Shown here: piece after piece, positions 1-64,000 of the stretch
Layout of the letters: each line of letters starts with the position of its first letter
Numbering within the stretch: the first letter of the stretch is position 1
From: Pseudobdellovibrionaceae bacterium
GTDB taxonomy: Bacteria > Bdellovibrionota > Bdellovibrionia > Bdellovibrionales > Bdellovibrionaceae
Reading direction: 5' to 3'
DNA length: 64,000 bases
Assembly (NCBI GenBank): GCA_044359815.1
Contig: JBIKLL010000004.1
Span: forward strand, 24,244-88,243
The notes under the pieces: generated by a model
The model's database searches: none
Told to the model about the DNA's origin: nothing
The model's input: the letters and a program-made list of their open reading frames with translations, nothing else
Made by a program: the position numbers and the translations under genes

Positions 1-54
1 GTTGTTCAGTTTTCATAGTAAAAGAGGACTCTACAGTTAGGGAGCAATTCTTTT

Positions 55-1134
55 ATGGTTCACGATTTAAGTCCTTTTTTATGGCAAATAAAAGGTGATT
101 TTGGGATTCGATGGTACGGACTTTCCTACATGCTGGGATTTATTGTTGCGTACCTGCTGGCCAGATGGATAATCCAAAAACAGAGAATGGGTTTGACCAT
201 AGATCAGTTGGGAGATTTTGCGACCTATTGTGCGATTGGTACTTTGGTGGGAGGTCGATTAGGTTATTGTTTGTTTTATGCTCCCGAATTGTTTTTGCAG
301 TTTAAATCAAGTCTTCCTTTTTGGGGTGTGTTGGCTGTCAATGAAGGCGGCATGGCCAGTCACGGTGGAATCATCGGGTTGGTTTTAACGGCGATTATTT
401 ATTCAAAGCGTACAGGCATTCCGCCTTTGTATTTGTGTGATCTGATTTGTTTTGGTGGAACAATTGGAGTTGGCTTTGGTCGGATTGCTAATTTTATCAA
501 CGGAGAATTGATCGGCAGACCGGCCAGCCCAGGATTTCCCCTGGCCGTAAAATTTCCCCAGGACATGTATCAGTGGCCAGCCACAGACACCGAACGCTTA
601 TCACAAATCGCTGACGTGGTCGCCATGGTTCCTGGCAGTGAACAGTACCAACAAATCAGCAGGGAAAAATGGCTTGAACTGGTTTCACAGTACAAAGTTG
701 ATCCAGGTGCAAAAGCCCAGGTTCATTATTGGATACAAGCCACAATCGATGCCATTCAACATGGGCAGCAGCAAATTAAGTCAGCCATTGAGCCTTTTTT
801 AATCGCCAGACATCCATCACAGTTGTATGCAGCAATGTCTGAAGGATTTTTGATTTTTATTATTTTGTTTTTAATGTGGCGCAATCCCAGAAAGCCTGGG
901 GTAATTGGCAGTTGGTTTTTAATCTTGTATTCGATTGGCAGAGTCACTAATGAAATGTTCAGAATGCCTGATGCCCATATTGGGTTTCAGTTATTTGGTT
1001 TGACCCGGGGCCAGTGGCTTAGCATTGCGATGTTGATTTCGGGATTTGTTTGTTTGTTTTTGTTTGGCAACAGATCGGCTTTTGCCGTTCACGGTTGGGG
1101 ACACGATCATTCGGTCAGACTGCATAGGAAATAA
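55..1134 (+). CDS. lgt: prolipoprotein diacylglyceryl transferase
   Basis: IRWYGLSY, GGRLGY, GGMASHGG, GRIANFINGELIGR and HPSQLY motifs; multiple TM segments. Confidence 0.97.
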   Translation: MVHDLSPFLWQIKGDFGIRWYGLSYMLGFIVAYLLARWIIQKQRMGLTIDQLGDFATYCAIGTLVGGRLGYCLFYAPELFLQFKSSLPFWGVLAVNEGGMASHGGIIGLVLTAIIYSKRTGIPPLYLCDLICFGGTIGVGFGRIANFINGELIGRPASPGFPLAVKFPQDMYQWPATDTERLSQIADVVAMVPGSEQYQQISREKWLELVSQYKVDPGAKAQVHYWIQATIDAIQHGQQQIKSAIEPFLIARHPSQLYAAMSEGFLIFIILFLMWRNPRKPGVIGSWFLILYSIGRVTNEMFRMPDAHIGFQLFGLTRGQWLSIAMLISGFVCLFLFGNRSAFAVHGWGHDHSVRLHRK

Positions 1135-1236
1135 TTGAAATCATGGAAATTGACGAGCTGACCGAGGTTAAAAATCATCGCTTAAAAGGGCCTTGATAAG
1201 GCAACCTTTGATTTTGTTTTTGAAAAGCTCAATCAG

Positions 1237-2541
1237 TTAGTTCAAAATTAATTTTTGGATCAGGTCCTCAGGTGTTTGCGAATGACTGTCCTGCTGGCCT
1301 GTTTTAAGGTTTTTTACCATAACTGTTTTTGATGCAGATTCTGATTCACCCAAAATGACGGCATGGGAAGCTCCCAGTTTGTCGGCTTTTTTAAGGCTTT
1401 TGCCGACTCCTTGAAAGGGCAGCAGCAAACAACTGACTGAATTTAATTTACTGACTTGATTTGCGGTCAATTCTGGATTCATCGCTCTGCACATAACTGA
1501 TTTTCTAAAATCATGGCAAAAATTTTGAATCTTTGAAACAGATGCTTCATCGGCAGCAATAAACACTAAATAATTTTTTTTAAAATCATTGGCTGGCATC
1601 AGCATTGACAAACGTTCTGTACCAGCAGCCCAGCCCACGCCGGCCACATCAGGGCCACCCATTTCGCCAACTAATTTATCGTAACGACCACCTGCCAATA
1701 TGGCGCTTTGAGCGCCTAGGTCCTTGGTTACAAATTCAAAAACTAAATGGTTGTAATAATCAAAGCCACGAACCAAATGATCACTAACTGTGTAAGCAAT
1801 TTTCTGAAGCGTCAGTTGGTTTTGAATGTCGGCAAAAATTTTCTGACTTTCGGGATTTAAGCATCCTGACAGTTTCGGAGCCGCTTCCAAAATTTTGTGA
1901 TCCTTGGGGTCTTTGGAATCAAAAATCCTGAGTGGGTTTTTTTCTAGTCTGACTTTTGAAAAATCTGATAAGTCATTTTTAAATTGATTCAAATACTGAA
2001 CCAGTTTTTCGCGGTGTTTGGCCCGTGAGACACTGTCGCCCAATGTGTTGATCTGCAGTTCGTAAGAAGTGATTTTAAGATTTTTTAAAATACTGTCAGC
2101 TAGCAATAAACATTCAACATCGGAAACCACGGGTTCACCACCCAAAAATTCAATCCCGATTTGGTTGAACTGTCGGTAACGACCCTTTTGCGGACGTTCG
2201 TGCCTGAACATGGGGCCAGAATAAAAAAATCTCAAAGGCAAATTTTGTGTCAATCCATTAGAAATCAAAGCCCTGACTACTCCGGCCGTGCCCTCGGGGC
2301 GTAAAGTGATCGAATCGCCACCACGATCTGTGAAAGTGTAGGTTTCCTTGGACACCACGTCTGAGGTTTCGCCCAATGAACGATGAAACACGTCTGTGAA
2401 TTCAATTATGGGAGTGATTATCTCCTCAAAACCAAAAAGCTGTGCCGTATTCAGGGCAGTGGCTTCAATATGTCTGTGCAATGAGCTTTGAGGATCTAAA
2501 ATATCTTGTGTGCCGCGCACGGGTTGGGTTTTGTGTGACAT
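1237..2541 (-). CDS. hisS: histidine--tRNA ligase
   Basis: PVRGTQD, LRPEGTA, FRHERPQKGRYRQF, LVRGFDYY and GGRYD motifs. Confidence 0.98.
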   Translation of the reverse strand: MSHKTQPVRGTQDILDPQSSLHRHIEATALNTAQLFGFEEIITPIIEFTDVFHRSLGETSDVVSKETYTFTDRGGDSITLRPEGTAGVVRALISNGLTQNLPLRFFYSGPMFRHERPQKGRYRQFNQIGIEFLGGEPVVSDVECLLLADSILKNLKITSYELQINTLGDSVSRAKHREKLVQYLNQFKNDLSDFSKVRLEKNPLRIFDSKDPKDHKILEAAPKLSGCLNPESQKIFADIQNQLTLQKIAYTVSDHLVRGFDYYNHLVFEFVTKDLGAQSAILAGGRYDKLVGEMGGPDVAGVGWAAGTERLSMLMPANDFKKNYLVFIAADEASVSKIQNFCHDFRKSVMCRAMNPELTANQVSKLNSVSCLLLPFQGVGKSLKKADKLGASHAVILGESESASKTVMVKNLKTGQQDSHSQTPEDLIQKLILN

Positions 2542-2611
2542 AGTTAATTTCTAACCGGTTTGACCGTGTGAGGCAACCATTGAAACACCAGATTGGCAAC
2601 GGCACTATTAG

Positions 2612-3100
2612 TTGATGCAAATGATGGCGTGGAAAATGAGTTCCAGAAATGTTCTTATAAGCCTTTTGGTTTTTGTTATTTCAGTCAGCCTAGGGGCGCT
2701 GTTGTACCACACCTTGGTTTATAAAGTTCACGGTGATTATCAAGAAGTCGATTGGTACAAACTGGGTGAACATGATTTTGTGTCAGGCATGACTCCGGAT
2801 TCGCTTAAAATCCATGATGGTCAGAAGGTTAGGATTCCAGGTTTTATGGTGCCGCTTGAAGACAATATGCGAAAGGCCACAGTGTTTTTATTAGTGCCGT
2901 CGCCTCAAGCTTGCATCCATGTGCCGCCACCTCCACCCAATCAAATGGTGTTTGCTGAATCCGCGGATAACAAGGGGATCGAAGTCAGAATGTATGTACC
3001 CATTTGGGCCTATGGGGTGTTTCACATAAATAAAAAAAGACATCAGTTTGGTGAAAGTTCCTTTGAGATTAAGGTCGATAGAGTGGAGAATTATCAATAG
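2612..3100 (+). CDS. DUF3299-family protein (start may be ATG at 2636)
   Basis: GQKVRIPGFMVPLE and ACIHVPPPPPNQMV motifs; first gene before an ABC ATPase and permease. Confidence 0.85.
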   Translation: MMQMMAWKMSSRNVLISLLVFVISVSLGALLYHTLVYKVHGDYQEVDWYKLGEHDFVSGMTPDSLKIHDGQKVRIPGFMVPLEDNMRKATVFLLVPSPQACIHVPPPPPNQMVFAESADNKGIEVRMYVPIWAYGVFHINKKRHQFGESSFEIKVDRVENYQ

Positions 3101-3775
3101 ATGGCAAAAGAAAAGAAAATCATTTTAGAACTGTCAAAGGTTCAGTTTAAATATCCGAATTCGATCCGAGATGTGTTGAGGATCCCCGAATTCAAAGTAT
3201 TTAAAGGTGAAAAAGTTTTTTTGTTTGGTCCTAGTGGTAGTGGCAAATCCACTTTGCTTGAAATCATGGCAGGAATATTAAATGTGACCAGTGGTGATTT
3301 GAGGATTTTAGATCAATCGTTGGCGTCCATGAAATCCCATCAGCGGGACCAATTTCGAGCTCAGCACATTGGATATATCTTTCAAAGTTTTAATTTGCTG
3401 CCGTATTTGTCAGCCGAGGACAACATCCTATTGCCGTTAAGACTGCAAAATCGTGTCGGTGAGCTGGATGAAATTCAAAAAATAACAAAGGCCCTGGGAA
3501 TCAATGATGTGCTTTTTAAAAAATCCAGGTCGTTAAGTATTGGTCAGCAGCAAAGGGTGGCTGCGGCCAGAGCATTAATAGTAAAACCTGAAATTTTGCT
3601 GGCTGATGAACCTACTTCGTCTTTGGATTATGATCACCGCGAGAAATTTATCGAATTGTTATTTAAGATTGCTGAAGAGCGGGGAACGACAATTATTTTT
3701 GTCAGTCATGATAAACAATTGGAGAAACTGTTTGATCGCAGAGTTTCAATTCAAGAAATGAACAAGGGATTTTGA
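3101..3775 (+). CDS. ABC transporter ATP-binding protein (LolD/MacB-like)
   Basis: Walker A GPSGSGKST, LSIGQQQRV signature, Walker B ILLADEPT, SHD. Confidence 0.95.
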   Translation: MAKEKKIILELSKVQFKYPNSIRDVLRIPEFKVFKGEKVFLFGPSGSGKSTLLEIMAGILNVTSGDLRILDQSLASMKSHQRDQFRAQHIGYIFQSFNLLPYLSAEDNILLPLRLQNRVGELDEIQKITKALGINDVLFKKSRSLSIGQQQRVAAARALIVKPEILLADEPTSSLDYDHREKFIELLFKIAEERGTTIIFVSHDKQLEKLFDRRVSIQEMNKGF

Positions 3776-5037
3776 TGTATTTACTAAGTCTTGCTGTTGA
3801 ATCTTTAAAAAATCGTATGATGACCAGTTTACTGACTGTATTTTCAGTCGGGCTCAGTTCCTGTTTATTGTTGTCAGTTGAAAAAATCAAAAGAACTTCA
3901 GAGGAAAGCTTTACGGGCTCTATCAGCCAAACAGATCTGATCGTGGGGGGTAAAACCAGTCCCATCAATTTGCTGCTGTACACAGTATTTAATATTGGCA
4001 GTCCATCGAATAATGTTTCAGCTGAAGCTTTTGAAAAATTTAAAAGCCACTCGGCGGTGGAATGGGCAATTCCGATTTCACTGGGGGATGGGCATAAGGG
4101 ATTTAGAGTCGTAGGAACGAATCAGGATTATTTTAAACATTTTCGGTTTCATGGAGATAAGTCCCTGGATTTTCAGCAGGGTGGGATTTTACAGAGCCAG
4201 TTTGATGCCGTTATCGGTGACAAAGTTGCCAGTCAGTTAAATTATAAATTAGGTGATAAAATAGTCCTGTCACATGGAGTGACAAATACAGAAGGCTTTA
4301 TTCACCATGACCAAGACCCTTTTGTGGTCGCAGGAATTTTGAAAAGCACAGGGACATTGATCGATCGCACGGTTTTTGTTTCGCAAGACGGACTGGCAAA
4401 TATCCACCGCGAGCACAATGGGGATAGCCAGAATAAGGGCGAATCTGAAAAAGTTCAAAATGATCTTAATCACCCAGCTGCGGAATATCCCATCACTGCT
4501 TTTTTTGTGCGAACCAAAAACCGCATCGAAGTTTTAAGTTTGCAGAGAGAAATCAATGAATACAAAACGGAACCTCTGTTGGCTACCATACCCGGAGTGG
4601 CCTTGGCTGAATTGTGGCAGGGACTTGGTTATTTTGAAAATGCTTTGATGGGGATTTCTTGGATGGTGCTGGTGTCAGGAATGGTTTCAATGCTGATAGC
4701 ATTGCTGTCGACATTGAATGAACGCCGTCGTGAAATGGCCATCCTGAGGGCTCTGGGTGCAAGCTTAAATCATATTTCTGCACTGTTGTTGATTGAATCT
4801 TTTTTGCTGACATTGCTTGGAGTTTTTTGCGGAGTAGGACTGCATTTGTTGTTGTTTAATGGATTGGCTGGGATTCTGGAAACTGAATTTGGAATTTACG
4901 TCACACAGTCTGATTTTGTTTTACGTGAATATTTAATTTTGTTCTCTGCTGTGGTGTTAGGATTTTTGGTTGGATTAATACCAGCTTACAGGTCCATGAA
5001 ATTATCACTGAAAGATGGATTGTCGGTTAGGCTGTAA
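3775..5037 (+). CDS. ABC transporter permease (MacB/FtsX-like)
   Basis: N-terminal TM, periplasmic domain, ERRREMAILRALGAS motif, three C-terminal TMs. Confidence 0.93.
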   Translation: MYLLSLAVESLKNRMMTSLLTVFSVGLSSCLLLSVEKIKRTSEESFTGSISQTDLIVGGKTSPINLLLYTVFNIGSPSNNVSAEAFEKFKSHSAVEWAIPISLGDGHKGFRVVGTNQDYFKHFRFHGDKSLDFQQGGILQSQFDAVIGDKVASQLNYKLGDKIVLSHGVTNTEGFIHHDQDPFVVAGILKSTGTLIDRTVFVSQDGLANIHREHNGDSQNKGESEKVQNDLNHPAAEYPITAFFVRTKNRIEVLSLQREINEYKTEPLLATIPGVALAELWQGLGYFENALMGISWMVLVSGMVSMLIALLSTLNERRREMAILRALGASLNHISALLLIESFLLTLLGVFCGVGLHLLLFNGLAGILETEFGIYVTQSDFVLREYLILFSAVVLGFLVGLIPAYRSMKLSLKDGLSVRL

Positions 5038-5514
5038 ATGAGTGATGAGAAAAATTATATTACCCCCGAGGGTATTGCGAATCTGAAGAAAGAATTTGAA
5101 CAGCTGTTTCACAAGGAACGACCTAAGCTGGTTGAAACCATTGCTTGGGCAGCCAGTAACGGCGACAGATCAGAAAATGCTGATTACATTTATGGTAAGC
5201 GCAGGCTTCGAGAAATCGATAAGCGCATCAGGATACTGACTCAAAAAATTGAAAACGCAGAAATCGTAGATCCTAAAACCATCAAAGCTGATAAGGTCCT
5301 GTTTGGAGCAACTGTTTCAATCGAAGATGAAGACGGAAATTTGAAAACCTATCAAATCGTGGGCGAAGATGAGTTTAAAATCGAAGAAGGTAAAATTTCT
5401 TGGAAATCCCCTTTGGCCAAATCATTGTTGGGCAAAAAGCTTGATGATGAAACGGTTGTTAAAAAACCCAGCGGCGAAGCCACCATCACTATCGTGGGCA
5501 TCAAATATATTTGA
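5038..5514 (+). CDS. greB: transcription elongation factor GreB
   Basis: NYITPEG, WAASNGDRSENADYIYGKRRLREID, ISWKSPLAKSLLGK. Confidence 0.96.
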   Translation: MSDEKNYITPEGIANLKKEFEQLFHKERPKLVETIAWAASNGDRSENADYIYGKRRLREIDKRIRILTQKIENAEIVDPKTIKADKVLFGATVSIEDEDGNLKTYQIVGEDEFKIEEGKISWKSPLAKSLLGKKLDDETVVKKPSGEATITIVGIKYI

Positions 5515-5556
5515 GAGTTAGCAAAATGGAATTTTATTGAAAAAAACTTCGTCGGC

Positions 5557-5718
5557 TCCCTTTTGCTGCTGAAATTATAATTCGAATAAATAAATCTACT
5601 TAAAAAGACCACAGCTCCTGCTTCTCTGCTCGGGCCAGGCCCCCGCCGTCCAGGCTCCGCAGAGGGTCTTTCTAAGTAGATTTATTTATTCGAATTATAA
5701 TTTCAGCAGCAAAAGGGA
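5557..5718. repeat. 54-bp inverted repeat (1 mismatch) around a 54-bp GC-rich spacer
   Basis: Arms 5557-5610 and 5665-5718 are reverse complements; lies between convergent genes. Confidence 0.9.
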
Positions 5719-5788
5719 AGCGGTCTAAAATGGGTATTCCCATTCAATAAAATTTGATTGTTCTCAGGTGTGTGAGGCTGATTTGGGT

Positions 5789-5822
5789 AAAAAAAAAGCC
5801 GATGGTTTAGATCGGCTTTTTT
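5789..5822. terminator. bidirectional intrinsic terminator
   Basis: A-tract, GCCGAT-loop-ATCGGC hairpin, T-tract. Confidence 0.8.
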
Positions 5823-5841
5823 GAATAAAAACAGGGTAAAA

Positions 5842-6084
5842 TTACTTAGTTTTTTTACCAGCGTGTTTTTTAGCTTCTTTTTCACATTTAGTTTTTTCTG
5901 CGCCAGTTTTAGTTGAGCAGTCTGTTGTGTGAGCTTCAGCTGTTGTTGTTGCAGCAGCAGGTGTGCCTGTAGCAGTAGCAGCCGCAGCAGCAGGAGCGTC
6001 GTGTCCACCAGCAGCAGGTGTTGGGCTGTTTGCAAAAGCTGACATTGCGAAAAGAGCAACGATTGCAGAAGTTAATAGTTTCAT
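5842..6084 (-). CDS. small secreted Ala/Thr-rich protein with a C-terminal Cys pair
   Basis: Signal peptide MKLLTSAIVALFAMSAFA; AGGAG RBS upstream. Confidence 0.85.
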   Translation of the reverse strand: MKLLTSAIVALFAMSAFANSPTPAAGGHDAPAAAAATATGTPAAATTTAEAHTTDCSTKTGAEKTKCEKEAKKHAGKKTK

Positions 6085-6266
6085 GATTTCTCCTTTTGTT
6101 GTTTGAACTGCTAATGCAGTTCTTAAATGTTATTTAAACCGCTAGGGCAGTTCTTAATTATTTTTCTTTTAACGGGTAAAATTTAGGTTTCGAAAATTCG
6201 AAAGCTTTCTTTGACCGCAAAATTGGACTCAGAAATCTAGCACTATTTTTTTGACTTGCAATATTC

Positions 6267-6809
6267 ATGGTAGATAATGCTGCTGATATGAATGCACTTA
6301 TTTTATTAACAGATGTGGTTGAAAAGTTAGTTTTGCTAAGCCTTGTGGGCCTGTCAGTGTGGTCTATAAGCACTATTTTGGATCGTCGAAAATTCTTTCA
6401 AACCCAAGCTGACAAAGGCTTAGCGGCGAAACTGATAGAGCAAATAAAAAAATTAAATAACCCCAATTCAGAGCAGATTTCCCTGCAGTCTCAGATTTAT
6501 TTTCGGGAAATTAAACCTGAGGTTGAAAAGGGTTTTACGCTGCTGGCCACATTGGGCTCAAATGCTCCTTTTGTAGGCTTGTTCGGGACAGTCTTGGGGA
6601 TTATCAGAGCTTTTGCCTATTTGGGGAATCAGACGGGATCCACGGCTGTGATGAATGGTGTGTCGCAAGCGCTTTACGCCACTGCCATGGGATTGCTGGT
6701 TGCTATCCCTGCGGTGATAGCATTTAACGTTTATTCCAGAAAAGCCAAAGATCTGTATGCCAGTATCGAAAATAGCAGGGATAGATTTTTACTGGAAAAT
6801 AAAAAATAA
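6267..6809 (+). CDS. exbB: MotA/TolQ/ExbB proton channel family protein
   Basis: [21 protein letters not shown] and [15 protein letters not shown] motifs. Confidence 0.9.
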
Positions 6810-6821
6810 GAGGGATTTCAG

Positions 6822-7235
6822 GTGGGAGCATCCGAGCCAAATAACGATTCTGAAATGATTTCCTCGATAAATGTGACACCATTTGTGGATGTGGTGCTGG
6901 TGCTTTTGGTGATTTTTATTGTGACTGCCCCTATGCTGATGAAGGATGTGCTAGAGGTTAAATTGCCAAAAGCCACAAAAGGCGATGGATCCGTCGTCAG
7001 TACCTTGGGAATTTCAGTCAATCAGGCTGGGACAATTTTATTAAATGGCCAACCCACTGATGATGAGGGCCTGAAATTGGCTGCACAAAATGCCTTAACT
7101 GCGGATTCCAATGCTCAAGCAATCATTGCTGCTGATCAAGAGGTCGCTTACAAAAGCGTGGTCAAAGTCATCGATTTATTAAAATCCGCGGGGTTTGAAA
7201 GATACGCATTGCAGATTGAAAGCGAAACCAAGTGA
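6822..7235 (+). CDS. exbD: ExbD/TolR family protein
   Basis: INVTPFVDVVLVLLVIFIVTAP motif. Confidence 0.92.
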   Translation: MGASEPNNDSEMISSINVTPFVDVVLVLLVIFIVTAPMLMKDVLEVKLPKATKGDGSVVSTLGISVNQAGTILLNGQPTDDEGLKLAAQNALTADSNAQAIIAADQEVAYKSVVKVIDLLKSAGFERYALQIESETK

Positions 7236-7867
7236 CTTCGTTGATGCAAAAGCCACTGGCTCAGTCAGTGATATTGCATCTGAGTGTTTTGGTTATTCTG
7301 TTGGTTCTGAATTTGGTTTCAAAAGTTAAATTCACCAAAAAAATTGAATTTGAAGTTTACAAACAACCTGTCGTAAGCAGCGCCGTTTTGAATCCAAAAG
7401 TTCTGGATGAGCCAACGCCGACGACCATGGCAGCAACCAGAAAAGTTTTTGGCATCAATAAAAAATCTTTAACTGCAGAAAGCACAAATGCCGCTGATGT
7501 TAAAGTGGGGAACACGGTAGCCAAGGAAAATGATGATTTGATCATGGACGCGAATGATGCTGATGCTTTACCCATCCCCACAGATGAATATCTGGTTAAA
7601 TCAATGCCCGCAGTTATAAAAGAATTCAGAGCACAATATCCAGCTGAAGCTAAGCAGAAGGAAATCGAAGGTGCTGTGATATTGGAATTGTTAATTGATT
7701 CAAATGGCAAAGTCCGAGACATCAATCTGATTAAAGGCATGGGTTACGGAATGGATGAAGCCGCGATCGATGCATTGAAACAATTTGAATTTCGCCCAGC
7801 AGTGGGTCCCGAGGGGCCAGTCGCTGTCAAGATCAGATACACTTACAGATTTTCGCTAACGGAGTAG
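7232..7867 (+). CDS. tonB: energy transducer TonB
   Basis: N-terminal TM with SxxxH; C-terminal YPAEAKQKEIEGAV...GKV...DEAAIDAL. Confidence 0.9.
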   Translation: MTSLMQKPLAQSVILHLSVLVILLVLNLVSKVKFTKKIEFEVYKQPVVSSAVLNPKVLDEPTPTTMAATRKVFGINKKSLTAESTNAADVKVGNTVAKENDDLIMDANDADALPIPTDEYLVKSMPAVIKEFRAQYPAEAKQKEIEGAVILELLIDSNGKVRDINLIKGMGYGMDEAAIDALKQFEFRPAVGPEGPVAVKIRYTYRFSLTE

Positions 7868-7869
7868 GA

Positions 7870-10137
7870 ATGAAAAAAATATTTGTAATCTTAATATTAT
7901 TTTTTAATTTATTGTTTAGTTTTTCCTCGGCCTACGCAATCAATGTAAAGGGGCAGCTATTTGAAAAAGGCACTAAAAAACCATTAAAAGCTTTTAATAT
8001 TTTTTTACTACCACAAAAACTAAAAGCCACCACTGACGACAAGGGCAATTTTCAGTTTACCGAAGTCGAAGGCAATCAGTTTCAGTTAGTGGTTAATCAA
8101 ACTGGATTTTTGAAATTGAAACAATCATTTTCTGAAGTCACTGAGGCTGAAGAAATAATATTGTATTTGGAAAAAGAGAATTATTCGCAATTTGAATCCA
8201 CTGTTTATTCTAGAAAGAAAAAGCGTGATCAAAGCACAAAAACCATGACCCAAGAGCAGTTTTTAAATGTGCCCGGAGCTGGCGGTGACCCGGTTAAGGC
8301 CATTCAAAATTTACCAGGGGTGAATCGGGTGGCGGGGTTTTCGTCACAGGTTGTGATTCAGGGATCAGCACCCAAGGACACAAAGTATTCAATCGATGGG
8401 CACGAAATCCCGTTGGCATTCCATTTTGGTGGATTGACCTCGGTGATTACACCGGAATCCATCAGTGAAGTAGATTATTTGTCAGCAGGTTATGGATCAG
8501 AATTTGGCAGAGCCATTGGTGGAGTCATAAACCTGAAGACCCGTGATCCCAATAATGATCCTGATGTCACTCAAAAAGGGTTTGTGTTTTTTGATACCAC
8601 CAAAACCGGTGGCTTGCTGGAGAAACGAATCGATGAAAACAGCAGTGTGTTGGTGTCGGGCAGGTATTCGTATATTGGATTTTTTCTGTCCAAAGTTTTA
8701 GAGGGTAATGAACAACTGGATTTAACTGTTGCGCCTGAATATTCAGATCTGAACGTGACTTACAAAAGCAAACTGTCTGATAAAAGTGATTTTAAATTGG
8801 TATCGGTGCTGTCCAGGGACACATTGGGTTTCTTGTTCAAAGAACCCAACCGTGATGATCCCAGCGTCAGAGGAAAATTTAACAATGAAACTTATTTTTG
8901 GCGGATCATTCCACAGTTCGTATACAAAATCGACGAAGACACTGAAATTGAGTTTTCCACAGGTATAGGTGAAAATAAAATTTCAATTGAAATAGGTGAT
9001 TACTTTTTTAATCTGAAAAATTATATTTTGACAGTTAGGGGTGAGTGGCAAAAAAAATTAAACTCTAACTGGGTGACGCAAATCGGATTTGATAATCAAT
9101 ACGGGGCTTCACAGGTGGAGTTGAAGCTGCCTGTGTTCAGAACTTCAGGTGGTGTTAATAATCCTATTGGAGCATCAGAGGTTCGTCAGGTATCGCTGAA
9201 TGCCCGAGGCAGTAATACAGCACTGTATTTTCGATCAGAATATGTATCTGATGACAAAAGTTTTTCGGCGGTCCCTGCATTGCGGGTTGATCAATTTAAA
9301 TATTTAACCAAGGAAGCCTTTGCAGACCCCCGAATCAGTGCCGAATACAGCTTGAGTGAGTTTTTTAAATTCAAATCTGCAGCTGGGATTTATCATCAGG
9401 TTCCCGAACCTCCAGAAAGGGATAGGTCCTTTGGAAATCCAGAGATCAGAGCGCCTAAGGCGATTCACGCTTTGTTGGGATTTGAGAAAGATTTTAAAGA
9501 AGGCTCCAGTCGCGGTTACAGTTGGGGTGTTTCAGGATTTGATCGATGGTATGAAAAACTGGTGATTCAATCATCAAAATACGTCGAACGCGATGGGGTT
9601 ATACAGCCTGAAATTTACAATAATAATGGTGCTGGCAGATCCTACGGAGTTGAGTCCTTGGTAAAATTTGATTTTGAACCAATCAATGGCTGGTTCAGCT
9701 ATACCTGGTCAAAAAGCGTCAGATGGGATGATGTTGTTAGCGTTTATAATTTTGAATATGATCAAACACATAATTTGAATCTGGTGATCAGTTATAAATT
9801 ACCAAGTAATTGGATGATTTCATCCAGACTGCGCTATGTGACTGGCAATCCCTACACTCCTGTTGTCAGTGCCAGCTTTGATGCCAATAATGATGTGTAC
9901 ATACCTAAACGGGGGCCGATTTATAGTGAACGTATGAGGGATTTTAACCAATTGGATTTGCGCATTGATAAAAAATGGATCGGCAATCAATCGATTTCCT
10001 CAATGTACATAGATATTCAAAATGTTTTAAACCAAGCCAATCCTGAATCAATCAGGTACGCTTATGATTATTCAACCAGTCAGACTGTTGATGGACTGCC
10101 TTTGTTAGCTGCTATTGGTATCAAGATGGAATTTTAA
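7870..10137 (+). CDS. TonB-dependent receptor with N-terminal carboxypeptidase-regulatory-like domain
   Basis: Signal peptide; plug DPVKAIQNLPGV...GGVINL; beta-barrel ending in Phe; in operon with exbBD-tonB. Confidence 0.9.
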   Translation: MKKIFVILILFFNLLFSFSSAYAINVKGQLFEKGTKKPLKAFNIFLLPQKLKATTDDKGNFQFTEVEGNQFQLVVNQTGFLKLKQSFSEVTEAEEIILYLEKENYSQFESTVYSRKKKRDQSTKTMTQEQFLNVPGAGGDPVKAIQNLPGVNRVAGFSSQVVIQGSAPKDTKYSIDGHEIPLAFHFGGLTSVITPESISEVDYLSAGYGSEFGRAIGGVINLKTRDPNNDPDVTQKGFVFFDTTKTGGLLEKRIDENSSVLVSGRYSYIGFFLSKVLEGNEQLDLTVAPEYSDLNVTYKSKLSDKSDFKLVSVLSRDTLGFLFKEPNRDDPSVRGKFNNETYFWRIIPQFVYKIDEDTEIEFSTGIGENKISIEIGDYFFNLKNYILTVRGEWQKKLNSNWVTQIGFDNQYGASQVELKLPVFRTSGGVNNPIGASEVRQVSLNARGSNTALYFRSEYVSDDKSFSAVPALRVDQFKYLTKEAFADPRISAEYSLSEFFKFKSAAGIYHQVPEPPERDRSFGNPEIRAPKAIHALLGFEKDFKEGSSRGYSWGVSGFDRWYEKLVIQSSKYVERDGVIQPEIYNNNGAGRSYGVESLVKFDFEPINGWFSYTWSKSVRWDDVVSVYNFEYDQTHNLNLVISYKLPSNWMISSRLRYVTGNPYTPVVSASFDANNDVYIPKRGPIYSERMRDFNQLDLRIDKKWIGNQSISSMYIDIQNVLNQANPESIRYAYDYSTSQTVDGLPLLAAIGIKMEF

Positions 10138-10162
10138 TTAATAATTAAAAATGAGGATTTAA

Positions 10163-11038
10163 ATGACAAAAAAATTAACTAAAGGTTTGCAAAAAATTTT
10201 GGTGCTGATTGTAGGAGCTTCGGTGATTTCTTGTGCGGATAAAAATCTGCCGGAATCATCAGATTTGACCAATCTGCGGATTTTGGGATTTCGGATCGAA
10301 ACCAGTCCCGCCAGTTCTCGGGCCGAATTTTCAGCAGGGCAAACATTGACAGTGACCCCAATTGTTTCAGATATTCCTGGCAGTGGGTTAGAGTACCACG
10401 CCGATGCCTGTGTGGATCCCGGTGTGGCTTACGGTGCTGAGCCAACCTGCGATGGGAATGCTACCAAGGTTGAGCTTAACTCAGGATTCACGGCGCTGAC
10501 ATCGCCATCGGCAGCAAATAGTTACACAGGATTTGCAGATGCTTTCACGGTGACTCTGCCAGCCAGTGGAGTTTTGTTTGCTAACAGATCTGATGCCGAA
10601 AAATTTAACGGAGTTTCGTATTTGGTTGTTTACACTTTAAAAAGTGGCAATGCGTACAAGACTGGATTTACCAGATTGTTGGTTTCGACAAAAACGACAA
10701 AAAATTTAAATCCTGATATCACTGACATCAATGTCAACAGCAGTGCATTGACAACATATCCCTTTGGACAAGTTGTGAATTTAAGCGCTAATTTGGCAGT
10801 TGGTGCTGAAACCTATCAGGTTCAAAATGTTGATGGCAGTTTTTCATCAGCTACCGAAAGCGTGATCACCAGTTGGTATATTTCTGATGGCGATATTAAT
10901 TATTTGCGAACAGACAGCAGTCAGCCCACAACTCAATACACGACAGCGGCCAGTGCCCCGATCGGTCGTAAAACTTTTGTTATAGCCATTACTCGTGACA
11001 ATCGCGGAGGCAGTGATGCCGTTGTCTTTGCACAGTAA
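10163..11038 (+). CDS. lipoprotein associated with the TonB-dependent receptor
   Basis: Lipobox VISC; beta-rich; follows the receptor gene. Confidence 0.75.
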   Translation: MTKKLTKGLQKILVLIVGASVISCADKNLPESSDLTNLRILGFRIETSPASSRAEFSAGQTLTVTPIVSDIPGSGLEYHADACVDPGVAYGAEPTCDGNATKVELNSGFTALTSPSAANSYTGFADAFTVTLPASGVLFANRSDAEKFNGVSYLVVYTLKSGNAYKTGFTRLLVSTKTTKNLNPDITDINVNSSALTTYPFGQVVNLSANLAVGAETYQVQNVDGSFSSATESVITSWYISDGDINYLRTDSSQPTTQYTTAASAPIGRKTFVIAITRDNRGGSDAVVFAQ

Positions 11039-12065
11039 ACGCATCGGGATTATGACCGGTGGTGGGGATGCCCCTGGTCTGAACGGGGTTATTGAAAGCT
11101 CGCTCAGAATTTTGGCCGAACACAATATCGAAATGATTGGTATCTGTGATGGGTTTGAAGGTTTTTTTGAGGGCCGAACCATGCCTCTGCATCCAGAAAA
11201 GCTTTTGTCCCTGCACGCTCAAGCGGGAACTCTGTTGGGGACTTCTAACAAAAGTGTCGTCAAGGGACGCGAACAAGAATTTATAGAGGGTTATAAGAAA
11301 TTAAAACTGGATGGATTAATTGCAATCGGTGGTGATGGAACATTTTCGGGACTGTCGAATGTTAAAGATTTTGTGAAAATGATTGGTGTTCCGAAAACTA
11401 TCGACAATGATTTGCAGGGAACCGAAGTGACGTTTGGTTTTGATACCGCGTGCAGTGTGGTTTCAGAAAGCGTGCAGGCTCTTAGAGCCACGGCAGATGC
11501 GCACAGAAGAATCATAGTGATTGAAACTATGGGGCGATCGGCGGGTTGGATTGCCCTGGGTGGTGGATTGGCCAGCTATTCGGATGTGATTTTAATTCCT
11601 GAAAAACCTTTTAGTAAGAAAGCATTGGTGGAATTTGTAAAAGACAAAAAAAAATCTGGGCGCCGAGGTTTAATGGTCGTTGTCGCCGAAAGCGCCATGG
11701 CCGAGGGGGAATCGCCGACAGTGGCATTCACAGTGGAAGGAAGTCCTGAAAAGGAAAGATACGGCGGTATTGCTGAAAAATTGGCTCGCTTTCTGGAAAA
11801 AGAAACTGATTGGGAGGCCCGTCATGTTGTCTTGGGTCATTTGCAGAGAAGCCGTTCACCCACAACCACTGATCGATTTCTGACATTAGCTATGGGTGTT
11901 GAGGCTGGAAAAATGGTTTTATCAGATGATTGGCATCAGGCCGTTGTATATCGAGAAGGCAAGGTGACAAGAGCTCCCGTGACAGATCTGATGAAACCAG
12001 TTAAAAAAGTAAACGCAGATCACAAATGGATCCAAATTGCAGAATCAATTGGGTTGTTTGTTTGA
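11016..12065 (+). CDS. pfkA: 6-phosphofructokinase (PfkA family)
   Basis: TGGGDAPGLN, IGGDGT, PKTIDND, ETMGR and LGHLQR motifs; GGAGG RBS before ATG 11016. Confidence 0.95.
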   Translation: MPLSLHSKRIGIMTGGGDAPGLNGVIESSLRILAEHNIEMIGICDGFEGFFEGRTMPLHPEKLLSLHAQAGTLLGTSNKSVVKGREQEFIEGYKKLKLDGLIAIGGDGTFSGLSNVKDFVKMIGVPKTIDNDLQGTEVTFGFDTACSVVSESVQALRATADAHRRIIVIETMGRSAGWIALGGGLASYSDVILIPEKPFSKKALVEFVKDKKKSGRRGLMVVVAESAMAEGESPTVAFTVEGSPEKERYGGIAEKLARFLEKETDWEARHVVLGHLQRSRSPTTTDRFLTLAMGVEAGKMVLSDDWHQAVVYREGKVTRAPVTDLMKPVKKVNADHKWIQIAESIGLFV

Positions 12066-12114
12066 TTTTTGAGTGAATATTAAATTTTGGTTTTTATAAA
12101 ATTTAGGAGGAAAT

Positions 12115-13089
12115 ATGAAAATTCTTTTAACGGCAATTATGACGATTGTAGGTTCAGTGGCATTTGCTGCAACTCCAACGGTATCGATAGTAAAACTAAA
12201 GTCTTTTCAGGCAGCCGAGAATCCCTCGGGCTGGTGGATTTTTGCAGGTGGAAATGCCGGTGTTATAAATAGCGATATTCAAGATGGTCTGAGCAACGGA
12301 TCCATTGCTGGATTCAGGGGGCAAATGGCTCTGTATGCTGAAGAATACGTTTTGGGTTTTGGTGCCAATGTAGATTCAATTGCATTAGATGCTGTGAAAA
12401 ACCGCTTTTCTGCTTTGTCATTAGAGGCTAGTGCCAGGTATAGGCTTCCGCAAAGATTCAGCGTGGGACCAGAGATTTTAGCTTTTGTTAATCAAGGCGA
12501 AAAATTTGGGGACAACAATTACATAACACCTTACTTGGGAGCCTCTGTTTACAAGGATGTACCCTATGAGCAAAATATTGTTCGTGTTGGGGCGAAAGTT
12601 TTGACTGACGTCACAGTTAGTGAGGAAACTCAGACTCATTTTCAGTTATTGGCTGAAATGGGTTGGGGCAGTAGTAACCGGGAAGCTTCAAAACCCGTTG
12701 CTGAAGTCCGCAGATCCTACACACAAGAAGAGCTGAAGGTAGCAGAACTAAAATTTGATTCAGCATCAGCTGTATTGAGTATTGAGGAAAAACAGAAATT
12801 AAAAAATCTTGCTAAGGTGTTACAGCAAAATAAGGATTTATTTAAATCAGTCAGATTGGTTGGCCATGCGGACAAAAGACCTTTTTCCAGATCTAATCTG
12901 AAATTATCAAAAGACAGAGCCAGTTCTGTGGCTCAAGCTTTGAAATTAAATACTGAATTGATTGAAGGTGTAGGCACAGCTTATCCGATTTCAAATTCAG
13001 ACCTCAGCAAAAATCGCAGGGTAGAAATCATGGCCAAAGACATCTCTGATGTCGAGGCTCTTAAAAAGGCACTTCAGTCGATACAATAA
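12115..13089 (+). CDS. OmpA family outer-membrane protein
   Basis: Signal peptide, beta-barrel N-domain, C-terminal GHAD...NLKLSKDRA...NRRVEI. Confidence 0.9.
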   Translation: MKILLTAIMTIVGSVAFAATPTVSIVKLKSFQAAENPSGWWIFAGGNAGVINSDIQDGLSNGSIAGFRGQMALYAEEYVLGFGANVDSIALDAVKNRFSALSLEASARYRLPQRFSVGPEILAFVNQGEKFGDNNYITPYLGASVYKDVPYEQNIVRVGAKVLTDVTVSEETQTHFQLLAEMGWGSSNREASKPVAEVRRSYTQEELKVAELKFDSASAVLSIEEKQKLKNLAKVLQQNKDLFKSVRLVGHADKRPFSRSNLKLSKDRASSVAQALKLNTELIEGVGTAYPISNSDLSKNRRVEIMAKDISDVEALKKALQSIQ

Positions 13090-13093
13090 ATCT

Positions 13094-13533
13094 TTGTGTG
13101 AATCAGACGACATTCTGATCTGGGGTTAGTTTTCTGAAGCTGGATTTTATATTTTCAAATATTGCTTTGTTTTATACCTTTTGAATACTTGCTAACGGCC
13201 GCAAGCTCATCTCTTGTATTGCATAAATGCAAAGATAATTTGTTTTTACTGTTTTTAGACACATGCAGCGAGCGTGCGGGGCATATCTGGTGTTGAGTCA
13301 TTATATAAAAGCAAAAAAATGCTTTTATATAATGATTCAATACGAGAGATGAGCCCGCGGCCGTTAGCGAGTGTCTAAAAATAGTGAAAAAAATTGTCTT
13401 TGCATTTACGCAACACCAGATATGCCATGCGCGCTCGCAAATGTATTCAAAAGGTATAAAACAAAGCAATATTTGAAAATATAAAATCCAGCTTCAGAAA
13501 ACTAACCCCAGATCAGTTTACTGATTCACACAA
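13094..13533. repeat. composite ~440-bp palindromic element
   Basis: Perfect 74-bp arms at 13115-13188 and 13443-13516, four internal complementary pairs, and an outer 13-bp pair at 13094-13106 and 13521-13533. Confidence 0.92.
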
Positions 13534-14085
13534 TACAGTTTTATAAAACTGGGGCATCAGCTTAGAGGCCAAGGCAAAGTCAGGCAGCTGGGATTCTGAG
13601 AATCTGGGCTGCAATGTTTTTTCAAACAATTTTCCTGCGTTCTTACATTGTTTTGGTAAATTTCTGGCAAACTGAGAGGACATAATGTTGTTGATGATTG
13701 CATCTAGATCCAACAGAGCCTTTTCGCCAACTTCTTCAATCAGTATTCGGTAAGCTTTGCCTTCTGGCTTTCTGAATTTTTTGACAAAGGCATTTCTTTC
13801 GGTGATTGAGATATCTCTGAGAGGCATCCCTTGTTTTTTACTGTTGCAGTATAAGTAAGAATTTTTCATATAGTTTGCAAAAGTAATGGTGGCGACAGCG
13901 GTCTTGTTTTTAAAACAAGGTCTCAGCGATATCTCCTGTTCAGAATTCTCGGCCACCATTTCTGAAATCTGAAAATGATCTTCCAGATGTAAATCGTATT
14001 CAGAAATAGTTTCTTGAGCTTTAAGTTGTTCAAACATCAAAACGATCACTGAAAACACAACAGCAACAACGATCCAACGATTCAT
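13513..14085 (-). CDS. hypothetical secreted protein
   Basis: Signal peptide-like N-terminus, GGAGG RBS, 190-aa ORF. Confidence 0.75.
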   Translation of the reverse strand: MNRWIVVAVVFSVIVLMFEQLKAQETISEYDLHLEDHFQISEMVAENSEQEISLRPCFKNKTAVATITFANYMKNSYLYCNSKKQGMPLRDISITERNAFVKKFRKPEGKAYRILIEEVGEKALLDLDAIINNIMSSQFARNLPKQCKNAGKLFEKTLQPRFSESQLPDFALASKLMPQFYKTVLCESVN

Positions 14086-14269
14086 TTAAAACCTCCCCAA
14101 AGTATTTACAGATTAAATGGCTCTAATTCTGATTTGTAACCCTTTGACCCGGCTTTTCTGGACCAAGGTCCTAATTTTATTTTGATGGACAAGCTTCTGT
14201 TTCGGACAAAAAATATCAGTTCAAAGATTTTAACCAATCCCATTTTTGGGATTTATCCATGGAGGATTA

Positions 14270-14467
14270 ATGGCAAAAAAGAAAATGGAATCTGTCGTCG
14301 TCAGCAGTAAGGCTAAAGCGATTTTAAAAAAATATAATATGAATGTGGCAAGCGATGCATTTGAAGGTCTGAACGGAGTTTTGTATTGGTATTTGGAGCA
14401 AGCTGCTAAGCGAGCCAAAGCCAACGGTCGCAAAACAGTTCGAGCCCATGATTTTATTATCGGTTAA
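14270..14467 (+). CDS. bacterial histone-fold protein (Bd0055/HBb-like)
   Basis: 65-aa basic protein with VVVSSKAK...RAKANGRKTVRAHDF histone-fold signature; GGAGG at 14261-14265. Confidence 0.88.
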   Translation: MAKKKMESVVVSSKAKAILKKYNMNVASDAFEGLNGVLYWYLEQAAKRAKANGRKTVRAHDFIIG

Positions 14468-14548
14468 TTGAGTTTTTATTTGTGGTGGATTTGGAAACAA
14501 ATCCACTTTTTCTTTGCGATCTGAAAAGAAGACTCTTAGAATTTATTA

Positions 14549-15910
14549 ATGAAAACCATATTATTTATTTTGCTGTTTCCTGTTTTGACAATTGCTTCTA
14601 CGGACGAAACCATCAGTGTATACGACACAGATTTGGGATTGGTCCCTGATCTGACGGCAGAGCAAATGTTTGTGCCTTCACCGAAAGCTGATGATTATGC
14701 AAAAACTCAGTTGGTTTTAAAAAGATTTGGAATATCAGACCGGACTAATACACCCGAGTTTTTAAGAGACTTACAAAACACCGCAAGCGTTTTGCAGATT
14801 CAGCATCTGCTGAAATTTTTTGATACTGAGAATGTTTTTAATCGGTTCGCAAAAATCCAAAATGACAAAATTTCAATGTACAAGGATTTTGGCTTTCAAA
14901 AAGTTTTGGATTTTAGTTTTCAATTGAATCCTGGTGACCAAGACTACAGAAATGACAAACCTCTGCAGGGCCTGAGGGTTGCTCTGGATCCTGGTCACAT
15001 GGGCGGGCAGTATTGGGATAAGGCAACCGGCAAATACGTCACAGACGGCCGAGGTAATTATTTATCAGAAGGTGTCTTAAATCTGCAGGTTGCATTGTTG
15101 CTTAAGGAACAATTGCGAAAATTGGGAGCCATAGTGTTGGTGACTCATGAAAACTTGGGACCTGTTTCAAAGCTTGATCACAGAAATTTTGACATTACTC
15201 CATACGCAAAAAATGAACTTAGAGACAGTGTCTTATCGTCATGGTTTTTAAAACTCTTAAATGCTCACAGCCGCGAGGAAGATTTAGGTTTGGCTTTTGA
15301 AAACAGTCCTGAGCGGAAAAAATTGTATTCTGATCGACGACGGAGCGAGTACTTTATAAAAAGAGCTGATTTGTTTGAAAGAACCAGATTGATCGACGAT
15401 TTTAAAGCTGATGTGTCGTTGATCATTCATTTTGACACTTCTGATCCAGCCTCTAACCCTAACGGTTTGAATCCCAGATCACCTAACGCCACTAAGATTT
15501 TTGTGGTGGGTGGATATGATTCATCGGAGCTGGCATCATCGGCTCAGAAAAAATATTTTGCCAGACATTTATTGGATTATAAATCCTGGAGGCAGTCATT
15601 AAATCTGTCTCGAAGCTTGGTCAAAAGCATGACTCAAGAATTAGGAACTAAGGCTCAGGTTTTAAGTCGTCCTTCGGTCATGGTAGAGCCTGGAATCATT
15701 GCCAGAAATCTGATCGTTCCCAGGATTAGCAAAACTCCGGCTATGGCCTACATTGAATGTTTGTATTACAATAGGCCTCAAGAATTTGTGGCTTTGTCGC
15801 AAAAACACCACGTGATGAAAATAGATGGGAAAGATTATTATTATTCTGATCGGTTAAAACAGGTATCAGATTCCATATTGGCAGGTTTGTTAGACTACGT
15901 CAGAAACTAA
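14549..15910 (+). CDS. N-acetylmuramoyl-L-alanine amidase (Amidase_3)
   Basis: VALDPGHMGG, E...NLQVA, LFER...DVSLIIHFD and YIECLY zinc/catalytic motifs; signal peptide. Confidence 0.88.
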   Translation: MKTILFILLFPVLTIASTDETISVYDTDLGLVPDLTAEQMFVPSPKADDYAKTQLVLKRFGISDRTNTPEFLRDLQNTASVLQIQHLLKFFDTENVFNRFAKIQNDKISMYKDFGFQKVLDFSFQLNPGDQDYRNDKPLQGLRVALDPGHMGGQYWDKATGKYVTDGRGNYLSEGVLNLQVALLLKEQLRKLGAIVLVTHENLGPVSKLDHRNFDITPYAKNELRDSVLSSWFLKLLNAHSREEDLGLAFENSPERKKLYSDRRRSEYFIKRADLFERTRLIDDFKADVSLIIHFDTSDPASNPNGLNPRSPNATKIFVVGGYDSSELASSAQKKYFARHLLDYKSWRQSLNLSRSLVKSMTQELGTKAQVLSRPSVMVEPGIIARNLIVPRISKTPAMAYIECLYYNRPQEFVALSQKHHVMKIDGKDYYYSDRLKQVSDSILAGLLDYVRN

Positions 15911-16350
15911 AATTGTTTGCAGATCAGATTTTGTTTGTGCAAATCCATTTTTCCAATCCCTTGCATAAAGGTCATCACTGTCATTTTCATGGGTATGGAA
16001 TTTCTGGGTTCACTAAAATTAGCAACGTTTAAATGCAGATACACTCCGCGGGTCACCTGCCGGCCTGTATAGAATTTATCGTTTTTAACAGATACTAATA
16101 ATGTGTCTGAGTTTATTTTCTTGAAGCTGGCAAAATAATCACCCTGAGGGATGGTGACAGAATTATTGCCTCTGAAGCTGTTTGAGATGCGCACACGGAT
16201 GTTAGAGGTCTTGCCAGGAATCAAAGAATAATCTTCGATCAAAAACAGCACTCGTCGACCGGTTGAATCATCGCAAGCCATAATGCGTGCAAATGATTCT
16301 GTAGTTGATAACAATGCTAGAGCGAAAGTTATAAATATTTTTGCTTTCAT
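15907..16350 (-). CDS. hypothetical secreted protein
   Basis: Signal peptide MKAKIFITFALALLSTTESFA. Confidence 0.7.
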   Translation of the reverse strand: MKAKIFITFALALLSTTESFARIMACDDSTGRRVLFLIEDYSLIPGKTSNIRVRISNSFRGNNSVTIPQGDYFASFKKINSDTLLVSVKNDKFYTGRQVTRGVYLHLNVANFSEPRNSIPMKMTVMTFMQGIGKMDLHKQNLICKQF

Positions 16351-16477
16351 GGTTATGCAGTTTAATGCTTGAAAGATCACAACACAATAGGGCCAAATCA
16401 TTGGTGAATTGTTGACCGTGCCAGTGACAAAAGTGGGCTGTGTTGTAGCTAGATTGTATAAGAATAATTTTTGTCAG

Positions 16478-17341
16478 CTATTCAAGATGAACACGGCCCA
16501 GAACATTCACAGAGCATTTGCCAGTGAATGAATGCTTTTTTGCTCTGGAGTCTGGGGACTCTGCCAGAAATTTTCTGATTCCCGGGACATTTTCTTGAAT
16601 CATTTCCTGCATGTTTGATTCGCTGGGCGAATGTGAAACTCCCATTTCAAACAGCAACGACCAAATGCCGTGAGCCCAAAAGGCGTAGTCTTCAAAGGTT
16701 CCGTCTGCAGCATACAGCACTTCGGTGGAGTTCCCAATCTGGTATTGACTGGCGACCACTGCTTTTTTTGATAAATCTATAAACTGTGAATCGTATTCTG
16801 TTGAAACATCGTTTGTTGAAATTCCCCAAGGATATAAAACTGCAGGCCAATAGGTATGCAGTGTCGCAGAGGAAACAATATTTTTTTGATCAATTAACTG
16901 TGCCAGGGCCAAGGTTGCTTTTGATTTAAAGGGACCTTGCGTTCCGCAGGGGCCTGGATAGTCGCGATTAGGGTCAATGCTGCGACCATCGATCTGTTCA
17001 TATCTGAGCGAATTATTATAACCATCGATATTTAAAACCGGGATGACATAGACTGTTCGATTTGCGATGGGATTTTTAGCAAACTGTTCGGCAGCTCCCA
17101 TGGCAACAGCTGTTGATCCGTATTCGTTCCCGTGATGGGTTCCCACGACTAAAACATTGACGTCACCGTTGCCGATTTTAAGACCCCTGATCGGTCTGCC
17201 GAAGTTGTCTGTGCCGATTGTGATCAGTTGTGCATCAGTGGAATATTTTTGCTGAATTTCACTCAGAGAATTTAAAATGTAATCGTATTTTGTTTGCTGA
17301 TTTTGTGGCCACAGCATGAAGGCCAAAATTGTTTCAATCAT
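16478..17341 (-). CDS. M14 zinc carboxypeptidase family protein
   Basis: HHGNE, PVLNIDG, DPNRDY, TLHTY and FEMG motifs. Confidence 0.9.
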   Translation of the reverse strand: MIETILAFMLWPQNQQTKYDYILNSLSEIQQKYSTDAQLITIGTDNFGRPIRGLKIGNGDVNVLVVGTHHGNEYGSTAVAMGAAEQFAKNPIANRTVYVIPVLNIDGYNNSLRYEQIDGRSIDPNRDYPGPCGTQGPFKSKATLALAQLIDQKNIVSSATLHTYWPAVLYPWGISTNDVSTEYDSQFIDLSKKAVVASQYQIGNSTEVLYAADGTFEDYAFWAHGIWSLLFEMGVSHSPSESNMQEMIQENVPGIRKFLAESPDSRAKKHSFTGKCSVNVLGRVHLE

Positions 17342-17456
17342 TTATTTAAAACTAGATCACTAAGCATTAATGTCAAAGTCGCTAAATCGGTTGACCCAAA
17401 TACTGGATCAAGGTCTTAATAGTTACATCCCAACAACATAAACACAGGAGGAATTT

Positions 17457-17717
17457 ATGAACAAGAAAGCAATGTTTTTAGCAGCTGCAGTGGCAGGCAT
17501 TATGACGGTGGCTCACGCTGAAGACAAAAAAGCAGCAGCACCAGCCGCAGCAGCTCCAACAGGGGAATGTTCAGGCATGAATGAATGTAAGGCCAAAGGC
17601 CAATGCGGCGGTGGCGGACACAGTTGTGCTGGTAAAAACGAGTGCAAAGGCAAAGGCTGGGTTACTAAAACTGAAGCTGAATGCAAAGCAGCCAAAGGTA
17701 AATGGAAAAAAGGCTAA
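17457..17717 (+). CDS. Cys-rich secreted RiPP precursor (bufferin BufA2-like)
   Basis: Signal peptide plus six Cys with duplicated NECK(A/G)KG motif; stop overlaps the DUF692 start. Confidence 0.82.
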   Translation: MNKKAMFLAAAVAGIMTVAHAEDKKAAAPAAAAPTGECSGMNECKAKGQCGGGGHSCAGKNECKGKGWVTKTEAECKAAKGKWKKG

Positions 17718-18562
17718 TGACATTTAACGGTGGGTTGGGATTACGTCCCACCCATTATCCTTATTTAGATTCTCATCGACCCCGTCTGGCAAAATGGTTT
17801 GAGGTCATCACCGAAAATTATTTTGAGACTCAGGGGCGACCTCTGACAAAATTACTGAAATACCGATCTGATTTTCCCATCGCATTACACGGGGTCAGTT
17901 TAGGCATTGGCAGTCCGGATCCTGTTAATTATGAATACCTTAAGAAAATTAAATCACTGGCTGAAAAGGTAGATCCATTTATTATTTCAGATCACCTGTG
18001 CTGGATGCAAATCGGTGGGCAATCCAGTCATGATTTGATGCCAATGATGTACACCAAGGAAACTTTGCATTCTACAGCCCAGAAAATATTTTTAGTGCAA
18101 GATTTTATCAGAAGGCCGTTGGTGCTGGAAAACCCTTCCAGCTATATGCAATTTAAAGGTAATGATTTTACTGAACCCGAGTTTTTTTCGTTGTTACTGA
18201 AACAAACTGGGGCTCAGTGCCTTTTGGATATCAATAATGTCTATGTGTCCTGTGTGAATTTTGGCTGGGACCCCATTCAGTATATCAGTCATTTTGAGCC
18301 CTCCAAAGTCAGGCAGATTCATCTGGCGGGATTTACAGATATGGGCAGTTATTTATTTGATACTCATTCAGCAGCGGTTCACAAAGACGTTTGGGATTTG
18401 TACCAATCTGTAATTTCAGAATTTCAGTCTGCTGCAGTTATGGTGGAATGGGATGGTGATATCCCAGAATTTGAAGTCTATGAGCAAGAGCTTGTAAAGG
18501 CCCATGATATTTGGAAATCCACAGAAAGAATCCATGAACCATCCTTATCGACAAATTTATAA
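17717..18562 (+). CDS. DUF692 multinuclear non-heme iron oxidase (MNIO, BufB-like)
   Basis: GLGLR, FEVITENYF, HGVSL, SDHLCW, LENPSSY, LLDINNVYV, QIHLAG, DTH and EWD motifs. Confidence 0.95.
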   Translation: MTFNGGLGLRPTHYPYLDSHRPRLAKWFEVITENYFETQGRPLTKLLKYRSDFPIALHGVSLGIGSPDPVNYEYLKKIKSLAEKVDPFIISDHLCWMQIGGQSSHDLMPMMYTKETLHSTAQKIFLVQDFIRRPLVLENPSSYMQFKGNDFTEPEFFSLLLKQTGAQCLLDINNVYVSCVNFGWDPIQYISHFEPSKVRQIHLAGFTDMGSYLFDTHSAAVHKDVWDLYQSVISEFQSAAVMVEWDGDIPEFEVYEQELVKAHDIWKSTERIHEPSLSTNL

Positions 18563-19241
18563 TTTTATCAGAAATCATTCTGAGCATTTTCCCGAAATTC
18601 AAGCCGCGGGAAGCTTGAATGAATTGGAAGCTTTGGATGTGTATCGTAAAGGATATTTTGCCAGAGTTAACGATGCTTTGATCGAAAATTTTGAAACTAT
18701 ATACAAACTGGCGCAACCAGATAATTTTTATGAAGTTACAAAGGTTTTTGTAAATGAACATCCTTCGCAAGAATTTAATATCAGCAAATTGTCAGAGAAA
18801 TTTATAGAATTTCTGGGTTCATTAGAAATTGCGACTGACTATCCGTTTTTAAATGATTTAGCCCATTTAGATTGGCAACGAAGTCGATTGTTTCACATCA
18901 AAGATGAAATTGGATTATCCGGTCCTGATGTCCTGGAAGCCATGGAAGCAGGTAAAGATTTAACGACAACGGATTCGGTAAGATTTTTTAGAACTCAATA
19001 CCCCTTAAAAGAAATCCGTGACCAAGTATTTTCTGCACAAGAGCTGAGATTTTCAGTGGGGGATTATATGATTTTGCTGTTTAAATCAGAAGAACAGGTT
19101 TTTATCAGTCAGTTTTCCGGCGGATTTGTGGATGTCATGCAAAATCCTGCCAATGCCTTTGAAACGGATCTGAACCCTCAGGAAATTTCAGAGTTCTTTA
19201 AAATGGTGACTTATTATAAATGTCTGAAATTTCAAAACTAG
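18534..19241 (+). CDS. DUF2063/BufC-like RiPP partner protein
   Basis: LDVYRKGYFARVNDALIENF and FLNDLAHLDW motifs; follows DUF692. Confidence 0.85.
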   Translation: MNHPYRQIYNFIRNHSEHFPEIQAAGSLNELEALDVYRKGYFARVNDALIENFETIYKLAQPDNFYEVTKVFVNEHPSQEFNISKLSEKFIEFLGSLEIATDYPFLNDLAHLDWQRSRLFHIKDEIGLSGPDVLEAMEAGKDLTTTDSVRFFRTQYPLKEIRDQVFSAQELRFSVGDYMILLFKSEEQVFISQFSGGFVDVMQNPANAFETDLNPQEISEFFKMVTYYKCLKFQN

Positions 19242-21148
19242 AATCTATTCAAATGGGACCGGACTCGGTGCTGGGGCCTGGTCTGTTAAAACAGCTAAGG
19301 CCATCGTTTTTTTACCGAGAAAAAAAATCACCAGAAAGAAATGCAGAATATTTTTTGCAAAACATAAAAGGCGACGATCTGCAGGAGTTACAGCAGGGAT
19401 TGCAGTTTTTTATTTTACATCGTGATTGGCAACCATTGCTGTGTGAAAGCGGAATCTGGAACGAGCCTGGCTTTTTTTCAGAAATCAGCCAAAGGCTGAT
19501 GTCAAAAGTTCTGCCAAAACCATTGGTAGCCCAGGATGCCACTGCAGTTTTACGGCATTTATTAAAATACAATGATGATTGGAAATGGATTGAGGAAATT
19601 CCTGATGCCTTGTGGGCAAAGATCTTTTTAAAAATCTGTCCAGATGACCAAAGGCTTTTGCCTGCAATTAAAAATCATCTGACTAAATCTATTGGTGTGT
19701 TGTCTCTCAGATTTGCAGGGGCGGCATTGCAGGGGACACTGGGAGCCAGGATGAGATCACTGCCCAATGGTTTTGACAGTGTGATCAGGCAGAGCCAGTT
19801 GGCGTTGTCGTTGACAGAGGACGAAAACCAAATCGTCGAGCTTTCAAAGCTTTGGACTCTGTGTGAAAGACATCTGCAAACAATTAAACAGCAGTGTGCA
19901 CAAAAAGGTGTATCACTGAATTTGACTTTTGAGCTGCACAAAGCCCATCAAATCCTGGTCAGGTCGCGGGCTTTGCTAAAAATCTACGACAGAGGATTAA
20001 ACGATAAGGATTTATTGCCCGCTGTGCAGATTTTCAAAGACATCACCGAAAATGAAAGTCTGAAATTTGAGCTCGGCGAGTATTTAAAAACCAATCTTCA
20101 AATGATGGCTATGCGAATAACCCAGCATGCCAGCCAAGCGGGTGAACACTACATCACGTCAACGTTGCCAGAATTAAAAGAAATGTTTTTTTCTGCATTA
20201 AAAGGTGGAGCTATTGTAGCCATTTTGTGTCTGACAAAAATTTGGCTTGGGTATTTGGATTTAGCACCGCTGTTTGAAGCATTTATTTTTGGATTAACTT
20301 ATGCCATTGGATTTTTGTGCATTCATTGGATTGATGGAACCTTGGCAACAAAGCAACCTGCTGTCACAGCTCCAACCATTGCAGCATCCATTGAGGAATC
20401 TAAAAACACAGAAGCTTCAGCCAAAAAGCTTGCGGGAATTTTAGCTAAAACATCAAGGTCCCAAGTTTTTGCCCTGCTGGGAAATCTGGTAGCCGTGATC
20501 CCCATTGCTGGGGTTTTATCACTGATAACTATGTCCTTAAATTTTCCGCTGCTTTCGGCAGAAAAGGCCGAAGAAATCATCAGATCTAATCACCCCCTCT
20601 ATTCAGGATCATTTTTGTTTGCGGCATTTGCTGGAGTTTGTTTGTTTTTATCAGGAGTTTTTTCAGGTTGGGCAACCAATTGGTTTGCATTTAATGATGT
20701 GGCCAATCGATTAAGGATTTCTCCGTTGATGCACAGGTTTGTGGATAAAAATAAGATCGAATGGTTGGTGGGAAAAATTGAATCCAACATCACTGCGTGG
20801 ACTGGAAATATTTTTGTGGGCTTTGCCTTGGGCTCAGTCGCAGCTTTAGGACAAATTATTGGTCTGGGACTTGATGTCAGACACGTCACGTTGGCAGCTG
20901 GCAGTTCAACAATCGCAATGGTCAGATTATCTGATTCCATAGATTGGGATATTTTTCTGACTCAAGTTTTTTCGGTGTTGAGTTTCGGGATAATCAATCT
21001 GGCAGTCAGTTTCGCGTTGGCTCTTGGATTGGCATTTGCTTCAAGAGGGTTAAGATTGAAACAAATGAAAGAATTATTTAAGGGCTGTTTTAAATTTGCG
21101 ATCAAAAGACCTCTTGATTTTTTTTGGCCCCCTCGTCAAATGCCTTGA
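19220..21148 (+). CDS. Gcr-like 'site-specific recombinase' family integral membrane protein
   Basis: GEHYIT, TLATKQPAVTA and LDVRHVTL motifs; multiple TMs. Confidence 0.85.
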   Translation: MSEISKLESIQMGPDSVLGPGLLKQLRPSFFYREKKSPERNAEYFLQNIKGDDLQELQQGLQFFILHRDWQPLLCESGIWNEPGFFSEISQRLMSKVLPKPLVAQDATAVLRHLLKYNDDWKWIEEIPDALWAKIFLKICPDDQRLLPAIKNHLTKSIGVLSLRFAGAALQGTLGARMRSLPNGFDSVIRQSQLALSLTEDENQIVELSKLWTLCERHLQTIKQQCAQKGVSLNLTFELHKAHQILVRSRALLKIYDRGLNDKDLLPAVQIFKDITENESLKFELGEYLKTNLQMMAMRITQHASQAGEHYITSTLPELKEMFFSALKGGAIVAILCLTKIWLGYLDLAPLFEAFIFGLTYAIGFLCIHWIDGTLATKQPAVTAPTIAASIEESKNTEASAKKLAGILAKTSRSQVFALLGNLVAVIPIAGVLSLITMSLNFPLLSAEKAEEIIRSNHPLYSGSFLFAAFAGVCLFLSGVFSGWATNWFAFNDVANRLRISPLMHRFVDKNKIEWLVGKIESNITAWTGNIFVGFALGSVAALGQIIGLGLDVRHVTLAAGSSTIAMVRLSDSIDWDIFLTQVFSVLSFGIINLAVSFALALGLAFASRGLRLKQMKELFKGCFKFAIKRPLDFFWPPRQMP

Positions 21149-21190
21149 CCTAAGATAATGCATTTAAAATAATTTTTATTAGAGGGGTTA

Positions 21191-21712
21191 TTGATGAAAA
21201 AAATTATTTTTAGTGTTTTGTTTTTTGCAATCTTGGCGGCAATGATAAACGCCATGGTGCCCAGCGAATATCAAATTTCGAAATCAATGCAAATCAATGC
21301 TCCGTCGGACAAAGTATTTCAGTATATTGCTAATTTAAAACATTGGGAGCAGTGGTCACCATTAAATCAAAAGGACGGTTCATTAAAAAACACTTATTTG
21401 GGACCCACAGATACCATTGGAGCTGTTATGAATTGGACCAGTGAACACAGTGGCCGAGGTTCATTGATAGTCACAGAGCTTTCGCACAATCAACAGGTCA
21501 GTTATTTTCAGAAAGTCATCGATACCGGCGAGGTCGCAAAGGGGCAGCTTAAGCTTAACTCTGACGGCGAGCTCACATCAGTAGTGTGGGAAGTTCGTGG
21601 GCAAAATACTTTTGTGGGTAAATTTTTGTGGTTGTTTAACAGAATGAGCTCAAAATTGGATGAGGATTTTGAGCTCGGTCTGATCACATTAAAAAAACTG
21701 TCTGAAAATTAG
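21191..21712 (+). CDS. SRPBCC/polyketide cyclase family protein
   Basis: INAPSDKVF...WEQWSP and DFELGLITLKKLSE motifs. Confidence 0.85.
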   Translation: MMKKIIFSVLFFAILAAMINAMVPSEYQISKSMQINAPSDKVFQYIANLKHWEQWSPLNQKDGSLKNTYLGPTDTIGAVMNWTSEHSGRGSLIVTELSHNQQVSYFQKVIDTGEVAKGQLKLNSDGELTSVVWEVRGQNTFVGKFLWLFNRMSSKLDEDFELGLITLKKLSEN

Positions 21713-22302
21713 AATTTATAAGTCATGATTGTGTTCATCCCACCTTGCTGAATATTTTCGGTGGTTGGTGAATTAGCGTTGGTCACTCGGTAGCTGATCA
21801 ATGAATAGCCCAATGACAAAGCCCATTTCAGAGAAAACGCCAAGTTCATTCCTGCTTGGTATCCTAACAGTGGTGTGACGGCATCATAATAAGCGTTGCC
21901 TCCGATGTAGCCAATGTTAGCTCCAGCAAAAAATGATAATACATTTCCTACACCAGCAGTTAAATCAATCTGTGGAATGATCAGGGTCAATTGGTCTGAA
22001 GATTCTGATTTATTAACAGAGGTCAGTGCGCTGACTCCTGCATTAAATCCCAGTCCCCATTGATAGGTCCTGTTGTATCCAGCTTTGATTCCACCAAAGG
22101 CCAAATGGGAACTGTACCTGGTTACAGACTTGGGTCCGTCAGCCACATGTGTGGAAACAGTGTAATCCGTAAAATTAGTGTAAGCAGCACCGACATACAT
22201 TCCAAATGGATACCGCTGTGACAGGTTCATTCGGCTGCCTTGTTCCTCGGCGTGTGTGGTCCATCCTATTGTAGTGATTAACAAAAGAATATAAAATTTC
22301 AT
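21709..22302 (-). CDS. outer-membrane beta-barrel protein
   Basis: Signal peptide after GGAGGTGA RBS; alternating beta-strands; C-terminal YKF. Confidence 0.75.
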   Translation of the reverse strand: MKFYILLLITTIGWTTHAEEQGSRMNLSQRYPFGMYVGAAYTNFTDYTVSTHVADGPKSVTRYSSHLAFGGIKAGYNRTYQWGLGFNAGVSALTSVNKSESSDQLTLIIPQIDLTAGVGNVLSFFAGANIGYIGGNAYYDAVTPLLGYQAGMNLAFSLKWALSLGYSLISYRVTNANSPTTENIQQGGMNTIMTYKF

Positions 22303-22501
22303 ATCACCTCCTGGTAAAAACAAGGATAACTTTTCAAGAGTCCATGAAGTAGCCTAATGATAATTTTTAGGGAAATTCAGATCCATTAGCCAGGGATATA
22401 AGTCGTGGCTTAATGAGACACCAGTTGTCCCAAATCGAGATTATCAGACAGGTTTTTGCGAATTTATTGAATGTGTTTCGATTAGCAATTCTAATAATGA
22501 T

Positions 22502-23488
22502 ATGAGGTCTGAAATCACTTATGTGCCTATCCAGCTTATGGATTTGCGCGCCAATTCCATGCTTGAATTCGATTTATATATTCAGTTATCTGATGATTCA
22601 AAATTTATCCTGTACAAAAAAGCTGATCAAAATATTGAAAGATCAATGTTGGATCGATTTACTAAACATGAGTTTTCCAATTTCTTTGTGTTGGATTCTG
22701 AATACGCAAAATACATTCAGTATATTGAAAGAAGTCTGTTGGACAGTATTGGGCAAATGGATCCCCTGAACAATATTCCGGCTACCCGCAGATCAGCTAA
22801 AGAATTTCTGTCGGCAACTTTTAACAGAGGTCCCTCAAAATACACGCCAAAATTAATTGAAAATTTAAACACTGTGGTTGTGACATTCGTAGATATGTTT
22901 ATAGATTCTGAGCAGATGCAAAAAAACGTTTACAAAAAGTTTATCGAAATATCCAGCAGAGGCACTGGGTTTCAAAGACATCCTTTAAACGTCTGTACCT
23001 ATTCTATCATCATTATGATGGGGCTTGGGTATTCGATGAAAAAAGAAATTATCTCGATGGCGATGGCATCGCTACTACATGATTTAGGGCTGACTCGATT
23101 ACCCAGCAGTATGATGCTGGTAAAGCATGACAATCTGGAGGCCATGGATAAGCTAACGGCTGAAGCCATAAAATCCCATCCTTATAAGACACTAGAAATT
23201 ATCAAAGAAACTAAAATAAAACTGTCAGAGATGACAGAAAGTTTGATTTTGCAACATCACGAACGGGCTGACGGTAAGGGTTATCCGCGAAGACTGGTCG
23301 GCAATATGATTGATGATCTGGCCCAGATTTTAAGATTCGCTGATTTATTAGATGAAGAAGTCATAGGGCTTCAGCACGATCAAAAAAATATTGGCGAAGG
23401 TATAACAGACTTTCTGGATAAAATGAAAACCGATAAATCAATCAAACCTAAGCTGCTAAATCAGATTTTAGATCTGTTTGTTCGATAG
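22502..23488 (+). CDS. HD-GYP domain protein
   Basis: LLHDLG and QHHERADGKGYP motifs. Confidence 0.9.
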   Translation: MRSEITYVPIQLMDLRANSMLEFDLYIQLSDDSKFILYKKADQNIERSMLDRFTKHEFSNFFVLDSEYAKYIQYIERSLLDSIGQMDPLNNIPATRRSAKEFLSATFNRGPSKYTPKLIENLNTVVVTFVDMFIDSEQMQKNVYKKFIEISSRGTGFQRHPLNVCTYSIIIMMGLGYSMKKEIISMAMASLLHDLGLTRLPSSMMLVKHDNLEAMDKLTAEAIKSHPYKTLEIIKETKIKLSEMTESLILQHHERADGKGYPRRLVGNMIDDLAQILRFADLLDEEVIGLQHDQKNIGEGITDFLDKMKTDKSIKPKLLNQILDLFVR

Positions 23489-23494
23489 TTTCAG

Positions 23495-23836
23495 TTATTT
23501 ATAAAAGCGCTTTTTTAAATCTTTCTTAAGCCTCAGGAATTGGTATTCCAATAAAGTATCAAACACCGTTTCTGTTTCAAGTCCGTAGAGCTTAATCAGC
23601 TTCCTGAGCGCATTTAAAGGCACGCCTGAACCGTAGTTTCGCTCCCAATCAGAAATGCTTTGGGCCGAATTTAATTTTAACAGCGATGCGACCTGACCCT
23701 GTGAAAGACCTTTGCTGATACGGCCGTCTTTCAGCAAGCTGCCAATATCACCAAGTTTATTTTTGGATAAACTTTTTGAGCCAGATTTCCCCAGTGTTTT
23801 TTTGCTGTGTAATGTGTGTAGTGATCTTTTGGACAT
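23495..23836 (-). CDS. XRE-family helix-turn-helix regulator
   Basis: RISKGLSQGQVASLL...QSISDWER. Confidence 0.85.
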   Translation of the reverse strand: MSKRSLHTLHSKKTLGKSGSKSLSKNKLGDIGSLLKDGRISKGLSQGQVASLLKLNSAQSISDWERNYGSGVPLNALRKLIKLYGLETETVFDTLLEYQFLRLKKDLKKRFYK

Positions 23837-23882
23837 GATTTATATTGACCAGAAATAGCTATTTTGTGTAACCATTTATGCA

Positions 23883-24641
23883 GTGTTAAAAATTTTATAT
23901 AAGGCAAAATTAACTTGGGATTCGATAGTGGGCAAAAATGAAAAACTTTTTGCTGCTAAACTATTTGGCAACAATTTAACTGAAGACGACCTGAGAACCT
24001 ATCAGAGGCTCTGTGAGCGCGCTTCGCAGATTTTAATGCGATCTGGTAAGCGGGTTTTACCTTACTCGGACACTCACTTTGAGAGATTGACCAAGCATAG
24101 GGATGCGCACAGAGTCATCAAATGCTTGCAGATGTGGGTTGACGTTTTGGAAGAAGCGGAAATTGACAATGAATCACTGCATGATACCAAAAAATTGGTT
24201 TGGAGATTTCTGCAAAAGCTTCAGATCACTCCTTCTGCAGATATGATGGATGCTCTAGAGCAAAACGATATCATAGAAATTTACACATCAGACAATTGGC
24301 AGGTATTCAGAAGCTTAGGCTTTTTTGATTTTGTAATTGCCACTGTTGATGAGATCGCGACCTTTGTTTGGAATAGGGATTCAAAAAGGGATTCTGAAAT
24401 TTCATTTGAAGCATTGAAAATGGTTTTTTTGGTAAAGTCGGGTTTGCTTAAAGGAACCTTTAAAATTTCTGACAGTTTGCCCACACATTTGGTTACTTGC
24501 AGCCTGTCTCGGATTAAGCAGGTGATAAAAGTGAAACTAAAAATGGCTTCAGTATTGAGATCTAAGGACAACCAAAAGTTTTTTCTGTTAACCAACAAAA
24601 CAGAATGGGTTACTAAAGAACCCATTCTGAATCATCATTAA
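23883..24641 (+). CDS. hypothetical protein divergent from the XRE regulator
   Basis: 252-aa ORF; no recognised motif. Confidence 0.7.
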   Translation: MLKILYKAKLTWDSIVGKNEKLFAAKLFGNNLTEDDLRTYQRLCERASQILMRSGKRVLPYSDTHFERLTKHRDAHRVIKCLQMWVDVLEEAEIDNESLHDTKKLVWRFLQKLQITPSADMMDALEQNDIIEIYTSDNWQVFRSLGFFDFVIATVDEIATFVWNRDSKRDSEISFEALKMVFLVKSGLLKGTFKISDSLPTHLVTCSLSRIKQVIKVKLKMASVLRSKDNQKFFLLTNKTEWVTKEPILNHH

Positions 24642-24914
24642 CAATTTTTAAAATCATTTGTTCCCGCTGGCACGGTCGAAAGATTTTGCTGTCATCGACT
24701 ATCAGTACTCTTTTCATAAAGAAACCCTCCTGATTGATCTCAGTATGCACAACGGGTTCGACGTCAGAGTGTTGGTTTGATTGAGAAAACGCAATAAAAC
24801 TGTCTCAAAATGAGTTTTTGAATCATAATAAGAAAATTTTTGGTCCACCGTGGGTCCAGTTCTGCTTGATCCAAAAACGGGGCGCAAATACCATAAATTA
24901 AACCACAAAGGAGA

Positions 24915-25391
24915 ATGAAAATGATAAAAGGAATTATCGCAGCTATTTTTATGTTTGGATCGCAAGCCATGGCCAACGAATCATGGGACATGATCGAAGA
25001 GGTGTTTAAAAGAGAATCAATCCGTGATCCCCAGGTTCTGATCAAAATCCCTGCGCAAAATTATAATTGCGAGTTATTGACTAAAAATGCCAGCCTGTCA
25101 GTGACCACCGCTGTGGCGAATAAATCTTTTGGTAAAATTAAAGATTTCAGAATAAAAAATTCAGAAGGCATCTTGTTCAGAGGCGAAATGATCGCTGATA
25201 ACACTCGTGATAACAACAATTTGTTTGATGGCCTGGTCGGAGAATACAAAACAGCCGGAGAAGAATTAGATGGCGTTTTGAGAGGTGTATTTGAGGGTAA
25301 AAACTATTTAGGTTTTGTTGTAAGGCTTAAAACCCAAGGTGTGTTTGGCTTTGCAAAATATTATCTAGCCTGCGAAAAAGCCAGTCAGTAA
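24915..25391 (+). CDS. hypothetical secreted protein
   Basis: Signal peptide ending AMA; AGGAG RBS; terminator follows. Confidence 0.78.
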   Translation: MKMIKGIIAAIFMFGSQAMANESWDMIEEVFKRESIRDPQVLIKIPAQNYNCELLTKNASLSVTTAVANKSFGKIKDFRIKNSEGILFRGEMIADNTRDNNNLFDGLVGEYKTAGEELDGVLRGVFEGKNYLGFVVRLKTQGVFGFAKYYLACEKASQ

Positions 25392-25422
25392 AAAAAAACG
25401 GGCGGATGAACCGCCCGTTTAA
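25391..25422. terminator. intrinsic terminator (likely bidirectional)
   Basis: A-tract, AAACGGGCGG-ATGAA-CCGCCCGTTT hairpin. Confidence 0.8.
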
Positions 25423-25772
25423 ACCTTATTGGCAGATTTGGTTTACTGCCTTAATAACTTATCCATTTTCGAAAAATTCGAAAGATGGTTAAGAGGCAAT
25501 CACCTCCTCTGCCTTGGTTATGTGTTCATTATTCATATCCAAGCACCACCCCCTTTCATGCCGTAAGAACGGCTAATTTCATAATAGCATTTTGCATTGA
25601 TACAGTTCAAAAAAATTTTAAAAAACTTCTGTGGCAGTGCAAAAGTCTGATGGCCGGCGGCGAAAATCAGCTAAAGCATTATGGTCATTGGCAATTTGCA
25701 TAAATGATTTCTAGAGACCAGTTGAGCTGAGCCGAAGTTGACCCTGTCAACTAAGGCACTTATTGTTTTACC

Positions 25773-26551
25773 ATGATGTTTAAGATGATTTTGTTTTGGA
25801 TGGTATTAATTAATTTTAGTTTTGCCCAGGCAGAAACAATCAAAGTAGCCGCTGATCCTTGGTGTCCCTTTACTTGCAGTGCTAAATCTGAAAGGCCAGG
25901 TTTTTTGATAGAGGTATTAAAACTGGCATTCGCACCTGAATTTGAGATTGAATATATCGAGATGTCGTGGGACCGAGCTTTGAACGAGGTCAGAACAGGC
26001 AAGTTCGGAGCCATTGCTGGAGCATTAAAAGAAGATACCCCAGATTTTTTGTTTCCGACTGTAAACACGGGGACACAGCTGTCGTGTTTTTTGTACCTGT
26101 CAGTTCAAGGCTTGAGTATTCATCACCGGTTTCCCTGCGGGGGATAAAGTTGGGTTATGTGAAGGACTATAAATACGGTGAAGAAATTGATGAATATATA
26201 AATTCAGTGGGCAGCCGGTCGCCATATCTTAAAGTAGTGTCAGGCACAGATACAACATTGCAGTTGCTGGAAAAACTGCATGATCAGAAAATCGAAGTTA
26301 TGGTCGAAGACAATTCGGTGATCAATTACGTTATTGCAAATTCTAAAAATCCTGGAAAATTAGCCGTGAAACAATTGGGCTGCAGTAAGGCCCAACCATT
26401 GTATGTGGCCTTTTCGCCGACAACCAAGGAAGGATCCAATCGCGCAATCAAAAAACTGGAATCGGGAATCGAGTCCATGAGCAAAACTGGAAAGCTTGCA
26501 GAGATTATGAAAAAATATGGAATCTCTGCTGAGGCCGCCGGGAAAAATTAA
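25773..26551 (+). pseudogene. periplasmic substrate-binding protein (family 3), frameshifted at a T6 run near 26087-26092
   Basis: N-half (ADPWCPF) and C-half (LGYVKDYKY, PLYVAFS) join in frame if one T is added. Confidence 0.8.
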
Positions 26552-26624
26552 ATTTCAAAAAATATTTCTATGATTTTACATCTTGTGAATACTAGCTAAC
26601 GGCCGCGATCCATGTCTAAAACAA

Positions 26625-27017
26625 TTAGGTGACTGTAAGAATGTTTGATGAGTCTTGCAAAAAGTCCTTCCAGTCTTGTTTGCACAATGGGGCCAGGCCG
26701 TGTTTGGCTCGAGCTTGATCGCAGCGAATGTTTTGATAACCGTTTTCGTAGGATGCGCTAAAATTTCTGCAGGTGGATGATCGGTTTTCATAGATAGTGC
26801 AGGCCACATATTTGCCGATTTCGCCTGAAAGGGCGACACATTTGAGTTTGTGTTTTCCGCTAGTGCCTTTCATGGTTCGGTGTTGATCGTCTGAGTCTTC
26901 GCAAAGATCTTTGGGGACGGGGTTTTGTTGATCGTTGGGTTCGGCTTCGCGCCAGTAAAAGGAAACTCTAAAATAGGCGCAGCAGGCACCGCATTTTTGA
27001 CATGGATGAAGTCCCAT
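26625..27017 (-). CDS. YkgJ-family cysteine cluster protein
   Basis: CQKCGACCAYFRVSFYW and CTIYENRSSTCR motifs. Confidence 0.92.
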   Translation of the reverse strand: MGLHPCQKCGACCAYFRVSFYWREAEPNDQQNPVPKDLCEDSDDQHRTMKGTSGKHKLKCVALSGEIGKYVACTIYENRSSTCRNFSASYENGYQNIRCDQARAKHGLAPLCKQDWKDFLQDSSNILTVT

Positions 27018-27129
27018 ACAAAAATTCTGTCAGATCCATCATGGGCCAACAACAGGACTGGACTATATTGTTTGCCATAGAGCTTGAGCGGTTGGCGGTT
27101 TCAATCAATGGTTGCAATGGCTCGGGCTG

Positions 27130-27483
27130 ATGGATTACAAAAGCGCTATGGATTTTTGGGATAAGCACGGGGTTTTATTTATTATATCAATGGCGTTGTT
27201 TCCGCGGCTCACTCTGCTGTTTTCTTCAGTGGCTTTTGGCGGATTGCTGTGGTGGTTGGGATTTATTTTTGTACCCAGAATTTTAGTAGCGGTATTGGCA
27301 ACCTTGTCCTATCTGCACACTAACCCTGTGTTGGTGGCATTGTCATGGGTGTGGGCCCTAAGCGGCGAGACCGCTGAAAAACGCACGGTGATCATCAAAA
27401 CCAGAGGCCGTTCAAAACATCAGTCGCGGGAACAGTATTCATCCGGCGAAAAAATCGTCGGCGACGAACGCACACGTTCTTAA
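27130..27483 (+). CDS. hypothetical membrane protein
   Basis: Three hydrophobic segments; FPRLTLLF and VPRILVA. Confidence 0.75.
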   Translation: MDYKSAMDFWDKHGVLFIISMALFPRLTLLFSSVAFGGLLWWLGFIFVPRILVAVLATLSYLHTNPVLVALSWVWALSGETAEKRTVIIKTRGRSKHQSREQYSSGEKIVGDERTRS

Positions 27484-27521
27484 GTTTGCTGGCTTTCACT
27501 TTCCCCGGGGAAAGTGGTTAA
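27445..27521 (+). repeat. ~77-bp imperfect direct repeat, copy 1
   Basis: Matches 28884-28960; contains CACTTTCC-CCGG-GGAAAGTG hairpin. Confidence 0.88.
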
Positions 27522-27776
27522 CCCTATTTCTTGCACAAGAATGATTTGCTTTGTTTCATTTTGGGACGGGCTTTTGATCACTATGCCGTCTAAATTTTGT
27601 ATGTCTGTAAGATTAAGGCTCAGCTTCAAGATGAGAATTATGCTTCAACTGCTATTGAATGGATTTAACCCATGGCAAACACTACTAAATTCGGGTATTG
27701 GATTTGCACCCTTAAAAGCTAGAATTTGCTCGTAAAAATCCAAGGTTATATTTGGATTTACGAAATGGGGTGGAAT

Positions 27777-28844
27777 ATGTTTTCAAATTTCCTAATCGTC
27801 GCAGTGATGATGGGCCTTATCTTTTCACAACATTCGTTAGCGGATACGTTTGTACCTTATGATGACCCAGAGCTTGGCGGACAACCAGGTTATCAAAGTC
27901 CCTCTTCTCCATCGGGAAATTATAATGGCGGAAATTCTTGCGACATTCCCCAATTAATTGATGCTCAGCAAAGGTGGATTAATGCCAATCGAAATATTAA
28001 AGCGTCCTTAACGGAAACTTCTATTACGCTCAATGCTTTTCCCCATTGCGTAAGCAAATGCATGAAAGAGTCGGCCGGAGTGTTTAAGTGTTCATCTTGT
28101 AATAAAGAACGCCAAGGATTTCGTGCCCAATGCTCATATCCGCGAACAACAACATTTGTAGATGATCAACTGCGTGGTGATAGAATTGCTTATGACCGAC
28201 GTCAATTAGCCTGTGATTTGTCTAAAAATATTTTGAATTCGGATTGGAGATATAAACACGATGGCTTTGAAACAACTTGCAATAATAATAATATTCGACC
28301 CGAGCAGCTTGGTATTATGTATTTATGCGTTTCTACTTATTACCAAAATTCCAGGCCAGTTGCATCCTTTGCAGAGTTCGTAAGAGGGTGCAATCGAAAT
28401 TATCCTGGATATGATCAGTGTCCCGTAAGGTTTCCCTATGTTCCCTATAATGGTGATCCATTACCCTCTTGCGGTGGGCAAAAGCCAGTCAGGATGCCAG
28501 GTTATGAAGGTGATCAACTGCGTTTTGACCTTGCACTTAGAGCTGACCGACGAAGTTTCGCATGTGATTTGTCTTTTAATAATTTGAATACGGATTATAA
28601 ATATAAACGCGCTGACTCTAAAACAATCTGTAATAGCAATGGTGTACCACGTGAACAGCTTGGGATTATGTTTTTTTGCGTTTCTTATAGCTACAAATCT
28701 CAGAAATACGCATCCTATGCAGAGTATGTAAGAGGATGTAATACGAGTAGACCTGGGTATAATCAGTACCCCGAATCTATTCCCTATAATGGGAGCCCAT
28801 CACCCGCTCCCGGAACGCAAAAATCATGGTGGAATCCGTTTTGA
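27777..28844 (+). CDS. secreted Cys-rich protein with two ~95-aa internal repeats
   Basis: Signal peptide; DQLR...ACDLS...EQLGIM..CVS...VRGCN...PYNG occurs twice. Confidence 0.85.
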   Translation: MFSNFLIVAVMMGLIFSQHSLADTFVPYDDPELGGQPGYQSPSSPSGNYNGGNSCDIPQLIDAQQRWINANRNIKASLTETSITLNAFPHCVSKCMKESAGVFKCSSCNKERQGFRAQCSYPRTTTFVDDQLRGDRIAYDRRQLACDLSKNILNSDWRYKHDGFETTCNNNNIRPEQLGIMYLCVSTYYQNSRPVASFAEFVRGCNRNYPGYDQCPVRFPYVPYNGDPLPSCGGQKPVRMPGYEGDQLRFDLALRADRRSFACDLSFNNLNTDYKYKRADSKTICNSNGVPREQLGIMFFCVSYSYKSQKYASYAEYVRGCNTSRPGYNQYPESIPYNGSPSPAPGTQKSWWNPF

Positions 28845-28883
28845 AGCTATCTTGTCGAATGGCAGGCCGGTGCAGAATCAGCG

Positions 28884-28960
28884 GGTGAAAAAATCATCGG
28901 GGACGAACGCACACGATCTTGAATTTATTGGCTTTCACTTTCCCCGGGGAAAGTGGGTAA
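28884..28960 (+). repeat. ~77-bp imperfect direct repeat, copy 2
   Basis: Matches 27445-27521. Confidence 0.88.
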
Positions 28961-29064
28961 GTCATATGGCTGTTGATTTTTTTGACAGTGGAAATGAAAA
29001 TTTTCAGGATTTTTCGGTTTTAAAGTAAAACCACACTTTTGTTGAGCCTGAGGTATATTGAGCG

Positions 29065-29926
29065 ATGATGATTTTAGCTCTGACCCTTTTATTGCAAATG
29101 ATGTCGTTAAACGCCAACGCGAAATTCATAGCGACAACCAATGCCAATCAATGCGTTGAGTTGGCTCCGATGGGCTCTGACTGGCATTTTGCCAAGGGTT
29201 ATACTGAACCTTAACATGTCCATTGAATCCAAAATTTCTGCCTTTGACCAGGCCTGCGGGGCTTTGAATCTTTATACAGATCAGGCGATGTTTTTTAATG
29301 ACTTGGTACCATCTGACTATGATTTGCTGACTGATATTTACGAGGCCGCAAATGGATTTTGGAACGGCAATGATTTTGGCAAAATGAAATTGCTCAAAAT
29401 AAAATTGGCAGAAATCAAAAAAAATCCCAAAGCACTGGATCGCGTGAAAGCAGTGTACGAGTTAGTGACTGAGCAACAGGGTGAATACGATCCAGAGGCT
29501 TTAGAGGCTCAAAAGCAAAACATCAGATACCCGGATTTTCATTTTATTTATTCGCCTGAAAGAACTTTGCAAACAGGAGGGGTGTGCAGAGATTTTTCGA
29601 TGCTTTTAAAGTGGGCTTTGATGCAGGTTGCGCGATCATCATCAATATCAAGGGATGCTGAGGTTTTTACGGCAGATATTAGGGCGGGCAATTTAGTGAC
29701 GGGGCTTGGTCATATGTGGGTGACAGTGAATCTGCCTGAATACGATTTTTGTGGAAGGCTGGTGGCTTATCATTCGGTGGATTTAGATCCCACTAATTTT
29801 AAAAAGGGCTTTGTGCCGCTAATGCCCTATGCCCGGCGTTTAAGTGATAGTGAGCTGTTAAAAAGGTTCAATCAGTGTGAGGCAATAAAAAGCTGCCTAA
29901 AAACCAGTGGGCATCATTCTAAATAA
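29065..29926 (+). pseudogene. secreted transglutaminase-like (Cys-His-Asp) protein, apparently frameshifted near 29200
   Basis: Signal-peptide ORF from 29065 stops near 29213; core GGVCRDF...GHMWV...LDPT is in the next frame. Confidence 0.65.
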
Positions 29927-30143
29927 TATCAGTTACTTAAAATTTTAAAGTGTTTTACCTGGAACTGTTTGTGGCTTTTAGGGAAAGACTTCTAATTTGA
30001 TGCGCTTTGGCCATCGGTTTTCAGCCAGGTGAGGGGTTAATTTAAAGGTTTTTGTGTTAGTTAAATAGGCAATTTGAAGGGTGTTTGAATTAAGCTTGCA
30101 CAATCAGGGAGTTTTTTTTACTTTGGTTTTCTAAAATTTTAGT

Positions 30144-30219
30144 TGGGGTATAGCCAAGTTGGTAAGGCAATAGATTTTGATTCTATCATTCCCTGGTTCG
30201 AGTCCAGGTACCCCATCCA
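30144..30219 (+). tRNA. tRNA-Gln (TTG)
   Basis: Acceptor TGGGGTA/TACCCCA, anticodon arm ATAGA-TTTTGAT-TCTAT, GGTTCGAGTCC T-arm, encoded CCA. Confidence 0.96.
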
Positions 30220-30248
30220 ATTTTCAAAATTAGAGTTTTCACACGAAG

Positions 30249-30276
30249 AGCCGGGATTAACCTCCTGGCTTTTTTG
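30249..30276 (+). terminator. intrinsic terminator downstream of tRNA-Gln
   Basis: AGCCGGGA...TCCTGGCT hairpin plus T-tract. Confidence 0.7.
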
Positions 30277-30650
30277 TTTTGTAACCGCAAGTAAATCAAA
30301 AGGTTTTCTAAAATTCACCGACAGTTTTCCGTCCTTCCAAATCGAGTTCGATACCACAAAATTCAAAATCTTACGCTTTTCCCGCATTTCCTGTTTTTCA
30401 TAAAGAATTACAGATCGTTGTGCGAGTTCGAGAAGTTGAATCCCTTTTTCCATATAAGACTGATCTGCCTTCTTGTGCGCTTCTATCTGCCGCAGGATTT
30501 TGTCCTGCTCATTTCGCCATTCACCGCTCTTAGAATCAAAAAATTCAGAAGTGATCCTGCCATCCAGCTTGTCCAGGTACATCGCATCCACGCGCTCGCC
30601 TATGCGCTTAAACTGCTCTTGCAGCTTCGAGATCATTTCCTCATGGTATT

Positions 30651-31790
30651 TCACCTTTTCGGATTGATCTCAATGGCTACAATTTGGCTCTGAAACGAAG
30701 GTGTTCTTCGAAACTCTTGGCCGACGACGGCATTCATCAAGTGTAGAGCGTGCTGATTCTCCATAATAGACAATCTATAGTCGGCAACATTGACCACGAC
30801 ATAGCTTTGTCCAAGATCATGGGGTAGCCACCTCCATCTTTCCATATTGACTTCGATTTGACTGATCCGATCCTCTATCGGAATATTCAATTCACGAATC
30901 GTTTCTGAATTTAAAACTCCATTTGGATCAAGGCCGTGTCTTTGCTGAAAGGTTCGCAAACCAACTTCGAGATCAGGTCCAAAGAGATCAATCTCAGTTT
31001 GATTGTTTATCGTCTCAGGGAGATCCCGACTCGAACGAAGTCTTTCCCTCAGCAGGGGAATATTTGTTTGGTCATGATCACCAGGCTTCAATTTTAAATC
31101 TGAGGGAAGAATCGGCCATGTGTTTATTCTCAAGAGCGCTTTATAGGATTTCATCGCATCACGTAGTCGTGCATATTCAAGTACAGGCGGATATAGTGAT
31201 TTGATGTACTCGCGTAAGGATTCTGGATTGGCAATGGTCTTCAGATCTGCTGAAATTAAGTTTGTGTCCTTTTTATCTGGAATAAACCACTCAGGATCGA
31301 CCGAAGAGGGATTCACTTTGCCCTGCCTGATATCGGCGGTCAGCCCCAAGAATGCGGCCGTCAAATATATATCGAGTCGGGTCAAATCCGATAATACGTG
31401 CTCGTCATATTCTTGGATATTGGTAGGTTCAAGTTGGCCTAGAAGGTTCACTATGGAAGGAAGATAATATGAATGTGGATCCAAGCCGTCGAATTGGGAG
31501 CCCTCAATCGCTGTAACAAGCTCGTGGACGGACTTGGATATGCCATTGTTGGTGATCCATAACGGTTGAAAATTTGATTTGCGATATGCCACTAGAGTTT
31601 TTGAATTTGATGTCGCACCAAAATTTAAACTTCTAATTTGAAAATCTATATCCGCCGACAACCTGTCATGAATTTGCTCTGTCAGCAGTGGAGGAGAGGA
31701 AGGCCTTTCCGTTTTTGCATTCTTGCTGGCACATGAAATTATGAATGGCACAATAAAAATCAAAAAAAGTGGAATACTTGTTAGATTCAT
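30651..31790 (-). pseudogene. L,D-transpeptidase (YcbB/LdtD-like) lipoprotein, C-terminally truncated
   Basis: Lipobox IISC, PG-binding FQQRHGL, NMERWRWLP, VVG...TP; stops at INP before the catalytic His/Cys motif. Confidence 0.85.
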
Positions 31791-31822
31791 CGCACATTGA
31801 TTGAGCCAGCTACTGCCGTTGA

Positions 31823-32269
31823 TTATTTTTTTATCGGCAATAAGAAATGGACCAATTCTTTCTGTGGTGTCTTTAGCAAATCTTTTTTGATCCATTCGGT
31901 AACATGCTCTTGTACAGCCGGTTCCATGGCTGCCCTTAATTTTCCAAGGAAATGGGGTTCCGCCACAACCGTCAGTGATTTGAATTTTTTCTTTCGATAC
32001 TCGCTTTCGAGAAAGTCTGTAACTTTCTTTGCAAATTGCAGCGCCGCTTCTTCATGTGGGTCATGTCGCTTTGTTTCTGAGTAATGCACAGATCCTCGTC
32101 CTGCTGACTTCACTCCTCGACCGGCTTGTTTTCTGACAAGAGCTCGATTTCGCTCTCTCCCGAGGGGATTATCAAGTTCTTGAAGCTGCTCGAGTCTGTT
32201 CCTTTCAGAAACTTCTTTAAAAATTTTAACGGTTTTTTGACTCGCTACCACAAACCAATGCCCATGCAT
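31823..32269 (-). CDS. host attachment protein family (baeRF12/AtsE-like)
   Basis: WFVVA, VVAEPHFLGKLR and KKDL motifs. Confidence 0.88.
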   Translation of the reverse strand: MHGHWFVVASQKTVKIFKEVSERNRLEQLQELDNPLGRERNRALVRKQAGRGVKSAGRGSVHYSETKRHDPHEEAALQFAKKVTDFLESEYRKKKFKSLTVVAEPHFLGKLRAAMEPAVQEHVTEWIKKDLLKTPQKELVHFLLPIKK

Positions 32270-32305
32270 TTTTTCCTCTTTTCTCTAGAGAACAAGATTG
32301 GAATA

Positions 32306-32321
32306 AGCAATCATCATACCG
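32306..32321 (-). promoter_or_regulatory. sigma54-type -24/-12 promoter
   Basis: CGGTAT-GATGA-TTGCT (GG-N10-GC) upstream of the host attachment gene. Confidence 0.6.
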
Positions 32322-32443
32322 CCCTGCGCTTGAGTTAGGTTGATAGCCAGGTTTTCAAGAGGTGTGCGATGAGACATTTTAGCAGTAGCCCTGACATTTT
32401 GGCTCAAATGTAATCGGCTTATCATCTTACCAGTCTTTAATAA

Positions 32444-32459
32444 TGGCTCATTTGATGCA
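32444..32459 (+). promoter_or_regulatory. sigma54-type -24/-12 promoter
   Basis: TGGCTC-ATTTG-ATGCA upstream of the BON gene. Confidence 0.65.
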
Positions 32460-32520
32460 GTAGCAGACTAAAGGATCGCAAGGTTAATTATATCCTTGTG
32501 CCAAAAATAGGAGAGCTAAA

Positions 32521-33183
32521 ATGAAGACAGATTCACAAATTCAGACAGATGTTATGCAAGAATTAAAATGGGATCCCAGTGTGACGCATGAGCATATTGG
32601 AGTCGCGGTTTCCGATGGGATCGCGACTCTTTCAGGAACCGTTCCCACATACATTGAAAAGTCTGCTGCTGAGAAAGCGGCGCAACGAGTTTCTGGTGTA
32701 AAGGCTGTTGTTGAGAAAATTGAAGTCAAGTTGCCAGGATCATTCAAAAGAGGCGATCAGGAGATCGCTAAAGCCATTGTTAACCATTTTATTTGGAATG
32801 TTCAGGTTCCAGATGATTTGGTAAAGCCCAGTGTTGAAGATGGTTGGGTGGACCTATCGGGCGAAGTCGAGTGGGACTATCAAAGATCTGCAGCTGAAAA
32901 ATGTGCTCGTGGCTTAACTGGAGTTATCGGTGTCACAAATAAAATCACTATTAAAGCAAAAAAAGTTCAGCCTGAAGTTGTTAAGGAAAAAATCGAGACA
33001 GCACTTAAGAGAAAAGCCGAACGAGAAGCTCGACGTATTTCTGTCGCCGTGAACGGAGGCAAAGTTATTTTGTCTGGAAATGTGAGTTCATTTTCAGAGA
33101 TGCGAGACGCCAGAGGTGCCGCATGGAGCGCTCCTGGTGTTACAAGTGTCGAAAATAATTTACACGTTGTCAGCTTTCAATAA
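32521..33183 (+). CDS. triple BON domain protein (OsmY-like)
   Basis: Three repeats of GxVxLSGxV...GV..VxN. Confidence 0.93.
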   Translation: MKTDSQIQTDVMQELKWDPSVTHEHIGVAVSDGIATLSGTVPTYIEKSAAEKAAQRVSGVKAVVEKIEVKLPGSFKRGDQEIAKAIVNHFIWNVQVPDDLVKPSVEDGWVDLSGEVEWDYQRSAAEKCARGLTGVIGVTNKITIKAKKVQPEVVKEKIETALKRKAEREARRISVAVNGGKVILSGNVSSFSEMRDARGAAWSAPGVTSVENNLHVVSFQ

Positions 33184-33284
33184 TGAATCAATGGTGGCGA
33201 TGCCAGATTTCAATTTGGCATCGCTATTTTCGCAATTAAGAAGCGAAGTGCGCGCTACAAAATTGGTGGTTTAGGAGATCTAAA

Positions 33285-35867
33285 ATGACTTTTAACAATC
33301 GACAACATGCGGGCCGACTACTTGGAGAAAAGCTGATCGGCTATAAAAGTTTGAACCCAATTATTCTAGCTCTTCCTCGTGGAGGTGTGCCCGTTGCTGC
33401 AGAAATCGCAACGATTTTAAATGCTCCCCTCGATGTTTTGATTGCTCGTAAAATTGGATATCCATTTCAGCAAGAGTTAGCAGTCGGAGCGCTTAGTGAA
33501 GACTATGAGCCTGTTTGGAGCGAACGAATCCTTTCTCGAACTGGTCTTGAACCCGATGATCTTGGTCGAACAATTTTGTCAGAATCAAAAAAAATCAAAC
33601 AACAGATTGAAGAATTTCGGGACGGACGCGAGCTTCCGTCGACGGCACAAAGGACAGTTATTATTGTAGATGACGGCCTTGCTACAGGTGCAACAGTCAC
33701 TGCGGCAGTTAAATATTTGAAGAAAAGAGGAGCCGCAAAAATCATTGTAGCCGTTCCGATTGCAGCGGCAATCTCTGCAAGACAGCTTAGAGGTAAAGTC
33801 GACGCTCTAATCAGTTTGGAGGAACCAGAGGACCTATTGTCAGTCGGTCAATGGTATGAGGAATTTTCTCAAGTTTCTAATGAAGAGGTTGTTATGATTC
33901 TCAAAGAAAATCAGAAAAGAAACGATGCAAATATAAGTGTCCGAAGTCTAGAAATTCCTGTCGATCAAGCAACCCTCAGTGGGGATCTTACGATGTTTCC
34001 ATCAATGAAAGCTTTGATCATTTTTGCTCATGGCAGCGGTAGCGGTCGCAAGAGTCCACGGAATCAGATGGTAGCAAGTGAGCTCAACAAGGCAGGATTT
34101 GGTACCTTGCTCTTTGATCTGCTGACAGATCAAGAAGCAAAAAATCGAAAAAATGTTTTTGATATCAATTTTTTGAGCAACCGATTGGTTTCTGTCACCA
34201 AATGGCTACGCCAACAACCAGATTTAAAAGTTACCCAACTAGGATATTTCGGCGCAAGCACCGGCGCCGGAGCTGCCATTCAAGCGGCAAGCAAGTTATC
34301 TGGTTCCGATAGCGTGTACGCTATTGTTAGTCGCGGTGGCCGTCCGGATTTAGCGGGTGATGCTTTGAAGATCGTTAAATCTCCGACTCTTCTGTTGGTC
34401 GGAGGCCAAGACTTTGATGTCATTGAACTCAATCGCCAGGCACAGAAACTTTTATTCAATTCAAAATTATCAATTGTTCCAGGGGCTACACACCTTTTTG
34501 AAGAACCAGGCACTCTTGAAGAGGTCTCTCGCCTCGCGGCGCTTTGGTTTAAAGACCATCTTGAATTACCAAAGCTTAAATCGAAATCCAAACAGACTTT
34601 AGATGAGGCCGTTGAGAGCGGAATGATTGGAGTGAGGAATGAAAACGACTTCGATCGACTCATTGAATCTGTAAAAGATGCTCGTGTGGTAATGCTGGGT
34701 GAAGCCTCCCATGGAACTCAAGAATTTTATCAAATAAGAAGCCTTATTTCTAAGCGTCTCATCAAAGATCACGGGTTTAAATTCATCGCTGTCGAAGGTG
34801 ACTGGCCAGACGCTTATCGCCTTAATAAATATATTCAAAAGGGTGAAGGCGGAAATGCTAAAGCTGTATTGATGCACAATCACCGTTGGCCGACTTGGAT
34901 GTGGACTAATGACGAAATCGTAAAACTTGCTGAATGGATGAGGACCGAACGCGCTGGATTTTATGGCTTGGATGTCTATTCTTTTTTTGAATCCATTGAT
35001 GAGGTGGTGAATTATTTAAAGAAAAATAATCTACCCTTGGCACAAGAAATTCAACGGCGCTATGCTTGCTTAGATCCATTTGAGGGCGATGAAATTTCTT
35101 ACGCACGTTCCTTGTTGAAATATCCTCCTGGATGCGAAAATGAAGTGCTGTTAAACCTTCAAAGGCTTCTCGAGCTTCGTGTGAAGGATGTGGCGCAAGA
35201 CGGAGATGAACTTTTTAGCTCTCAACAGAATGCTCGAATTGTTGCCAATGCAGAAACCTATTATCGCGCTATGCTTTCAGGCGATGCCAGTTCCTGGAAT
35301 GTGCGAGATGGACACATGATGGAAACCCTGGATCGCCTTTTAGAAAGAGCTGGCGAAGGAGCCAAAGCCATTGTTTGGGCGCATAACACTCATATCGGTG
35401 ATTATCGAGCCACTGATATGAAAGAGGCCGGCTACATAAATCTTGGAGGACTAGCCCGACAAAGTTATGGAGAAGAAAATGTAGCACTTGTTGGTTTTGG
35501 AACTTATCAAGGTGAAGTCCTCGCTGGATCCGGCTGGGGCCGCCCTGAAGAGATTATGCCTTTGCCCGCAGCTCATGAAGAAAGTTATGAGTATCACTTT
35601 CACAGGGCTGCGCAAAACCACAATCTCAATCAGTTTTATCTCTTACTAGAAAACAAAACTCACACTCCATTTGCACATCGATTGGGACATCGTGCGATTG
35701 GTGTGGTCTATGACCCTCGTCATGAGCGCCGTGGAAACTATGTGCCAACTGAACTTTCAAAGCGATACGATGCCTTTGTTTTTGTAGATCAAACTCATGC
35801 CTTGAAGTCATTACACACGGCTTATGTGCTTGGTGAATTTCCTGAAACTTGGCCGACAGGACAGTGA
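33285..35867 (+). CDS. phosphoribosyltransferase / alpha-beta hydrolase / erythromycin esterase fusion
   Basis: LALPRGGVPV and IIVDDGLATG; FAHGSGS and GASTG; LGEASHGT, AVEGDWPD and WAHNTHIGD. Confidence 0.92.
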   Translation: MTFNNRQHAGRLLGEKLIGYKSLNPIILALPRGGVPVAAEIATILNAPLDVLIARKIGYPFQQELAVGALSEDYEPVWSERILSRTGLEPDDLGRTILSESKKIKQQIEEFRDGRELPSTAQRTVIIVDDGLATGATVTAAVKYLKKRGAAKIIVAVPIAAAISARQLRGKVDALISLEEPEDLLSVGQWYEEFSQVSNEEVVMILKENQKRNDANISVRSLEIPVDQATLSGDLTMFPSMKALIIFAHGSGSGRKSPRNQMVASELNKAGFGTLLFDLLTDQEAKNRKNVFDINFLSNRLVSVTKWLRQQPDLKVTQLGYFGASTGAGAAIQAASKLSGSDSVYAIVSRGGRPDLAGDALKIVKSPTLLLVGGQDFDVIELNRQAQKLLFNSKLSIVPGATHLFEEPGTLEEVSRLAALWFKDHLELPKLKSKSKQTLDEAVESGMIGVRNENDFDRLIESVKDARVVMLGEASHGTQEFYQIRSLISKRLIKDHGFKFIAVEGDWPDAYRLNKYIQKGEGGNAKAVLMHNHRWPTWMWTNDEIVKLAEWMRTERAGFYGLDVYSFFESIDEVVNYLKKNNLPLAQEIQRRYACLDPFEGDEISYARSLLKYPPGCENEVLLNLQRLLELRVKDVAQDGDELFSSQQNARIVANAETYYRAMLSGDASSWNVRDGHMMETLDRLLERAGEGAKAIVWAHNTHIGDYRATDMKEAGYINLGGLARQSYGEENVALVGFGTYQGEVLAGSGWGRPEEIMPLPAAHEESYEYHFHRAAQNHNLNQFYLLLENKTHTPFAHRLGHRAIGVVYDPRHERRGNYVPTELSKRYDAFVFVDQTHALKSLHTAYVLGEFPETWPTGQ

Positions 35868-35870
35868 TTT

Positions 35871-36422
35871 ATGGAATATACACAACCTCTCTCTAGTATC
35901 GGAAGCAGAATCAATGTGGTGTCTGTTGTTGCTGGGGTCATGTTAACGTTGGCCATTATGTTCTTTTCTATGTCCCTAGCGGCGGCACTTGGATTTTGGT
36001 CTTATCGGCCAGACGAACTTCCTCTTTTGGGACCTAAGTTTTGGACAGTAGCCTCTATCGCATGGACAGTGAGTGTCTTTGTAGGTTCAGTCTGGGCTAC
36101 AATGTCTTCACGTTCGACAGAAATGAAAAATGGCGTTTTGAATGCTGTAACGGCCTGGGCTGGTAGTTACCTTCTTTTCGGGGGAATCGCCCTTACAATC
36201 GCAGACTCAAACCTTCGTACGCTGCTGGGCTCGCCGACCATAGGTCTTTTTTGGCATGGATTTATTGGCGACGCCATTGCACTAATAGCTGGGATTGTTG
36301 GAGGAGTATTAGGAACCTACGCCGAGCGCGGAACCTTAAGGGTAAGAGCGCCAAAAGCCGATCAAAAAAGCTCAACAGGGGTAACTTCAAAGTTCGACGA
36401 AATGAATTCGGCAAAGGTTTAA
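35871..36422 (+). CDS. hypothetical membrane protein
   Basis: Four hydrophobic segments. Confidence 0.75.
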   Translation: MEYTQPLSSIGSRINVVSVVAGVMLTLAIMFFSMSLAAALGFWSYRPDELPLLGPKFWTVASIAWTVSVFVGSVWATMSSRSTEMKNGVLNAVTAWAGSYLLFGGIALTIADSNLRTLLGSPTIGLFWHGFIGDAIALIAGIVGGVLGTYAERGTLRVRAPKADQKSSTGVTSKFDEMNSAKV

Positions 36423-36442
36423 TTTCGGATAGGAAAAATCTT

Positions 36443-37441
36443 TTGAAGGCTATGGTTCTAGAAAGTCATTCACCAATTGAAACGGCCCCACTTCAGTGGG
36501 TTGATGTTCCAATGCCAGAACCAGCTGATCAAGAAATTAGAATTAAAATATCCGCGTGTGGAATCTGCAGGACTGATCTCCATGTTATTGAAGGAGAGCT
36601 CCCAACTAAAATATTACCTATCATCCCCGGTCATCAGATTATAGGCGTGGTGGATAAAGTCGGTACCGGTTGCAAACGATTTACGGTTGGCACCCGGATT
36701 GGAATTGCTTGGCTGAGGTGGACCTGTGGTCAATGTGAGTTCTGCAAAACGGGAAAAGAGAATCTTTGTCCCGAATCGAAATACACCGGGTATAACAATC
36801 ACGGCGGATATGCTGAATATGCAGTCGTTAATGAGAATTATGCCTATGAGATTCCAAAAATATTTAGTGATGAAGAAGCTGTTCCCCTTCTTTGTGCAGG
36901 CATTGTGGGCTATCGAGCCTTACAAAGAAGTCTTTTGCCGAACGGTGGCACCCTTGCAATTTTTGGCTTCGGGTCGTCGGCTCATATGATTATCCAAGTT
37001 GTCCTTCACCGTTCTTGTCGAGTGCTAGTTGTGACGAGGGGAGAAAAACATCGAGAACTAGCGCGACAAATGGGCGCGTATTGGGTTGGTGAAGGAGTGG
37101 ATAGTTTACCCGAAAAAGTTGACAGTGCGATCATTTTTGCCCCGGTTGGAGGAATTTTACCCCAAGCTCTCAGCGTATTGAAAAGAGGGGGAACGGTTTC
37201 TCTGGCCGGCATTCACATGAGTGAGATTCCGAAACTTGATTATAGCGAGCATCTTTTTTATGAGCGCAATGTTCACTCGGTTACTGCCAACACACGCGAA
37301 GATGGCATTAATTTCTTGAAAGAGGCATCGGAAATTCCAATTAAACCGCATATGAGAACTTACCCTTTGCAAGACGCTAACATAGCTCTTCAGGATTTGA
37401 AAAATGATAGAATCAATGGAACAGGTGTTTTGATTATCTGA
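36443..37441 (+). CDS. zinc-dependent alcohol dehydrogenase
   Basis: CGICRTDLH, PGHQIIG, CGQCEFC...C and PLLCAG; TTG start inferred (MKAMVL). Confidence 0.92.
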   Translation: MKAMVLESHSPIETAPLQWVDVPMPEPADQEIRIKISACGICRTDLHVIEGELPTKILPIIPGHQIIGVVDKVGTGCKRFTVGTRIGIAWLRWTCGQCEFCKTGKENLCPESKYTGYNNHGGYAEYAVVNENYAYEIPKIFSDEEAVPLLCAGIVGYRALQRSLLPNGGTLAIFGFGSSAHMIIQVVLHRSCRVLVVTRGEKHRELARQMGAYWVGEGVDSLPEKVDSAIIFAPVGGILPQALSVLKRGGTVSLAGIHMSEIPKLDYSEHLFYERNVHSVTANTREDGINFLKEASEIPIKPHMRTYPLQDANIALQDLKNDRINGTGVLII

Positions 37442-37451
37442 ATCACAAACT

Positions 37452-38210
37452 TTAAATTTGGGCTTCAAGCTGTTTTATTGCAAAGCGAAGGGCCGGCTGG
37501 ATAGTTCGCCTTGCTTTTTGGTAATGTAAGACCGCATCGGATTGAACTTTTATATTTTTTCCTGAAAAATCTTGCAGAATCTCGAGATCATGCCCCCTAC
37601 CCAATGGACCTTGTAAATTTCGAAGTGGCTGAATAGGCTTTCCGATAGCCTCCAGTACATATCTTGCCTTCTTTGCTGTGATTCGCAACTCATGAAGGTC
37701 ATCATCATTGATACGGGCTTTTCGAACCCACGGAATAAGTCTTCCGCGCAGCCGAGTAAGCCCTACCGCTAGATTAAGTTCCGGATGGCTTTGTAACTTT
37801 CTAACAGCTCTTTCAAGATCGTGTTGAATTTTTTGTCGATGCTTTGAATCGATTTTTGCGAACAACATCTGTTTCTTCAAGCGACGCTGTGATTTTAGTT
37901 TTTTTGTCTTGAGATGGTAATGAGTGGCATCCTGAATTGCTACATCGAGCTCACGTTGTTCACCAAGGACTTGACCGAGTTTGCGCAGAGATGAAGGCAA
38001 TTTTCCAAATGATATACGAGGAGACCCATGTTCAATCAGCCAAAGCGCCGCACGTATTCTACGAATAGTCACGCGAAGTTCATGAACATTCTTTCTTGTG
38101 GGATCCTGATTGGTTCCTCGGACTTGCTTTTCAAATAAATGTCTTTGCCGGATGAGATAATCCACGAGAGGAATATTCATATCTTTTGCCGCCATCGATT
38201 CCTCTATCAT
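37452..38210 (-). CDS. CHAD domain protein
   Basis: VHELRVTIRRIR, RELDV, LHELRITAKKARY and LGRGHD motifs. Confidence 0.9.
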   Translation of the reverse strand: MIEESMAAKDMNIPLVDYLIRQRHLFEKQVRGTNQDPTRKNVHELRVTIRRIRAALWLIEHGSPRISFGKLPSSLRKLGQVLGEQRELDVAIQDATHYHLKTKKLKSQRRLKKQMLFAKIDSKHRQKIQHDLERAVRKLQSHPELNLAVGLTRLRGRLIPWVRKARINDDDLHELRITAKKARYVLEAIGKPIQPLRNLQGPLGRGHDLEILQDFSGKNIKVQSDAVLHYQKARRTIQPALRFAIKQLEAQI

Positions 38211-38216
38211 AAATAT

Positions 38217-38762
38217 TCAAATTACAGCCATTGAAGTTACCTGGGGACCTTTCTCGCCAGGCTCCTCATGAAATCTCACCCTTTGGCCAATCTTCAAATG
38301 ATTGAAATTCTCATTGGTGATACTGTTTTCGCCAAAATAACATTCACGGCCATTGCTTGTTTCCAAAAATCCAAAGCCTTCTTGGTAAAAGACCTTTGAA
38401 ATCTTACCTTCTTCTGATTGTTGCTCATGAAACTTTGTTTTATGGCGAACAATTCTAACTCTGTCCTGAAGTATACGTTCAGCTGCGTTGAATGAATCTC
38501 CAATGGCAACATAAATATCTCGATGTGTTTCATCTTTAGGATGGTTTCGGTTAACGATGACATCTTCGCCTGGAATAATAAGATGTATTTGAATATGATA
38601 AAGACGATCTGCTTGACGATGTCGATGAGGACATGAAATCGCTACTTCACATCGAACAATGCGGTCAAAAAAGTGCTCAAGCTTTTCAATTCTCTTTTGG
38701 ACCGCCATCCAAACGGCATCAGACTCTGGAAAGTCTAAGAAAGTGATTTGAAATGGAATCAT
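38217..38762 (-). CDS. HPF/RaiA ribosome-associated protein fused to a cold-shock domain
   Basis: PFQITF...DIYVAIGDSF; C-terminal GFGFL...YF...GEKGPQ. Confidence 0.9.
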   Translation of the reverse strand: MIPFQITFLDFPESDAVWMAVQKRIEKLEHFFDRIVRCEVAISCPHRHRQADRLYHIQIHLIIPGEDVIVNRNHPKDETHRDIYVAIGDSFNAAERILQDRVRIVRHKTKFHEQQSEEGKISKVFYQEGFGFLETSNGRECYFGENSITNENFNHLKIGQRVRFHEEPGEKGPQVTSMAVI

Positions 38763-38772
38763 GTCACCCTCC

Positions 38773-39303
38773 CTAGGTAAGCGAGATATCTTTTGAAGTA
38801 TAGTTGTCTATTTTCTCAAAAAATATTTTAAGAGATGGTTTGAGCGAACCAAGTACGTCAGCGATTTCCCCAGGACTTACATGTTTCATGATCACCTTTA
38901 GCGCAACCAAAACACCCTGCTCGAAATCAAAATTGGGCTCCCCATTTGGGCCCATTTTATTTCTCACATCGTTTAGAAACTCTTCCTTTGAAAGGCCTTT
39001 TGGCCTTTCAGCCTTCGGATCCCAACATTCATAAAAAGTGCCTTTTAACAGAAGCGGCAGTTGAGCAGCCAACTGAGCGGCCTCATTGGTATTCAAGTGA
39101 TCGCGAAAGGTTTGCAACACAGCTTTCAGAAGATGGTAGACGCCGTCGGCGTCCATCCACTTTAGTTCTTCGTGCATCTCGCTCACCCAAACTTCAGATT
39201 TCTGAACCGTCCTAGAAAAAACCGTAACATGATCTTTTAGTTTCACTACTTTAGGAGGCGCCTTACTTTTCCTGGTAGTTTTATGAACGGCCTTGTTAGC
39301 CAT
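38773..39303 (-). CDS. DUF2267 domain protein
   Basis: AVLQTFRDHL...LAAQLPLLLKGTFYECWDP...HVSPGEI. Confidence 0.88.
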   Translation of the reverse strand: MANKAVHKTTRKSKAPPKVVKLKDHVTVFSRTVQKSEVWVSEMHEELKWMDADGVYHLLKAVLQTFRDHLNTNEAAQLAAQLPLLLKGTFYECWDPKAERPKGLSKEEFLNDVRNKMGPNGEPNFDFEQGVLVALKVIMKHVSPGEIADVLGSLKPSLKIFFEKIDNYTSKDISLT

Positions 39304-40327
39304 GTCGAACCTCTGTTTGGGTGGAAGTGTCTTTAGGAGCAAGATATTTTCCATTGGCCTTTTGCTTTGACTGAGCAACGTGTTTTCGACTTGCTTTGGG
39401 TCGATAAAAAATCAGCACAGGACACTTAGCCTGCAACAAAATATCTCGAGCAACACTGCCAAGAAGAGCTTGCGTCACAGGACCGCTGCGACTGGCAATG
39501 GCAATAAGGCTGGCCTTATTCTTTTTTGCGGCTTCAAGAATATCTGCGGCAAGGTGTTTTCGTTGTCGTTGAACTAGCAGAGAGCTTTTGATATTTTGCT
39601 CTTCCAAAAGGGCTGACCATTCAGCACCTTTTTTTAGGCGTGATTTTTCTACGTCTTTAATCATTGATTCCATATTGCGCGTTTGAGCTTGCCCTATGCC
39701 GCTGAAATCTGATGGATAAATATTTGGTGTCTCAACTTGATCATAGAGAAAAATTTTAGAATTAAATGCTTTGGCCCAAGGCTCAAGTTTGACGAGAGCG
39801 TTTTTTGAGTCTTGAGAAAAATCTGTTGGGAAAAGAATTGAGGGGATTTTAGAAGATGGCACTGATGAGGGATTGAGTAAAAGAACAGGCACCCGTGAGG
39901 TAGCCACTAACGTTTCAGCAAAACCTCCCAAGCGAAACGGATTCCAGGTTTTCTTGGCGCGGGTATTCGCAAAGATAAGCTGCGCATTTCTTTTTTCCGC
40001 GTACTTTGCCATTTCTGAGGCCATTTTACGATTCGAAAGTGCCGGTACAAAAACCAGTTCTGGAGGGAGAAAACCCTTTGCTTGAGTCTTTTTCAAATAT
40101 CGAGTTATGGACCTTTGTGCGACCTCCTGAAGTTTGTCCTTCCACGGGAAGGCCATTTCTATTGGAAAATTTAAAGTAGATTTTGAAAATATCGAAACCG
40201 GCTGAACTTCACATTTGAGATGCTTGGCCCAGATTTTCAGTTCTTTAATGATATTCTTGGCTTCAGCTGGATTCTGAGTTGGATCAACGGACCAAATAAT
40301 TTTGTTTTTCTTGTTTGATGAATTCAT
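39296..40327 (-). CDS. universal stress protein (tandem USP domains)
   Basis: LGGFAETLV..SRVPVL, ILFPTDFS and LLGSVARDIL..AKCPVL. Confidence 0.9.
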   Translation of the reverse strand: MNSSNKKNKIIWSVDPTQNPAEAKNIIKELKIWAKHLKCEVQPVSIFSKSTLNFPIEMAFPWKDKLQEVAQRSITRYLKKTQAKGFLPPELVFVPALSNRKMASEMAKYAEKRNAQLIFANTRAKKTWNPFRLGGFAETLVATSRVPVLLLNPSSVPSSKIPSILFPTDFSQDSKNALVKLEPWAKAFNSKIFLYDQVETPNIYPSDFSGIGQAQTRNMESMIKDVEKSRLKKGAEWSALLEEQNIKSSLLVQRQRKHLAADILEAAKKNKASLIAIASRSGPVTQALLGSVARDILLQAKCPVLIFYRPKASRKHVAQSKQKANGKYLAPKDTSTQTEVRHG

Positions 40328-40359
40328 ATTTTTCTCCATAAGTTTAGTGGTTTCTCTAA

Positions 40360-40752
40360 TCAATTTATTTTCTCTAGTGCGTGCTCGAGCTGAGTGTCTG
40401 CCTCTTTAGCTAATTTCACTAGATCTTCATCTCCCAAAATTTTCATCATCGCCGTGGGTTTTGCGATTTCAATCGATACTTTTCCTTTGCCCAAATCTCG
40501 AACCACAACATTGCACGGCAAAAGACTGGCGACGTCTGAGTTTTTCTGGAATGCCTCATAGGCAAGGCTGGGCTTGCAAGCTCCCAGTATCACTGTGATA
40601 GGAATTTCTTTATTTATTTTTTCTTTAATCTTTAGGTGGAGGTCGATGCGTGTGAGGATTCCGAATCCTTCGGCCTTCAGCGCGTCCTCGGAACGCTTAA
40701 TGGCATTTTCCACTGAACAAGTGAGCTCTCTTTTAAAACTGATAGTGTTCAT
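40360..40752 (-). CDS. DUF302 domain protein
   Basis: EGFGILTRID, ILGACKP and LLPCNVVV motifs. Confidence 0.92.
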   Translation of the reverse strand: MNTISFKRELTCSVENAIKRSEDALKAEGFGILTRIDLHLKIKEKINKEIPITVILGACKPSLAYEAFQKNSDVASLLPCNVVVRDLGKGKVSIEIAKPTAMMKILGDEDLVKLAKEADTQLEHALEKIN

Positions 40753-40776
40753 TGGTTTCTCCCACTAAAAAATAGA

Positions 40777-41103
40777 TTAGGCGGTTGCTACTTCTCTTGG
40801 TCCTAAGGGCATTTCCATTTTTATTTTCGGCAAAAGCAAATATAAGATACCATTCATATAGACAGTTTTAATGCCCTTCCCCTGAGGCATCATTCTAAAG
40901 ATGGTTTGTCTCTCATGAGAATTTTCAGATTGACCCTCAACCGTGAGTTGACCTTTAGAGGTCAAAATTTCTGTGCCTTGTGCTGGAATCGTGGGAATAT
41001 CAACAGCCACTAAATAGTGCGAGTCTGATTCTGCCAATGAAAACATGGCTGGATTAATTTGTCGAACTGGCTGAACGGCGGCGGGCTGATATTGACTTAA
41101 CAT
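40777..41103 (-). CDS. degenerate Hsp20/alpha-crystallin-like protein
   Basis: ESDSHYLVAVDIP, LTVEG and YMNGILYLLLPK; AGGAG RBS. Confidence 0.65.
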   Translation of the reverse strand: MLSQYQPAAVQPVRQINPAMFSLAESDSHYLVAVDIPTIPAQGTEILTSKGQLTVEGQSENSHERQTIFRMMPQGKGIKTVYMNGILYLLLPKIKMEMPLGPREVATA

Positions 41104-41140
41104 TGAATGCTCCTATATTTGCATATTTTGTAATAGTAAA

Positions 41141-41156
41141 TGCAATGTGCAGGCCA
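41141..41156 (-). promoter_or_regulatory. sigma54-type -24/-12 promoter
   Basis: TGGCCT-GCACA-TTGCA upstream of the leftward stress operon. Confidence 0.7.
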
Positions 41157-41414
41157 AGAGCGTGTGGGGTTTTAGGATTTTTTTGCATTCAGATATTTTT
41201 CAGTGCTGTGGGGTGATTTTCCCCTCTAGTCGTCGCAAATCTCCTCGGGAGATTCATTCCAGATTCAAAAGGTTGGCGATTGCGCTTATGGTCATTTTGC
41301 ATGTGAAGAAATATCTTGGGACTTATTTGCCATTATGAAGGCCAAAGCGTCCCATTTGAAAATAAAAGTAGAATGTTAAATCAAACTAAACGCTACAACG
41401 GCAACTTTTCTTGA

Positions 41415-41430
41415 TGGCACAGAAGATGCT
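41415..41430 (+). promoter_or_regulatory. sigma54-type -24/-12 promoter
   Basis: TGGCAC-AGAAG-ATGCT; predicted start ~41441. Confidence 0.7.
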
Positions 41431-41444
41431 TAACCAGATATCAT

Positions 41445-42248
41445 GTTCGACTGCAGCGATGCTAGTCAGAATTCAAGCGGGTGTAAGCCCCGTCAACAGA
41501 ATCGTCCAGTTGCTGTTGTAGCCTGGATCAATGGGAGGTTGAAAGACTTCCCATATGCTGATCGAAAAAGTTTTTGGCATGTTCGTGTCAAGGATTTGGT
41601 AAATCGGCAGGTTGTAGCGAAAGCGAACCTCAAAAGTTCGTCAGTCTGTGAACGTTCGGAACGAACAACGGGAGACTGAAGAGAGGGCCGAGCCCCTGAA
41701 CAAAGGCGAAGGCTAATATTGTTGGCGAAGAACTGGATATTCGCAGCTGACAACTTCTCTAAGAACGGGAGGACAACATGTCGAGAATGAGTTTTGGTGA
41801 AAGCACGGAACCACTTGTAGGTCGGTGACGTTTCTCTGACGTCAGCAAAAGTGGTTGGACAAGTTAATGATGTCGATTGGTAACAGTCGATAGTGTTAAT
41901 AAAACCAACTGCCAAGCCCATGAGTGGGGCGGATAAGATCGATAAGCTCTGTCAAAGGAGCGAGGATCTTTGGAGTAGGGCTTCTTTGGGTGTCAAAGCT
42001 TAAAGTGGTTTTAATGGTGGTGTTTTTCAGGTTTAACCGCTTGGAGAATGCGAAGGATGAAGTCAACTTTGAAACTTTCTGTGTATGCCCGGAGAATGGC
42101 TTAAGCGGAAAACGAATAAAGGAATGCTTCATTTGAAATGCCAGCTCTTGAGCTGTTCTGGGGAAATCCCAATGGGCAGTTCTTCTTATTAAGTGGCGGA
42201 GCCGCTAGGCGGGATTTTAATCGATACCGTCTAGCGCGCCACCACTAT
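41445..42248 (+). ncRNA. ORF-less group II intron-like RNA
   Basis: Domain V at 42150-42182 (AGC triad, 2-nt bulge, GAAA-type loop); domain VI-like hairpin ending ccAccactAT; 5' GTTCG; domain I-like motifs; no RT ORF. Ends are inferred. Confidence 0.78.
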
Positions 42249-42279
42249 TTTTTTGTCGGAAACCGGATTGAGGGATAAT

Positions 42280-43044
42280 ATGAACACGAAATTTTTCGAT
42301 GGGAAAGTAGTACTCGTTACGGGAGCCTCTTCAGGGATCGGCAAAGCGGCGGCATTGGCATTCGCCCGTGACGGCGCCAATCTCGTGTTAGCCGACACTC
42401 AAGCTGACGGCGGTTCAGAAGTGGCAAGAAAAATAGAGGCCCTTGGTCGGAAAGTTACATTTGTTAGGTGCGATGTCTCCAGCGAAAATGACGTTAAAAA
42501 CTTACTGCAAAAGACTATCGATATGTTTGGGCGCCTTGATTGCGCATTTAACAACGCAGGTATCGAAGGCAAACAAGCTTCGACTTCGGATTGTACCAAC
42601 GAGAACTGGGATCAGGTGATTAATATTAACTTAAAAGGCGTTTGGCTTTGCATGAAGTACGAGATCCCTCAGATGTTAAAACAAGGGGGCGGGGCTATTG
42701 TTAACTGTTCCTCCATTGCGGGTTTGATTGGATTTCCTGGAATCCCTGCCTACGTTGCAAGCAAGCACGGAGTGATTGGCCTGACCAAGACGGCTGCTCT
42801 TGAATATGCTAAATCAAATATTCGAATAAATGCAGTTTGCCCTGGAGTTATCCAGACGCCGATGATCGATCGGTTCATTCATGGTGAAGCCCAGATTCAA
42901 AAACAACTTGTGGATGGTGAACCAATCGGCAGAGTTGGTCAGCCTGACGAAATTGCGCAAGCTGCACTCTGGCTTTGCTCAGATGCGGCGTCTTTTGTAA
43001 CGGGACACCCCATGGTTGTTGATGGCGGCTGGGTAGCTCAGTGA
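42280..43044 (+). CDS. SDR family oxidoreductase
   Basis: TGASSGIG, NNAG, YVASK and VDGG motifs. Confidence 0.95.
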   Translation: MNTKFFDGKVVLVTGASSGIGKAAALAFARDGANLVLADTQADGGSEVARKIEALGRKVTFVRCDVSSENDVKNLLQKTIDMFGRLDCAFNNAGIEGKQASTSDCTNENWDQVININLKGVWLCMKYEIPQMLKQGGGAIVNCSSIAGLIGFPGIPAYVASKHGVIGLTKTAALEYAKSNIRINAVCPGVIQTPMIDRFIHGEAQIQKQLVDGEPIGRVGQPDEIAQAALWLCSDAASFVTGHPMVVDGGWVAQ

Positions 43045-43512
43045 AGCAAGGCCTGCATCTGCAGAAGATGTCAGGGCGCGTCCGTCCATTAGTTTTAGGG
43101 CTATATCCGGATCTCCCCAACACCAAAACAGGTGGGTAAACCATCAATCAGAGAGGGGAATTCGGATTATTTGATAGCCTGACGGCTGTTCAAATATATT
43201 AAGAAATTCGATCAAAAGAACAGGGGCTCTGCCCCTGGACCCCGGCCCTCTCCACCGATGTCCCACCGCTCCGCAGACATCGTATGGAGCCGGCAATTAG
43301 GGTTGCCCGGCTCCATACGATGTCTTCTCCGCTTAACTAAGTTGATGATTTTTCACCCAAAAAACAGTGGGGAGATCCGGATAGACCCAGTTTTAGCAAT
43401 TACAATCTTAGCAGCAGGTCTTCTTTTGGATAAATGGTGGTGGCAAGTCGGTGGAGTGCTCCTGATTGTTTTATTTGTAGAGGCATTTTATCGCTATCGA
43501 ACTTTGGACTAA
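43041..43512 (+). pseudogene. small two-TM membrane protein gene interrupted by a MITE
   Basis: Removing the element and one target copy restores MSGRVRPLVLAITILAAGLLLDKWWWQVGGVLLIVLFVEAFYRYRTLD. Confidence 0.7.
43099..43388. mobile_element. 290-bp MITE (ISL3-like ends)
   Basis: 20-bp TIRs with 18/20 match; 8-bp duplication AGTTTTAG at 43091-43098 and 43389-43396; no transposase. Confidence 0.88.
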
Positions 43513-43723
43513 GACCATCATTTTTCAATCTCGCTGTTGTTCAAATGTATTTGCCAATTTGTCTCAACAGGGCTCGTTTTTGTCCCATCCCTTTTGATCT
43601 CGTTGCTTAAAATCACAGCGCTTTCCCTCTAAAATTCGACGAGAACTTCACGAATGATTTCTTTTTTCGGTTTAAGTTGATTCACTAGTGTTTTGCTCTT
43701 AGCTCGTAATAGAAACTGGCAAT

Positions 43724-43739
43724 TGGCACTGAGCTTGCT
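43724..43739 (+). promoter_or_regulatory. sigma54-type -24/-12 promoter
   Basis: TGGCAC-TGAGC-TTGCT, a consensus match, upstream of hsp20. Confidence 0.8.
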
Positions 43740-43777
43740 TATCAGTGGTTCAACAACAATCCATAAGGAGGATTATT

Positions 43778-44239
43778 ATGTCTAACGCACTAGAACGCTG
43801 GTTTGATAACAAAAGCCTAAGCCGGTTTCGTGACTTCTCACAAGTTCAGGAATCATTTGATCGTTTATTTAATGAGTTCATGAACGTGAAGAAGACAAAC
43901 GGCATGCAGAGCTTGTCGTTTAGTCCGTCATGTGAAATCGCCGAAGAAGATAATAACTATATTTTAAAGTTTGATCTGCCTGGAGTTACAAAAGATCAGG
44001 TCAAAGTTGAGGCTGACAAAGATCAGCTCACCATTCGCGCCGAGCGAAAAGAAGAAAAAAAGAGTGAATCAAAAAAGAAATATTTATCGGAGATGTATTA
44101 TGGCTCCTACACAAGAAGTTTCACTTTGCCCGGCCCAGTCGATGAAAAGAAGGTTGATGCAAAATTTGAAAATGGAGTTCTAACTGTGACGGTCCCCAAA
44201 ACAGAATCTCTCAAAGCTAAGCAAATTCCAGTTCATTAA
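43778..44239 (+). CDS. Hsp20/alpha-crystallin small heat shock protein
   Basis: DLPGV, YGSYTRSFTLP and AKFENGVLTVTVPK motifs. Confidence 0.95.
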   Translation: MSNALERWFDNKSLSRFRDFSQVQESFDRLFNEFMNVKKTNGMQSLSFSPSCEIAEEDNNYILKFDLPGVTKDQVKVEADKDQLTIRAERKEEKKSESKKKYLSEMYYGSYTRSFTLPGPVDEKKVDAKFENGVLTVTVPKTESLKAKQIPVH

Positions 44240-44295
44240 TTAATTGAGAGGGAGCTTTGTCCAGATCGAGGTTCCCTTTTGACTGAGGAGTATTT

Positions 44296-44760
44296 ATGCC
44301 TATTTCAGATTTATGTTCAAAAAATTTGGTCTGTGTCGAGCGTGGCGCATCTCTTCAGTATGCGGCCCAACTTATGAAGAAGCATCATGTTGGCGGGGTC
44401 GTTGTTGTAGAGACCAATGGAAAGAATAAGCCAGTTGGCATTCTTACTGATCGTGACATTGTTCTTGGTATTGTTGCAGAAAATCTTCCGCTGAGTACTA
44501 AGGTCCAAGACGTTATGTCGAGAGATATAGTGACGGTGACCAGTGGAAAAGGTATTGCGGATGTCGTTGATCAAATGGAGAGCAAGGGTGTTCGTCGTAT
44601 GGTCGTGGTCGATGATACCGGAAATGCCTGTGGCCTTGTATCATCAGACGACATTTTACAACTTGTTGCGAGAGAAATGAACGGCCTCGGGCGCATGGTG
44701 GAGCGGCAGCTGGAAAATGAAAAAATTCACAAACCCCAACAAAGTCAGTTGATGCTGTAA
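44296..44760 (+). CDS. CBS domain protein
   Basis: AAQLMKKHHVG...GILTDRDIV; VRRMVVVD...GLVS. Confidence 0.93.
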   Translation: MPISDLCSKNLVCVERGASLQYAAQLMKKHHVGGVVVVETNGKNKPVGILTDRDIVLGIVAENLPLSTKVQDVMSRDIVTVTSGKGIADVVDQMESKGVRRMVVVDDTGNACGLVSSDDILQLVAREMNGLGRMVERQLENEKIHKPQQSQLML

Positions 44761-44781
44761 AGCAATCACAAGGGGTAAAAA

Positions 44782-45060
44782 GTGAGAACAATTATTTTAT
44801 CAGTCCTCATCGTTTGTGCGACCCATGCTTCATTCGCGGAAGAAAAGGCAGCAGCAAAAGCTGCCGAGCAAGGCCAAGAGCACGTTCAGATGCACGAACA
44901 AATGGCAAAAGCTCACCAGCAGGCAGCAGATTGTCTGAAGTCTGGAAAATCCGAAGAGGAGTGCCGAAAGGCCTTTTATGAAATGTGTAAAGAGACCGGC
45001 GGCCCCGACAAATGCGGCCCGTGGATGATGCGTCATAAGATGGGCAAGAAAGCCAAATAA
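44782..45060 (+). CDS. small secreted His/Met/Cys-rich protein
   Basis: Signal peptide; HEQMAKAHQQAADCLKSGK..EEC. Confidence 0.75.
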   Translation: MRTIILSVLIVCATHASFAEEKAAAKAAEQGQEHVQMHEQMAKAHQQAADCLKSGKSEEECRKAFYEMCKETGGPDKCGPWMMRHKMGKKAK

Positions 45061-45071
45061 TTGGAGATTTT

Positions 45072-45551
45072 ATGCGGATTGATTGCGCTTGGAACGGTAA
45101 GCAAAATTTTGTAGCCAATGTAAACGGTTTTAAGGTCCATATGGATGCCGCTAAACCATTTGGCGATGAAAAGGATCCGACTCCAAAACAGCTGGTCCTA
45201 GCGGCCCTTTGCGGATGTACCGGGATGGATGTGGTGGGCTTGCTTAAAAAGAATAAGCAAGCCCCTGAGAGCTTCAGGATTGAAGCTGATGCTACTGTTG
45301 CAACAAGCCACCCGTATGAACTCAAGGACATCAAACTAAAATATCTGATTGATGGCTCTTGCGATCCCGCTAAAGTTGTTGAAGCCGTGAACCTTTCTCA
45401 GACTCGTTATTGTGCCGTTAGCAGCATGGTGTCGCGAGGAACGACCATTACATACAATGTGTCCCTCAATGGAAAACAGATTTCCCAAGGAAAGTCTGAT
45501 TTTCAAGGTGGGGCCTCACAGTCTGAACAGATAAGAGGACTTGGAACTTGA
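45072..45551 (+). CDS. OsmC family protein
   Basis: PKQLVLAALCGCTGMDV and YCAV motifs. Confidence 0.92.
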   Translation: MRIDCAWNGKQNFVANVNGFKVHMDAAKPFGDEKDPTPKQLVLAALCGCTGMDVVGLLKKNKQAPESFRIEADATVATSHPYELKDIKLKYLIDGSCDPAKVVEAVNLSQTRYCAVSSMVSRGTTITYNVSLNGKQISQGKSDFQGGASQSEQIRGLGT

Positions 45552-45632
45552 ATCTGCAATTATTTTTCAAATCAAAGTTGAGAGGTCAACTGGTCGGTGT
45601 GAAGGATTTAACTAAATTATAAGGAGTGTCTT

Positions 45633-46085
45633 ATGGCTACGGAAGTAATTGTTCAAACACAACAAATATATGCAGAAACCGCAGAACACGATTTTTCATG
45701 GCTGGAGAGATTTGCTCTGAAGTGCTTTCATCCCAGGGCGATATTTATCGAGGTGGTGGGTTTTATTTGGTCGATTTATTATTTTTGGAATTACAACTGG
45801 CAGATGTCCTTAGGAGTATTCGTCCTTGCCTTAGCACTGGCTCTTTTGTGTGTTATGGATACAAGTCCGCAGAAACTATCGGAAACAACAATAGGTAAAA
45901 TAGGTCTGCTCCATCTTCATCCGATGAATTTGGCAATTCGATTGGCGGGATCAGTCATTTTACTCTACGGAATTTGGCAACGATCGCTCGAACTCACGCT
46001 TGGCGGTGTGTCTGTCATATTCTTTGGTCACACATTCGGTTGGGCGAAAGTAGATTCCAGATTTGCTAGAACTACTGAGATATAA
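45633..46085 (+). CDS. hypothetical membrane protein
   Basis: Duplicated HP...TM-TM pattern; AAGGAG RBS. Confidence 0.75.
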   Translation: MATEVIVQTQQIYAETAEHDFSWLERFALKCFHPRAIFIEVVGFIWSIYYFWNYNWQMSLGVFVLALALALLCVMDTSPQKLSETTIGKIGLLHLHPMNLAIRLAGSVILLYGIWQRSLELTLGGVSVIFFGHTFGWAKVDSRFARTTEI

Positions 46086-46170
46086 GATCAAACAGGAAAA
46101 TAGATATGGAATTTTGCCTTTGCTGTTTCATTAATTGTAAAGGCAGCTAGGAACCACTGCGAAGTGGTCC

Positions 46171-46545
46171 CTAGTTCGACCTAGAATCATCAATTTCATA
46201 TACGCTGATGTCTTTTGTTTTTTGGAAGATCACGTCCTTATCCAGTTCAATTCCATTAATCAATCTGAACTTTACAAACTGCTGCATGACGGAGGTTTTG
46301 AAACTTGGGTTAAGATCGTTTAGGTACCTAGCGAGATAGGCATCCATTGCTACTCCGCGCTCTGATAAGGCATCAACCAAAAATTTGAATGCCAAAAGGA
46401 GATCAAACTCCACAATCGCAACCGATGTCTCCAAGCCAGGTGATTCAAATACTATGGCCGAGCTTTCTTCTCCTCTATTGGCCACAAGAATCTTGCTTAA
46501 TGTTGGCACATCGATACCTTTGTGGTCCTTGTATTCACTGAACAT
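46171..46545 (-). CDS. hypothetical protein, tandem paralog B
   Basis: Aligns end to end with 46622-47014. Confidence 0.78.
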   Translation of the reverse strand: MFSEYKDHKGIDVPTLSKILVANRGEESSAIVFESPGLETSVAIVEFDLLLAFKFLVDALSERGVAMDAYLARYLNDLNPSFKTSVMQQFVKFRLINGIELDKDVIFQKTKDISVYEIDDSRSN

Positions 46546-46621
46546 AAAAATCCCTTCTGTTAAAAGTTGCTTGTTTGGTTTGTTCATAGATTGAGATCAT
46601 GCCGCCATCTCTCGGAACTGC

Positions 46622-47014
46622 TCAATGCAAAGTACTTTCAGAAATTGAGTCATCGGCCTCGATCTCGTAAATACTGAAATCCTTATTTTTTAGAAAGATC
46701 ACGTCTTCTTTCGTCTCGACACCATTATTGATTCTGAATCTCGCAAAATGCTCCATAACCTCTGTCTTAAAGCTTGGAGCGATCGTGTTTAATGTCTTTG
46801 CAAGATATGAGTCCACGGAAATGCCCTCTGCCGCTAGTTCATTCACCAAAAACATGAAAGCAAGAATTAGCTCAAACTCTACTATCGCAACATGGGTTTT
46901 TAAGCCCGAATCCCTAAATACTATGGCTGAACATTCTTCTTCTCTATTGACCAACAGAATTTCGTCGAGCTGCTCGATGGTGATTCCTTTATGGTCATTG
47001 TACTCTTTGAACAT
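46622..47014 (-). CDS. hypothetical protein, tandem paralog A
   Basis: AAGGAGG RBS; paralog of 46171-46545. Confidence 0.8.
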   Translation of the reverse strand: MFKEYNDHKGITIEQLDEILLVNREEECSAIVFRDSGLKTHVAIVEFELILAFMFLVNELAAEGISVDSYLAKTLNTIAPSFKTEVMEHFARFRINNGVETKEDVIFLKNKDFSIYEIEADDSISESTLH

Positions 47015-47196
47015 AGGTAGGCCCTCCTTTGGGTGTTAGTTCACTGGTTGGTCAAATTTCGTTGAAATTCATGAGAATGATTGAGCCGAGCATCAGAGTT
47101 CACGCAGCCATCTCTCGGAACTGCGCGTTAATGAGTTCTAATTCACGGCTTGGGGTTGTCAAAAAGTTGCTGAGTGAGTTTAATAGGGGCATCCAT

Positions 47197-47230
47197 AAAA
47201 AAAGCCAATGGCGTTGCCATTGGTTTTTTT
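47197..47230. terminator. bidirectional intrinsic terminator
   Basis: A7, GCCAATGGC-GTT-GCCATTGGT hairpin, T-tract. Confidence 0.85.
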
Positions 47231-47275
47231 ATTTGTGGGGAACCGGACCCGAATCACGTCGCAGGCTTTGGTTCG

Positions 47276-47402
47276 ACAAAAAGTCCATGATGGACTTTTT
47301 GCGTGAAACCTTGAGCAAAGCGAAAGGGTGAGTACATGGATGTGCGAGCCACAAAAAGTCCATGATGGACTTTTTGCGTGAAACCTTGAGCAAAGCGAAA
47401 GG
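47276..47402 (+). repeat. two identical 52-bp direct repeats with an internal palindrome and a 23-bp spacer
   Basis: Copies at 47276-47327 and 47351-47402; AAAAGTCCA-TGA-TGGACTTTT palindrome. Confidence 0.9.
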
Positions 47403-47519
47403 TGAGGGAAAGGGCCCCTTCAGCCTTCGGTAAGAACTTCGGTCTCGCTTCAAATTGAGGCCGCGTTTTCTGTCCGTAAAAATACAGCAACAAGTTCTTT
47501 CTTAAACAATTAAATTACT

Positions 47520-48053
47520 TTAGAACGGACTCCACCACGGCTTTTGCGCTAAGGGACCGGGTGCTGATCCCCCATTATAGTGAATCCTTTCGGGATAATT
47601 ATGATATCCAGGAATACTGGTATTACATCCTCTTACGTACTCTGCATAGGATTCGACTTTCTGAGAATTGCGGCTATAAGAAACCCAAAAATACATAATA
47701 CCATGCAGCTCGTAGGGAATATTTTTGGTACTTCAATTTGTTTCAAAGCCATCGTGTTTATATTTATAATCTGTATTTAAGTTATTACGGGACAGATCAC
47801 AGGCTAATTGACGTCGGTCATAAATAAGTCTTTCTCCACGCAGTCGATCATCTTCAAATGTTGTTTTTCGTGCATCTGCGCATTGGGCACGAAATCCTTG
47901 CGGCTCTCTATAACAAGATGAACAAGCAAACTCTCCTTCCCACATTTTCTTGCATTTGCTTACGCAATGGCGAAAAGCATAGTTCACAATAGTTGTTTCT
48001 TGTGAGGACGCTTGGTTAAATCCATTCAATAGCAGTTGAAGCATAAATCTCAT
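47520..48053 (-). pseudogene. degenerate paralog of the Cys-rich protein at 27777-28844
   Basis: HCVSKC...ACDLS...KPWWSPF homology; in-frame TGA near 47733; N-terminus deleted. Confidence 0.85.
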
Positions 48054-48367
48054 CTTGGTGCTGAGCCTTTATCTTACAAGTCTATATAAAGTTAGACATG
48101 GTTTTGATCAAAAGTCTGTTTCAAAATGAAACGTGTTTTTTAAATCCACTTTGAGTCGAAGCTCATATTCTAAAAGTTAATGGCGACCTGAAGTAAGGTT
48201 ATTCACAGTTAAAAAATACAACCCCATTTTGCTGGATTCACAGTAATCCAACAAAATTGGAAATGTTAAATCTGAAAATTTAGTCTCGAGTAATTGTGTT
48301 TCAAAAATCTAGGGTACTAAATAAATCAGAGCTGAAGAACGGTAAAATCCTGCTGGGAATGGCGATA

Positions 48368-50077
48368 TCAGGCTGCAGAAGATTCTGGTTTTTTTGACTC
48401 TGAAGGTTTGCTTTCAGTTGCAAACAAAGATTCAATCTGCTGCCCGATTCGATCACGCACATCAGCGACTTGTGACTGAGCTGCTTCCCGTTGCTCGAGT
48501 TTTCTAAAGTACTCGTACAAACGAACTTTTTGCTTAGGTTGCAACAAAGACTCAAATACCTGCCGTTCCGCTTTAGGCGTATTAAACAGTGCCAGAGACC
48601 ACTCCTCGATACTAAATTTGGGTAATATCTGTTTGTACTGTTCAGTATTAAGACCATAAAATGGATAGAAGGGTGGGCGGATCTTTCGCAAATTTGAATC
48701 TTCACCCGAAGCTAAGTAGATTTCTTTTTCGGCTTGAATAGCTGCAAATCTTGCAAAGTTTAAGATTTCTCTTTCACCTTTGAACTTTGATAACAAAGTA
48801 GAGTCATTGAGCGGTAAAATATCTAAAGCTTTCTTGGAGTACTTCTTAACAGTCAATTCATCCAAGGGCTCTGGCCTGAAAGTTACGTCCAAGATTTGCC
48901 CCCAATTTCCCGGAAAGATTTCTCGTGCCCATCGCACTCCTTCGCCTTTTGGTAGGTGAGCCAGAATGGTCATAGCTTCTTTCTCTGGAATTCCTTTAAA
49001 GAATTCGCCGCAACGGTCCTTTAATCTCCAAACTAAAATCAAAAACTGCTGCCAAGGTGCCTCTTTGGCGTTTCTTTGCACTCGCAAACAGCGCTGCAGT
49101 TCTTCAAGTGTTAAATTGCCAACATCGGTGGGATCATTCAAAGCTTCCATCCAGTCCAATGAATTTGATAATCCAAAAATTCGCATCCTAAGATCAAAAG
49201 GCATTTCTGCTAAAAAAGCTCCAAATTCACCTTTATTTTTTTTCAGAAAGTTTTCAAAAATCAGTATATCATCGAGTCTTGGAAAATCAGCATGCTGAGA
49301 TAATAGTTTAATACCCATTGTTACGTGTTCCAGAAATTTCAATGAATCCAACATTTTTACTTCAGAGGAACCCATTCCTGCTGAGGACTTGCTGAATCCA
49401 TCAGTGGGACTGATGCTGGATGTGTTAGATGAGCTACTAGGGCCACTGTCGTTTACTGTACTCGAGCGCTGACCCATGACTTCCTTAAGGCTTGAAGTCA
49501 CTTTTTGCGCAGCAAAAGTCAAAACACCAAAGAGCCCCAACAAAAACAGGCCAATCAGCAAACCTACCATCAAAATATGATAAGCATTGAGTTTTCCAGC
49601 GTCACCGGAGGGACTTGATAGCCAAGTTCGTTTGCGAACTTCAATAGAGTCTCGAGCCTCCATCATACCTAAGGATGGAATTAAGCTGCTTTTGATTTCG
49701 GTAAGTTCATCTTCACTCAAGTCCGCAGGCACAGTGATAATCATCGATATTTTTTTAACTCTTGAAATCAATGCCGTGGCAGAGAGAGTAGGGTCTTCCC
49801 ACTCATCGAATTTTTCTTCATCTGCCAAGTCGTAATAGGGAAGGCCATCGGACCTTTCGCCTTTTTTCAATCTAAGTAGAGGATCCACACTGACATTCAC
49901 AATGAACGGACGGCCTGGAAAGCGTGCTCGTAAAAAATCCATGGCTTCGCGGTTGAGCATTTTTTCTACTTCAAGAACTCGCGCTGGCCTTCCCACGGGG
50001 GGTGGAGTCTGAGCATTGGCCGGGATTAGATCTAGAAATCCAATAACAAGATAGATCAAAGAAATGTACTTTATCAT
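48368..50077 (-). CDS. FliF(S-ring domain)-FliG-like fusion protein
   Basis: Signal peptide; VKKISMIITV...LSEDELTEIKSSL..SLG...RDSIEV (FliF-C-like); one TM; C-terminal YKQILPKFSIEEWSLALF...QVADVRDRI (FliG-C-like). Confidence 0.7.
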   Translation of the reverse strand: MIKYISLIYLVIGFLDLIPANAQTPPPVGRPARVLEVEKMLNREAMDFLRARFPGRPFIVNVSVDPLLRLKKGERSDGLPYYDLADEEKFDEWEDPTLSATALISRVKKISMIITVPADLSEDELTEIKSSLIPSLGMMEARDSIEVRKRTWLSSPSGDAGKLNAYHILMVGLLIGLFLLGLFGVLTFAAQKVTSSLKEVMGQRSSTVNDSGPSSSSNTSSISPTDGFSKSSAGMGSSEVKMLDSLKFLEHVTMGIKLLSQHADFPRLDDILIFENFLKKNKGEFGAFLAEMPFDLRMRIFGLSNSLDWMEALNDPTDVGNLTLEELQRCLRVQRNAKEAPWQQFLILVWRLKDRCGEFFKGIPEKEAMTILAHLPKGEGVRWAREIFPGNWGQILDVTFRPEPLDELTVKKYSKKALDILPLNDSTLLSKFKGEREILNFARFAAIQAEKEIYLASGEDSNLRKIRPPFYPFYGLNTEQYKQILPKFSIEEWSLALFNTPKAERQVFESLLQPKQKVRLYEYFRKLEQREAAQSQVADVRDRIGQQIESLFATESKPSESKKPESSAA

Positions 50078-50838
50078 TTGTTACCTCCTGGCTCGATCAC
50101 TAAAACTACTTTACGAGCCAAAGCCAAAGAGCCTTGCGCAGGCCTTATCGAAGCTGGTAGCCTTGCAAGTTCATCTGCCGTAACGACGAGTTCGCCATAT
50201 CCTCCGGTGCGGATGCGATCAATAGGAATCCCAGCGCTTTGGAGGACTCGCATCGCAGCAATGGATCGCAGAGCTGAAAGTTCTAAATTATCTTTGAATC
50301 GAAGCACTCCTTGGAGAACTTGTCTGTTGTCAGCAAAAGCTCGAATGCTTACAAAAAAGTTTCCAGAATAAGGCACAAAAAGTTTAGCAAATTGAGTTAA
50401 GCTTTCTCGGCCGTCTTTGGTTAGATCCACTTGTGAGGAGTTGAAAAAAGACACACCAGGGAACTCTAACAAAACTTTGTCATCAACTTCATATGCCACA
50501 GGAGCAAATTCTTTTGGGAACGTGACTTTGTTTACAGCTGCATCCTCAGACGGTAAATTGGGACGAACTGCCGCTCCCGCCGGGGTGATGGGTTTCACTT
50601 GGTCAAAGTAAGGTTTATCACTTTTGCCTTCAGTAATAGCTTTGATCTCATCTAAAAAAGCAACACGCATTTTATTTGGACGGGGTGGACTTTGATCCAA
50701 CGAGAAAAATAAAATAAAAAATGTAAGTAGTAGTGTGATCAAATCGCCGTAACTTACAGCCCAAGTTCCTTCAGTGTCTACTTCTTCGGCTTCCGTGTGC
50801 CTATTTCGTTTTCGATGAAGGGATTTTGTAAAACTCAT
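50074..50838 (-). CDS. motB: MotB-family stator protein
   Basis: WAVSYGDLITLLLTFFILFF with the conserved Asp; OmpA-like C-domain DNLELSALR...GYGE. Confidence 0.9.
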   Translation of the reverse strand: MSFTKSLHRKRNRHTEAEEVDTEGTWAVSYGDLITLLLTFFILFFSLDQSPPRPNKMRVAFLDEIKAITEGKSDKPYFDQVKPITPAGAAVRPNLPSEDAAVNKVTFPKEFAPVAYEVDDKVLLEFPGVSFFNSSQVDLTKDGRESLTQFAKLFVPYSGNFFVSIRAFADNRQVLQGVLRFKDNLELSALRSIAAMRVLQSAGIPIDRIRTGGYGELVVTADELARLPASIRPAQGSLALARKVVLVIEPGGNK

Positions 50839-51608
50839 GCGGCATCTTCTCCCGTGAACTGACTCATGCGCTCGTCGGCATTGATGTAGCTTTGCAAGAA
50901 CTCGGAAGTTACAATTTGCGAATCTTCAGTCAAAGAAAGCATCACAGCAGAAATGGCGATTTCCCCAGCGTACTCTTCACCTTGCACGGATTGAGTGAGC
51001 ACTTCGCCAAAAGGTCCAATCAAATAGTTGGCCATAATGAGTCCGTACATAGTTGCGACAAGGGCGAGGGCCATTTCAAGAGCAGTCTCACCTGCAGGCA
51101 TGCCGCGCGAAACCCCACGCATCACGTTTACTAGTCCTAAAACAGTTCCCATCAAACCAAACGCAGGTGGGTACTTGGCAATTCCCTTAAGAACTCCCGT
51201 AACCCTTCTTAGTCTTCGGATTCTGGCATCCAATCGTTCACGCAAGATGATCTCAACGTGCTCGTTGCTAATGCCTATTTGCTTCAAATCAAAACCCTCG
51301 CGCAAAAGACTTCCGTAAATTCTCTTTGCGACTTCATCCGAACAGCTTTTGGTTTTGGTTGCATTTTCACAGTCGGCGATTACTTGCGCAAGCGGGTATC
51401 CTGATCGTTTAATTAATTTTGAAAAAGCCCATTTGATTTCAGCTTTCATTTCCCAAGGTAAGACCATCACGGCAGCAGCTATAGTTCCACCCACCACCAT
51501 GATTAAAGCGACAAAATCATAGATTGAAGACAGCGCTTGTCCCAGATACATCATCGCACCTACGAACGACAGTATTCCGATAAACAATCCAATAGGTAAA
51601 AAGCTCAT
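50835..51608 (-). CDS. motA: MotA-family stator protein
   Basis: ALIMVVGGTIAA, PAFGLMGTVLGLV and ALVATMYGLIMAN...P; overlaps motB. Confidence 0.9.
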   Translation of the reverse strand: MSFLPIGLFIGILSFVGAMMYLGQALSSIYDFVALIMVVGGTIAAAVMVLPWEMKAEIKWAFSKLIKRSGYPLAQVIADCENATKTKSCSDEVAKRIYGSLLREGFDLKQIGISNEHVEIILRERLDARIRRLRRVTGVLKGIAKYPPAFGLMGTVLGLVNVMRGVSRGMPAGETALEMALALVATMYGLIMANYLIGPFGEVLTQSVQGEEYAGEIAISAVMLSLTEDSQIVTSEFLQSYINADERMSQFTGEDAA

Positions 51609-51694
51609 TTTTATTGACTCCTAAGACGCTCTGTCTCGAAATGTAATCGGCGAACGTCCCGACAAGATGAAGTCCAGCGTGATTTAACTGTGCT

Positions 51695-52234
51695 TTAGTA
51701 CTGATGAGCGCGAATAGTTTCAGACTCAAATAAAGGTAGCTCCAGGCCCTTGATCCAGAATTTTTCCTGAACAGCTTTGGCTGCGATGGCTTCTTGGTGG
51801 TACTTCATTCGGCTTCGATTAATGGACTCTTCAATTTTTTCTAATCCAGTGGGTTTTAGTTGTAAAGCGCTAGGGTTGGTCAGCAAATTACCCAGAGCAC
51901 TACTTACTTTGTTTTGAATTTGCTCAAAGCGATCTAAGTCCTCTTTGGTGGTTAGTGAAGCTTTTAGGGTCTCTTCGAGCTCTTGGGCTTCAATCTGCTG
52001 AAAAGTAATTTTTTCTTTATTGGCTTTTGACTTTATTTGATTGACCCAACTAAGAAACAAAGTCGTTCGCTGCGAATACAACTCTACAAGCTTAATCAGT
52101 TCAGCATTCGCTGCTTCAGAATGTTGGAGCTGCTGAACTTGGGCTTTTTCTCGTTCCATCAAGATAAAAATTAAACCTGCTCCAAGGATCAAAGCGGTGC
52201 CTAAAGCTAAAATGATTCTTCTTGGTGTTTTCAT
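51695..52234 (-). CDS. LemA-like membrane-anchored protein
   Basis: N-terminal TM; YSQR and LEKIEESINRSRMKYHQEA resemble LemA helices. Confidence 0.65.
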   Translation of the reverse strand: MKTPRRIILALGTALILGAGLIFILMEREKAQVQQLQHSEAANAELIKLVELYSQRTTLFLSWVNQIKSKANKEKITFQQIEAQELEETLKASLTTKEDLDRFEQIQNKVSSALGNLLTNPSALQLKPTGLEKIEESINRSRMKYHQEAIAAKAVQEKFWIKGLELPLFESETIRAHQY

Positions 52235-52329
52235 GAGACAAAGTGTATCTGGAAATCTTGTTAAATCTGAGTCCTGCTGAATTTGGACTAGCCTTTAACT
52301 AGTCCTGCACTTTATGAAGGGGGCAGTTT

Positions 52330-55300
52330 TTAGAACCAACGTCGGACCAGTCGGATCAAGTGATTGGATCGCTCTGAAATGTATAGATTTCCACTGCCAT
52401 CAAAAGCCAACCCAAAGGGCGAGTTCAAGCTCACAGGCGAGTAGCTTAGCGGATTTGAGTTGTAACTGGCGTTGACATTTTCCATTTCAGATCCCAACGG
52501 GGCACCGGCTCGCACGTTGCTATTGGACGCTGGACCAACAGTCAGCGAGGGGTTGGTCGTTGCAGACGCACGATCAAAACACTGTACAAAATGCGGTCCT
52601 TGGTTTCCATTGTTCACATTCGGATGTCCGGCGGCATAGCAAATTTGGTTACCAAAAGTGGCAAGCCCTTGCAGCCAGCCAGCAGTGGCGCCCAGTACCG
52701 AAGTCGCTGCTGCATTCACGTTCAGCAGAGTGGTCACTGTGGCATTCCCTCCAGTGGCTGCGGGCACCGGAATTCCACCAATATAAATATTGGCCTGCAT
52801 AGCGCCGCAACTTCCGGAGCAAGCTGCGTAGTAATTGACGTATCTAAGGCGGCTTGGATTTAAGTCAATGGCATCAGCAAAAAAGAAGTTCCCTGGGTAA
52901 AGTGGGTCCGCCATAATTGCCGTAGGGAATCGAATCAAAGCACTTGTGATACTGCCGTCTGTCGTGTTGGCTGTTCCGCATGTTCCCACCGTGTTGATCA
53001 GATCCCCAGAGGGCGTGACCCGCATGATGCAATGATCATTGTAGTTAGAAAACAAAATATTTGTGCCGTCAAAAGCCACTTGATCCGGAGTATTCAATCG
53101 AATGCCCGTAGCTGTAGCCGGACCTCTGTTTGTGCCTGGAGCTGTCGGAGACAAAGTACCGCAAGGAAAACTTGCGTCCCCGGCCAAATCCACGACCAAG
53201 TTTCCGGGGATTGATTGCCCTGCTAAAGAAGTCAAAGTTGCAGTCATATTGGCGGCTCTGATTTGGCAAAAACTTCCGGAGCTCCAGTTCCCTTGGTCGG
53301 CAAAAACCAGCAAAGGCACGTTGCCACTACCGTTGACCATGGTCATCCCTCTAGGGGAGTTCACATTCACTGAAGTGGGGCCACCCACATGGAAGTTGCC
53401 TTGCGTGCCCAGTCCAACCGCTGCATTGACTTTGCCCGTGAGCAAATTCACCGAGCGAATGTAGAAGTGCGAAGAGTCCGACACATAGAGCATATTATTG
53501 GCTGTATCGATCGTGATGCCAGAAGGGTCCGCCAAAAAAGTATCCACAGCATCCGAATTGGCTTCGTAGACGTCATTTCGCCATCTGTAAGAACCTAGCA
53601 CTCGGTAGGTCTCACCATTCGTTGAGGTCACGGGCAGACCCCTGATCACACGGTCGTTGGTATCAGCAACAAAAAGATGTCCCGTGTTTGAATCCAGGGT
53701 CAGACCGATCGGATTCTGCAGCTGCGCCGTAGTGCCCGGTCCATCGTTGGGCGGCATCAACGTACCGCCAGTACCAAATATAGTTTGGCTACCGTATGCA
53801 GGAACAACAACGCTACTGATCGTCCGAGCAGAGCCTGTGTTGTTAAGGTAAAAAGCCCGGTGGTAGTTGTTACTTGCGTAGTAAAAACCAGTCACGTTAC
53901 CGCCAGAGGTTTCAACCTGCAGACCCCAAGCTTGTCCCCATCCCAAAGCGCCGAACGTGTTGTTTTGATTGAACTGATTGGCTGAGTAAGCCGTGCCTGC
54001 AAGAGTAACTGTGGCGTTGGCAGGTGCAATCGCAGTGCCTCGATAATAGTAAACCGCATTAGTGGTGCTGGCCGCGATCGTCACACCCCAGATCGGAGTC
54101 GTGGAACAAGCCGAATCGGTGTAAAAGTTTCCGAAACCTTGGTGATGTAAATTTGTGTTTACTGCTGTCGACCTGAACGCAACCAAGTTGCTAGAGTTTC
54201 TGTATTGCACCAGCAAAGGAACACACTCGCCATTGATGTGATTGGGGGCTGCAAAAGCCGCAAAACGATCGGCAGTGCTCGGCGGAGCGCCCGTTCCAAC
54301 GGTCACGGCTAAACTGCCTGCAGTAAGACCTGTTGCTGTCGCAGAAAAATTGACTCCACCCGCAGTTGCGTTTCGGTAGAAGAAAAGCACCGAGGATCGA
54401 TTTGCCGGAATCGTCACAGAAGCTGCGGATGTCGAACAGCTACTATCCGAGAAAAAGGCCCCAGTCCCGGCTCCTGCTAAATTCACGGCTAGAGGTGTGG
54501 CATTCGCGAAAGCATTGTTAGTGGCATTTCTGCGCACAACGATAAAAGGTGTGCAAGTATTGTTGCCAGCCACTGTGCTGCCCACTAAAAGCAAATTGGC
54601 TTGAGCGCCTGTCGCTGCAATCGGAGTCAGTGCGGGAGCCACAGTATTTGATTGTAGCATCCCCCCAGAAGTAGCTCTGTCATTAACATAAAGGCTATTA
54701 CCCCAAGCGGCGACAGAAGTGGTTCCGTCAAAGAAGGTCATCGCAGATCCTGCAGTGGTTGCCATACGCAGACGGTAGCCGCCGACTTCCATCCAATAGA
54801 TGTTGCCATTGCCATCATCCGACAGCGCCGAGGGAGCGTTCACTCCCGCAGCATTCAGCTGACTGGTGTGCTGAGGTGAGGGCACAGCACCGTCGTTGTT
54901 AGAGGCAACGCTCGACCCCGCACTATTGAGAGTTACGACGGTATTGTATGCTCTTAAATAATTTGGGCTGGTGGGTAAGACATCTAAGCGTTTGATGGCG
55001 TGCGAACTGTAACATGAAACATACAGCCAACGGTTTCCGCCATGATTCACCAATCGAACATCGGCAGGATTCTGGCAAAAATGAGTTGTGCCCAGATTAC
55101 CACTGGTATTACCCGCAGCATTGTTAGCAGGAGCCGCTGCACCCGGCACTTGGCCTAAAACTGTGACAAGTTTCCCGTCAGTTCCTAAGCGCACCACCCG
55201 CCAATTGTTCCAATCCGCAATGTATAAAAAGCCAGTGGCAGAGTCATAGGCAATTCCGCGGGGGTAGTTCAATTTGGCGTTGGTGTTGGTGGTGGTATTG

Positions 55301-58300
55301 TCAGGAGTCAAACCATCGGCACCATTACCCACGATGACTTTCATTTGTCCTGCGGGAATGGTCATGCTCCACCTTGAGATATTTTGACTGCTACGATTCC
55401 AGAACCAAACCACGTGATTGATTTGGTCACTGAAAATTAAATTCCCACCGTCGTCATTGATGACAAATGCTGGGTTGGTTTTGATTTGCGACTGAGTAGA
55501 GAGGCTCGGCACGACAGAATCACCGATCGATGGATTTCCGACCAAAGTGCAAATCTTGCCGCCAGAAGTATTTGAGTTCAGCAGATCATTGCAGGCTTGA
55601 GAAAAAGCGTTGACCCGAATTGTCCAGCTTCTGGTCGCGGATTCATACCCGTCAGAGACTGTGACAGACACAGTGTTTGAGCCCAGGTAGCTCGCATTCC
55701 CTCCAGGGTTTAGAGTCGTGATGGATGACCCTGATGGAAGAATGGTTGAATTTGGAAAGCCGTTAATCTTCCACTCATAGGTTAAATTGTCATTGTTTGC
55801 ATCGGTCGCAGTCACACCCAAAGTGATCGAGCCCTTGTAGTACAAATTGTAGGCTTGCGAATTGACGGGATTCACCGCGGTCACTTGCGGGGCTGCATTG
55901 ACTTTAACATTAAAATCACAGTCGTCTGTATTGTCGAGGGCGTCTGATGCCACACCTTTGAAAGTGTAGTCGCCCGAGGCCAAGCTGCCTGAAGAAACAT
56001 TGTAGCTTGAGCCAGTAATACCACCAATCAGAACACCATTGCGGTACCATTTGTATCCATCACCCAAAGCATTTGCAGCAACCACTTGCAACGTTTTTGT
56101 ACTGTCAGCACCCGCAGAGTAAACCACTACTGGATTGATGGCAGGCAAACAGGAAGTGACGTTGACCGTATTGGGATTCACAATATCAAAAGTCCAACTG
56201 CAAGAGCCAGCGTCGTAGCCATCATCAAATCCAAGACTCACCAATTGCCCGTTACCCACTTGGCTGAGGGTCGGTACAAAAGTCGCCGAGCTGGCTGTAG
56301 CTGTGGTGTTTACAGACGTGAACAAACTTGGGTTTGGCAAAGCCTGAAAGCGCCATCCATAATTTGTGACCGTGTCTCCGTCAGGATCTGACGAAGTTGC
56401 TGAAAAGGCTACAGTTTGGTTGTAAGGCAAAGCCGCAGGATTTGAAGCTGGAGTCTTACTTTGACAAATGGGCGCTTGATTTTTTGACACGACCCAAGTT
56501 CTTGTCGTTGGCGAAGTGATTCCGTTGTCAAGGTTCGCCACGATCGTGTTGGTGTCTGGACCTGAATTCAACTGTGAGGATAAAAAGTTACGTAGTGGTC
56601 CGGTCCCTACAGGAGTACCGTTGAGGGTCCACGAAACCACACAGGTGGCATCCGTAGGAATCGCAGCAAAGGATGTTTGTGTTGAAGGCGCAACGGAGAC
56701 TTTGTAAGTTGACGTCGCGGGCACCGCTGTTGAAATTGAACAGCTGTTGATGACTTGAGTTGTCCACGAGCAAGAAGCAGAATCATAACCATCGTTAACA
56801 TTCACTTGTATGCTTTGTCCGGCTCCTATCTGGGCAGCCGTCGGAGCAAAAATCGCTTGCCCAGTATTGCCACTGCTAGACACCGTGAACAAAGGCGATG
56901 ATGCCGCATTTCCGTTGTACAGCCATGAATAAGTCAAAGTGTCTGAGTCCGGATTTCCGGCATTGGCGATAAAAGTGGTATTGCCACCAATCCCTGTGGA
57001 TGAGCCCAAAGAACTCGGCGTTTGGCTATCGCAAGTTGGAGCTTGATTTCTTGTCACCGTCCAAGATCTGGTGGTGGTCGACAAACCATTAGATGCTGTT
57101 GCCACGAGGGTGTTCGTTCCTGGAGACGCTAAGAACTGAGAAGAGTTCAAATTCAGAATGCTGCTGGTGGCGCCAACCACGGTGTTGTCGTTGAGCTTCC
57201 AGCTGACTAAACACGTAGCATCGCTTGGTGTTGCTATGAAAGTATTTGAAACGGCTCCATTGCTGGCTACCTTAGCAGTCGCCGTCGACGGGTTGGCTGC
57301 AGTGATGGCACAGGCAGGAACAACTTCCACTGACCAACTGCAAGACGTGGAGTCATACCCGTCTGAAATCATTGCCAAAGCGTTGTTAAACCCTAGAAAA
57401 CTTGCTGTGGGGCTAAAGGTCGCTCGGCTGGCATTCGAGGCCGGAGTCGAAAGCACGAATTCAGGCCCAATCGCCGCACCCTGATTGGTCCAATTGAACG
57501 TGATATCGTCAAAGTTCGCATCTGAAGCATATCCCGTCAACTGAATGCTGTTGCCGACTGCAAGCACACTGCCGGTCGGACTGGGGCTCTGAGACGAACA
57601 AATCGGAGGTGTGTTCTTGACGACCGTCCAAGTCTTTGTGTCTGTTGTGAATCCATTTGTAACGGACACGGACAATGTGTTGCTACCGCCGTTCAGCGAT
57701 GACGAAGGCAAATAATAGGTGCCCGAAGTGGCTGTCGGGATCGCCAGGCTATTCAGAGTCCAAGTATAAGCACAGCCCGAGTTCGCAGGAGCCTGAAAAA
57801 GAGTCGTTGCACTTGAGTTGAATGGGGCACGAACATCACCCGAATTTGATGGGGTTGCCTGAGAAATAATACACTGATTTAAAATATCAACAGTCCAAGA
57901 GCACGAAGCCGTGTCGTAGGAGTCATTCAAGTCCGCTGTTACAATCTGACCCAGTCCCGTGTAGCTTGCGTTTGCGCTGAATACCACCTGGCTGGAGTTG
58001 CCAAACGAAGAAGTTGTAAAGTGAGAAGGGTTCGGCGTGGATCCGTTGTACTTCCAGCCAAAAGTCATCGAATCATTGTCTGTGTTGGAAGCATTCACTT
58101 GAAAAGTGATGTTGCCACCCACACCCACGGTGTTGCCAGCACTTGCTGGATTTTGAGAAGAGCATGACGGCGGGGTATTTTTCACCACCGACCACAATTT
58201 GGTGTCTGATGTGAAACCATTCGAGACCGACACCTGTAATACATTCGCACCTGCATTCAGAGCTGAATTATTTAAAGTGTACGCACTCGACGTGGCACCA

Positions 58301-60306
58301 GTCACCGTCGCTCCATTGAGGGCCCAAGTGTAATTACAACCAGGATTTGCAGAGGCTTGAAATGTTTTCTGGTTAAGGATTCCGGTTGGACTAGATGACA
58401 ATTTAACATCGCTGGTGTTTAAGGGGCTAAGGTCAGAAATAGTACAAGCGTTCTGCACACTGACGTACCAGGTGCAATTGGATGTGTCGTAGCCATCAGA
58501 AATCGCCATGGTCACGTTTTGATTATTGCCCACCAAGCTTATAATCGGAGTGAAAATAACCTGAGAAGTGCTGCCTGAGCTCGAAGGGGTAAAGTAAGCG
58601 GCACTTGCTATTTGTCCGTTGTGGATCCAAGAGAAAGTCAGGTTGTCGTTGTCAGGATTGTTTGCTGTTCCTGAAAATATGATAGATCCACCAATCCCCA
58701 CGTTGTTTCCGTTCATCGACGGGGTTTGCGAGTTACATGTGGGTGGTTGGTTTTTTGTGATGCTCCAAGTTCGAGTAGTTGTTGTGAAGCCGTTGTTGGC
58801 TGTTGCAGTCAAAGTGCTAGCAGCTAAACTGGAAACTTGTGCTGAACTTAAAGTAAGGGCTTGTCCAGTGGCGCCGACTATGGGGCTACCGTCAATTGCC
58901 CACGTCACCGCGCATGAGGAATCATTCGTGGTGGCCAAAAAGTTCATCGTGGCTGAAGGAGACGCTGAGATTTTTAAATTACTGCTGGAAGGGGACGCTG
59001 AGATAAACTGGCAAGCGGGAGCCACTTGAACTGTCCAGGTACACGAAGAGGTGTCATACCCATCGTTCATATTGGCACGAACAACATTCGTGCCACTCGC
59101 AGAAGCGGTTGGCGTATAACTAGCCGAGCTTGAAGACGCATTCGACACCACCGAGAACCCGCCTGAGTTTCCGCCAAGTCCCACGTCTGAGCCATTGTTC
59201 GTCCAAGAAAACGTGACTGGATCTGAGTTCGGATCAGCTGTGTTGGCCGTTAAGCTGAGCGTCCCACCAACGCCCACGGATGAGCCCACCATTCCTGGCA
59301 CCTGTGAGGAGCACAATGGAGGGGTGTTTTTCAAAACCGTCCAAGTCTTCGTCTGAGAACTGCTGGCATTGCTTGCAGTCACTTCAAGTGTATTTGAGCT
59401 TGAAGATGTTGAAAGCGCTGTAGTCAAAAGTTGTAGCGCAGAGTTGTTTGTACCATTGATCGAAACGCCGTTGAGCTTCCAAGTCAAACTGCAACCAGTT
59501 GAAGCTGCGGCCTGAAAAAGCGTCTGAGCAGTGCTCGAAGCTGGAGCCCGCACCGTAGTATCTGCCGCTGGCGAAGTAGAGGTGACAGTACATGCTGGAT
59601 TGACCGTTACGTTCCAAGAGCAGTTTTTGTAGTCAATTCCGTCGTAAACCCGCATGTTCACAATCCGCTCGCCGGACCAATTGCTATCAGGGGTGAAAGT
59701 TCCCTGGCTGTTTGAATTTGATGAAACCCAACTCAGCACCGAAGAAGCAACCTGAGTCCCGCCCACGGTCCAAGAAAATGTGATTGCATCGCCATCTGGA
59801 TCAGAGGCTGAGCCCGTAAAGACTGTTTCGCTTTCAAGGCCAAGTTGAAGACCCGAAGCAGAATTGGTAGGCAGTTGAGGTCCGCAGGTGGGAAGCTGAT
59901 TTTTTGTCAAGACCCACTTTTTTGTGGTTGAGCCCGAGCTCGCAATCAGAATATTCTGACCGGAATTCAGCTGCGCAGAATCGATAGCGATCTGTGCTTC
60001 TGTTTTGTCAAGAACAGTACCATTAAGCTGGTAAGAGACCGCGCAAGTTGAAGATGACAAACCCACAAGAAAGTCTGTTGTGTTTCCTGCCAAAGCAGAA
60101 ACTTTTATGTCTTCTTCCTTGGGGGAAGAGTTCGTGATTTTACAATCTTGCTGACTGGCAGAATTGCTTTTGTTGTCCATGAAATCAAAAGATTCGCTTT
60201 CACCAAGGCATCCTGATAAAACCAAAGAACCACAAATCAGTGTGAAAAGCTTTAGTTTGCTTTTGATCAGGTTGCAAAAAATGAAATACCATCTTTCAAT
60301 TTTCAT
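52330..60306 (-). CDS. giant surface lipoprotein/adhesin with Ig-like repeats and NHL-type beta-propeller repeats
   Basis: Lipobox LSGC; 7-8 ~190-aa units marked by KNxPPxC; C-terminal LNYPRGIA...LYIAD and LNSPFGLAFDGSGNLYISE repeats. Confidence 0.88.
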   Translation of the reverse strand: MKIERWYFIFCNLIKSKLKLFTLICGSLVLSGCLGESESFDFMDNKSNSASQQDCKITNSSPKEEDIKVSALAGNTTDFLVGLSSSTCAVSYQLNGTVLDKTEAQIAIDSAQLNSGQNILIASSGSTTKKWVLTKNQLPTCGPQLPTNSASGLQLGLESETVFTGSASDPDGDAITFSWTVGGTQVASSVLSWVSSNSNSQGTFTPDSNWSGERIVNMRVYDGIDYKNCSWNVTVNPACTVTSTSPAADTTVRAPASSTAQTLFQAAASTGCSLTWKLNGVSINGTNNSALQLLTTALSTSSSSNTLEVTASNASSSQTKTWTVLKNTPPLCSSQVPGMVGSSVGVGGTLSLTANTADPNSDPVTFSWTNNGSDVGLGGNSGGFSVVSNASSSSASYTPTASASGTNVVRANMNDGYDTSSCTWTVQVAPACQFISASPSSSNLKISASPSATMNFLATTNDSSCAVTWAIDGSPIVGATGQALTLSSAQVSSLAASTLTATANNGFTTTTRTWSITKNQPPTCNSQTPSMNGNNVGIGGSIIFSGTANNPDNDNLTFSWIHNGQIASAAYFTPSSSGSTSQVIFTPIISLVGNNQNVTMAISDGYDTSNCTWYVSVQNACTISDLSPLNTSDVKLSSSPTGILNQKTFQASANPGCNYTWALNGATVTGATSSAYTLNNSALNAGANVLQVSVSNGFTSDTKLWSVVKNTPPSCSSQNPASAGNTVGVGGNITFQVNASNTDNDSMTFGWKYNGSTPNPSHFTTSSFGNSSQVVFSANASYTGLGQIVTADLNDSYDTASCSWTVDILNQCIISQATPSNSGDVRAPFNSSATTLFQAPANSGCAYTWTLNSLAIPTATSGTYYLPSSSLNGGSNTLSVSVTNGFTTDTKTWTVVKNTPPICSSQSPSPTGSVLAVGNSIQLTGYASDANFDDITFNWTNQGAAIGPEFVLSTPASNASRATFSPTASFLGFNNALAMISDGYDSTSCSWSVEVVPACAITAANPSTATAKVASNGAVSNTFIATPSDATCLVSWKLNDNTVVGATSSILNLNSSQFLASPGTNTLVATASNGLSTTTRSWTVTRNQAPTCDSQTPSSLGSSTGIGGNTTFIANAGNPDSDTLTYSWLYNGNAASSPLFTVSSSGNTGQAIFAPTAAQIGAGQSIQVNVNDGYDSASCSWTTQVINSCSISTAVPATSTYKVSVAPSTQTSFAAIPTDATCVVSWTLNGTPVGTGPLRNFLSSQLNSGPDTNTIVANLDNGITSPTTRTWVVSKNQAPICQSKTPASNPAALPYNQTVAFSATSSDPDGDTVTNYGWRFQALPNPSLFTSVNTTATASSATFVPTLSQVGNGQLVSLGFDDGYDAGSCSWTFDIVNPNTVNVTSCLPAINPVVVYSAGADSTKTLQVVAANALGDGYKWYRNGVLIGGITGSSYNVSSGSLASGDYTFKGVASDALDNTDDCDFNVKVNAAPQVTAVNPVNSQAYNLYYKGSITLGVTATDANNDNLTYEWKINGFPNSTILPSGSSITTLNPGGNASYLGSNTVSVTVSDGYESATRSWTIRVNAFSQACNDLLNSNTSGGKICTLVGNPSIGDSVVPSLSTQSQIKTNPAFVINDDGGNLIFSDQINHVVWFWNRSSQNISRWSMTIPAGQMKVIVGNGADGLTPDNTTTNTNAKLNYPRGIAYDSATGFLYIADWNNWRVVRLGTDGKLVTVLGQVPGAAAPANNAAGNTSGNLGTTHFCQNPADVRLVNHGGNRWLYVSCYSSHAIKRLDVLPTSPNYLRAYNTVVTLNSAGSSVASNNDGAVPSPQHTSQLNAAGVNAPSALSDDGNGNIYWMEVGGYRLRMATTAGSAMTFFDGTTSVAAWGNSLYVNDRATSGGMLQSNTVAPALTPIAATGAQANLLLVGSTVAGNNTCTPFIVVRRNATNNAFANATPLAVNLAGAGTGAFFSDSSCSTSAASVTIPANRSSVLFFYRNATAGGVNFSATATGLTAGSLAVTVGTGAPPSTADRFAAFAAPNHINGECVPLLVQYRNSSNLVAFRSTAVNTNLHHQGFGNFYTDSACSTTPIWGVTIAASTTNAVYYYRGTAIAPANATVTLAGTAYSANQFNQNNTFGALGWGQAWGLQVETSGGNVTGFYYASNNYHRAFYLNNTGSARTISSVVVPAYGSQTIFGTGGTLMPPNDGPGTTAQLQNPIGLTLDSNTGHLFVADTNDRVIRGLPVTSTNGETYRVLGSYRWRNDVYEANSDAVDTFLADPSGITIDTANNMLYVSDSSHFYIRSVNLLTGKVNAAVGLGTQGNFHVGGPTSVNVNSPRGMTMVNGSGNVPLLVFADQGNWSSGSFCQIRAANMTATLTSLAGQSIPGNLVVDLAGDASFPCGTLSPTAPGTNRGPATATGIRLNTPDQVAFDGTNILFSNYNDHCIMRVTPSGDLINTVGTCGTANTTDGSITSALIRFPTAIMADPLYPGNFFFADAIDLNPSRLRYVNYYAACSGSCGAMQANIYIGGIPVPAATGGNATVTTLLNVNAAATSVLGATAGWLQGLATFGNQICYAAGHPNVNNGNQGPHFVQCFDRASATTNPSLTVGPASNSNVRAGAPLGSEMENVNASYNSNPLSYSPVSLNSPFGLAFDGSGNLYISERSNHLIRLVRRWF

Positions 60307-60595
60307 ACCTATACGACGAGACTCACTTTCTTAAAATTCAGAGATTTCCGAAAACATTTCTCAGTTTTTAATAACCAGATTAATCCCTAAAGTGGTATCG
60401 GCTTTTCGCAGGAGGCTCTAAAGCTAAATCTCAAAATGCAGCGGTTTTTGAGATTGAATATCATGATTTGCTTTTAACCTGGACTTCAGCCCGAGTCTTG
60501 TTTTTAGATGTTTCTATTTAGGACTGGACTTGTTCCTATCGGTCTTTCCTTGACCCGTTTCAAAATGAAGCGTTTAATTTAGATCGGGGGCGAAA

Positions 60596-61216
60596 TTGAA
60601 GACTAGCTTTCTTGTTTCTTTTGTTTTTTTAATAGGATGCGCTGGCAAACAAATTTCTATTGAGTCTGATCCTGTGGGTGCTGATGTTTTTGTGTTTACG
60701 CCAGGACAGGCCCCCAAAAAAGTGGGGCAAACACCGTATGCGCTTACAGAAAAAGACATTTCAGATCGCAGTTCACCGATACAAATCCAAGCTTCAAAAG
60801 ATGGGTACCAGTCAACAAGTGTTATTATTCCATCCTCAGTCTCGGGCTATTTAGGTAAAATAAGCTTTAAATTAGAAGCTCCCACATTACCCAATCAATG
60901 TTTAAATCAAACAGAAGCACTTAACAAAGTGGCGCGAGCCGTTGCTGAAGCGCAAAGTCTTATGAAGTCTAAGCAGTACGATCTTGCTGAAAAGATCATG
61001 AGCGATATGATTGTAAGTTATCCAGGATTGAGTTTGGTTTATGATATTCTGGGAAATATTTACTACTTAAGAAGAGAGTTTGATAAGTCTTTAAATGCTT
61101 ACAAAAAATCACGTTCACTCTCTCCAGAAAATGCAAAGACTCAAAGAATGATACAGCAAATTGAAGATATCAAGAGTGGTAGAGATAGTTCTTTCAAAAG
61201 GGAAAACGACCAGTGA
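60596..61216 (+). CDS. PEGA domain plus TPR lipoprotein
   Basis: Lipobox LIGC; IESDPVGADV...GQTP...KDGY (PEGA); LGNIYY...AYKKS..LSPEN (TPR). Confidence 0.85.
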   Translation: MKTSFLVSFVFLIGCAGKQISIESDPVGADVFVFTPGQAPKKVGQTPYALTEKDISDRSSPIQIQASKDGYQSTSVIIPSSVSGYLGKISFKLEAPTLPNQCLNQTEALNKVARAVAEAQSLMKSKQYDLAEKIMSDMIVSYPGLSLVYDILGNIYYLRREFDKSLNAYKKSRSLSPENAKTQRMIQQIEDIKSGRDSSFKRENDQ

Positions 61217-61767
61217 AGTGCTTTTGCCTTGTAATTGTTGTTTTAGGGTTGTTTAAAAGCTTACCAGTCATGGCGTTAGGTAAGCTTGACATGTGTTTTG
61301 GGGCTTATTCTTTGGCTGCTAAATCCAGTCAAGGCGAGGGGAAAGCCTCTGGACTAGGCTCCTATGTAGTAACTTACCACTACGGTTTTTTTGATGGGTT
61401 AGATTTTTCGGTGGGTTACAGCTTGTTTTTTTCAAACATCATTACCGGGGACATGGGGTTTGGTCCCGATTTAGGACTTACTTATTATCCTATAACTTCT
61501 TCGGGTCCGACCGTCTTAAAAACTGATGGAATTTATTTGTTGATAAAGGAGCAGTGGCGTCCTTTGATCAATGTTTCTTTTAATCAGCGTCAGTTTCAAA
61601 GCTCTGATTCTTCTTATGCGGGACTTTCTTTCGGTTTCGGAACTGAATATTCTTATTATCAGTCTTTTGATTTTAAAGGGATGTTTCGTTATCAATTATT
61701 AAAAGGGCCAGCTTCAACTGCTGCGACTTTTATAGATTTTCTTTTTGGAGTAAGTATCTCTATCTAA
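61213..61767 (+). CDS. small outer-membrane beta-barrel protein
   Basis: Signal peptide; about eight amphipathic beta-strands; overlaps the upstream stop. Confidence 0.72.
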   Translation: MKCFCLVIVVLGLFKSLPVMALGKLDMCFGAYSLAAKSSQGEGKASGLGSYVVTYHYGFFDGLDFSVGYSLFFSNIITGDMGFGPDLGLTYYPITSSGPTVLKTDGIYLLIKEQWRPLINVSFNQRQFQSSDSSYAGLSFGFGTEYSYYQSFDFKGMFRYQLLKGPASTAATFIDFLFGVSISI

Positions 61768-61926
61768 AAATACAAAAGGACACTGAAACCTTAAAATCAG
61801 TGGGCAGTGATTTTATCTGAAACCCCAGAGCCAAGAAGCGTATTTTCACTTATATTAAGCATCAATAGTGAGGAAGTTAGGAAGTGAGGACTATTAAGAC
61901 CACTGTGCACTGCAAGGCTTAACAGT

Positions 61927-62784
61927 CTAAAAAATTAATTTCTTAAGACTGGGTTCGGACCAGGTTTTGTCGTCAGGGCTCAGTTTTTCAAAATAATTTT
62001 TTGCAGATTCAATGGCGGCGCTGGTGTTTTGCAGATCGCCCTTGGATTTCAATGCTAAAGCTTTGGCCTGGTATGCAAAGAAAAACTCGATGGGTTCTGC
62101 ACTGTTTTTCTGGCAAATGCTCAGACAGTTTTCAGCGTGCTGCAGGGATTTTGCAAAATCCTTAGCCTGCAAATAGCTCTGTGATAATCGGTATTCGGCT
62201 CTTTCGATTTCAACCCAAGTGCCCGCCAGTTCCCAATGCTTGCGGCCGATTCTAGATGCGAAAATCATCAGCTCTTTATCAGCTTGACGACGGGCAACCA
62301 GTTCCTCCAGATGAACGGCAATATTGTTGCCGGCAATGGCTATGCTTTTGTGTGCGCTGTCCTTGGGATCTAATTTTTCAGCCATAATCGCAGCGTTTCG
62401 CAGATAAGATTGGCATAATTCATATTGTTTGCAGGCACACAACATTGAGGCTGCGTTTGCCAGGGCAAAAACTTCGTCAGAAATTGATTCAAATTTTATT
62501 TTTTCGGCATTGGATGCGACCTTGAAGCTTAAAATATTTCTGTGAGCAGTTTTCATCGATTCATCATTGTTCACAGAAAGGGCTTTTGCTTTTTCCAGCA
62601 AATCAATCCCCAGCTTCCAATTGGCCAAATGTTCGCCGCACACGTGGCTGGTCAATCTGCAAAACTTCAAAATATCTTCGGATGAGGTTATTAGTCCCAA
62701 ACCGCTTTCCAATCGGTCGCCGACCACTTGAGGGTCATCGCCATGATCGCGCCACGCTTGTTTATTAAATGCTTCAAATGCCAT
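61927..62784 (-). CDS. hypothetical TPR-like helical protein
   Basis: 285-aa all-alpha ORF with ERAEYRLSQSYL. Confidence 0.75.
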   Translation of the reverse strand: MAFEAFNKQAWRDHGDDPQVVGDRLESGLGLITSSEDILKFCRLTSHVCGEHLANWKLGIDLLEKAKALSVNNDESMKTAHRNILSFKVASNAEKIKFESISDEVFALANAASMLCACKQYELCQSYLRNAAIMAEKLDPKDSAHKSIAIAGNNIAVHLEELVARRQADKELMIFASRIGRKHWELAGTWVEIERAEYRLSQSYLQAKDFAKSLQHAENCLSICQKNSAEPIEFFFAYQAKALALKSKGDLQNTSAAIESAKNYFEKLSPDDKTWSEPSLKKLIF

Positions 62785-62879
62785 AATCTGGTTTTAGTCA
62801 GAGGTTTGCTAACGCGCAATCAAATTTATATCCAGGACAGTGCTGCAAACGTATAATGATAAAACTAAAGGAGCCGCCT

Positions 62880-63944
62880 ATGAAAAACGAAATTATATTT
62901 CAACAATTGTTTGAAGCCGAAACATCGACCTATACCTATATCATTGCAGATGCAAAAACCAAACAGGCGGCCATCATTGATCCAGTGTTGGAAACCGTGG
63001 ATAGAGACATTAAATTGATTCAGGAACTGGGGTTAAAATTAATTTATGCCTTGGACACTCACATTCACGCAGACCATATTACGGGTGCTGGTGAACTGCG
63101 AAAGCGCCTGGGGATTAAAACTGCGGTCAGTGCCCAGGCCAACGTGGATTGTGTCGATATCCCATTGGATGATGGGCAGCAGTTAATGTTGGGTGAAAAA
63201 CCCATTCAGATTATCGAAACACCCGGGCATACCAATACCTGCCTGAGTTTTTTGTTTGAGGGTATGGTTTTTACAGGTGATGCGCTGTTAATCAGATCCT
63301 GTGGCAGAACTGATTTTCAACAGGGCAGTTCAGAAAAACTGTTTGAAAGTGTTCGTGAAAAAATATTTAAATTGCCTGACGACACCATTGTCTACCCAGG
63401 CCATGATTACCGTGGACACACTTCATCCACAGTGGCTGCCGAGAAAAAATATAATTCACGATTGAAAGAATCCATTGATTTGGACGGATTTAAAAAAATC
63501 ATGTCAGAGCTCAAACTGGCCAATCCTAAAAAAATCCACGAGGCCGTGCCAGCCAATATGGCCTGTGGGCGTCCCAAAGACAGCCGCACCCTGCATCCGC
63601 AAATTGCCGACGGCATTCCCGAAATCAGCATTGAAAATCTGCACGGTCTTTTGAAGGACGGCAAAACAGATAAAATCAAACTGATCGATGTCAGAAGACC
63701 TGATGAATTTAATGCTGAGCTGGGACATATCCAAGGATCCAAATTGGTAACACTGGGACCAGATCTGATGCAGTTTCTGGAAAACGGTGACAGAACTGAT
63801 GAAATTGTTTTTATCTGTCGAAGCGGCAATCGATCTGGAACTGCCACTGCTGAAAGTATCAAGCTTGGGTATAAATTTACGGTTAATTTAGCGGGTGGAA
63901 TGTTGGCCTGGAACGAAAAATCTTTACCCACAGTCACAGACTAG
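62880..63944 (+). CDS. persulfide dioxygenase (ETHE1-like MBL fold)-rhodanese fusion
   Basis: THIHADHITG, TPGHT and GRTDFQ; C-terminal DVR...GHI...CRSGNRS. Confidence 0.93.
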   Translation: MKNEIIFQQLFEAETSTYTYIIADAKTKQAAIIDPVLETVDRDIKLIQELGLKLIYALDTHIHADHITGAGELRKRLGIKTAVSAQANVDCVDIPLDDGQQLMLGEKPIQIIETPGHTNTCLSFLFEGMVFTGDALLIRSCGRTDFQQGSSEKLFESVREKIFKLPDDTIVYPGHDYRGHTSSTVAAEKKYNSRLKESIDLDGFKKIMSELKLANPKKIHEAVPANMACGRPKDSRTLHPQIADGIPEISIENLHGLLKDGKTDKIKLIDVRRPDEFNAELGHIQGSKLVTLGPDLMQFLENGDRTDEIVFICRSGNRSGTATAESIKLGYKFTVNLAGGMLAWNEKSLPTVTD

Positions 63945-63953
63945 GAGACATCA

Positions 63954-64000
63954 ATGGACCCACAATGGATCAAAGCTTTGTTTGGAGGAGCGCTGATCGG
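63954..64000 (+). CDS. YeeE/YedE sulfur transporter family protein (partial, runs off the window)
   Basis: AGGAG RBS; MDPQWIKALFGGALIG; follows the dioxygenase. Confidence 0.6.
   Translation, partial: MDPQWIKALFGGALI

Follow-up and report, generated by a model that had tools for sequence, protein, structure and literature searches.

The window, by which we mean the whole 64,000-nt stretch of Pseudobdellovibrionaceae DNA analyzed here, encodes an RNA, about 800 nt long, whose ancestor was a group II intron in the Rfam D1D4-4 structural class; the intron-encoded protein and both exons have been lost. The whole unit, a σ54-type promoter with a complete ORF-less group II fold 13 nt downstream, spans 41415-42256; a Domain VI-derived hairpin, often with a run of uridines next to it, probably forms the 3′ end of the RNA. 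About the identity claim taken by itself, that the element is a group II intron-derived RNA, we have little doubt. The best explanation overall, which we put at somewhat better than even, is that a group II ribozyme has here been domesticated and serves as a noncoding RNA (ncRNA) of a stress regulon. The parts of the locus are as follows.

41415..41429, + strand: σ54-type promoter, with −24 element TGGCAC, −12 element (a)TGC and GG-N10-GC spacing; sequence TGGCACAGAAGATGC
41443..41447, + strand: RNA 5′ end A-U-G-U-U, the counterpart of the intron GUGYG, from aligned copies
41457..41807, + strand: Domain I, containing the RF02003 match 41475-41622; helices 1-21 with compensatory changes
41457-41475 / 41788-41807, + strand: long-range helix closing Domain I
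41505..41510, + strand: candidate α, loop UCCAGU, pairing with AACUGG 41731-41736
41731..41742, + strand: Id3-like loop with α′ AACUGG at 41731-41736 and, directly after it, AUAUUC at 41737-41742 as the EBS1-position hexamer
41808..41930, + strand: Domain II, helices 22-25 with many compensatory changes
41931..41934, + strand: GGAU, putative J2/3 linker by group II anatomy, between the covarying D2 and D3 helices; columns nearly invariant
41935..41970, + strand: Domain III, helices 26-27
41972..42148, + strand: Domain IV, 177 nt, ORF-less, with conserved sub-hairpins; helices 28-33 covary
42150..42182, + strand: Domain V, 8 of 13 pairs invariant; carries the AGC triad, an AU bulge and a GAAAU pentaloop
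42192..42246, + strand: Domain VI-derived hairpin, internal loop CGGARYC / GCGCCA kept, A42241 opposite C42197
42247..42256, + strand: U-rich tail TATTTTTTTG, probable intrinsic-terminator tail
43724..43738, + strand: second strict σ54 motif TGGCACTGAGCTTGC, just 5′ of the HSP20 gene 43745-44239

Fold and conservation of the RNA

The preliminary description of this locus had proposed an ORF-less group II intron-like RNA that interrupts no gene. Of the two covariance models that bear on this proposal, Rfam group-II-D1D4-4 (RF02003) agrees with it, matching 41475-41622 with a score of 60.5 bits (E 8.6e-11; gathering threshold 49; model positions 1-138), but Intron_gpII (RF00029) gives no match in the region at E ≤ 10 and none in the whole genome. 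A canonical relative, the RT-encoding intron L050 from a genome of the same order, scores 45.8 bits with RF00029. Because RF00029 gave no match here, Domain V was judged by its sequence and by comparison with L050. We found no literature that equates D1D4-4 with a named intron class and therefore use the Rfam name alone.

In an alignment of 27 homologous copies, all six domains (D1-D6) occur in the canonical order, each with helices backed by covariation. Double (compensatory) changes are found in 162 of the 219 base pairs, compared with 64-90 in a control with slid partners; 94.9% of cells are paired, versus 35-45% with slid partners; and the observed values for pairing and covariation were reached in 0 of 500 shuffles. 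The D1-D5 fold is under strong purifying and compensatory selection, and the RF02003 match, the covarying six-domain fold and Domain V bear out the proposed identity.

Domain V had been described as well formed, and it was found as such at 42150-42182, with the sequence GAGCTGTTC-TGGG-GAAAT-CCCA-AT-GGGCAGTTC. It is the most conserved segment of the RNA. Across the 27 copies its AGC triad and AU bulge hardly vary, and both are kept in all three subfamilies that we distinguish, which outside Domain V have diverged too far for a DNA search to connect them. The GAAAN pentaloop is typical of the class, the corresponding loop of L050 being GAAAA. Domain IV, by contrast with that of L050, which holds a 443-aa protein, has no conserved ORF, in line with the ORF-free Domain IV noted earlier for the window, and it is absent in one copy (L007) and partly absent in another (L003).

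A permissive tertiary-pairing scan was swamped by G·U matches; of the tertiary contacts, we retained α-α′ alone. The five core pairs between α (41505-41510) and α′ (41731-41736) are invariant, and 92% of the cells pair, as opposed to at most 57% when the partners are slid; in the absence of covariation, these values are consistent with pairing and are not proof of it. The hairpin that presents α′ (41719-41753) has double changes in eight of its eight pairs. The hexamer that follows α′ at the EBS1 position reads AUAUU[UC] in 13 of the 27 copies and is variable in the rest. When the complement of each copy's hexamer was sought in cis as IBS1, no consistent column emerged, and the same hexamer occurs beside different leaders, which are variable and unrelated to it.

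Promoter, RNA ends and genomic setting

The σ54 consensus consists of a −24 GG and a −12 GC element, TGGCAC-N5-TTGC. The motif reported at 41415 was found as TGGCAC-N5-aTGC at 41415-41429, and a promoter is kept in all 27 aligned copies with upstream sequence, 24 of them with an exact TGGCA-N7-TGC and three with near variants. Strict σ54 motifs occur twice in the 64-kb window, at 41415-41429 and 43724-43738, a number not above chance (mean 1.16 per window), and the case for the promoter therefore rests on conservation. Conservation of the locus begins precisely with the −24 element and ends just past the 3′ hairpin, and the promoter-fused design recurs in two more distant subfamilies. No σ70 promoter better than chance was found ahead of the RNA. 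The genome has one Sigma54_DBD gene, for RpoN, and 11 strong Sigma54_activat genes, none of which lies on the contig of the window.

In all 27 copies, a start R-U-G-U-U lies 12-14 nt past the −12 TGC, a degenerate version, in the main family, of the intron 5′ GUGYG (AUGUU in 18 copies, GUGUU in six). With the σ54 promoter so close, transcription would begin at, or at most about 3 nt from, the intron-equivalent 5′ end, leaving essentially no 5′ exon; from the promoter, the start is predicted within about 41440-41445. The earlier proposal that the RNA starts almost at a predicted σ54 start site, with a minimal 5′ exon, is borne out, and the homologues share the promoter spacing, a point that had been suggested as a check. 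The GTTCG placed at the 5′ end is present at 41445, but the homologous 5′ end fits better 2 nt upstream, at A41443. We place it there because the main-family end aligns with the starts of other subfamilies (GUGCUUG and GUGCCG, that is, GUGCU or GUGCC). One subfamily, f25, has no GUGYG-like 5′ end and carries a small hairpin in its place, so that the 5′-terminal nucleotides are not universally needed.

At the other end, the hairpin 42192-42246 has an energy of −30.7 kcal/mol (z −4.5), and 13 of the 16 pairs of its outer and inner stems (helices 35 and 36) show double changes. The proposed Domain VI-like hairpin, with an A eight nt from an AT end, is present in its elements (A42241, AT at 42247-42248), but the A is not bulged and the AT is not conserved. 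A42241 forms a 1×1 A·C mismatch opposite C42197 and can pair with U in some copies. It is kept in 24 of 27 main-family copies, at a position analogous to the canonical branch A (GCGCC-A-CCAC-UAU versus UUU-A-CCC-UAC in the relative). The corresponding hairpin has a bulged U in the f17 subfamily and no bulge in f25. Neither a 3′ splice site nor any other conservation was found 3′ of the hairpin among the aligned copies. Without a 5′ exon and without a branch site, the RNA probably does not splice.

The hairpin is followed by the U-rich stretch UAUUUUUUU, with a T-run at 42248-42256, and 15 of 27 copies have at least six U in the 10 nt past the hairpin. A simple terminator scan made no call there, because the loop of the hairpin exceeds the limit of the scan.

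The element is present in RNA libraries, in 20 runs from nine studies, and freshwater metatranscriptome assemblies contain the element family. These data are assembled contigs and not raw reads, and contig depth cannot rank the parts of the gene. Contigs from four studies cover 41461-42266, one X1 contig crossing the hairpin and the U-run to reach 42266. In the contigs of four runs, none lies on 40700-41428 or past 42490, uncovered stretches that are not evidence for transcript ends; those of X5, X9 and X10 do not extend past 42238, which says nothing about the efficiency of termination. X9 and X10 contain skip-joints, some of 63-90 nt located at variable hairpins and others, of 315 and 321 nt, that span D2-D4. 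With short sides and a likeness of 92%, they probably represent relatives or deletion variants and not splicing products.

Copies of the element lie in islands of stress- or dormancy-type genes with further σ54 promoters. Recurrent neighbors are HSP20, CBS, USP, BON, baeRF12, PRTase and DUF2267, and genes for RNA-binding proteins (S30AE+CSD, and CSD at locus L009) also lie nearby. The HSP20 gene of the window was identified by Pfam, and promoters analogous to its σ54 promoter precede stress genes in other loci. Stress-induced expression of the RNA is plausible from its own σ54 promoter and these islands. The gene directly 3′ of the element in the window encodes an SDR protein (ATG at 42280). 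This SDR gene is not a conserved partner, as it adjoins one of the 26 other elements examined, where it is upstream and divergent.

We found 30 copies in Bdellovibrionota-type genomes, nearly always one per genome, as in the genome of the window; one tandem pair (L012) was seen. The distribution is patchy, with six of 40 relatives carrying the element, in one copy each, and no copy found in six near-complete genomes of genus g9. Among phylum genomes with an RF02003 match, 14 of 20 have it in promoter-fused form, the two divergent subfamilies included. The phylum also has introns of this Rfam class that encode an RT. In the window's own genome (91% complete), neither RVT_1, GIIM nor RF00029 was found. 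A single copy in a genome with no RT disfavors mobility, and the element would on these grounds be non-mobile and non-selfish. That it was domesticated, as first suggested, agrees with its conservation, its usually single copy, the structural selection on it and its presence in RNA libraries.

Possible modes of action

If the element is a domesticated ribozyme, how might it act? In the mechanism we prefer, although we give it somewhat less than even chances, an activator-dependent σ54 stress response would switch the RNA on, and the RNA would work as a folded, stand-alone molecule. Its intact D1-D5 core would act in trans, a target nucleic acid being bound through the exposed loop at the EBS1 position and then either hydrolytically cleaved or joined to the RNA. 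A catalytic capacity is suggested here by the conservation of the core. In the available parts of two sources, D1 plus D5 is described as enough for hydrolysis (PMC3753933), and the ORF-less class IIC RNAs termed HYERs are described as cleaving single-stranded DNA (PMC11754743). The fuller version, in which an exon-less ribozyme fired by σ54 cleaves cellular or foreign nucleic acids, or joins them in a manner resembling reverse splicing, as part of a stress or dormancy program, so that the locus would be a regulated catalytic RNA gene, is a tentative proposal and rather doubtful as it stands.

Several observations sit less easily with these readings. The hexamer at the EBS1 position, on which action in trans would depend, differs among species, and no target was found. 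As for the domesticated ribozyme in general, RF00029 gives no score for Domain V/VI, RUGUU is degenerate, the occurrence in six of 40 relatives is patchy, and the 15 of 26 copies with a same-strand gene downstream are compatible with a role in cis.

Other explanations deserve consideration. First, the RNA could be a non-catalytic scaffold, a group II fold exapted to bind or organize proteins of the stress regulon, with the catalytic center kept as architecture; we regard this as possible but unlikely, with an HPF-CSD fusion, the release-factor-like baeRF12 protein and CBS proteins as candidate partners. High abundance is typical of large ornate ncRNAs. Domain IV, which binds protein in ordinary introns, keeps its covarying hairpins without an ORF, conservation extends to an internal loop of the Domain VI-derived hairpin, f25 has lost the nucleotides of the 5′ splice site, and genes for the RNA-binding proteins mentioned above lie nearby. 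What a scaffold does not readily account for is that Domain V is the most conserved part, its triad and bulge surviving in all three subfamilies despite divergence elsewhere, and that L007 does without Domain IV.

Second, the RNA could be a cis-acting leader of the downstream stress gene, here SDR, through regulated termination at the Domain VI-like hairpin or through a self-cleavage that releases the mRNA. This seems improbable. It is true that, of the 26 copies with downstream sequence, 15 are followed on the same strand, at a distance of up to about 110 nt, by a gene that has its own ribosome-binding site (CBS in L012b, L016, L028 and L037; HSP20 in L004, L012a and L029; USP in L007; SDR in the window; six unnamed), that a Thiamine_BP/YkoF gene comes next in all three f17 loci that reach that far, and that the X1 contig continues through the hairpin and the U-run as far as 42266. 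The next gene is convergent, however, in eight of the 26 copies, and one copy is followed by 706 nt with no gene; the downstream gene is not conserved, the single other SDR neighbor being upstream and divergent; 15 of 27 copies have a U-rich, probable terminator tail; such stress genes elsewhere have σ54 promoters of their own; and there is no conserved 3′ splice site. The specific suggestion of a splicing-dependent leader for the SDR gene finds no support, given the same neighborhood data and the missing 5′ exon.

Third, the adenosine of Domain VI, or the 3′ end, could attack the RNA's own 5′ end, releasing a leader of 0-3 nt or pyrophosphate, to yield a lariat or circle that would be stable because its end is protected. 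The predicted transcription start keeps closely to the intron-equivalent 5′ end, and A42241, kept in 24 of 27 main-family copies, stands where a branch A would be expected, as this reading would have it. Yet that A faces C, or U where it can pair, and is not bulged; f17 has a bulged U and f25 no bulge; f25 also has no GUGYG-like 5′ end; nothing is conserved 3′ of the hairpin; and no back-joint, the junction of a circle or lariat, was present in the contigs of four runs, though contigs drop rare forms. The lariat or circular RNA of the preliminary description, having neither a bulged branch A nor a conserved 3′ splice site nor a back-joint in the contigs, thus appears quite improbable to us.

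Fourth, an ordinary ORF-less mobile intron, decaying or mobilized in trans, might lie behind a promoter by chance. ORF-less bacterial introns do exist (PMC4424553, available part), RT-encoding introns of the same Rfam class are found in the phylum, and the tandem pair L012 could be a trace of mobility. Against this are the single copy in a genome without RT or maturase, identities of 69-83% across genera with massive compensatory change, a promoter conserved together with the RNA in three subfamilies, the lack of IBS matches and the presence in RNA-library contigs. Nor is this a decayed copy of an ordinary intron. We consider a mobile intron very unlikely. Finally, a gene for a small protein, translated without a leader from the ATG or GTG kept at 41443 (ATG in 19 and GTG in six copies, hence 25 of 27), has a negligible chance of being right, because the frames, one of them the 78-codon frame 41443-41679 of the window, vary from seven to 78 codons (median 18, with 78 reached in two of 27) and the same nucleotides lie in covarying helices.

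Relation to known systems and significance

The closest comparison is with L050. Its Domain I core is found by the same covariance model, the six domains have the same order, Domain VI is likewise long, and Domain V has the AGC triad, the 2-nt bulge and a GAAAN pentaloop. L050, however, encodes its 443-aa RVT_1+GIIM protein in Domain IV, has a bulged branch A 7 nt from the 3′ end and matches RF00029, whereas the window RNA has none of these and has the σ54 promoter that L050 does not.

Several other natural RNAs resemble the element in part. The GIR1 lariat-capping ribozyme is a eukaryotic group I ribozyme within a twin-ribozyme intron, and it forms a 3-nt lariat cap. Like GIR1, the window RNA would be a self-splicing intron ribozyme domesticated for a non-splicing job; it differs in its ribozyme family, and a lariat is unsupported here. 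HYERs, originally described in a 2024 Science paper, are reportedly multi-copy, still-propagating elements. The likeness is that each is a group II RNA without an ORF for which action on non-exon targets, through an exon-binding loop, is proposed (PMC11754743, available part). HYERs are class IIC in the same part of that source, whereas the window RNA is not: its best Rfam class is D1D4-4, and it carries the AGC triad as well as a complete loop, α′ included, at the EBS1 position. It is, moreover, a single-copy element under a regulated promoter of its own, in a genomic setting that is conserved, and any activity of it is putative.

C.te.I1 of Clostridium tetani shares with the window RNA the lack of an intron-encoded protein, in a genome without any such protein, but C.te.I1 and the cyanobacterial ORF-less copies are true introns with exons that splice (PMC4424553, available part), while the window family is exon-less and promoter-fused. 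ORF-less derivatives are in that source described as rare, usually found beside related protein-encoding introns and not long-lasting; in contrast, the window family has been kept in several families of one phylum. Circularly permuted group II introns are also natural, non-canonical ORF-less bacterial derivatives with unusual RNA products (bioRxiv 10.64898/2025.12.30.696962; PMC5737381, available parts). They have a permuted domain order and produce circles by back-splicing (bioRxiv 10.64898/2025.12.30.696962, available part), unlike the window RNA with its canonical D1 to D6 order and no exons. OLE, ROOL and GOLLD resemble it as large, highly structured, patchily distributed and abundant RNAs, OLE being linked to stress (PMC5737381, PMC3413148, available parts); the window RNA differs in its clear ancestry in a known ribozyme and in the catalytic domain that it keeps. 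In a literature search that covered mainly openly accessible journals, and passages of PMC5737381, we found no earlier description.

Bacterial group II introns are generally regarded as selfish retroelements, and non-mobile derivatives as rare and short-lived (PMC4424553, available part). The family described here contrasts with that picture in having no protein and no exons, an activator-dependent promoter, and a structure under strong selection in several families of one phylum. Should the core have kept its catalytic activity, a group II ribozyme would here have been recruited, in nature, to act in trans for the cell. If true, it would provide a natural counterpart, serving its host, of the HYER ribozymes, which are engineered or selfish, and in bacteria it would parallel the passage of group II introns into the trans-acting RNAs of the spliceosome, a step that is postulated in the spliceosome's origin and that HYER tools have only lately imitated. 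Were the RNA only a scaffold, it would still constitute a new class of large ncRNA with a traceable origin and a defined regulon (σ54; HSP20, CBS, USP, baeRF12, PRTase).

A group II RNA behind a sigma54 promoter

Comparative analysis shows the RNA to be a group II fold that is regulated, lacks both exons and an ORF, and has a conserved catalytic domain. Every sequence feature listed in the preliminary description is in place.

Features of the RNA and the adjoining gene (basis: sequence; for the gene, Pfam adh_short_C2, E 2e-74)
41415-41429, sigma54-type promoter TGGCACAGAAGATGC
41445, GTTCG
42150-42182, domain V, 33 nt
42192-42246, long 3′ hairpin, then TATTTTTTT
42280, ATG of a short-chain dehydrogenase (SDR) gene

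The two Rfam models proposed there as a check gave a divided answer: group-II-D1D4-4 (RF02003) matches 41475-41622 over its whole length (60.5 bits, E 8.6e-11; gathering score 49), whereas Intron_gpII (RF00029, a domain V/VI model) has no match at the RNA, even at E<=10. The D1 hairpin at 41568-41597 covaries and ends in a conserved GUUCG(U) loop of the UUCG type, whose resemblance to the RNA's own 5′ end, AUGUUCG, is probably coincidence.

The promoter spacing suggested for inspection in homologues is conserved. Among 30 distinct copies (window included, duplicates dropped), 27 have enough upstream sequence, and all 27 have the promoter: exactly TGGCA-N7-TGC in 24, TGGTA...TGC in two and TGGCA...CGC in one. 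The −12 TGC lies 12-14 nt before R-U-G-U-U, a conserved motif that reads AUGUU in 18 copies and GUGUU in 6. Subfamily alignment places the intron-equivalent 5′ end of the window at A41443. Because sigma54 transcripts are expected to begin roughly 11-13 nt past the −12 C, the "5′ exon" would be at most ~3 nt, in agreement with the earlier proposal that the RNA begins almost at the predicted start. No sigma70-like promoter better than chance was found 5′ of the RNA. The genome encodes RpoN and 11 strong enhancer-binding activators, none of them on the window's contig.

In a scan of the phylum Bdellovibrionota, RF02003 matched 20 of 151 genomes (controls, 0 of 14), and 14 of these 20 carry the promoter-fused ORF-less form, two divergent subfamilies included. 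One (f17, four genomes) begins with GUGCUUG 14 nt past TGC and has the domain V AGCCGUAU...GUACGGUU; the other (f25, five genomes) has the promoter (T/C)GG(C/T)AC-N6-CTGC and a small hairpin as its 5′ segment, with GUGCC in one member only. The other matches are ordinary introns. L050, a canonical relative from the same order, has a 443-aa RVT_1+GIIM ORF and an RF00029 match (45.8 bits) and lacks the sigma54 promoter; another starts with GUGCG directly after a terminator, and one genome has three RF02003 copies at contig ends.

Conservation, distribution and presence in RNA libraries

In a seven-genome alignment, the conserved block opens exactly at the −24 TGGCA and closes past the 3′ hairpin, between unrelated flanks. 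RNAalifold folds the 27 copies into six domains in a group II layout, with 222 pairs, of which 162 show compensatory double changes. For the 219 pairs inside the RNA, standard pairs fill 94.9% of cells versus 35-45% with the partners shifted by 1-3 columns, double changes occur in 162 pairs versus 64-90, and none of 500 shuffles equalled any observed pairing measure. Variation is lowest in domain V, where 8 of 13 pairs are invariant.

By DNA search, 6 of 40 relatives, spanning several genera and families of the order, carry one copy each at 69-83% identity. When one genome from each prokaryote species was scanned with a domain V pattern, 29 stretches matched, nearly all with MAG titles of Bdellovibrionales, Pseudobdellovibrionaceae, Bdellovibrio sp., Bacteriovoracaceae, Oligoflexia or Bdellovibrionota; the others are titled "Proteobacteria" (two), plain "bacterium" (one) and "Streptomyces griseus" (one), the last probably a mislabelled bin. 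Some copies are naturally short: L028 (2896-3419) is without D2-D4, its promoter and domain V being 386 nt apart, L007 (1332-2068) is without D4, and the L020 copy is missing part of D1. An Oligoflexia MAG (L012:2896-5225, contig BOLD01000009.1) has a tandem pair ~1.46 kb apart. Both copies have a sigma54 promoter of their own; an HSP20 gene separates them, and the second copy is followed by a CBS gene.

The element occurs in assembled contigs of 20 metatranscriptome runs from nine freshwater and sediment studies. Contigs from four studies were aligned to 40700-43100. Those of X1 tile 41461-42266 at 100% identity, with one further low-depth contig within the SDR gene, and those of X5 cover 41494-41638 and 41609-42174. 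Contigs of X9 (n=81) and X10 (n=34) align at 90-100% likeness, so relatives of the element are present in the same communities. These contigs record presence in RNA libraries; they do not give RNA ends, strand or level. Some X9 contigs skip 315 or 321 nt, roughly D2-D4 (window 41816-42146), and possibly derive from short natural variants.

Stress genes around the RNA

The divergent gene set beside the RNA encodes HSP20-like, DUF302, USP, DUF2267, S30AE(HPF)+CSD fusion and CHAD proteins, and the downstream set encodes SDR, HSP20, a CBS pair and OsmC. Among 123 ORFs around 26 other elements, HSP20 recurs (L004, L010, L012, L029 and L030), as do the CBS pair (seven loci), Host_attach/baeRF12 (four), USP (three), PRTase (three), BON (two), DUF2267 and CSD+CHAD. 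The 64-kb window has only two strict sigma54 motifs, one at the RNA and one at 43724-43738 (+), directly 5′ of an HSP20 gene (43745-44239). Seven more lie in 143 kb of flanks, most of them 30-60 nt 5′ of gene starts, the genes including HSP20, baeRF12, PRTase and CBS. Since some of the stress genes have sigma54 motifs of their own, the RNA seems to belong to a sigma54 stress regulon. The gene set is presumably similar to dormancy regulons like DosR of mycobacteria.

Several neighbours merit separate record. The ribosome-hibernation S30AE and cold-shock domain fusion of the divergent stress operon (38217-38762 (−)) may be an RNA-binding partner. Phosphoribosyltransferase, alpha/beta-hydrolase and erythromycin-esterase-like domains are fused in an 860-aa protein (33285-35867 (+)), which presumably resembles a protein from the dormancy regulon of mycobacteria; PRTase genes adjoin the RNA at L010, L028 and L037. 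In the GUGCUUG subfamily (L039:612-896 (−), L040, L043), a conserved gene of the Thiamine_BP/YkoF family, encoding 94 aa and having a ribosome-binding site of its own, lies no more than ~20 nt past the RNA. At the related loci L014, L017 and L020, a conserved ~440-aa protein lies downstream on the same strand and a 103-aa protein upstream, both without a Pfam match. A tRNA gene at 30144-30216 (+) (Rfam, 65.4 bits) has the anticodon loop UUUUGAU, which suggests tRNA-Gln(UUG).

Splicing and possible roles

The loop AACUGG of an Id3-like hairpin is complementary to a conserved loop UCCAGU, consistent with the alpha-alpha′ pairing of group II introns, and five core pairs are invariant. The hexamer directly after AACUGG, at the EBS1 position, is AUAUUC in the window, AUAUU[UC] in 13 of 27 copies and varied in the rest; no cis partner was found for it at a consistent place, and the same hexamers accompany different leaders. 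L050 has a textbook single bulged A as its branch site (UUU-A-CCC-UAC), whereas in the window A42241 sits in a symmetric A.C mismatch; some copies allow this A to pair with U. Of the two divergent subfamilies, one has a bulged U, and the other has no bulge and resembles a plain terminator. The 27-copy family has no conserved 3′ splice site and no conservation 3′ of the hairpin, which a U-rich tail follows in 15 copies. Since exon binding, branch site and 3′ splice site all fail, we infer that the RNA does not splice.

Activation of a sigma54 enhancer-binding protein would lead to synthesis of the RNA, which would act stand-alone. We tentatively favor a trans-acting catalytic role, in which its D1-D5 core and EBS1-position loop would work on another nucleic acid. 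D1 together with D5 is enough for hydrolysis (PMC3753933), and ssDNA is cleaved by HYERs, which are ORF-less and of class IIC (PMC11754743). The RNA might instead be a non-catalytic scaffold, a somewhat unlikely but serious alternative. A cis leader or attenuator of the downstream gene is improbable: 15 of 26 copies have a same-strand gene no more than ~110 nt downstream, but its identity varies, and in eight copies the next gene is convergent. The splicing-dependent SDR leader first proposed fares no better, as an SDR gene adjoins only one of the 26 other elements (L003), upstream and divergent. Self-lariat or circle formation, also proposed, has a slim chance, with A42241 mismatched rather than bulged, no conserved 3′ splice site and no back-joint reported among the aligned contigs of X1, X5, X9 and X10. 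A selfish or decaying intron is very improbable, because the 91%-complete genome has a single copy and no maturase domain, RVT_1 domain or RF00029 match; decay was set aside on conservation across genera, with compensatory changes in 162 of 219 pairs. A small protein gene can practically be dismissed, as leaderless frames from the conserved 5′ RTG run 7-78 codons (median 18) and yield no conserved protein.

The review PMC4424553 describes bacterial ORF-less group II introns as rare and nearly always accompanied by related IEP-encoding introns, and their non-mobile derivatives as not persisting. In open-access papers and preprints, we found no earlier account of a group II RNA that lacks exons and is fused to a promoter, nor of any such RNA in Bdellovibrionota. 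Its likely origin is an intron that landed right where a sigma54 transcript begins and later became fixed along with the promoter, and the promoter-fused exon-less RNA appears to be a new form of the known group II kind, with a putative role.

Follow-up and report, generated by a model that had tools for sequence, protein, structure and literature searches.

As a rule, the ring, export gate, rod, switch and stator of the flagellar motor are regarded as a single, indivisible machine. The locus described herein, which lies in a 64,000-nucleotide stretch of Pseudobdellovibrionaceae DNA (the window, meaning this stretch as a whole), encodes a protein resembling both FliF and FliG next to a flagellar-type stator, and it bears on whether a rotor-stator pair can exist independently of type III export, or did so in the past. 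A first-pass annotation had described this protein as a single-polypeptide rotor with a signal peptide, a FliF S-ring-like domain in two halves with a short insert, a transmembrane (TM) helix, a Ser-rich linker and FliG-like domains. In agreement with the single polypeptide, one ORF of 569 aa, starting with ATG and preceded 8 nt upstream by GGAGG, was found exactly at 48368-50077 on the minus strand, and the peptides quoted in that annotation were located within its product, designated X569 (VEKMLNREAMDFLRARFPGRPFIVNVSVD at residues 37-65, VKKISMIITV...RDSIEV at 107-146 and MTILAHLP at 369-376). The parts of X569 are as follows.

48368..50077, minus strand: X569, a 569-aa FliF(RBM3)-TM-FliG-like fusion, entire ORF (ORF, family, AF2 model and fold matches)
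50009..50077, minus strand: signal-peptide-like N-terminus, residues 1-23, ending in ANA before a Q (sequence, and AxA-Q in homologues)
49619..49990, minus strand: periplasmic FliF RBM3-like ring-building domain, residues 30-153 (VIA, hhalign and co-fold)
49781..49879, minus strand: conserved loop LPY...DEW.DP at the FliF beta-collar position, residues 67-99 (hhalign gaps and conservation)
49475..49585, minus strand: TM helix, residues 165-201 (helix in the AF2 model and hydrophobic stretch YHILMVGLLIGLFLLGLFGVLTFAA)
49349..49474, minus strand: Ser/Gly-rich disordered linker, residues 202-243 (pLDDT 27-33)
49049..49348, minus strand: first cytoplasmic FliG-type helical domain, residues 244-343 (exhaustive VIA search)
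48680..49048, minus strand: FliG middle-domain-like part, residues 344-466 (VIA and hhalign; MTILAHLP aligns with E. coli TILVHLK)
48410..48679, minus strand: FliG C-terminal-domain-like part with the torque helix (K515, E522), residues 467-556 (VIA, profile and hhalign)

The overall architecture was inspected in an AF2 model, which was built on only 15 sequences and had a mean pLDDT of 77 (about 90 in the cytoplasmic part). The N-terminus, modeled as a helix at residues 2-16, was predicted to be a cleavable signal peptide, and homologues retain the AxA-Q pattern there. The anticipated TM helix and the Ser-rich linker behind it were both present in the model, the linker differing in sequence and length between homologues, and they were followed by an all-helical cytoplasmic part of approximately 310 aa with helices spanning residues 245 to 555.

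The likeness of X569 to FliF and FliG was visible only at the level of profiles and folds, since BLASTP against the FliF and FliG of its own genome returned no match. As a single sequence, X569 gave only a chance-level MIR match at E <= 1 in Pfam and NCBIfam, and neither phmmer nor a 15-sequence profile found any match among the PDB sequences. When the AF2 model was submitted to Foldseek, ranks 1-30 were all occupied by FliG or FliF. The profile signal needed 133 sequences; with 15 sequences, hhalign gave a non-significant E of 0.14 for FliG and an E of 8.8e-4 for FliF over alpha2-beta3 only. The family was found to comprise 225 clusters at 50% identity, nearly all of 540-600 aa, and residues W93, D143, W309, W392, E450 and Y454 were invariant over 133 sequences. 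The profile search that the first-pass annotation had proposed gave a divided result: FliG_C was matched by 20 of 85 family members at E <= 0.01 (best 3.8e-6), and the homologue in locus L003 scored 29.2 bits, above the cut-off, whereas X569 itself was unmatched and YscJ_FliF_C matched neither X569 nor any of the 85 members at this threshold. Besides FliG_C, the only recurring family was MgtE_N (5 of 85 members). The neighbours of X569 in the Atlas were clusters of 480-720 aa with FliG_C, FliG_M and YscJ_FliF_C, which we regard as a lead only. The predicted folds of X569 matched FliF RBM3 and FliG rather than unrelated proteins, and its resemblance to both exceeds chance.

In the AF2 model, the periplasmic domain of approximately 125 aa consists of a helix (residues 32-52), a strand (59-66), a low-confidence loop (67-99), a strand (107-117), a helix (122-136) and a strand (144-150), and thus exhibits the alpha-beta-beta-alpha-beta topology of the ring-building motif with an insert between beta1 and beta2. 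VIA superimposed residues 30-153 on Salmonella FliF 234-438 and Vibrio FliF 263-452 with Z of 10.4-10.8 and rmsd of 2.0-2.5 over 92-96 residues, while the best unrelated fold, Ohr/OsmC, reached a Z of only 8.2. The family profile was likewise aligned by hhalign to FliF 239-424 (66% probability, P 5.7e-5), colinearly with the structural alignment, and these two comparisons bore out the proposed S-ring-like domain in two halves with an insert. X569 lacks RBM1 and RBM2, as had been supposed: from the signal peptide to the TM helix there are only approximately 125 ordered residues (about 30-153), all of them accounted for by RBM3. The FliF beta-collar of approximately 110 residues, which both hhalign and VIA skip, is replaced in X569 by the 33-residue loop 67-99; its pLDDT was about 41-43, and W93, P80 and D91 were conserved in 133, 132 and 124 of 133 sequences, respectively.

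The co-folding of four copies of residues 28-156 gave a score of 0.76 (median of 3 runs) vs. 0.00 for the best of 3 controls, with at least 81% of the contacts in agreement between the runs and a partner pLDDT of at least 79. Every copy contacted two neighbours, by different faces. In the calibration, which used two copies where the X569 run used four, 20 of the 30 proteins with structures solved as one-chain pairs attained the same mark, as did 1 of the 23 with single-chain structures. The co-fold is a prediction of lateral contacts and not of a closed ring, and may reflect the likeness of X569 to the solved FliF rings.

The first cytoplasmic domain, when residues 241-346 were folded alone, was modeled with a pLDDT of 85.6. 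Its relationship to FliG was detected only by the exhaustive VIA search, in which just four of 48,161 chains, all FliG, reached Z >= 5 (best 3hjl_A, Z 7.9, rmsd 4.2, 97 residues), and Foldseek with the isolated domain retrieved nothing at E <= 0.001. It aligned to FliG-M and FliG-C better than to FliG-N, the FliF-FliG-N complexes 5wuj_B and 5tdy_D giving a Z of 3.6. For the rest of the cytoplasmic part, VIA placed residues 336-556 on FliG 97-320, the middle and C-terminal domains of FliG giving Z of 12-12.7, and hhalign placed residues 356-554 on E. coli FliG 118-318. The C-terminal part was superimposable on FliG-C 1qc7_B (Z 12.7, rmsd 2.5, 88/89 residues) and on 8ucs_H, FliG bound to MotAB (Z 12.1, rmsd 2.1, 85/88). 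The family profile was aligned to FliG 128-329 with 58% probability and P 1e-4, again colinearly with the structural alignment, and the 133-sequence profile had T. maritima FliG-C as its best sequence in the PDB (E 4.9e-4), the five best of 12 rows being FliG. The assignment of MTILAHLP and the C-terminal end to FliG, earlier read from the sequence, was thus reproduced by Foldseek, VIA, the profile search of the PDB and hhalign as a match to the M and C domains.

For the residues at the FliG/MotA torque interface, roles were taken from two papers (PMC12505986; PMC7564593). By hhalign, K515 of X569 occupies the position of E. coli R281 and E522 that of D288; position 515 is K or R in 132 of 133 sequences, and position 522 is E or D in 91 of 133. 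Other positions of the interface were not kept, D289 being replaced by the variable Y523 and K264 by F498 (F in 84 of 133). The FliM-binding EHPQR motif is also missing: the EHPQ position is taken by I363-P-E-K366 and that of R160 by V398, and no residue reaches 50% in these columns of the 133-sequence family consensus.

X569 is accompanied by the following stator and envelope genes.

50074..50838, minus strand: MotB-like stator subunit with plug, TM Asp and OmpA-type peptidoglycan-binding domain (Pfam MotB_plug 3.4e-11, OmpA 7.9e-7)
50835..51608, minus strand: MotA-like stator subunit of the short PomA/MotP type (Pfam MotA_ExbB 6.6e-20)
51695..52234, minus strand: 179-aa membrane-anchored coiled-coil protein with weak LemA likeness (Pfam LemA 5.3e-4, below the cut-off)
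52330..60306, minus strand: 2658-aa giant lipoprotein, adhesin-like, with Ig/cadherin-like and NHL repeats (Pfam NHL 1.3e-14, Cadherin_5 4e-5, lipobox LSGC)
60596..61216, plus strand: 206-aa TPR lipoprotein whose N-domain is PEGA-like (lipobox LIGC, Pfam TPR_2 1.2e-6)
61213..61767, plus strand: 184-aa protein predicted to form a small beta-barrel in the outer membrane (alternating pattern behind a signal peptide)

The motA-motB and motB-X569 junctions are both ATGA overlaps, the ATG of X569 overlapping the motB stop, and X569 is thus translationally coupled to flagellar-type motA/motB. The best PDB sequences for the cassette MotA were flagellar MotA/PomA (E about 1e-15) vs. ExbB (4.6e-5), and both P173 and P222 were kept in 14 of 14 cassette MotAs. 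The channel Asp of MotB (E. coli D32) was likewise kept in all 14 rows covering the position. In the columns of R90 and E98, the MotA residues facing FliG, the MotA of the window has K85 and D91; the R90 column is K or R in 6 of 14 cassette MotAs and the E98 column D or E in 4 of 14, the alignment of this loop being uncertain. A conserved D/E-G-x-E-L motif lies at 103-107 of MotA. As a separate candidate, the anti-phage system Zorya (ZorAB) was rejected, since PADLOC gave only ZorB-model matches to generic MotB/OmpA parts and no ZorA, and MotA and the other four cassette proteins matched nothing in PADLOC. Promoter and terminator scans of 47400-62000 gave sites not above those in shuffled sequences (15 vs. 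17.5 and 15 vs. 17.0).

The arrangement was compared across the loci carrying X569 homologues. The gene immediately upstream of the fusion gene was motB in all 15 loci whose sequence extends that far, and motA was present in all 13 loci of sufficient length; the barrel orthologue directly followed the fusion gene in 13 of the 14 loci that continue downstream, and the PEGA/TPR lipoprotein orthologue was the first cassette gene in all 13 loci of sufficient length. Of 16 loci, 13 have a homologue of the giant lipoprotein, with conserved lipobox and C-terminus, next to the cassette, placed or oriented in four different ways; such a homologue also adjoins the cassette in L070 and L072, which share the gene order of the other cassette loci. 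The 179-aa coiled-coil protein had no tblastn match in loci L001-L016 and is specific to the arrangement in this window. As for the individual assignments, the PEGA likeness of the 206-aa lipoprotein was read from its sequence only, and the 184-aa protein matched no PDB sequence at E <= 10 and no NCBIfam model, its nearest Atlas clusters, which serve as a lead only, being OMP beta-barrel proteins (0.97). In Bdellovibrionota, X569, motA and motB are kept together with the PEGA/TPR lipoprotein, the predicted barrel and the giant adhesin-like lipoprotein.

Considering the RBM3-like domain, the FliG-like domains and the coupled stator, we lean slightly toward X569 being the rotor subunit of a stand-alone motor that is derived from the flagellum, driven by its own stator and independent of export. 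In such a motor, many copies of X569 would pack side by side via the RBM3-like domain to form an inner-membrane ring, which would carry a ring of FliG-like domains underneath, and MotA5B2-type units anchored to the cell wall would use ion flow to drive the ring round by pushing on the conserved charged torque helix (K515, E522). Lacking RBM1, RBM2, the beta-collar and the FliM-binding motif, this ring would have no type III export gate, rod socket or switch complex, and it would work without export, probably in one direction. The periplasmic loop 67-99, situated at the place of the collar, would be the likeliest output surface, coupling to the giant adhesin as well as to the barrel and the lipoprotein, e.g., by moving, deploying or tensioning the adhesin on the cell surface; the output of the motor may be the adhesin. 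Several observations weigh against the rotor ring, namely the modest hhalign probabilities (58-66%), the missing Pfam and NCBIfam matches of X569, the few sequences behind the AF2 model, the variable residue at the D289 position and, within an uncertain loop alignment, the poorly conserved MotA charge pair. The periplasmic part of X569 is too short to span the periplasm, which also counts against the rotor ring, as does the lack of any encoded rod-like or other torque-transmitting component.

The latter lack would suit a non-ring energy transducer, in which X569 would act, as TonB, TolA or GldM do, in monomeric form or as a small oligomer; a MotAB-type unit would act on the FliG-like domain, and the movement would be passed via the TM helix to the periplasmic domain so as to energise the outer-membrane barrel or the giant lipoprotein's export and anchoring, and no large ring would have to rotate. 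The cassette resembles the Ton and Tol systems in having a TPR lipoprotein and an outer-membrane barrel, a weak YbgF-like TPR match was obtained (1.2e-4, below the cut-off), and the other known non-flagellar MotAB relatives all use a small transducer and not a ring. We nevertheless consider a transducer unlikely: the periplasmic domain is specifically RBM3-like, i.e., of a ring-building fold, and is predicted to pack laterally by two different faces; the stator, with its plug and OmpA domain, belongs to the flagellar and not to the ExbD/TolR type; and the FliG-C torque helix is retained.

The cassette might also serve the ordinary flagellum, for example as an alternative rotor/stator set, a brake or a stator reservoir. 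Several stator sets per flagellum are known in the phylum Bdellovibrionota, and the source genome has three MotB_plug genes (two besides that of the cassette). Canonical FliG was present in every carrier examined, namely the source genome, 15 of 15 locus genomes and three other carriers in the phylum sample, so that the phyletic pattern gives no independence from the flagellum in this lineage. Such an accessory role still appears quite unlikely to us, since X569 has neither EHPQR nor the RBM1, RBM2 and collar that form the MS-ring around the export gate, and its conserved neighbours are the barrel, the lipoprotein and the giant adhesin-like protein, with no flagellar part among them. No flagellar gene adjoins X569, the ordinary fliF, fliG, fliH and fliI of the source genome all lying on another contig (a PF01706 search of this genome did not report X569 at E <= 0.01), and of the 41 genomes sampled from the phylum only 4 yielded X569, vs. 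24 with FliG. That the source genome possesses these four genes, one fliM and two MotB_plug genes beyond the cassette speaks for a separate system. The high divergence of X569 from FliF and FliG, with the empty BLASTP result and no Pfam match, could alternatively mean that the gene is a functionless remnant, in decay, of two flagellar genes that were duplicated as a pair. Conservation nearly refutes this reading and makes it extremely improbable: the 225 clusters share length and architecture, the invariant residues hold over 133 sequences, and the frames are intact in a translationally coupled operon of conserved synteny.

Returning to the stand-alone rotor, X569 shares with the flagellar motor core of Salmonella, E. 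coli, Vibrio and T. maritima the RBM3 fold, the single TM helix leading into the cytoplasm, the FliG M and C domains, and the torque helix with basic and acidic residues at R281 and D288; the cassette stator likewise has the plug, channel Asp and OmpA-type wall anchor of MotA5B2/PomA5B2. In contrast to the flagellum, where FliF and FliG are two proteins and the N-terminus of FliF is TM1, X569 is one polypeptide with a predicted cleavable signal peptide, and its cluster is devoid of genes for an export gate, rod, hook, filament, FliM and FliN. The torque-making core alone, i.e., ring domain, FliG and stator, is here conserved as a unit and wired to other envelope partners. If X569 rotates, stator-rotor coupling could be studied in a far simpler system, since the cassette comprises neither switch nor export apparatus.

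A covalent FliF-FliG join has a precedent in Salmonella, whose FliF-FliG fusions, engineered or spontaneous, assemble rings according to PMC6079021. Those fusions consist of full-length FliF and FliG within a complete flagellum, whereas X569 is natural, has its FliF part cut to RBM3 and the TM helix, and stands in a non-flagellar context. In our literature search, which covered few subscription-journal papers, we came across no account of FliF and FliG being naturally fused and paired with a dedicated stator, and the X569 cassette looks like an undescribed motor made from flagellar parts.

With regard to other envelope motors, a 2026 review (PMC13104615) presents GldLM/T9SS-SprB of Bacteroidota and AglRQS-Glt of Myxococcota as ion-driven 5:2-type inner-membrane motors encoded with outer-membrane parts, the Bacteroidota GldLM motor serving giant mobile adhesins, and calls the gliding machinery of Bdellovibrio-like predators unidentified. 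These gliding machines employ GldLM or TolQR-like units with the periplasm-spanning GldM or Glt and no FliF/FliG parts, whereas the X569 cassette has a flagellar-type MotAB stator and a FliG-like rotor protein, its link with the adhesin being one of gene neighbourhood only. The cassette is a candidate motor for the surface behaviours of such predators; its presence in only 4 of the 41 sampled genomes of the phylum, however, rules it out as the motor for gliding throughout the group. A bolder proposal, which we find possible but rather doubtful, is a second kind of flagellar-type rotary motor, in which a C-ring-less and export-gate-less single-polypeptide FliF(RBM3)-FliG ring would be turned by its own MotAB and would pass its work via the loop, lipoprotein and barrel to the giant adhesin. 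If true, it would provide predatory Bdellovibrionota with adhesin movement or tensioning driven by the proton motive force, for surface gliding or prey attachment, and would show a minimal rotor-stator core still in use today, with relevance to the origin of the flagellar motor.

The alpha-beta-beta-alpha-beta ring-building fold of X569 is also common to SpoIIIAG and PrgK/EscJ, which scored in VIA (Z 7.5 for SpoIIIAG, 7.4 for PrgK and 7.3 for EscJ) clearly below FliF RBM3. None of these proteins is fused to a FliG-like domain, and SpoIIIAG carries an insertion in the same loop as X569.

The fusion gene (window 48368-50077, - strand) was a single ORF encoding X569, a 569-aa protein joining a FliF RBM3-like part, a transmembrane (TM) helix and FliG-like domains, with GGAGG positioned 8 nt 5' of its ATG. 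This ATG shared an ATGA overlap with the stop of motB, whose own start overlapped the motA stop likewise, and thus the three genes are translationally coupled. The 257-aa motA product matched MotA_ExbB in Pfam (6.6e-20), and its nearest solved sequences were flagellar MotA/PomA (E ~1e-15) rather than ExbB (4.6e-5). The 254-aa motB product retained the channel Asp and matched both the plug (3.4e-11) and a wall-binding domain of the OmpA type (7.9e-7). The Zorya anti-phage system was rejected as an identity for the cassette, since PADLOC revealed only a generic ZorB likeness, without ZorA.

As a single sequence, X569 matched none of the Pfam and NCBIfam models and no PDB sequence, and BLASTP detected no similarity to the FliF and FliG of its own genome. 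A word-indexed search yielded 14 homologues, all of 568-584 aa, and an exhaustive profile search revealed a family of 225 clusters at 50% identity, 213 of them at E <= 1e-10 and nearly all of 540-600 aa, matching end-to-end. An AF2 model built from the first 15 sequences (pLDDT 77) began with a hydrophobic N-terminal helix, which ended in ANA|Q, followed by an alpha-beta-beta-alpha-beta domain in the periplasm (32-150) whose beta1 and beta2 were joined by a low-confidence loop (67-99). A TM helix (165-201) and a Ser-rich disordered linker (202-243) led to an all-helical region (245-555, pLDDT about 90). This agreed with the signal peptide and TM helix layout described in the first-pass annotation.

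The structure prediction which that annotation had proposed as a check pointed in the same direction. In the Foldseek search of the model against the PDB, ranks 1-30 were FliG or FliF throughout, the sole match passing E <= 0.001 being 8umx_B (6.7e-4, 322 columns). VIA-align superposed residues 336-556 on FliG 97-320 in FliG M+C chains, with FliG-C 1qc7_B at Z 12.7 (rmsd 2.5, 88/89 residues) and MotAB-bound FliG 8ucs_H at Z 12.1 (rmsd 2.1), and residues 30-153 on Salmonella FliF 234-438 with the beta-collar skipped, FliF RBM3 scoring Z 10.4-10.8 (rmsd 2.0-2.5, 92-96 residues). The next folds were Ohr/OsmC (<=8.2), SpoIIIAG (7.5), PrgK (7.4) and EscJ (7.3). The first cytoplasmic domain (241-346), lying outside these FliG and FliF alignments, was folded alone from 15 sequences (pLDDT 85.6) and searched against 48,161 chains, of which only four reached Z >= 5, every one of them FliG (3hjl_A 7.9, 1qc7_B 6.0, 4fq0_D 5.5 and 1lkv_X 5.2), followed by MgtE at Z 4.7. 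This domain superposed on FliG-M and FliG-C, not on FliG-N (FliF-FliG-N complexes, Z 3.6), and Foldseek on it alone gave no significant match.

Profile comparisons with the 15-sequence alignment were weak. With A2, the 133-sequence family alignment, the 12 PDB rows were headed by five FliG entries, T. maritima FliG-C first (E 4.9e-4). Against FliG and FliF alignments from the own genome and 20 other genomes of the phylum, hhalign placed X569 355-553 on FliG 128-329 (58% probability, P 1e-4) and 35-157 on FliF 239-424 (66% probability, P 5.7e-5), both colinear with the structural alignments. Both the FliF S-ring-like domain and the FliG-like domains claimed earlier were thus recovered by structure and by profile alike. 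The Pfam search suggested at the same time succeeded in part: in a member-by-member scan covering 85 of the 133 A2 sequences, FliG_C was matched by 20 (best 3.8e-6), X569 itself staying unmatched, and YscJ_FliF_C by none of the 85; MgtE_N was matched by five, and no further family recurred. As a lead only, the nearest neighbours of X569 in a protein atlas were 480-720-aa clusters with FliG_C, FliG_M and YscJ_FliF_C from several phyla.

For residue numbering, E. coli FliG was added to the alignment. X569 K515 aligned to R281 and E522 to D288, positions that face MotA E98 and R90 (PMC12505986; PMC7564593); position 515 was K/R in 132/133 members and position 522 E/D in 91/133. The invariant R467-P-P-F470 aligned to the FliG MFxF hinge. 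The D289 position was a variable Y523, the K264 position was F498, and the FliM-binding EHPQR motif was lost (EHPQ to IPEK, R160 to V398). Of FliF, X569 lacked RBM1 and RBM2, as the first-pass annotation had suggested, and also the collar; the 33-residue loop replacing the collar ranked with the most conserved segments of the family (W93 133/133, P80 132/133, D91 124/133). The cassette MotAs retained P173 and P222 (14/14). In the window MotA, K85 and D91 occupied the R90 and E98 columns; across the 14 proteins these exact columns were basic in six and acidic in four, respectively, in a loop that aligns poorly. A cassette-specific acidic motif, LLREGFDL (101-108), was far better conserved than these columns and, as a guess, may be the real contact.

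Four copies of X569 residues 28-156 were co-folded with A2. The score was 0.76 (median of 0.72, 0.77 and 0.76) versus 0.00 for the best of three controls, with contact agreement between runs of at least 81% and partner pLDDT of at least 79; the mark was calibrated with two copies, not four, and was reached by 20/30 solved one-chain pairs and 1/23 solved single chains. In the predicted assembly a middle copy touched its two neighbours through different faces, alpha1/beta1 versus 96-105 plus 131-137, which is what lateral ring packing requires. The modelling thus supports, short of proof, ring building by the periplasmic domain, and the pass may reflect likeness to FliF because FliF rings are already solved.

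Sixteen related loci (L001-L016) from Bdellovibrionota MAGs were probed with the window proteins. The motB gene lay immediately 5' of the fusion gene in 15/15 loci with upstream sequence, motA and the TPR lipoprotein gene were present in 13/13 loci of sufficient length, and a 160-185-aa gene followed 3' in 13/14 loci with downstream sequence, the exception being the closest relative, L002, on a 3.1-kb contig. Homologues of the 2658-aa giant protein of the window occurred in 13/16 loci, at four distinct positions or orientations. Two more carriers in the phylum sample shared the order TPR, motA, motB, fusion, barrel, giant. In the window, all six genes lay inside 48368-61767, rearranged relative to every other locus examined: the - strand carried giant, a 179-aa LemA-like gene, motA, motB and X569, and the TPR and barrel genes were adjacent on the + strand (4-nt overlap) on the opposite side of the giant gene. 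The motA, motB and fusion genes, elsewhere flanked by the TPR and barrel genes, have moved here to a position downstream of the giant gene.

Genes accompanying the rotor-stator genes:
51695-52234, - strand: 179-aa membrane-anchored coiled-coil protein between giant and motA (LemA 5.3e-4, below cut-off), with no counterpart among the 16 related loci
52330-60306 (window), with homologues in L001, L003, L005-L008, L011, L012 and L014-L016: giant proteins with lipoprotein signal

The TPR protein carried a lipobox (LIGC), and its N-domain looked PEGA-like by eye. The 184-aa barrel candidate combined a signal peptide with a beta-barrel-like pattern; its neighbours in the atlas (a lead only) were OMP beta-barrel proteins (0.97). 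The giant proteins, of 1251-2658 aa, all started with a lipobox, and 11 of 12 complete ones terminated exactly in [RK]W[WFY] after the final NHL-like repeat, an ending that may serve in sorting or docking; a conserved ...GNLYI.E....IR.V motif preceded it in the same proportion (11/12). The window giant matched NHL (1.3e-14) and cadherin-like repeats in Pfam. In G+C content the giant gene (positions 52001-60000) exceeded the remainder of the window, at 0.49-0.505 versus 0.38-0.455.

An ordinary fliF (549 aa) and fliG (345 aa), together with fliH and fliI, lay on a different contig of the own genome, which also had one fliM and two MotB_plug genes beyond the cassette motB. Across 41 genomes sampled evenly from the phylum, the own genome counted, the fusion family occurred in four and canonical FliG in 24; the latter was found in 4/4 fusion carriers and in 15/15 genomes behind L001-L016. 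In this lineage the cassette is thus an accessory accompanied in every case by a flagellum, a distribution that does not speak for independence from it. That X569 serves the ordinary flagellum itself as an accessory has a low probability in our estimation, and a relic is very improbable.

The best-supported reading, which we hold to be somewhat favoured overall, is that X569 would form a stand-alone rotor ring turned by the wall-anchored MotAB units of its own cassette. Such a ring would lack an export gate, a rod socket and a switch, and would present the conserved periplasmic loop as its output surface to the lipoprotein, barrel and giant adhesin. Force transmission is the weakest link of this rotor reading, as the periplasmic part is short and a rod-like protein is not encoded. 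A small transducer resembling TonB/TolA is a rather unlikely reading of the same proteins, if a little less so than the flagellar accessory. We class the cassette as a flagellar rotor-stator core re-used without the remaining flagellar parts. A full-text literature search, with subscription journals mostly outside its coverage, found no account of a naturally occurring FliF-FliG fusion paired with a stator of its own. A 2025 MotAB survey divides stators into flagellar and generic, and the portion of its text consulted mentions no FliF-FliG fusion partner (PMC12505986); a 2026 gliding review describes the Bdellovibrio gliding machinery as unidentified (PMC13104615). Automatic database names already show the domain fusion, and these proteins are therefore on record, though apparently uninterpreted.

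Further FliG-like genes were encountered:
G000 (genome) contig C36, L018:1159-1911, - strand: stand-alone FliG_C protein, 250 aa (Pfam 8.4e-8)
G000 contig C61, L019:1390-1854, + strand: stand-alone FliG_C protein, 154 aa (Pfam 4.0e-6)
G041:C98:3200-3490, G044:C73:4865-5167, G048:C279:1240-1539 and G042:C32:7406-7708: FliG_C frames of ~600-618 aa (E 1.4e-9 to 1.9e-4)

The 250-aa protein adjoined a 224-aa protein with a TolQ/ExbB-like appearance by eye, and FliG_C frames of 143-170 aa resembling these two were frequent across the phylum genomes. The ~600-618-aa frames came from other carrier genomes, and none lay on the cassette-locus contig of its respective genome; being off the cassette contigs, they are not the X569 homologues studied here, and may constitute another family of long FliG-like proteins that these carriers also encode.

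A further region contained two tandem paralogous ORFs (138 and 130 aa) without a Pfam match, together with a repeated peptide:
46171-47014, - strand, and 47229-47493

Immediately past the two ORFs, the peptide FALLKVSRKKSIMDFL recurred in an ORF translation, an indication of a direct repeat in the DNA.
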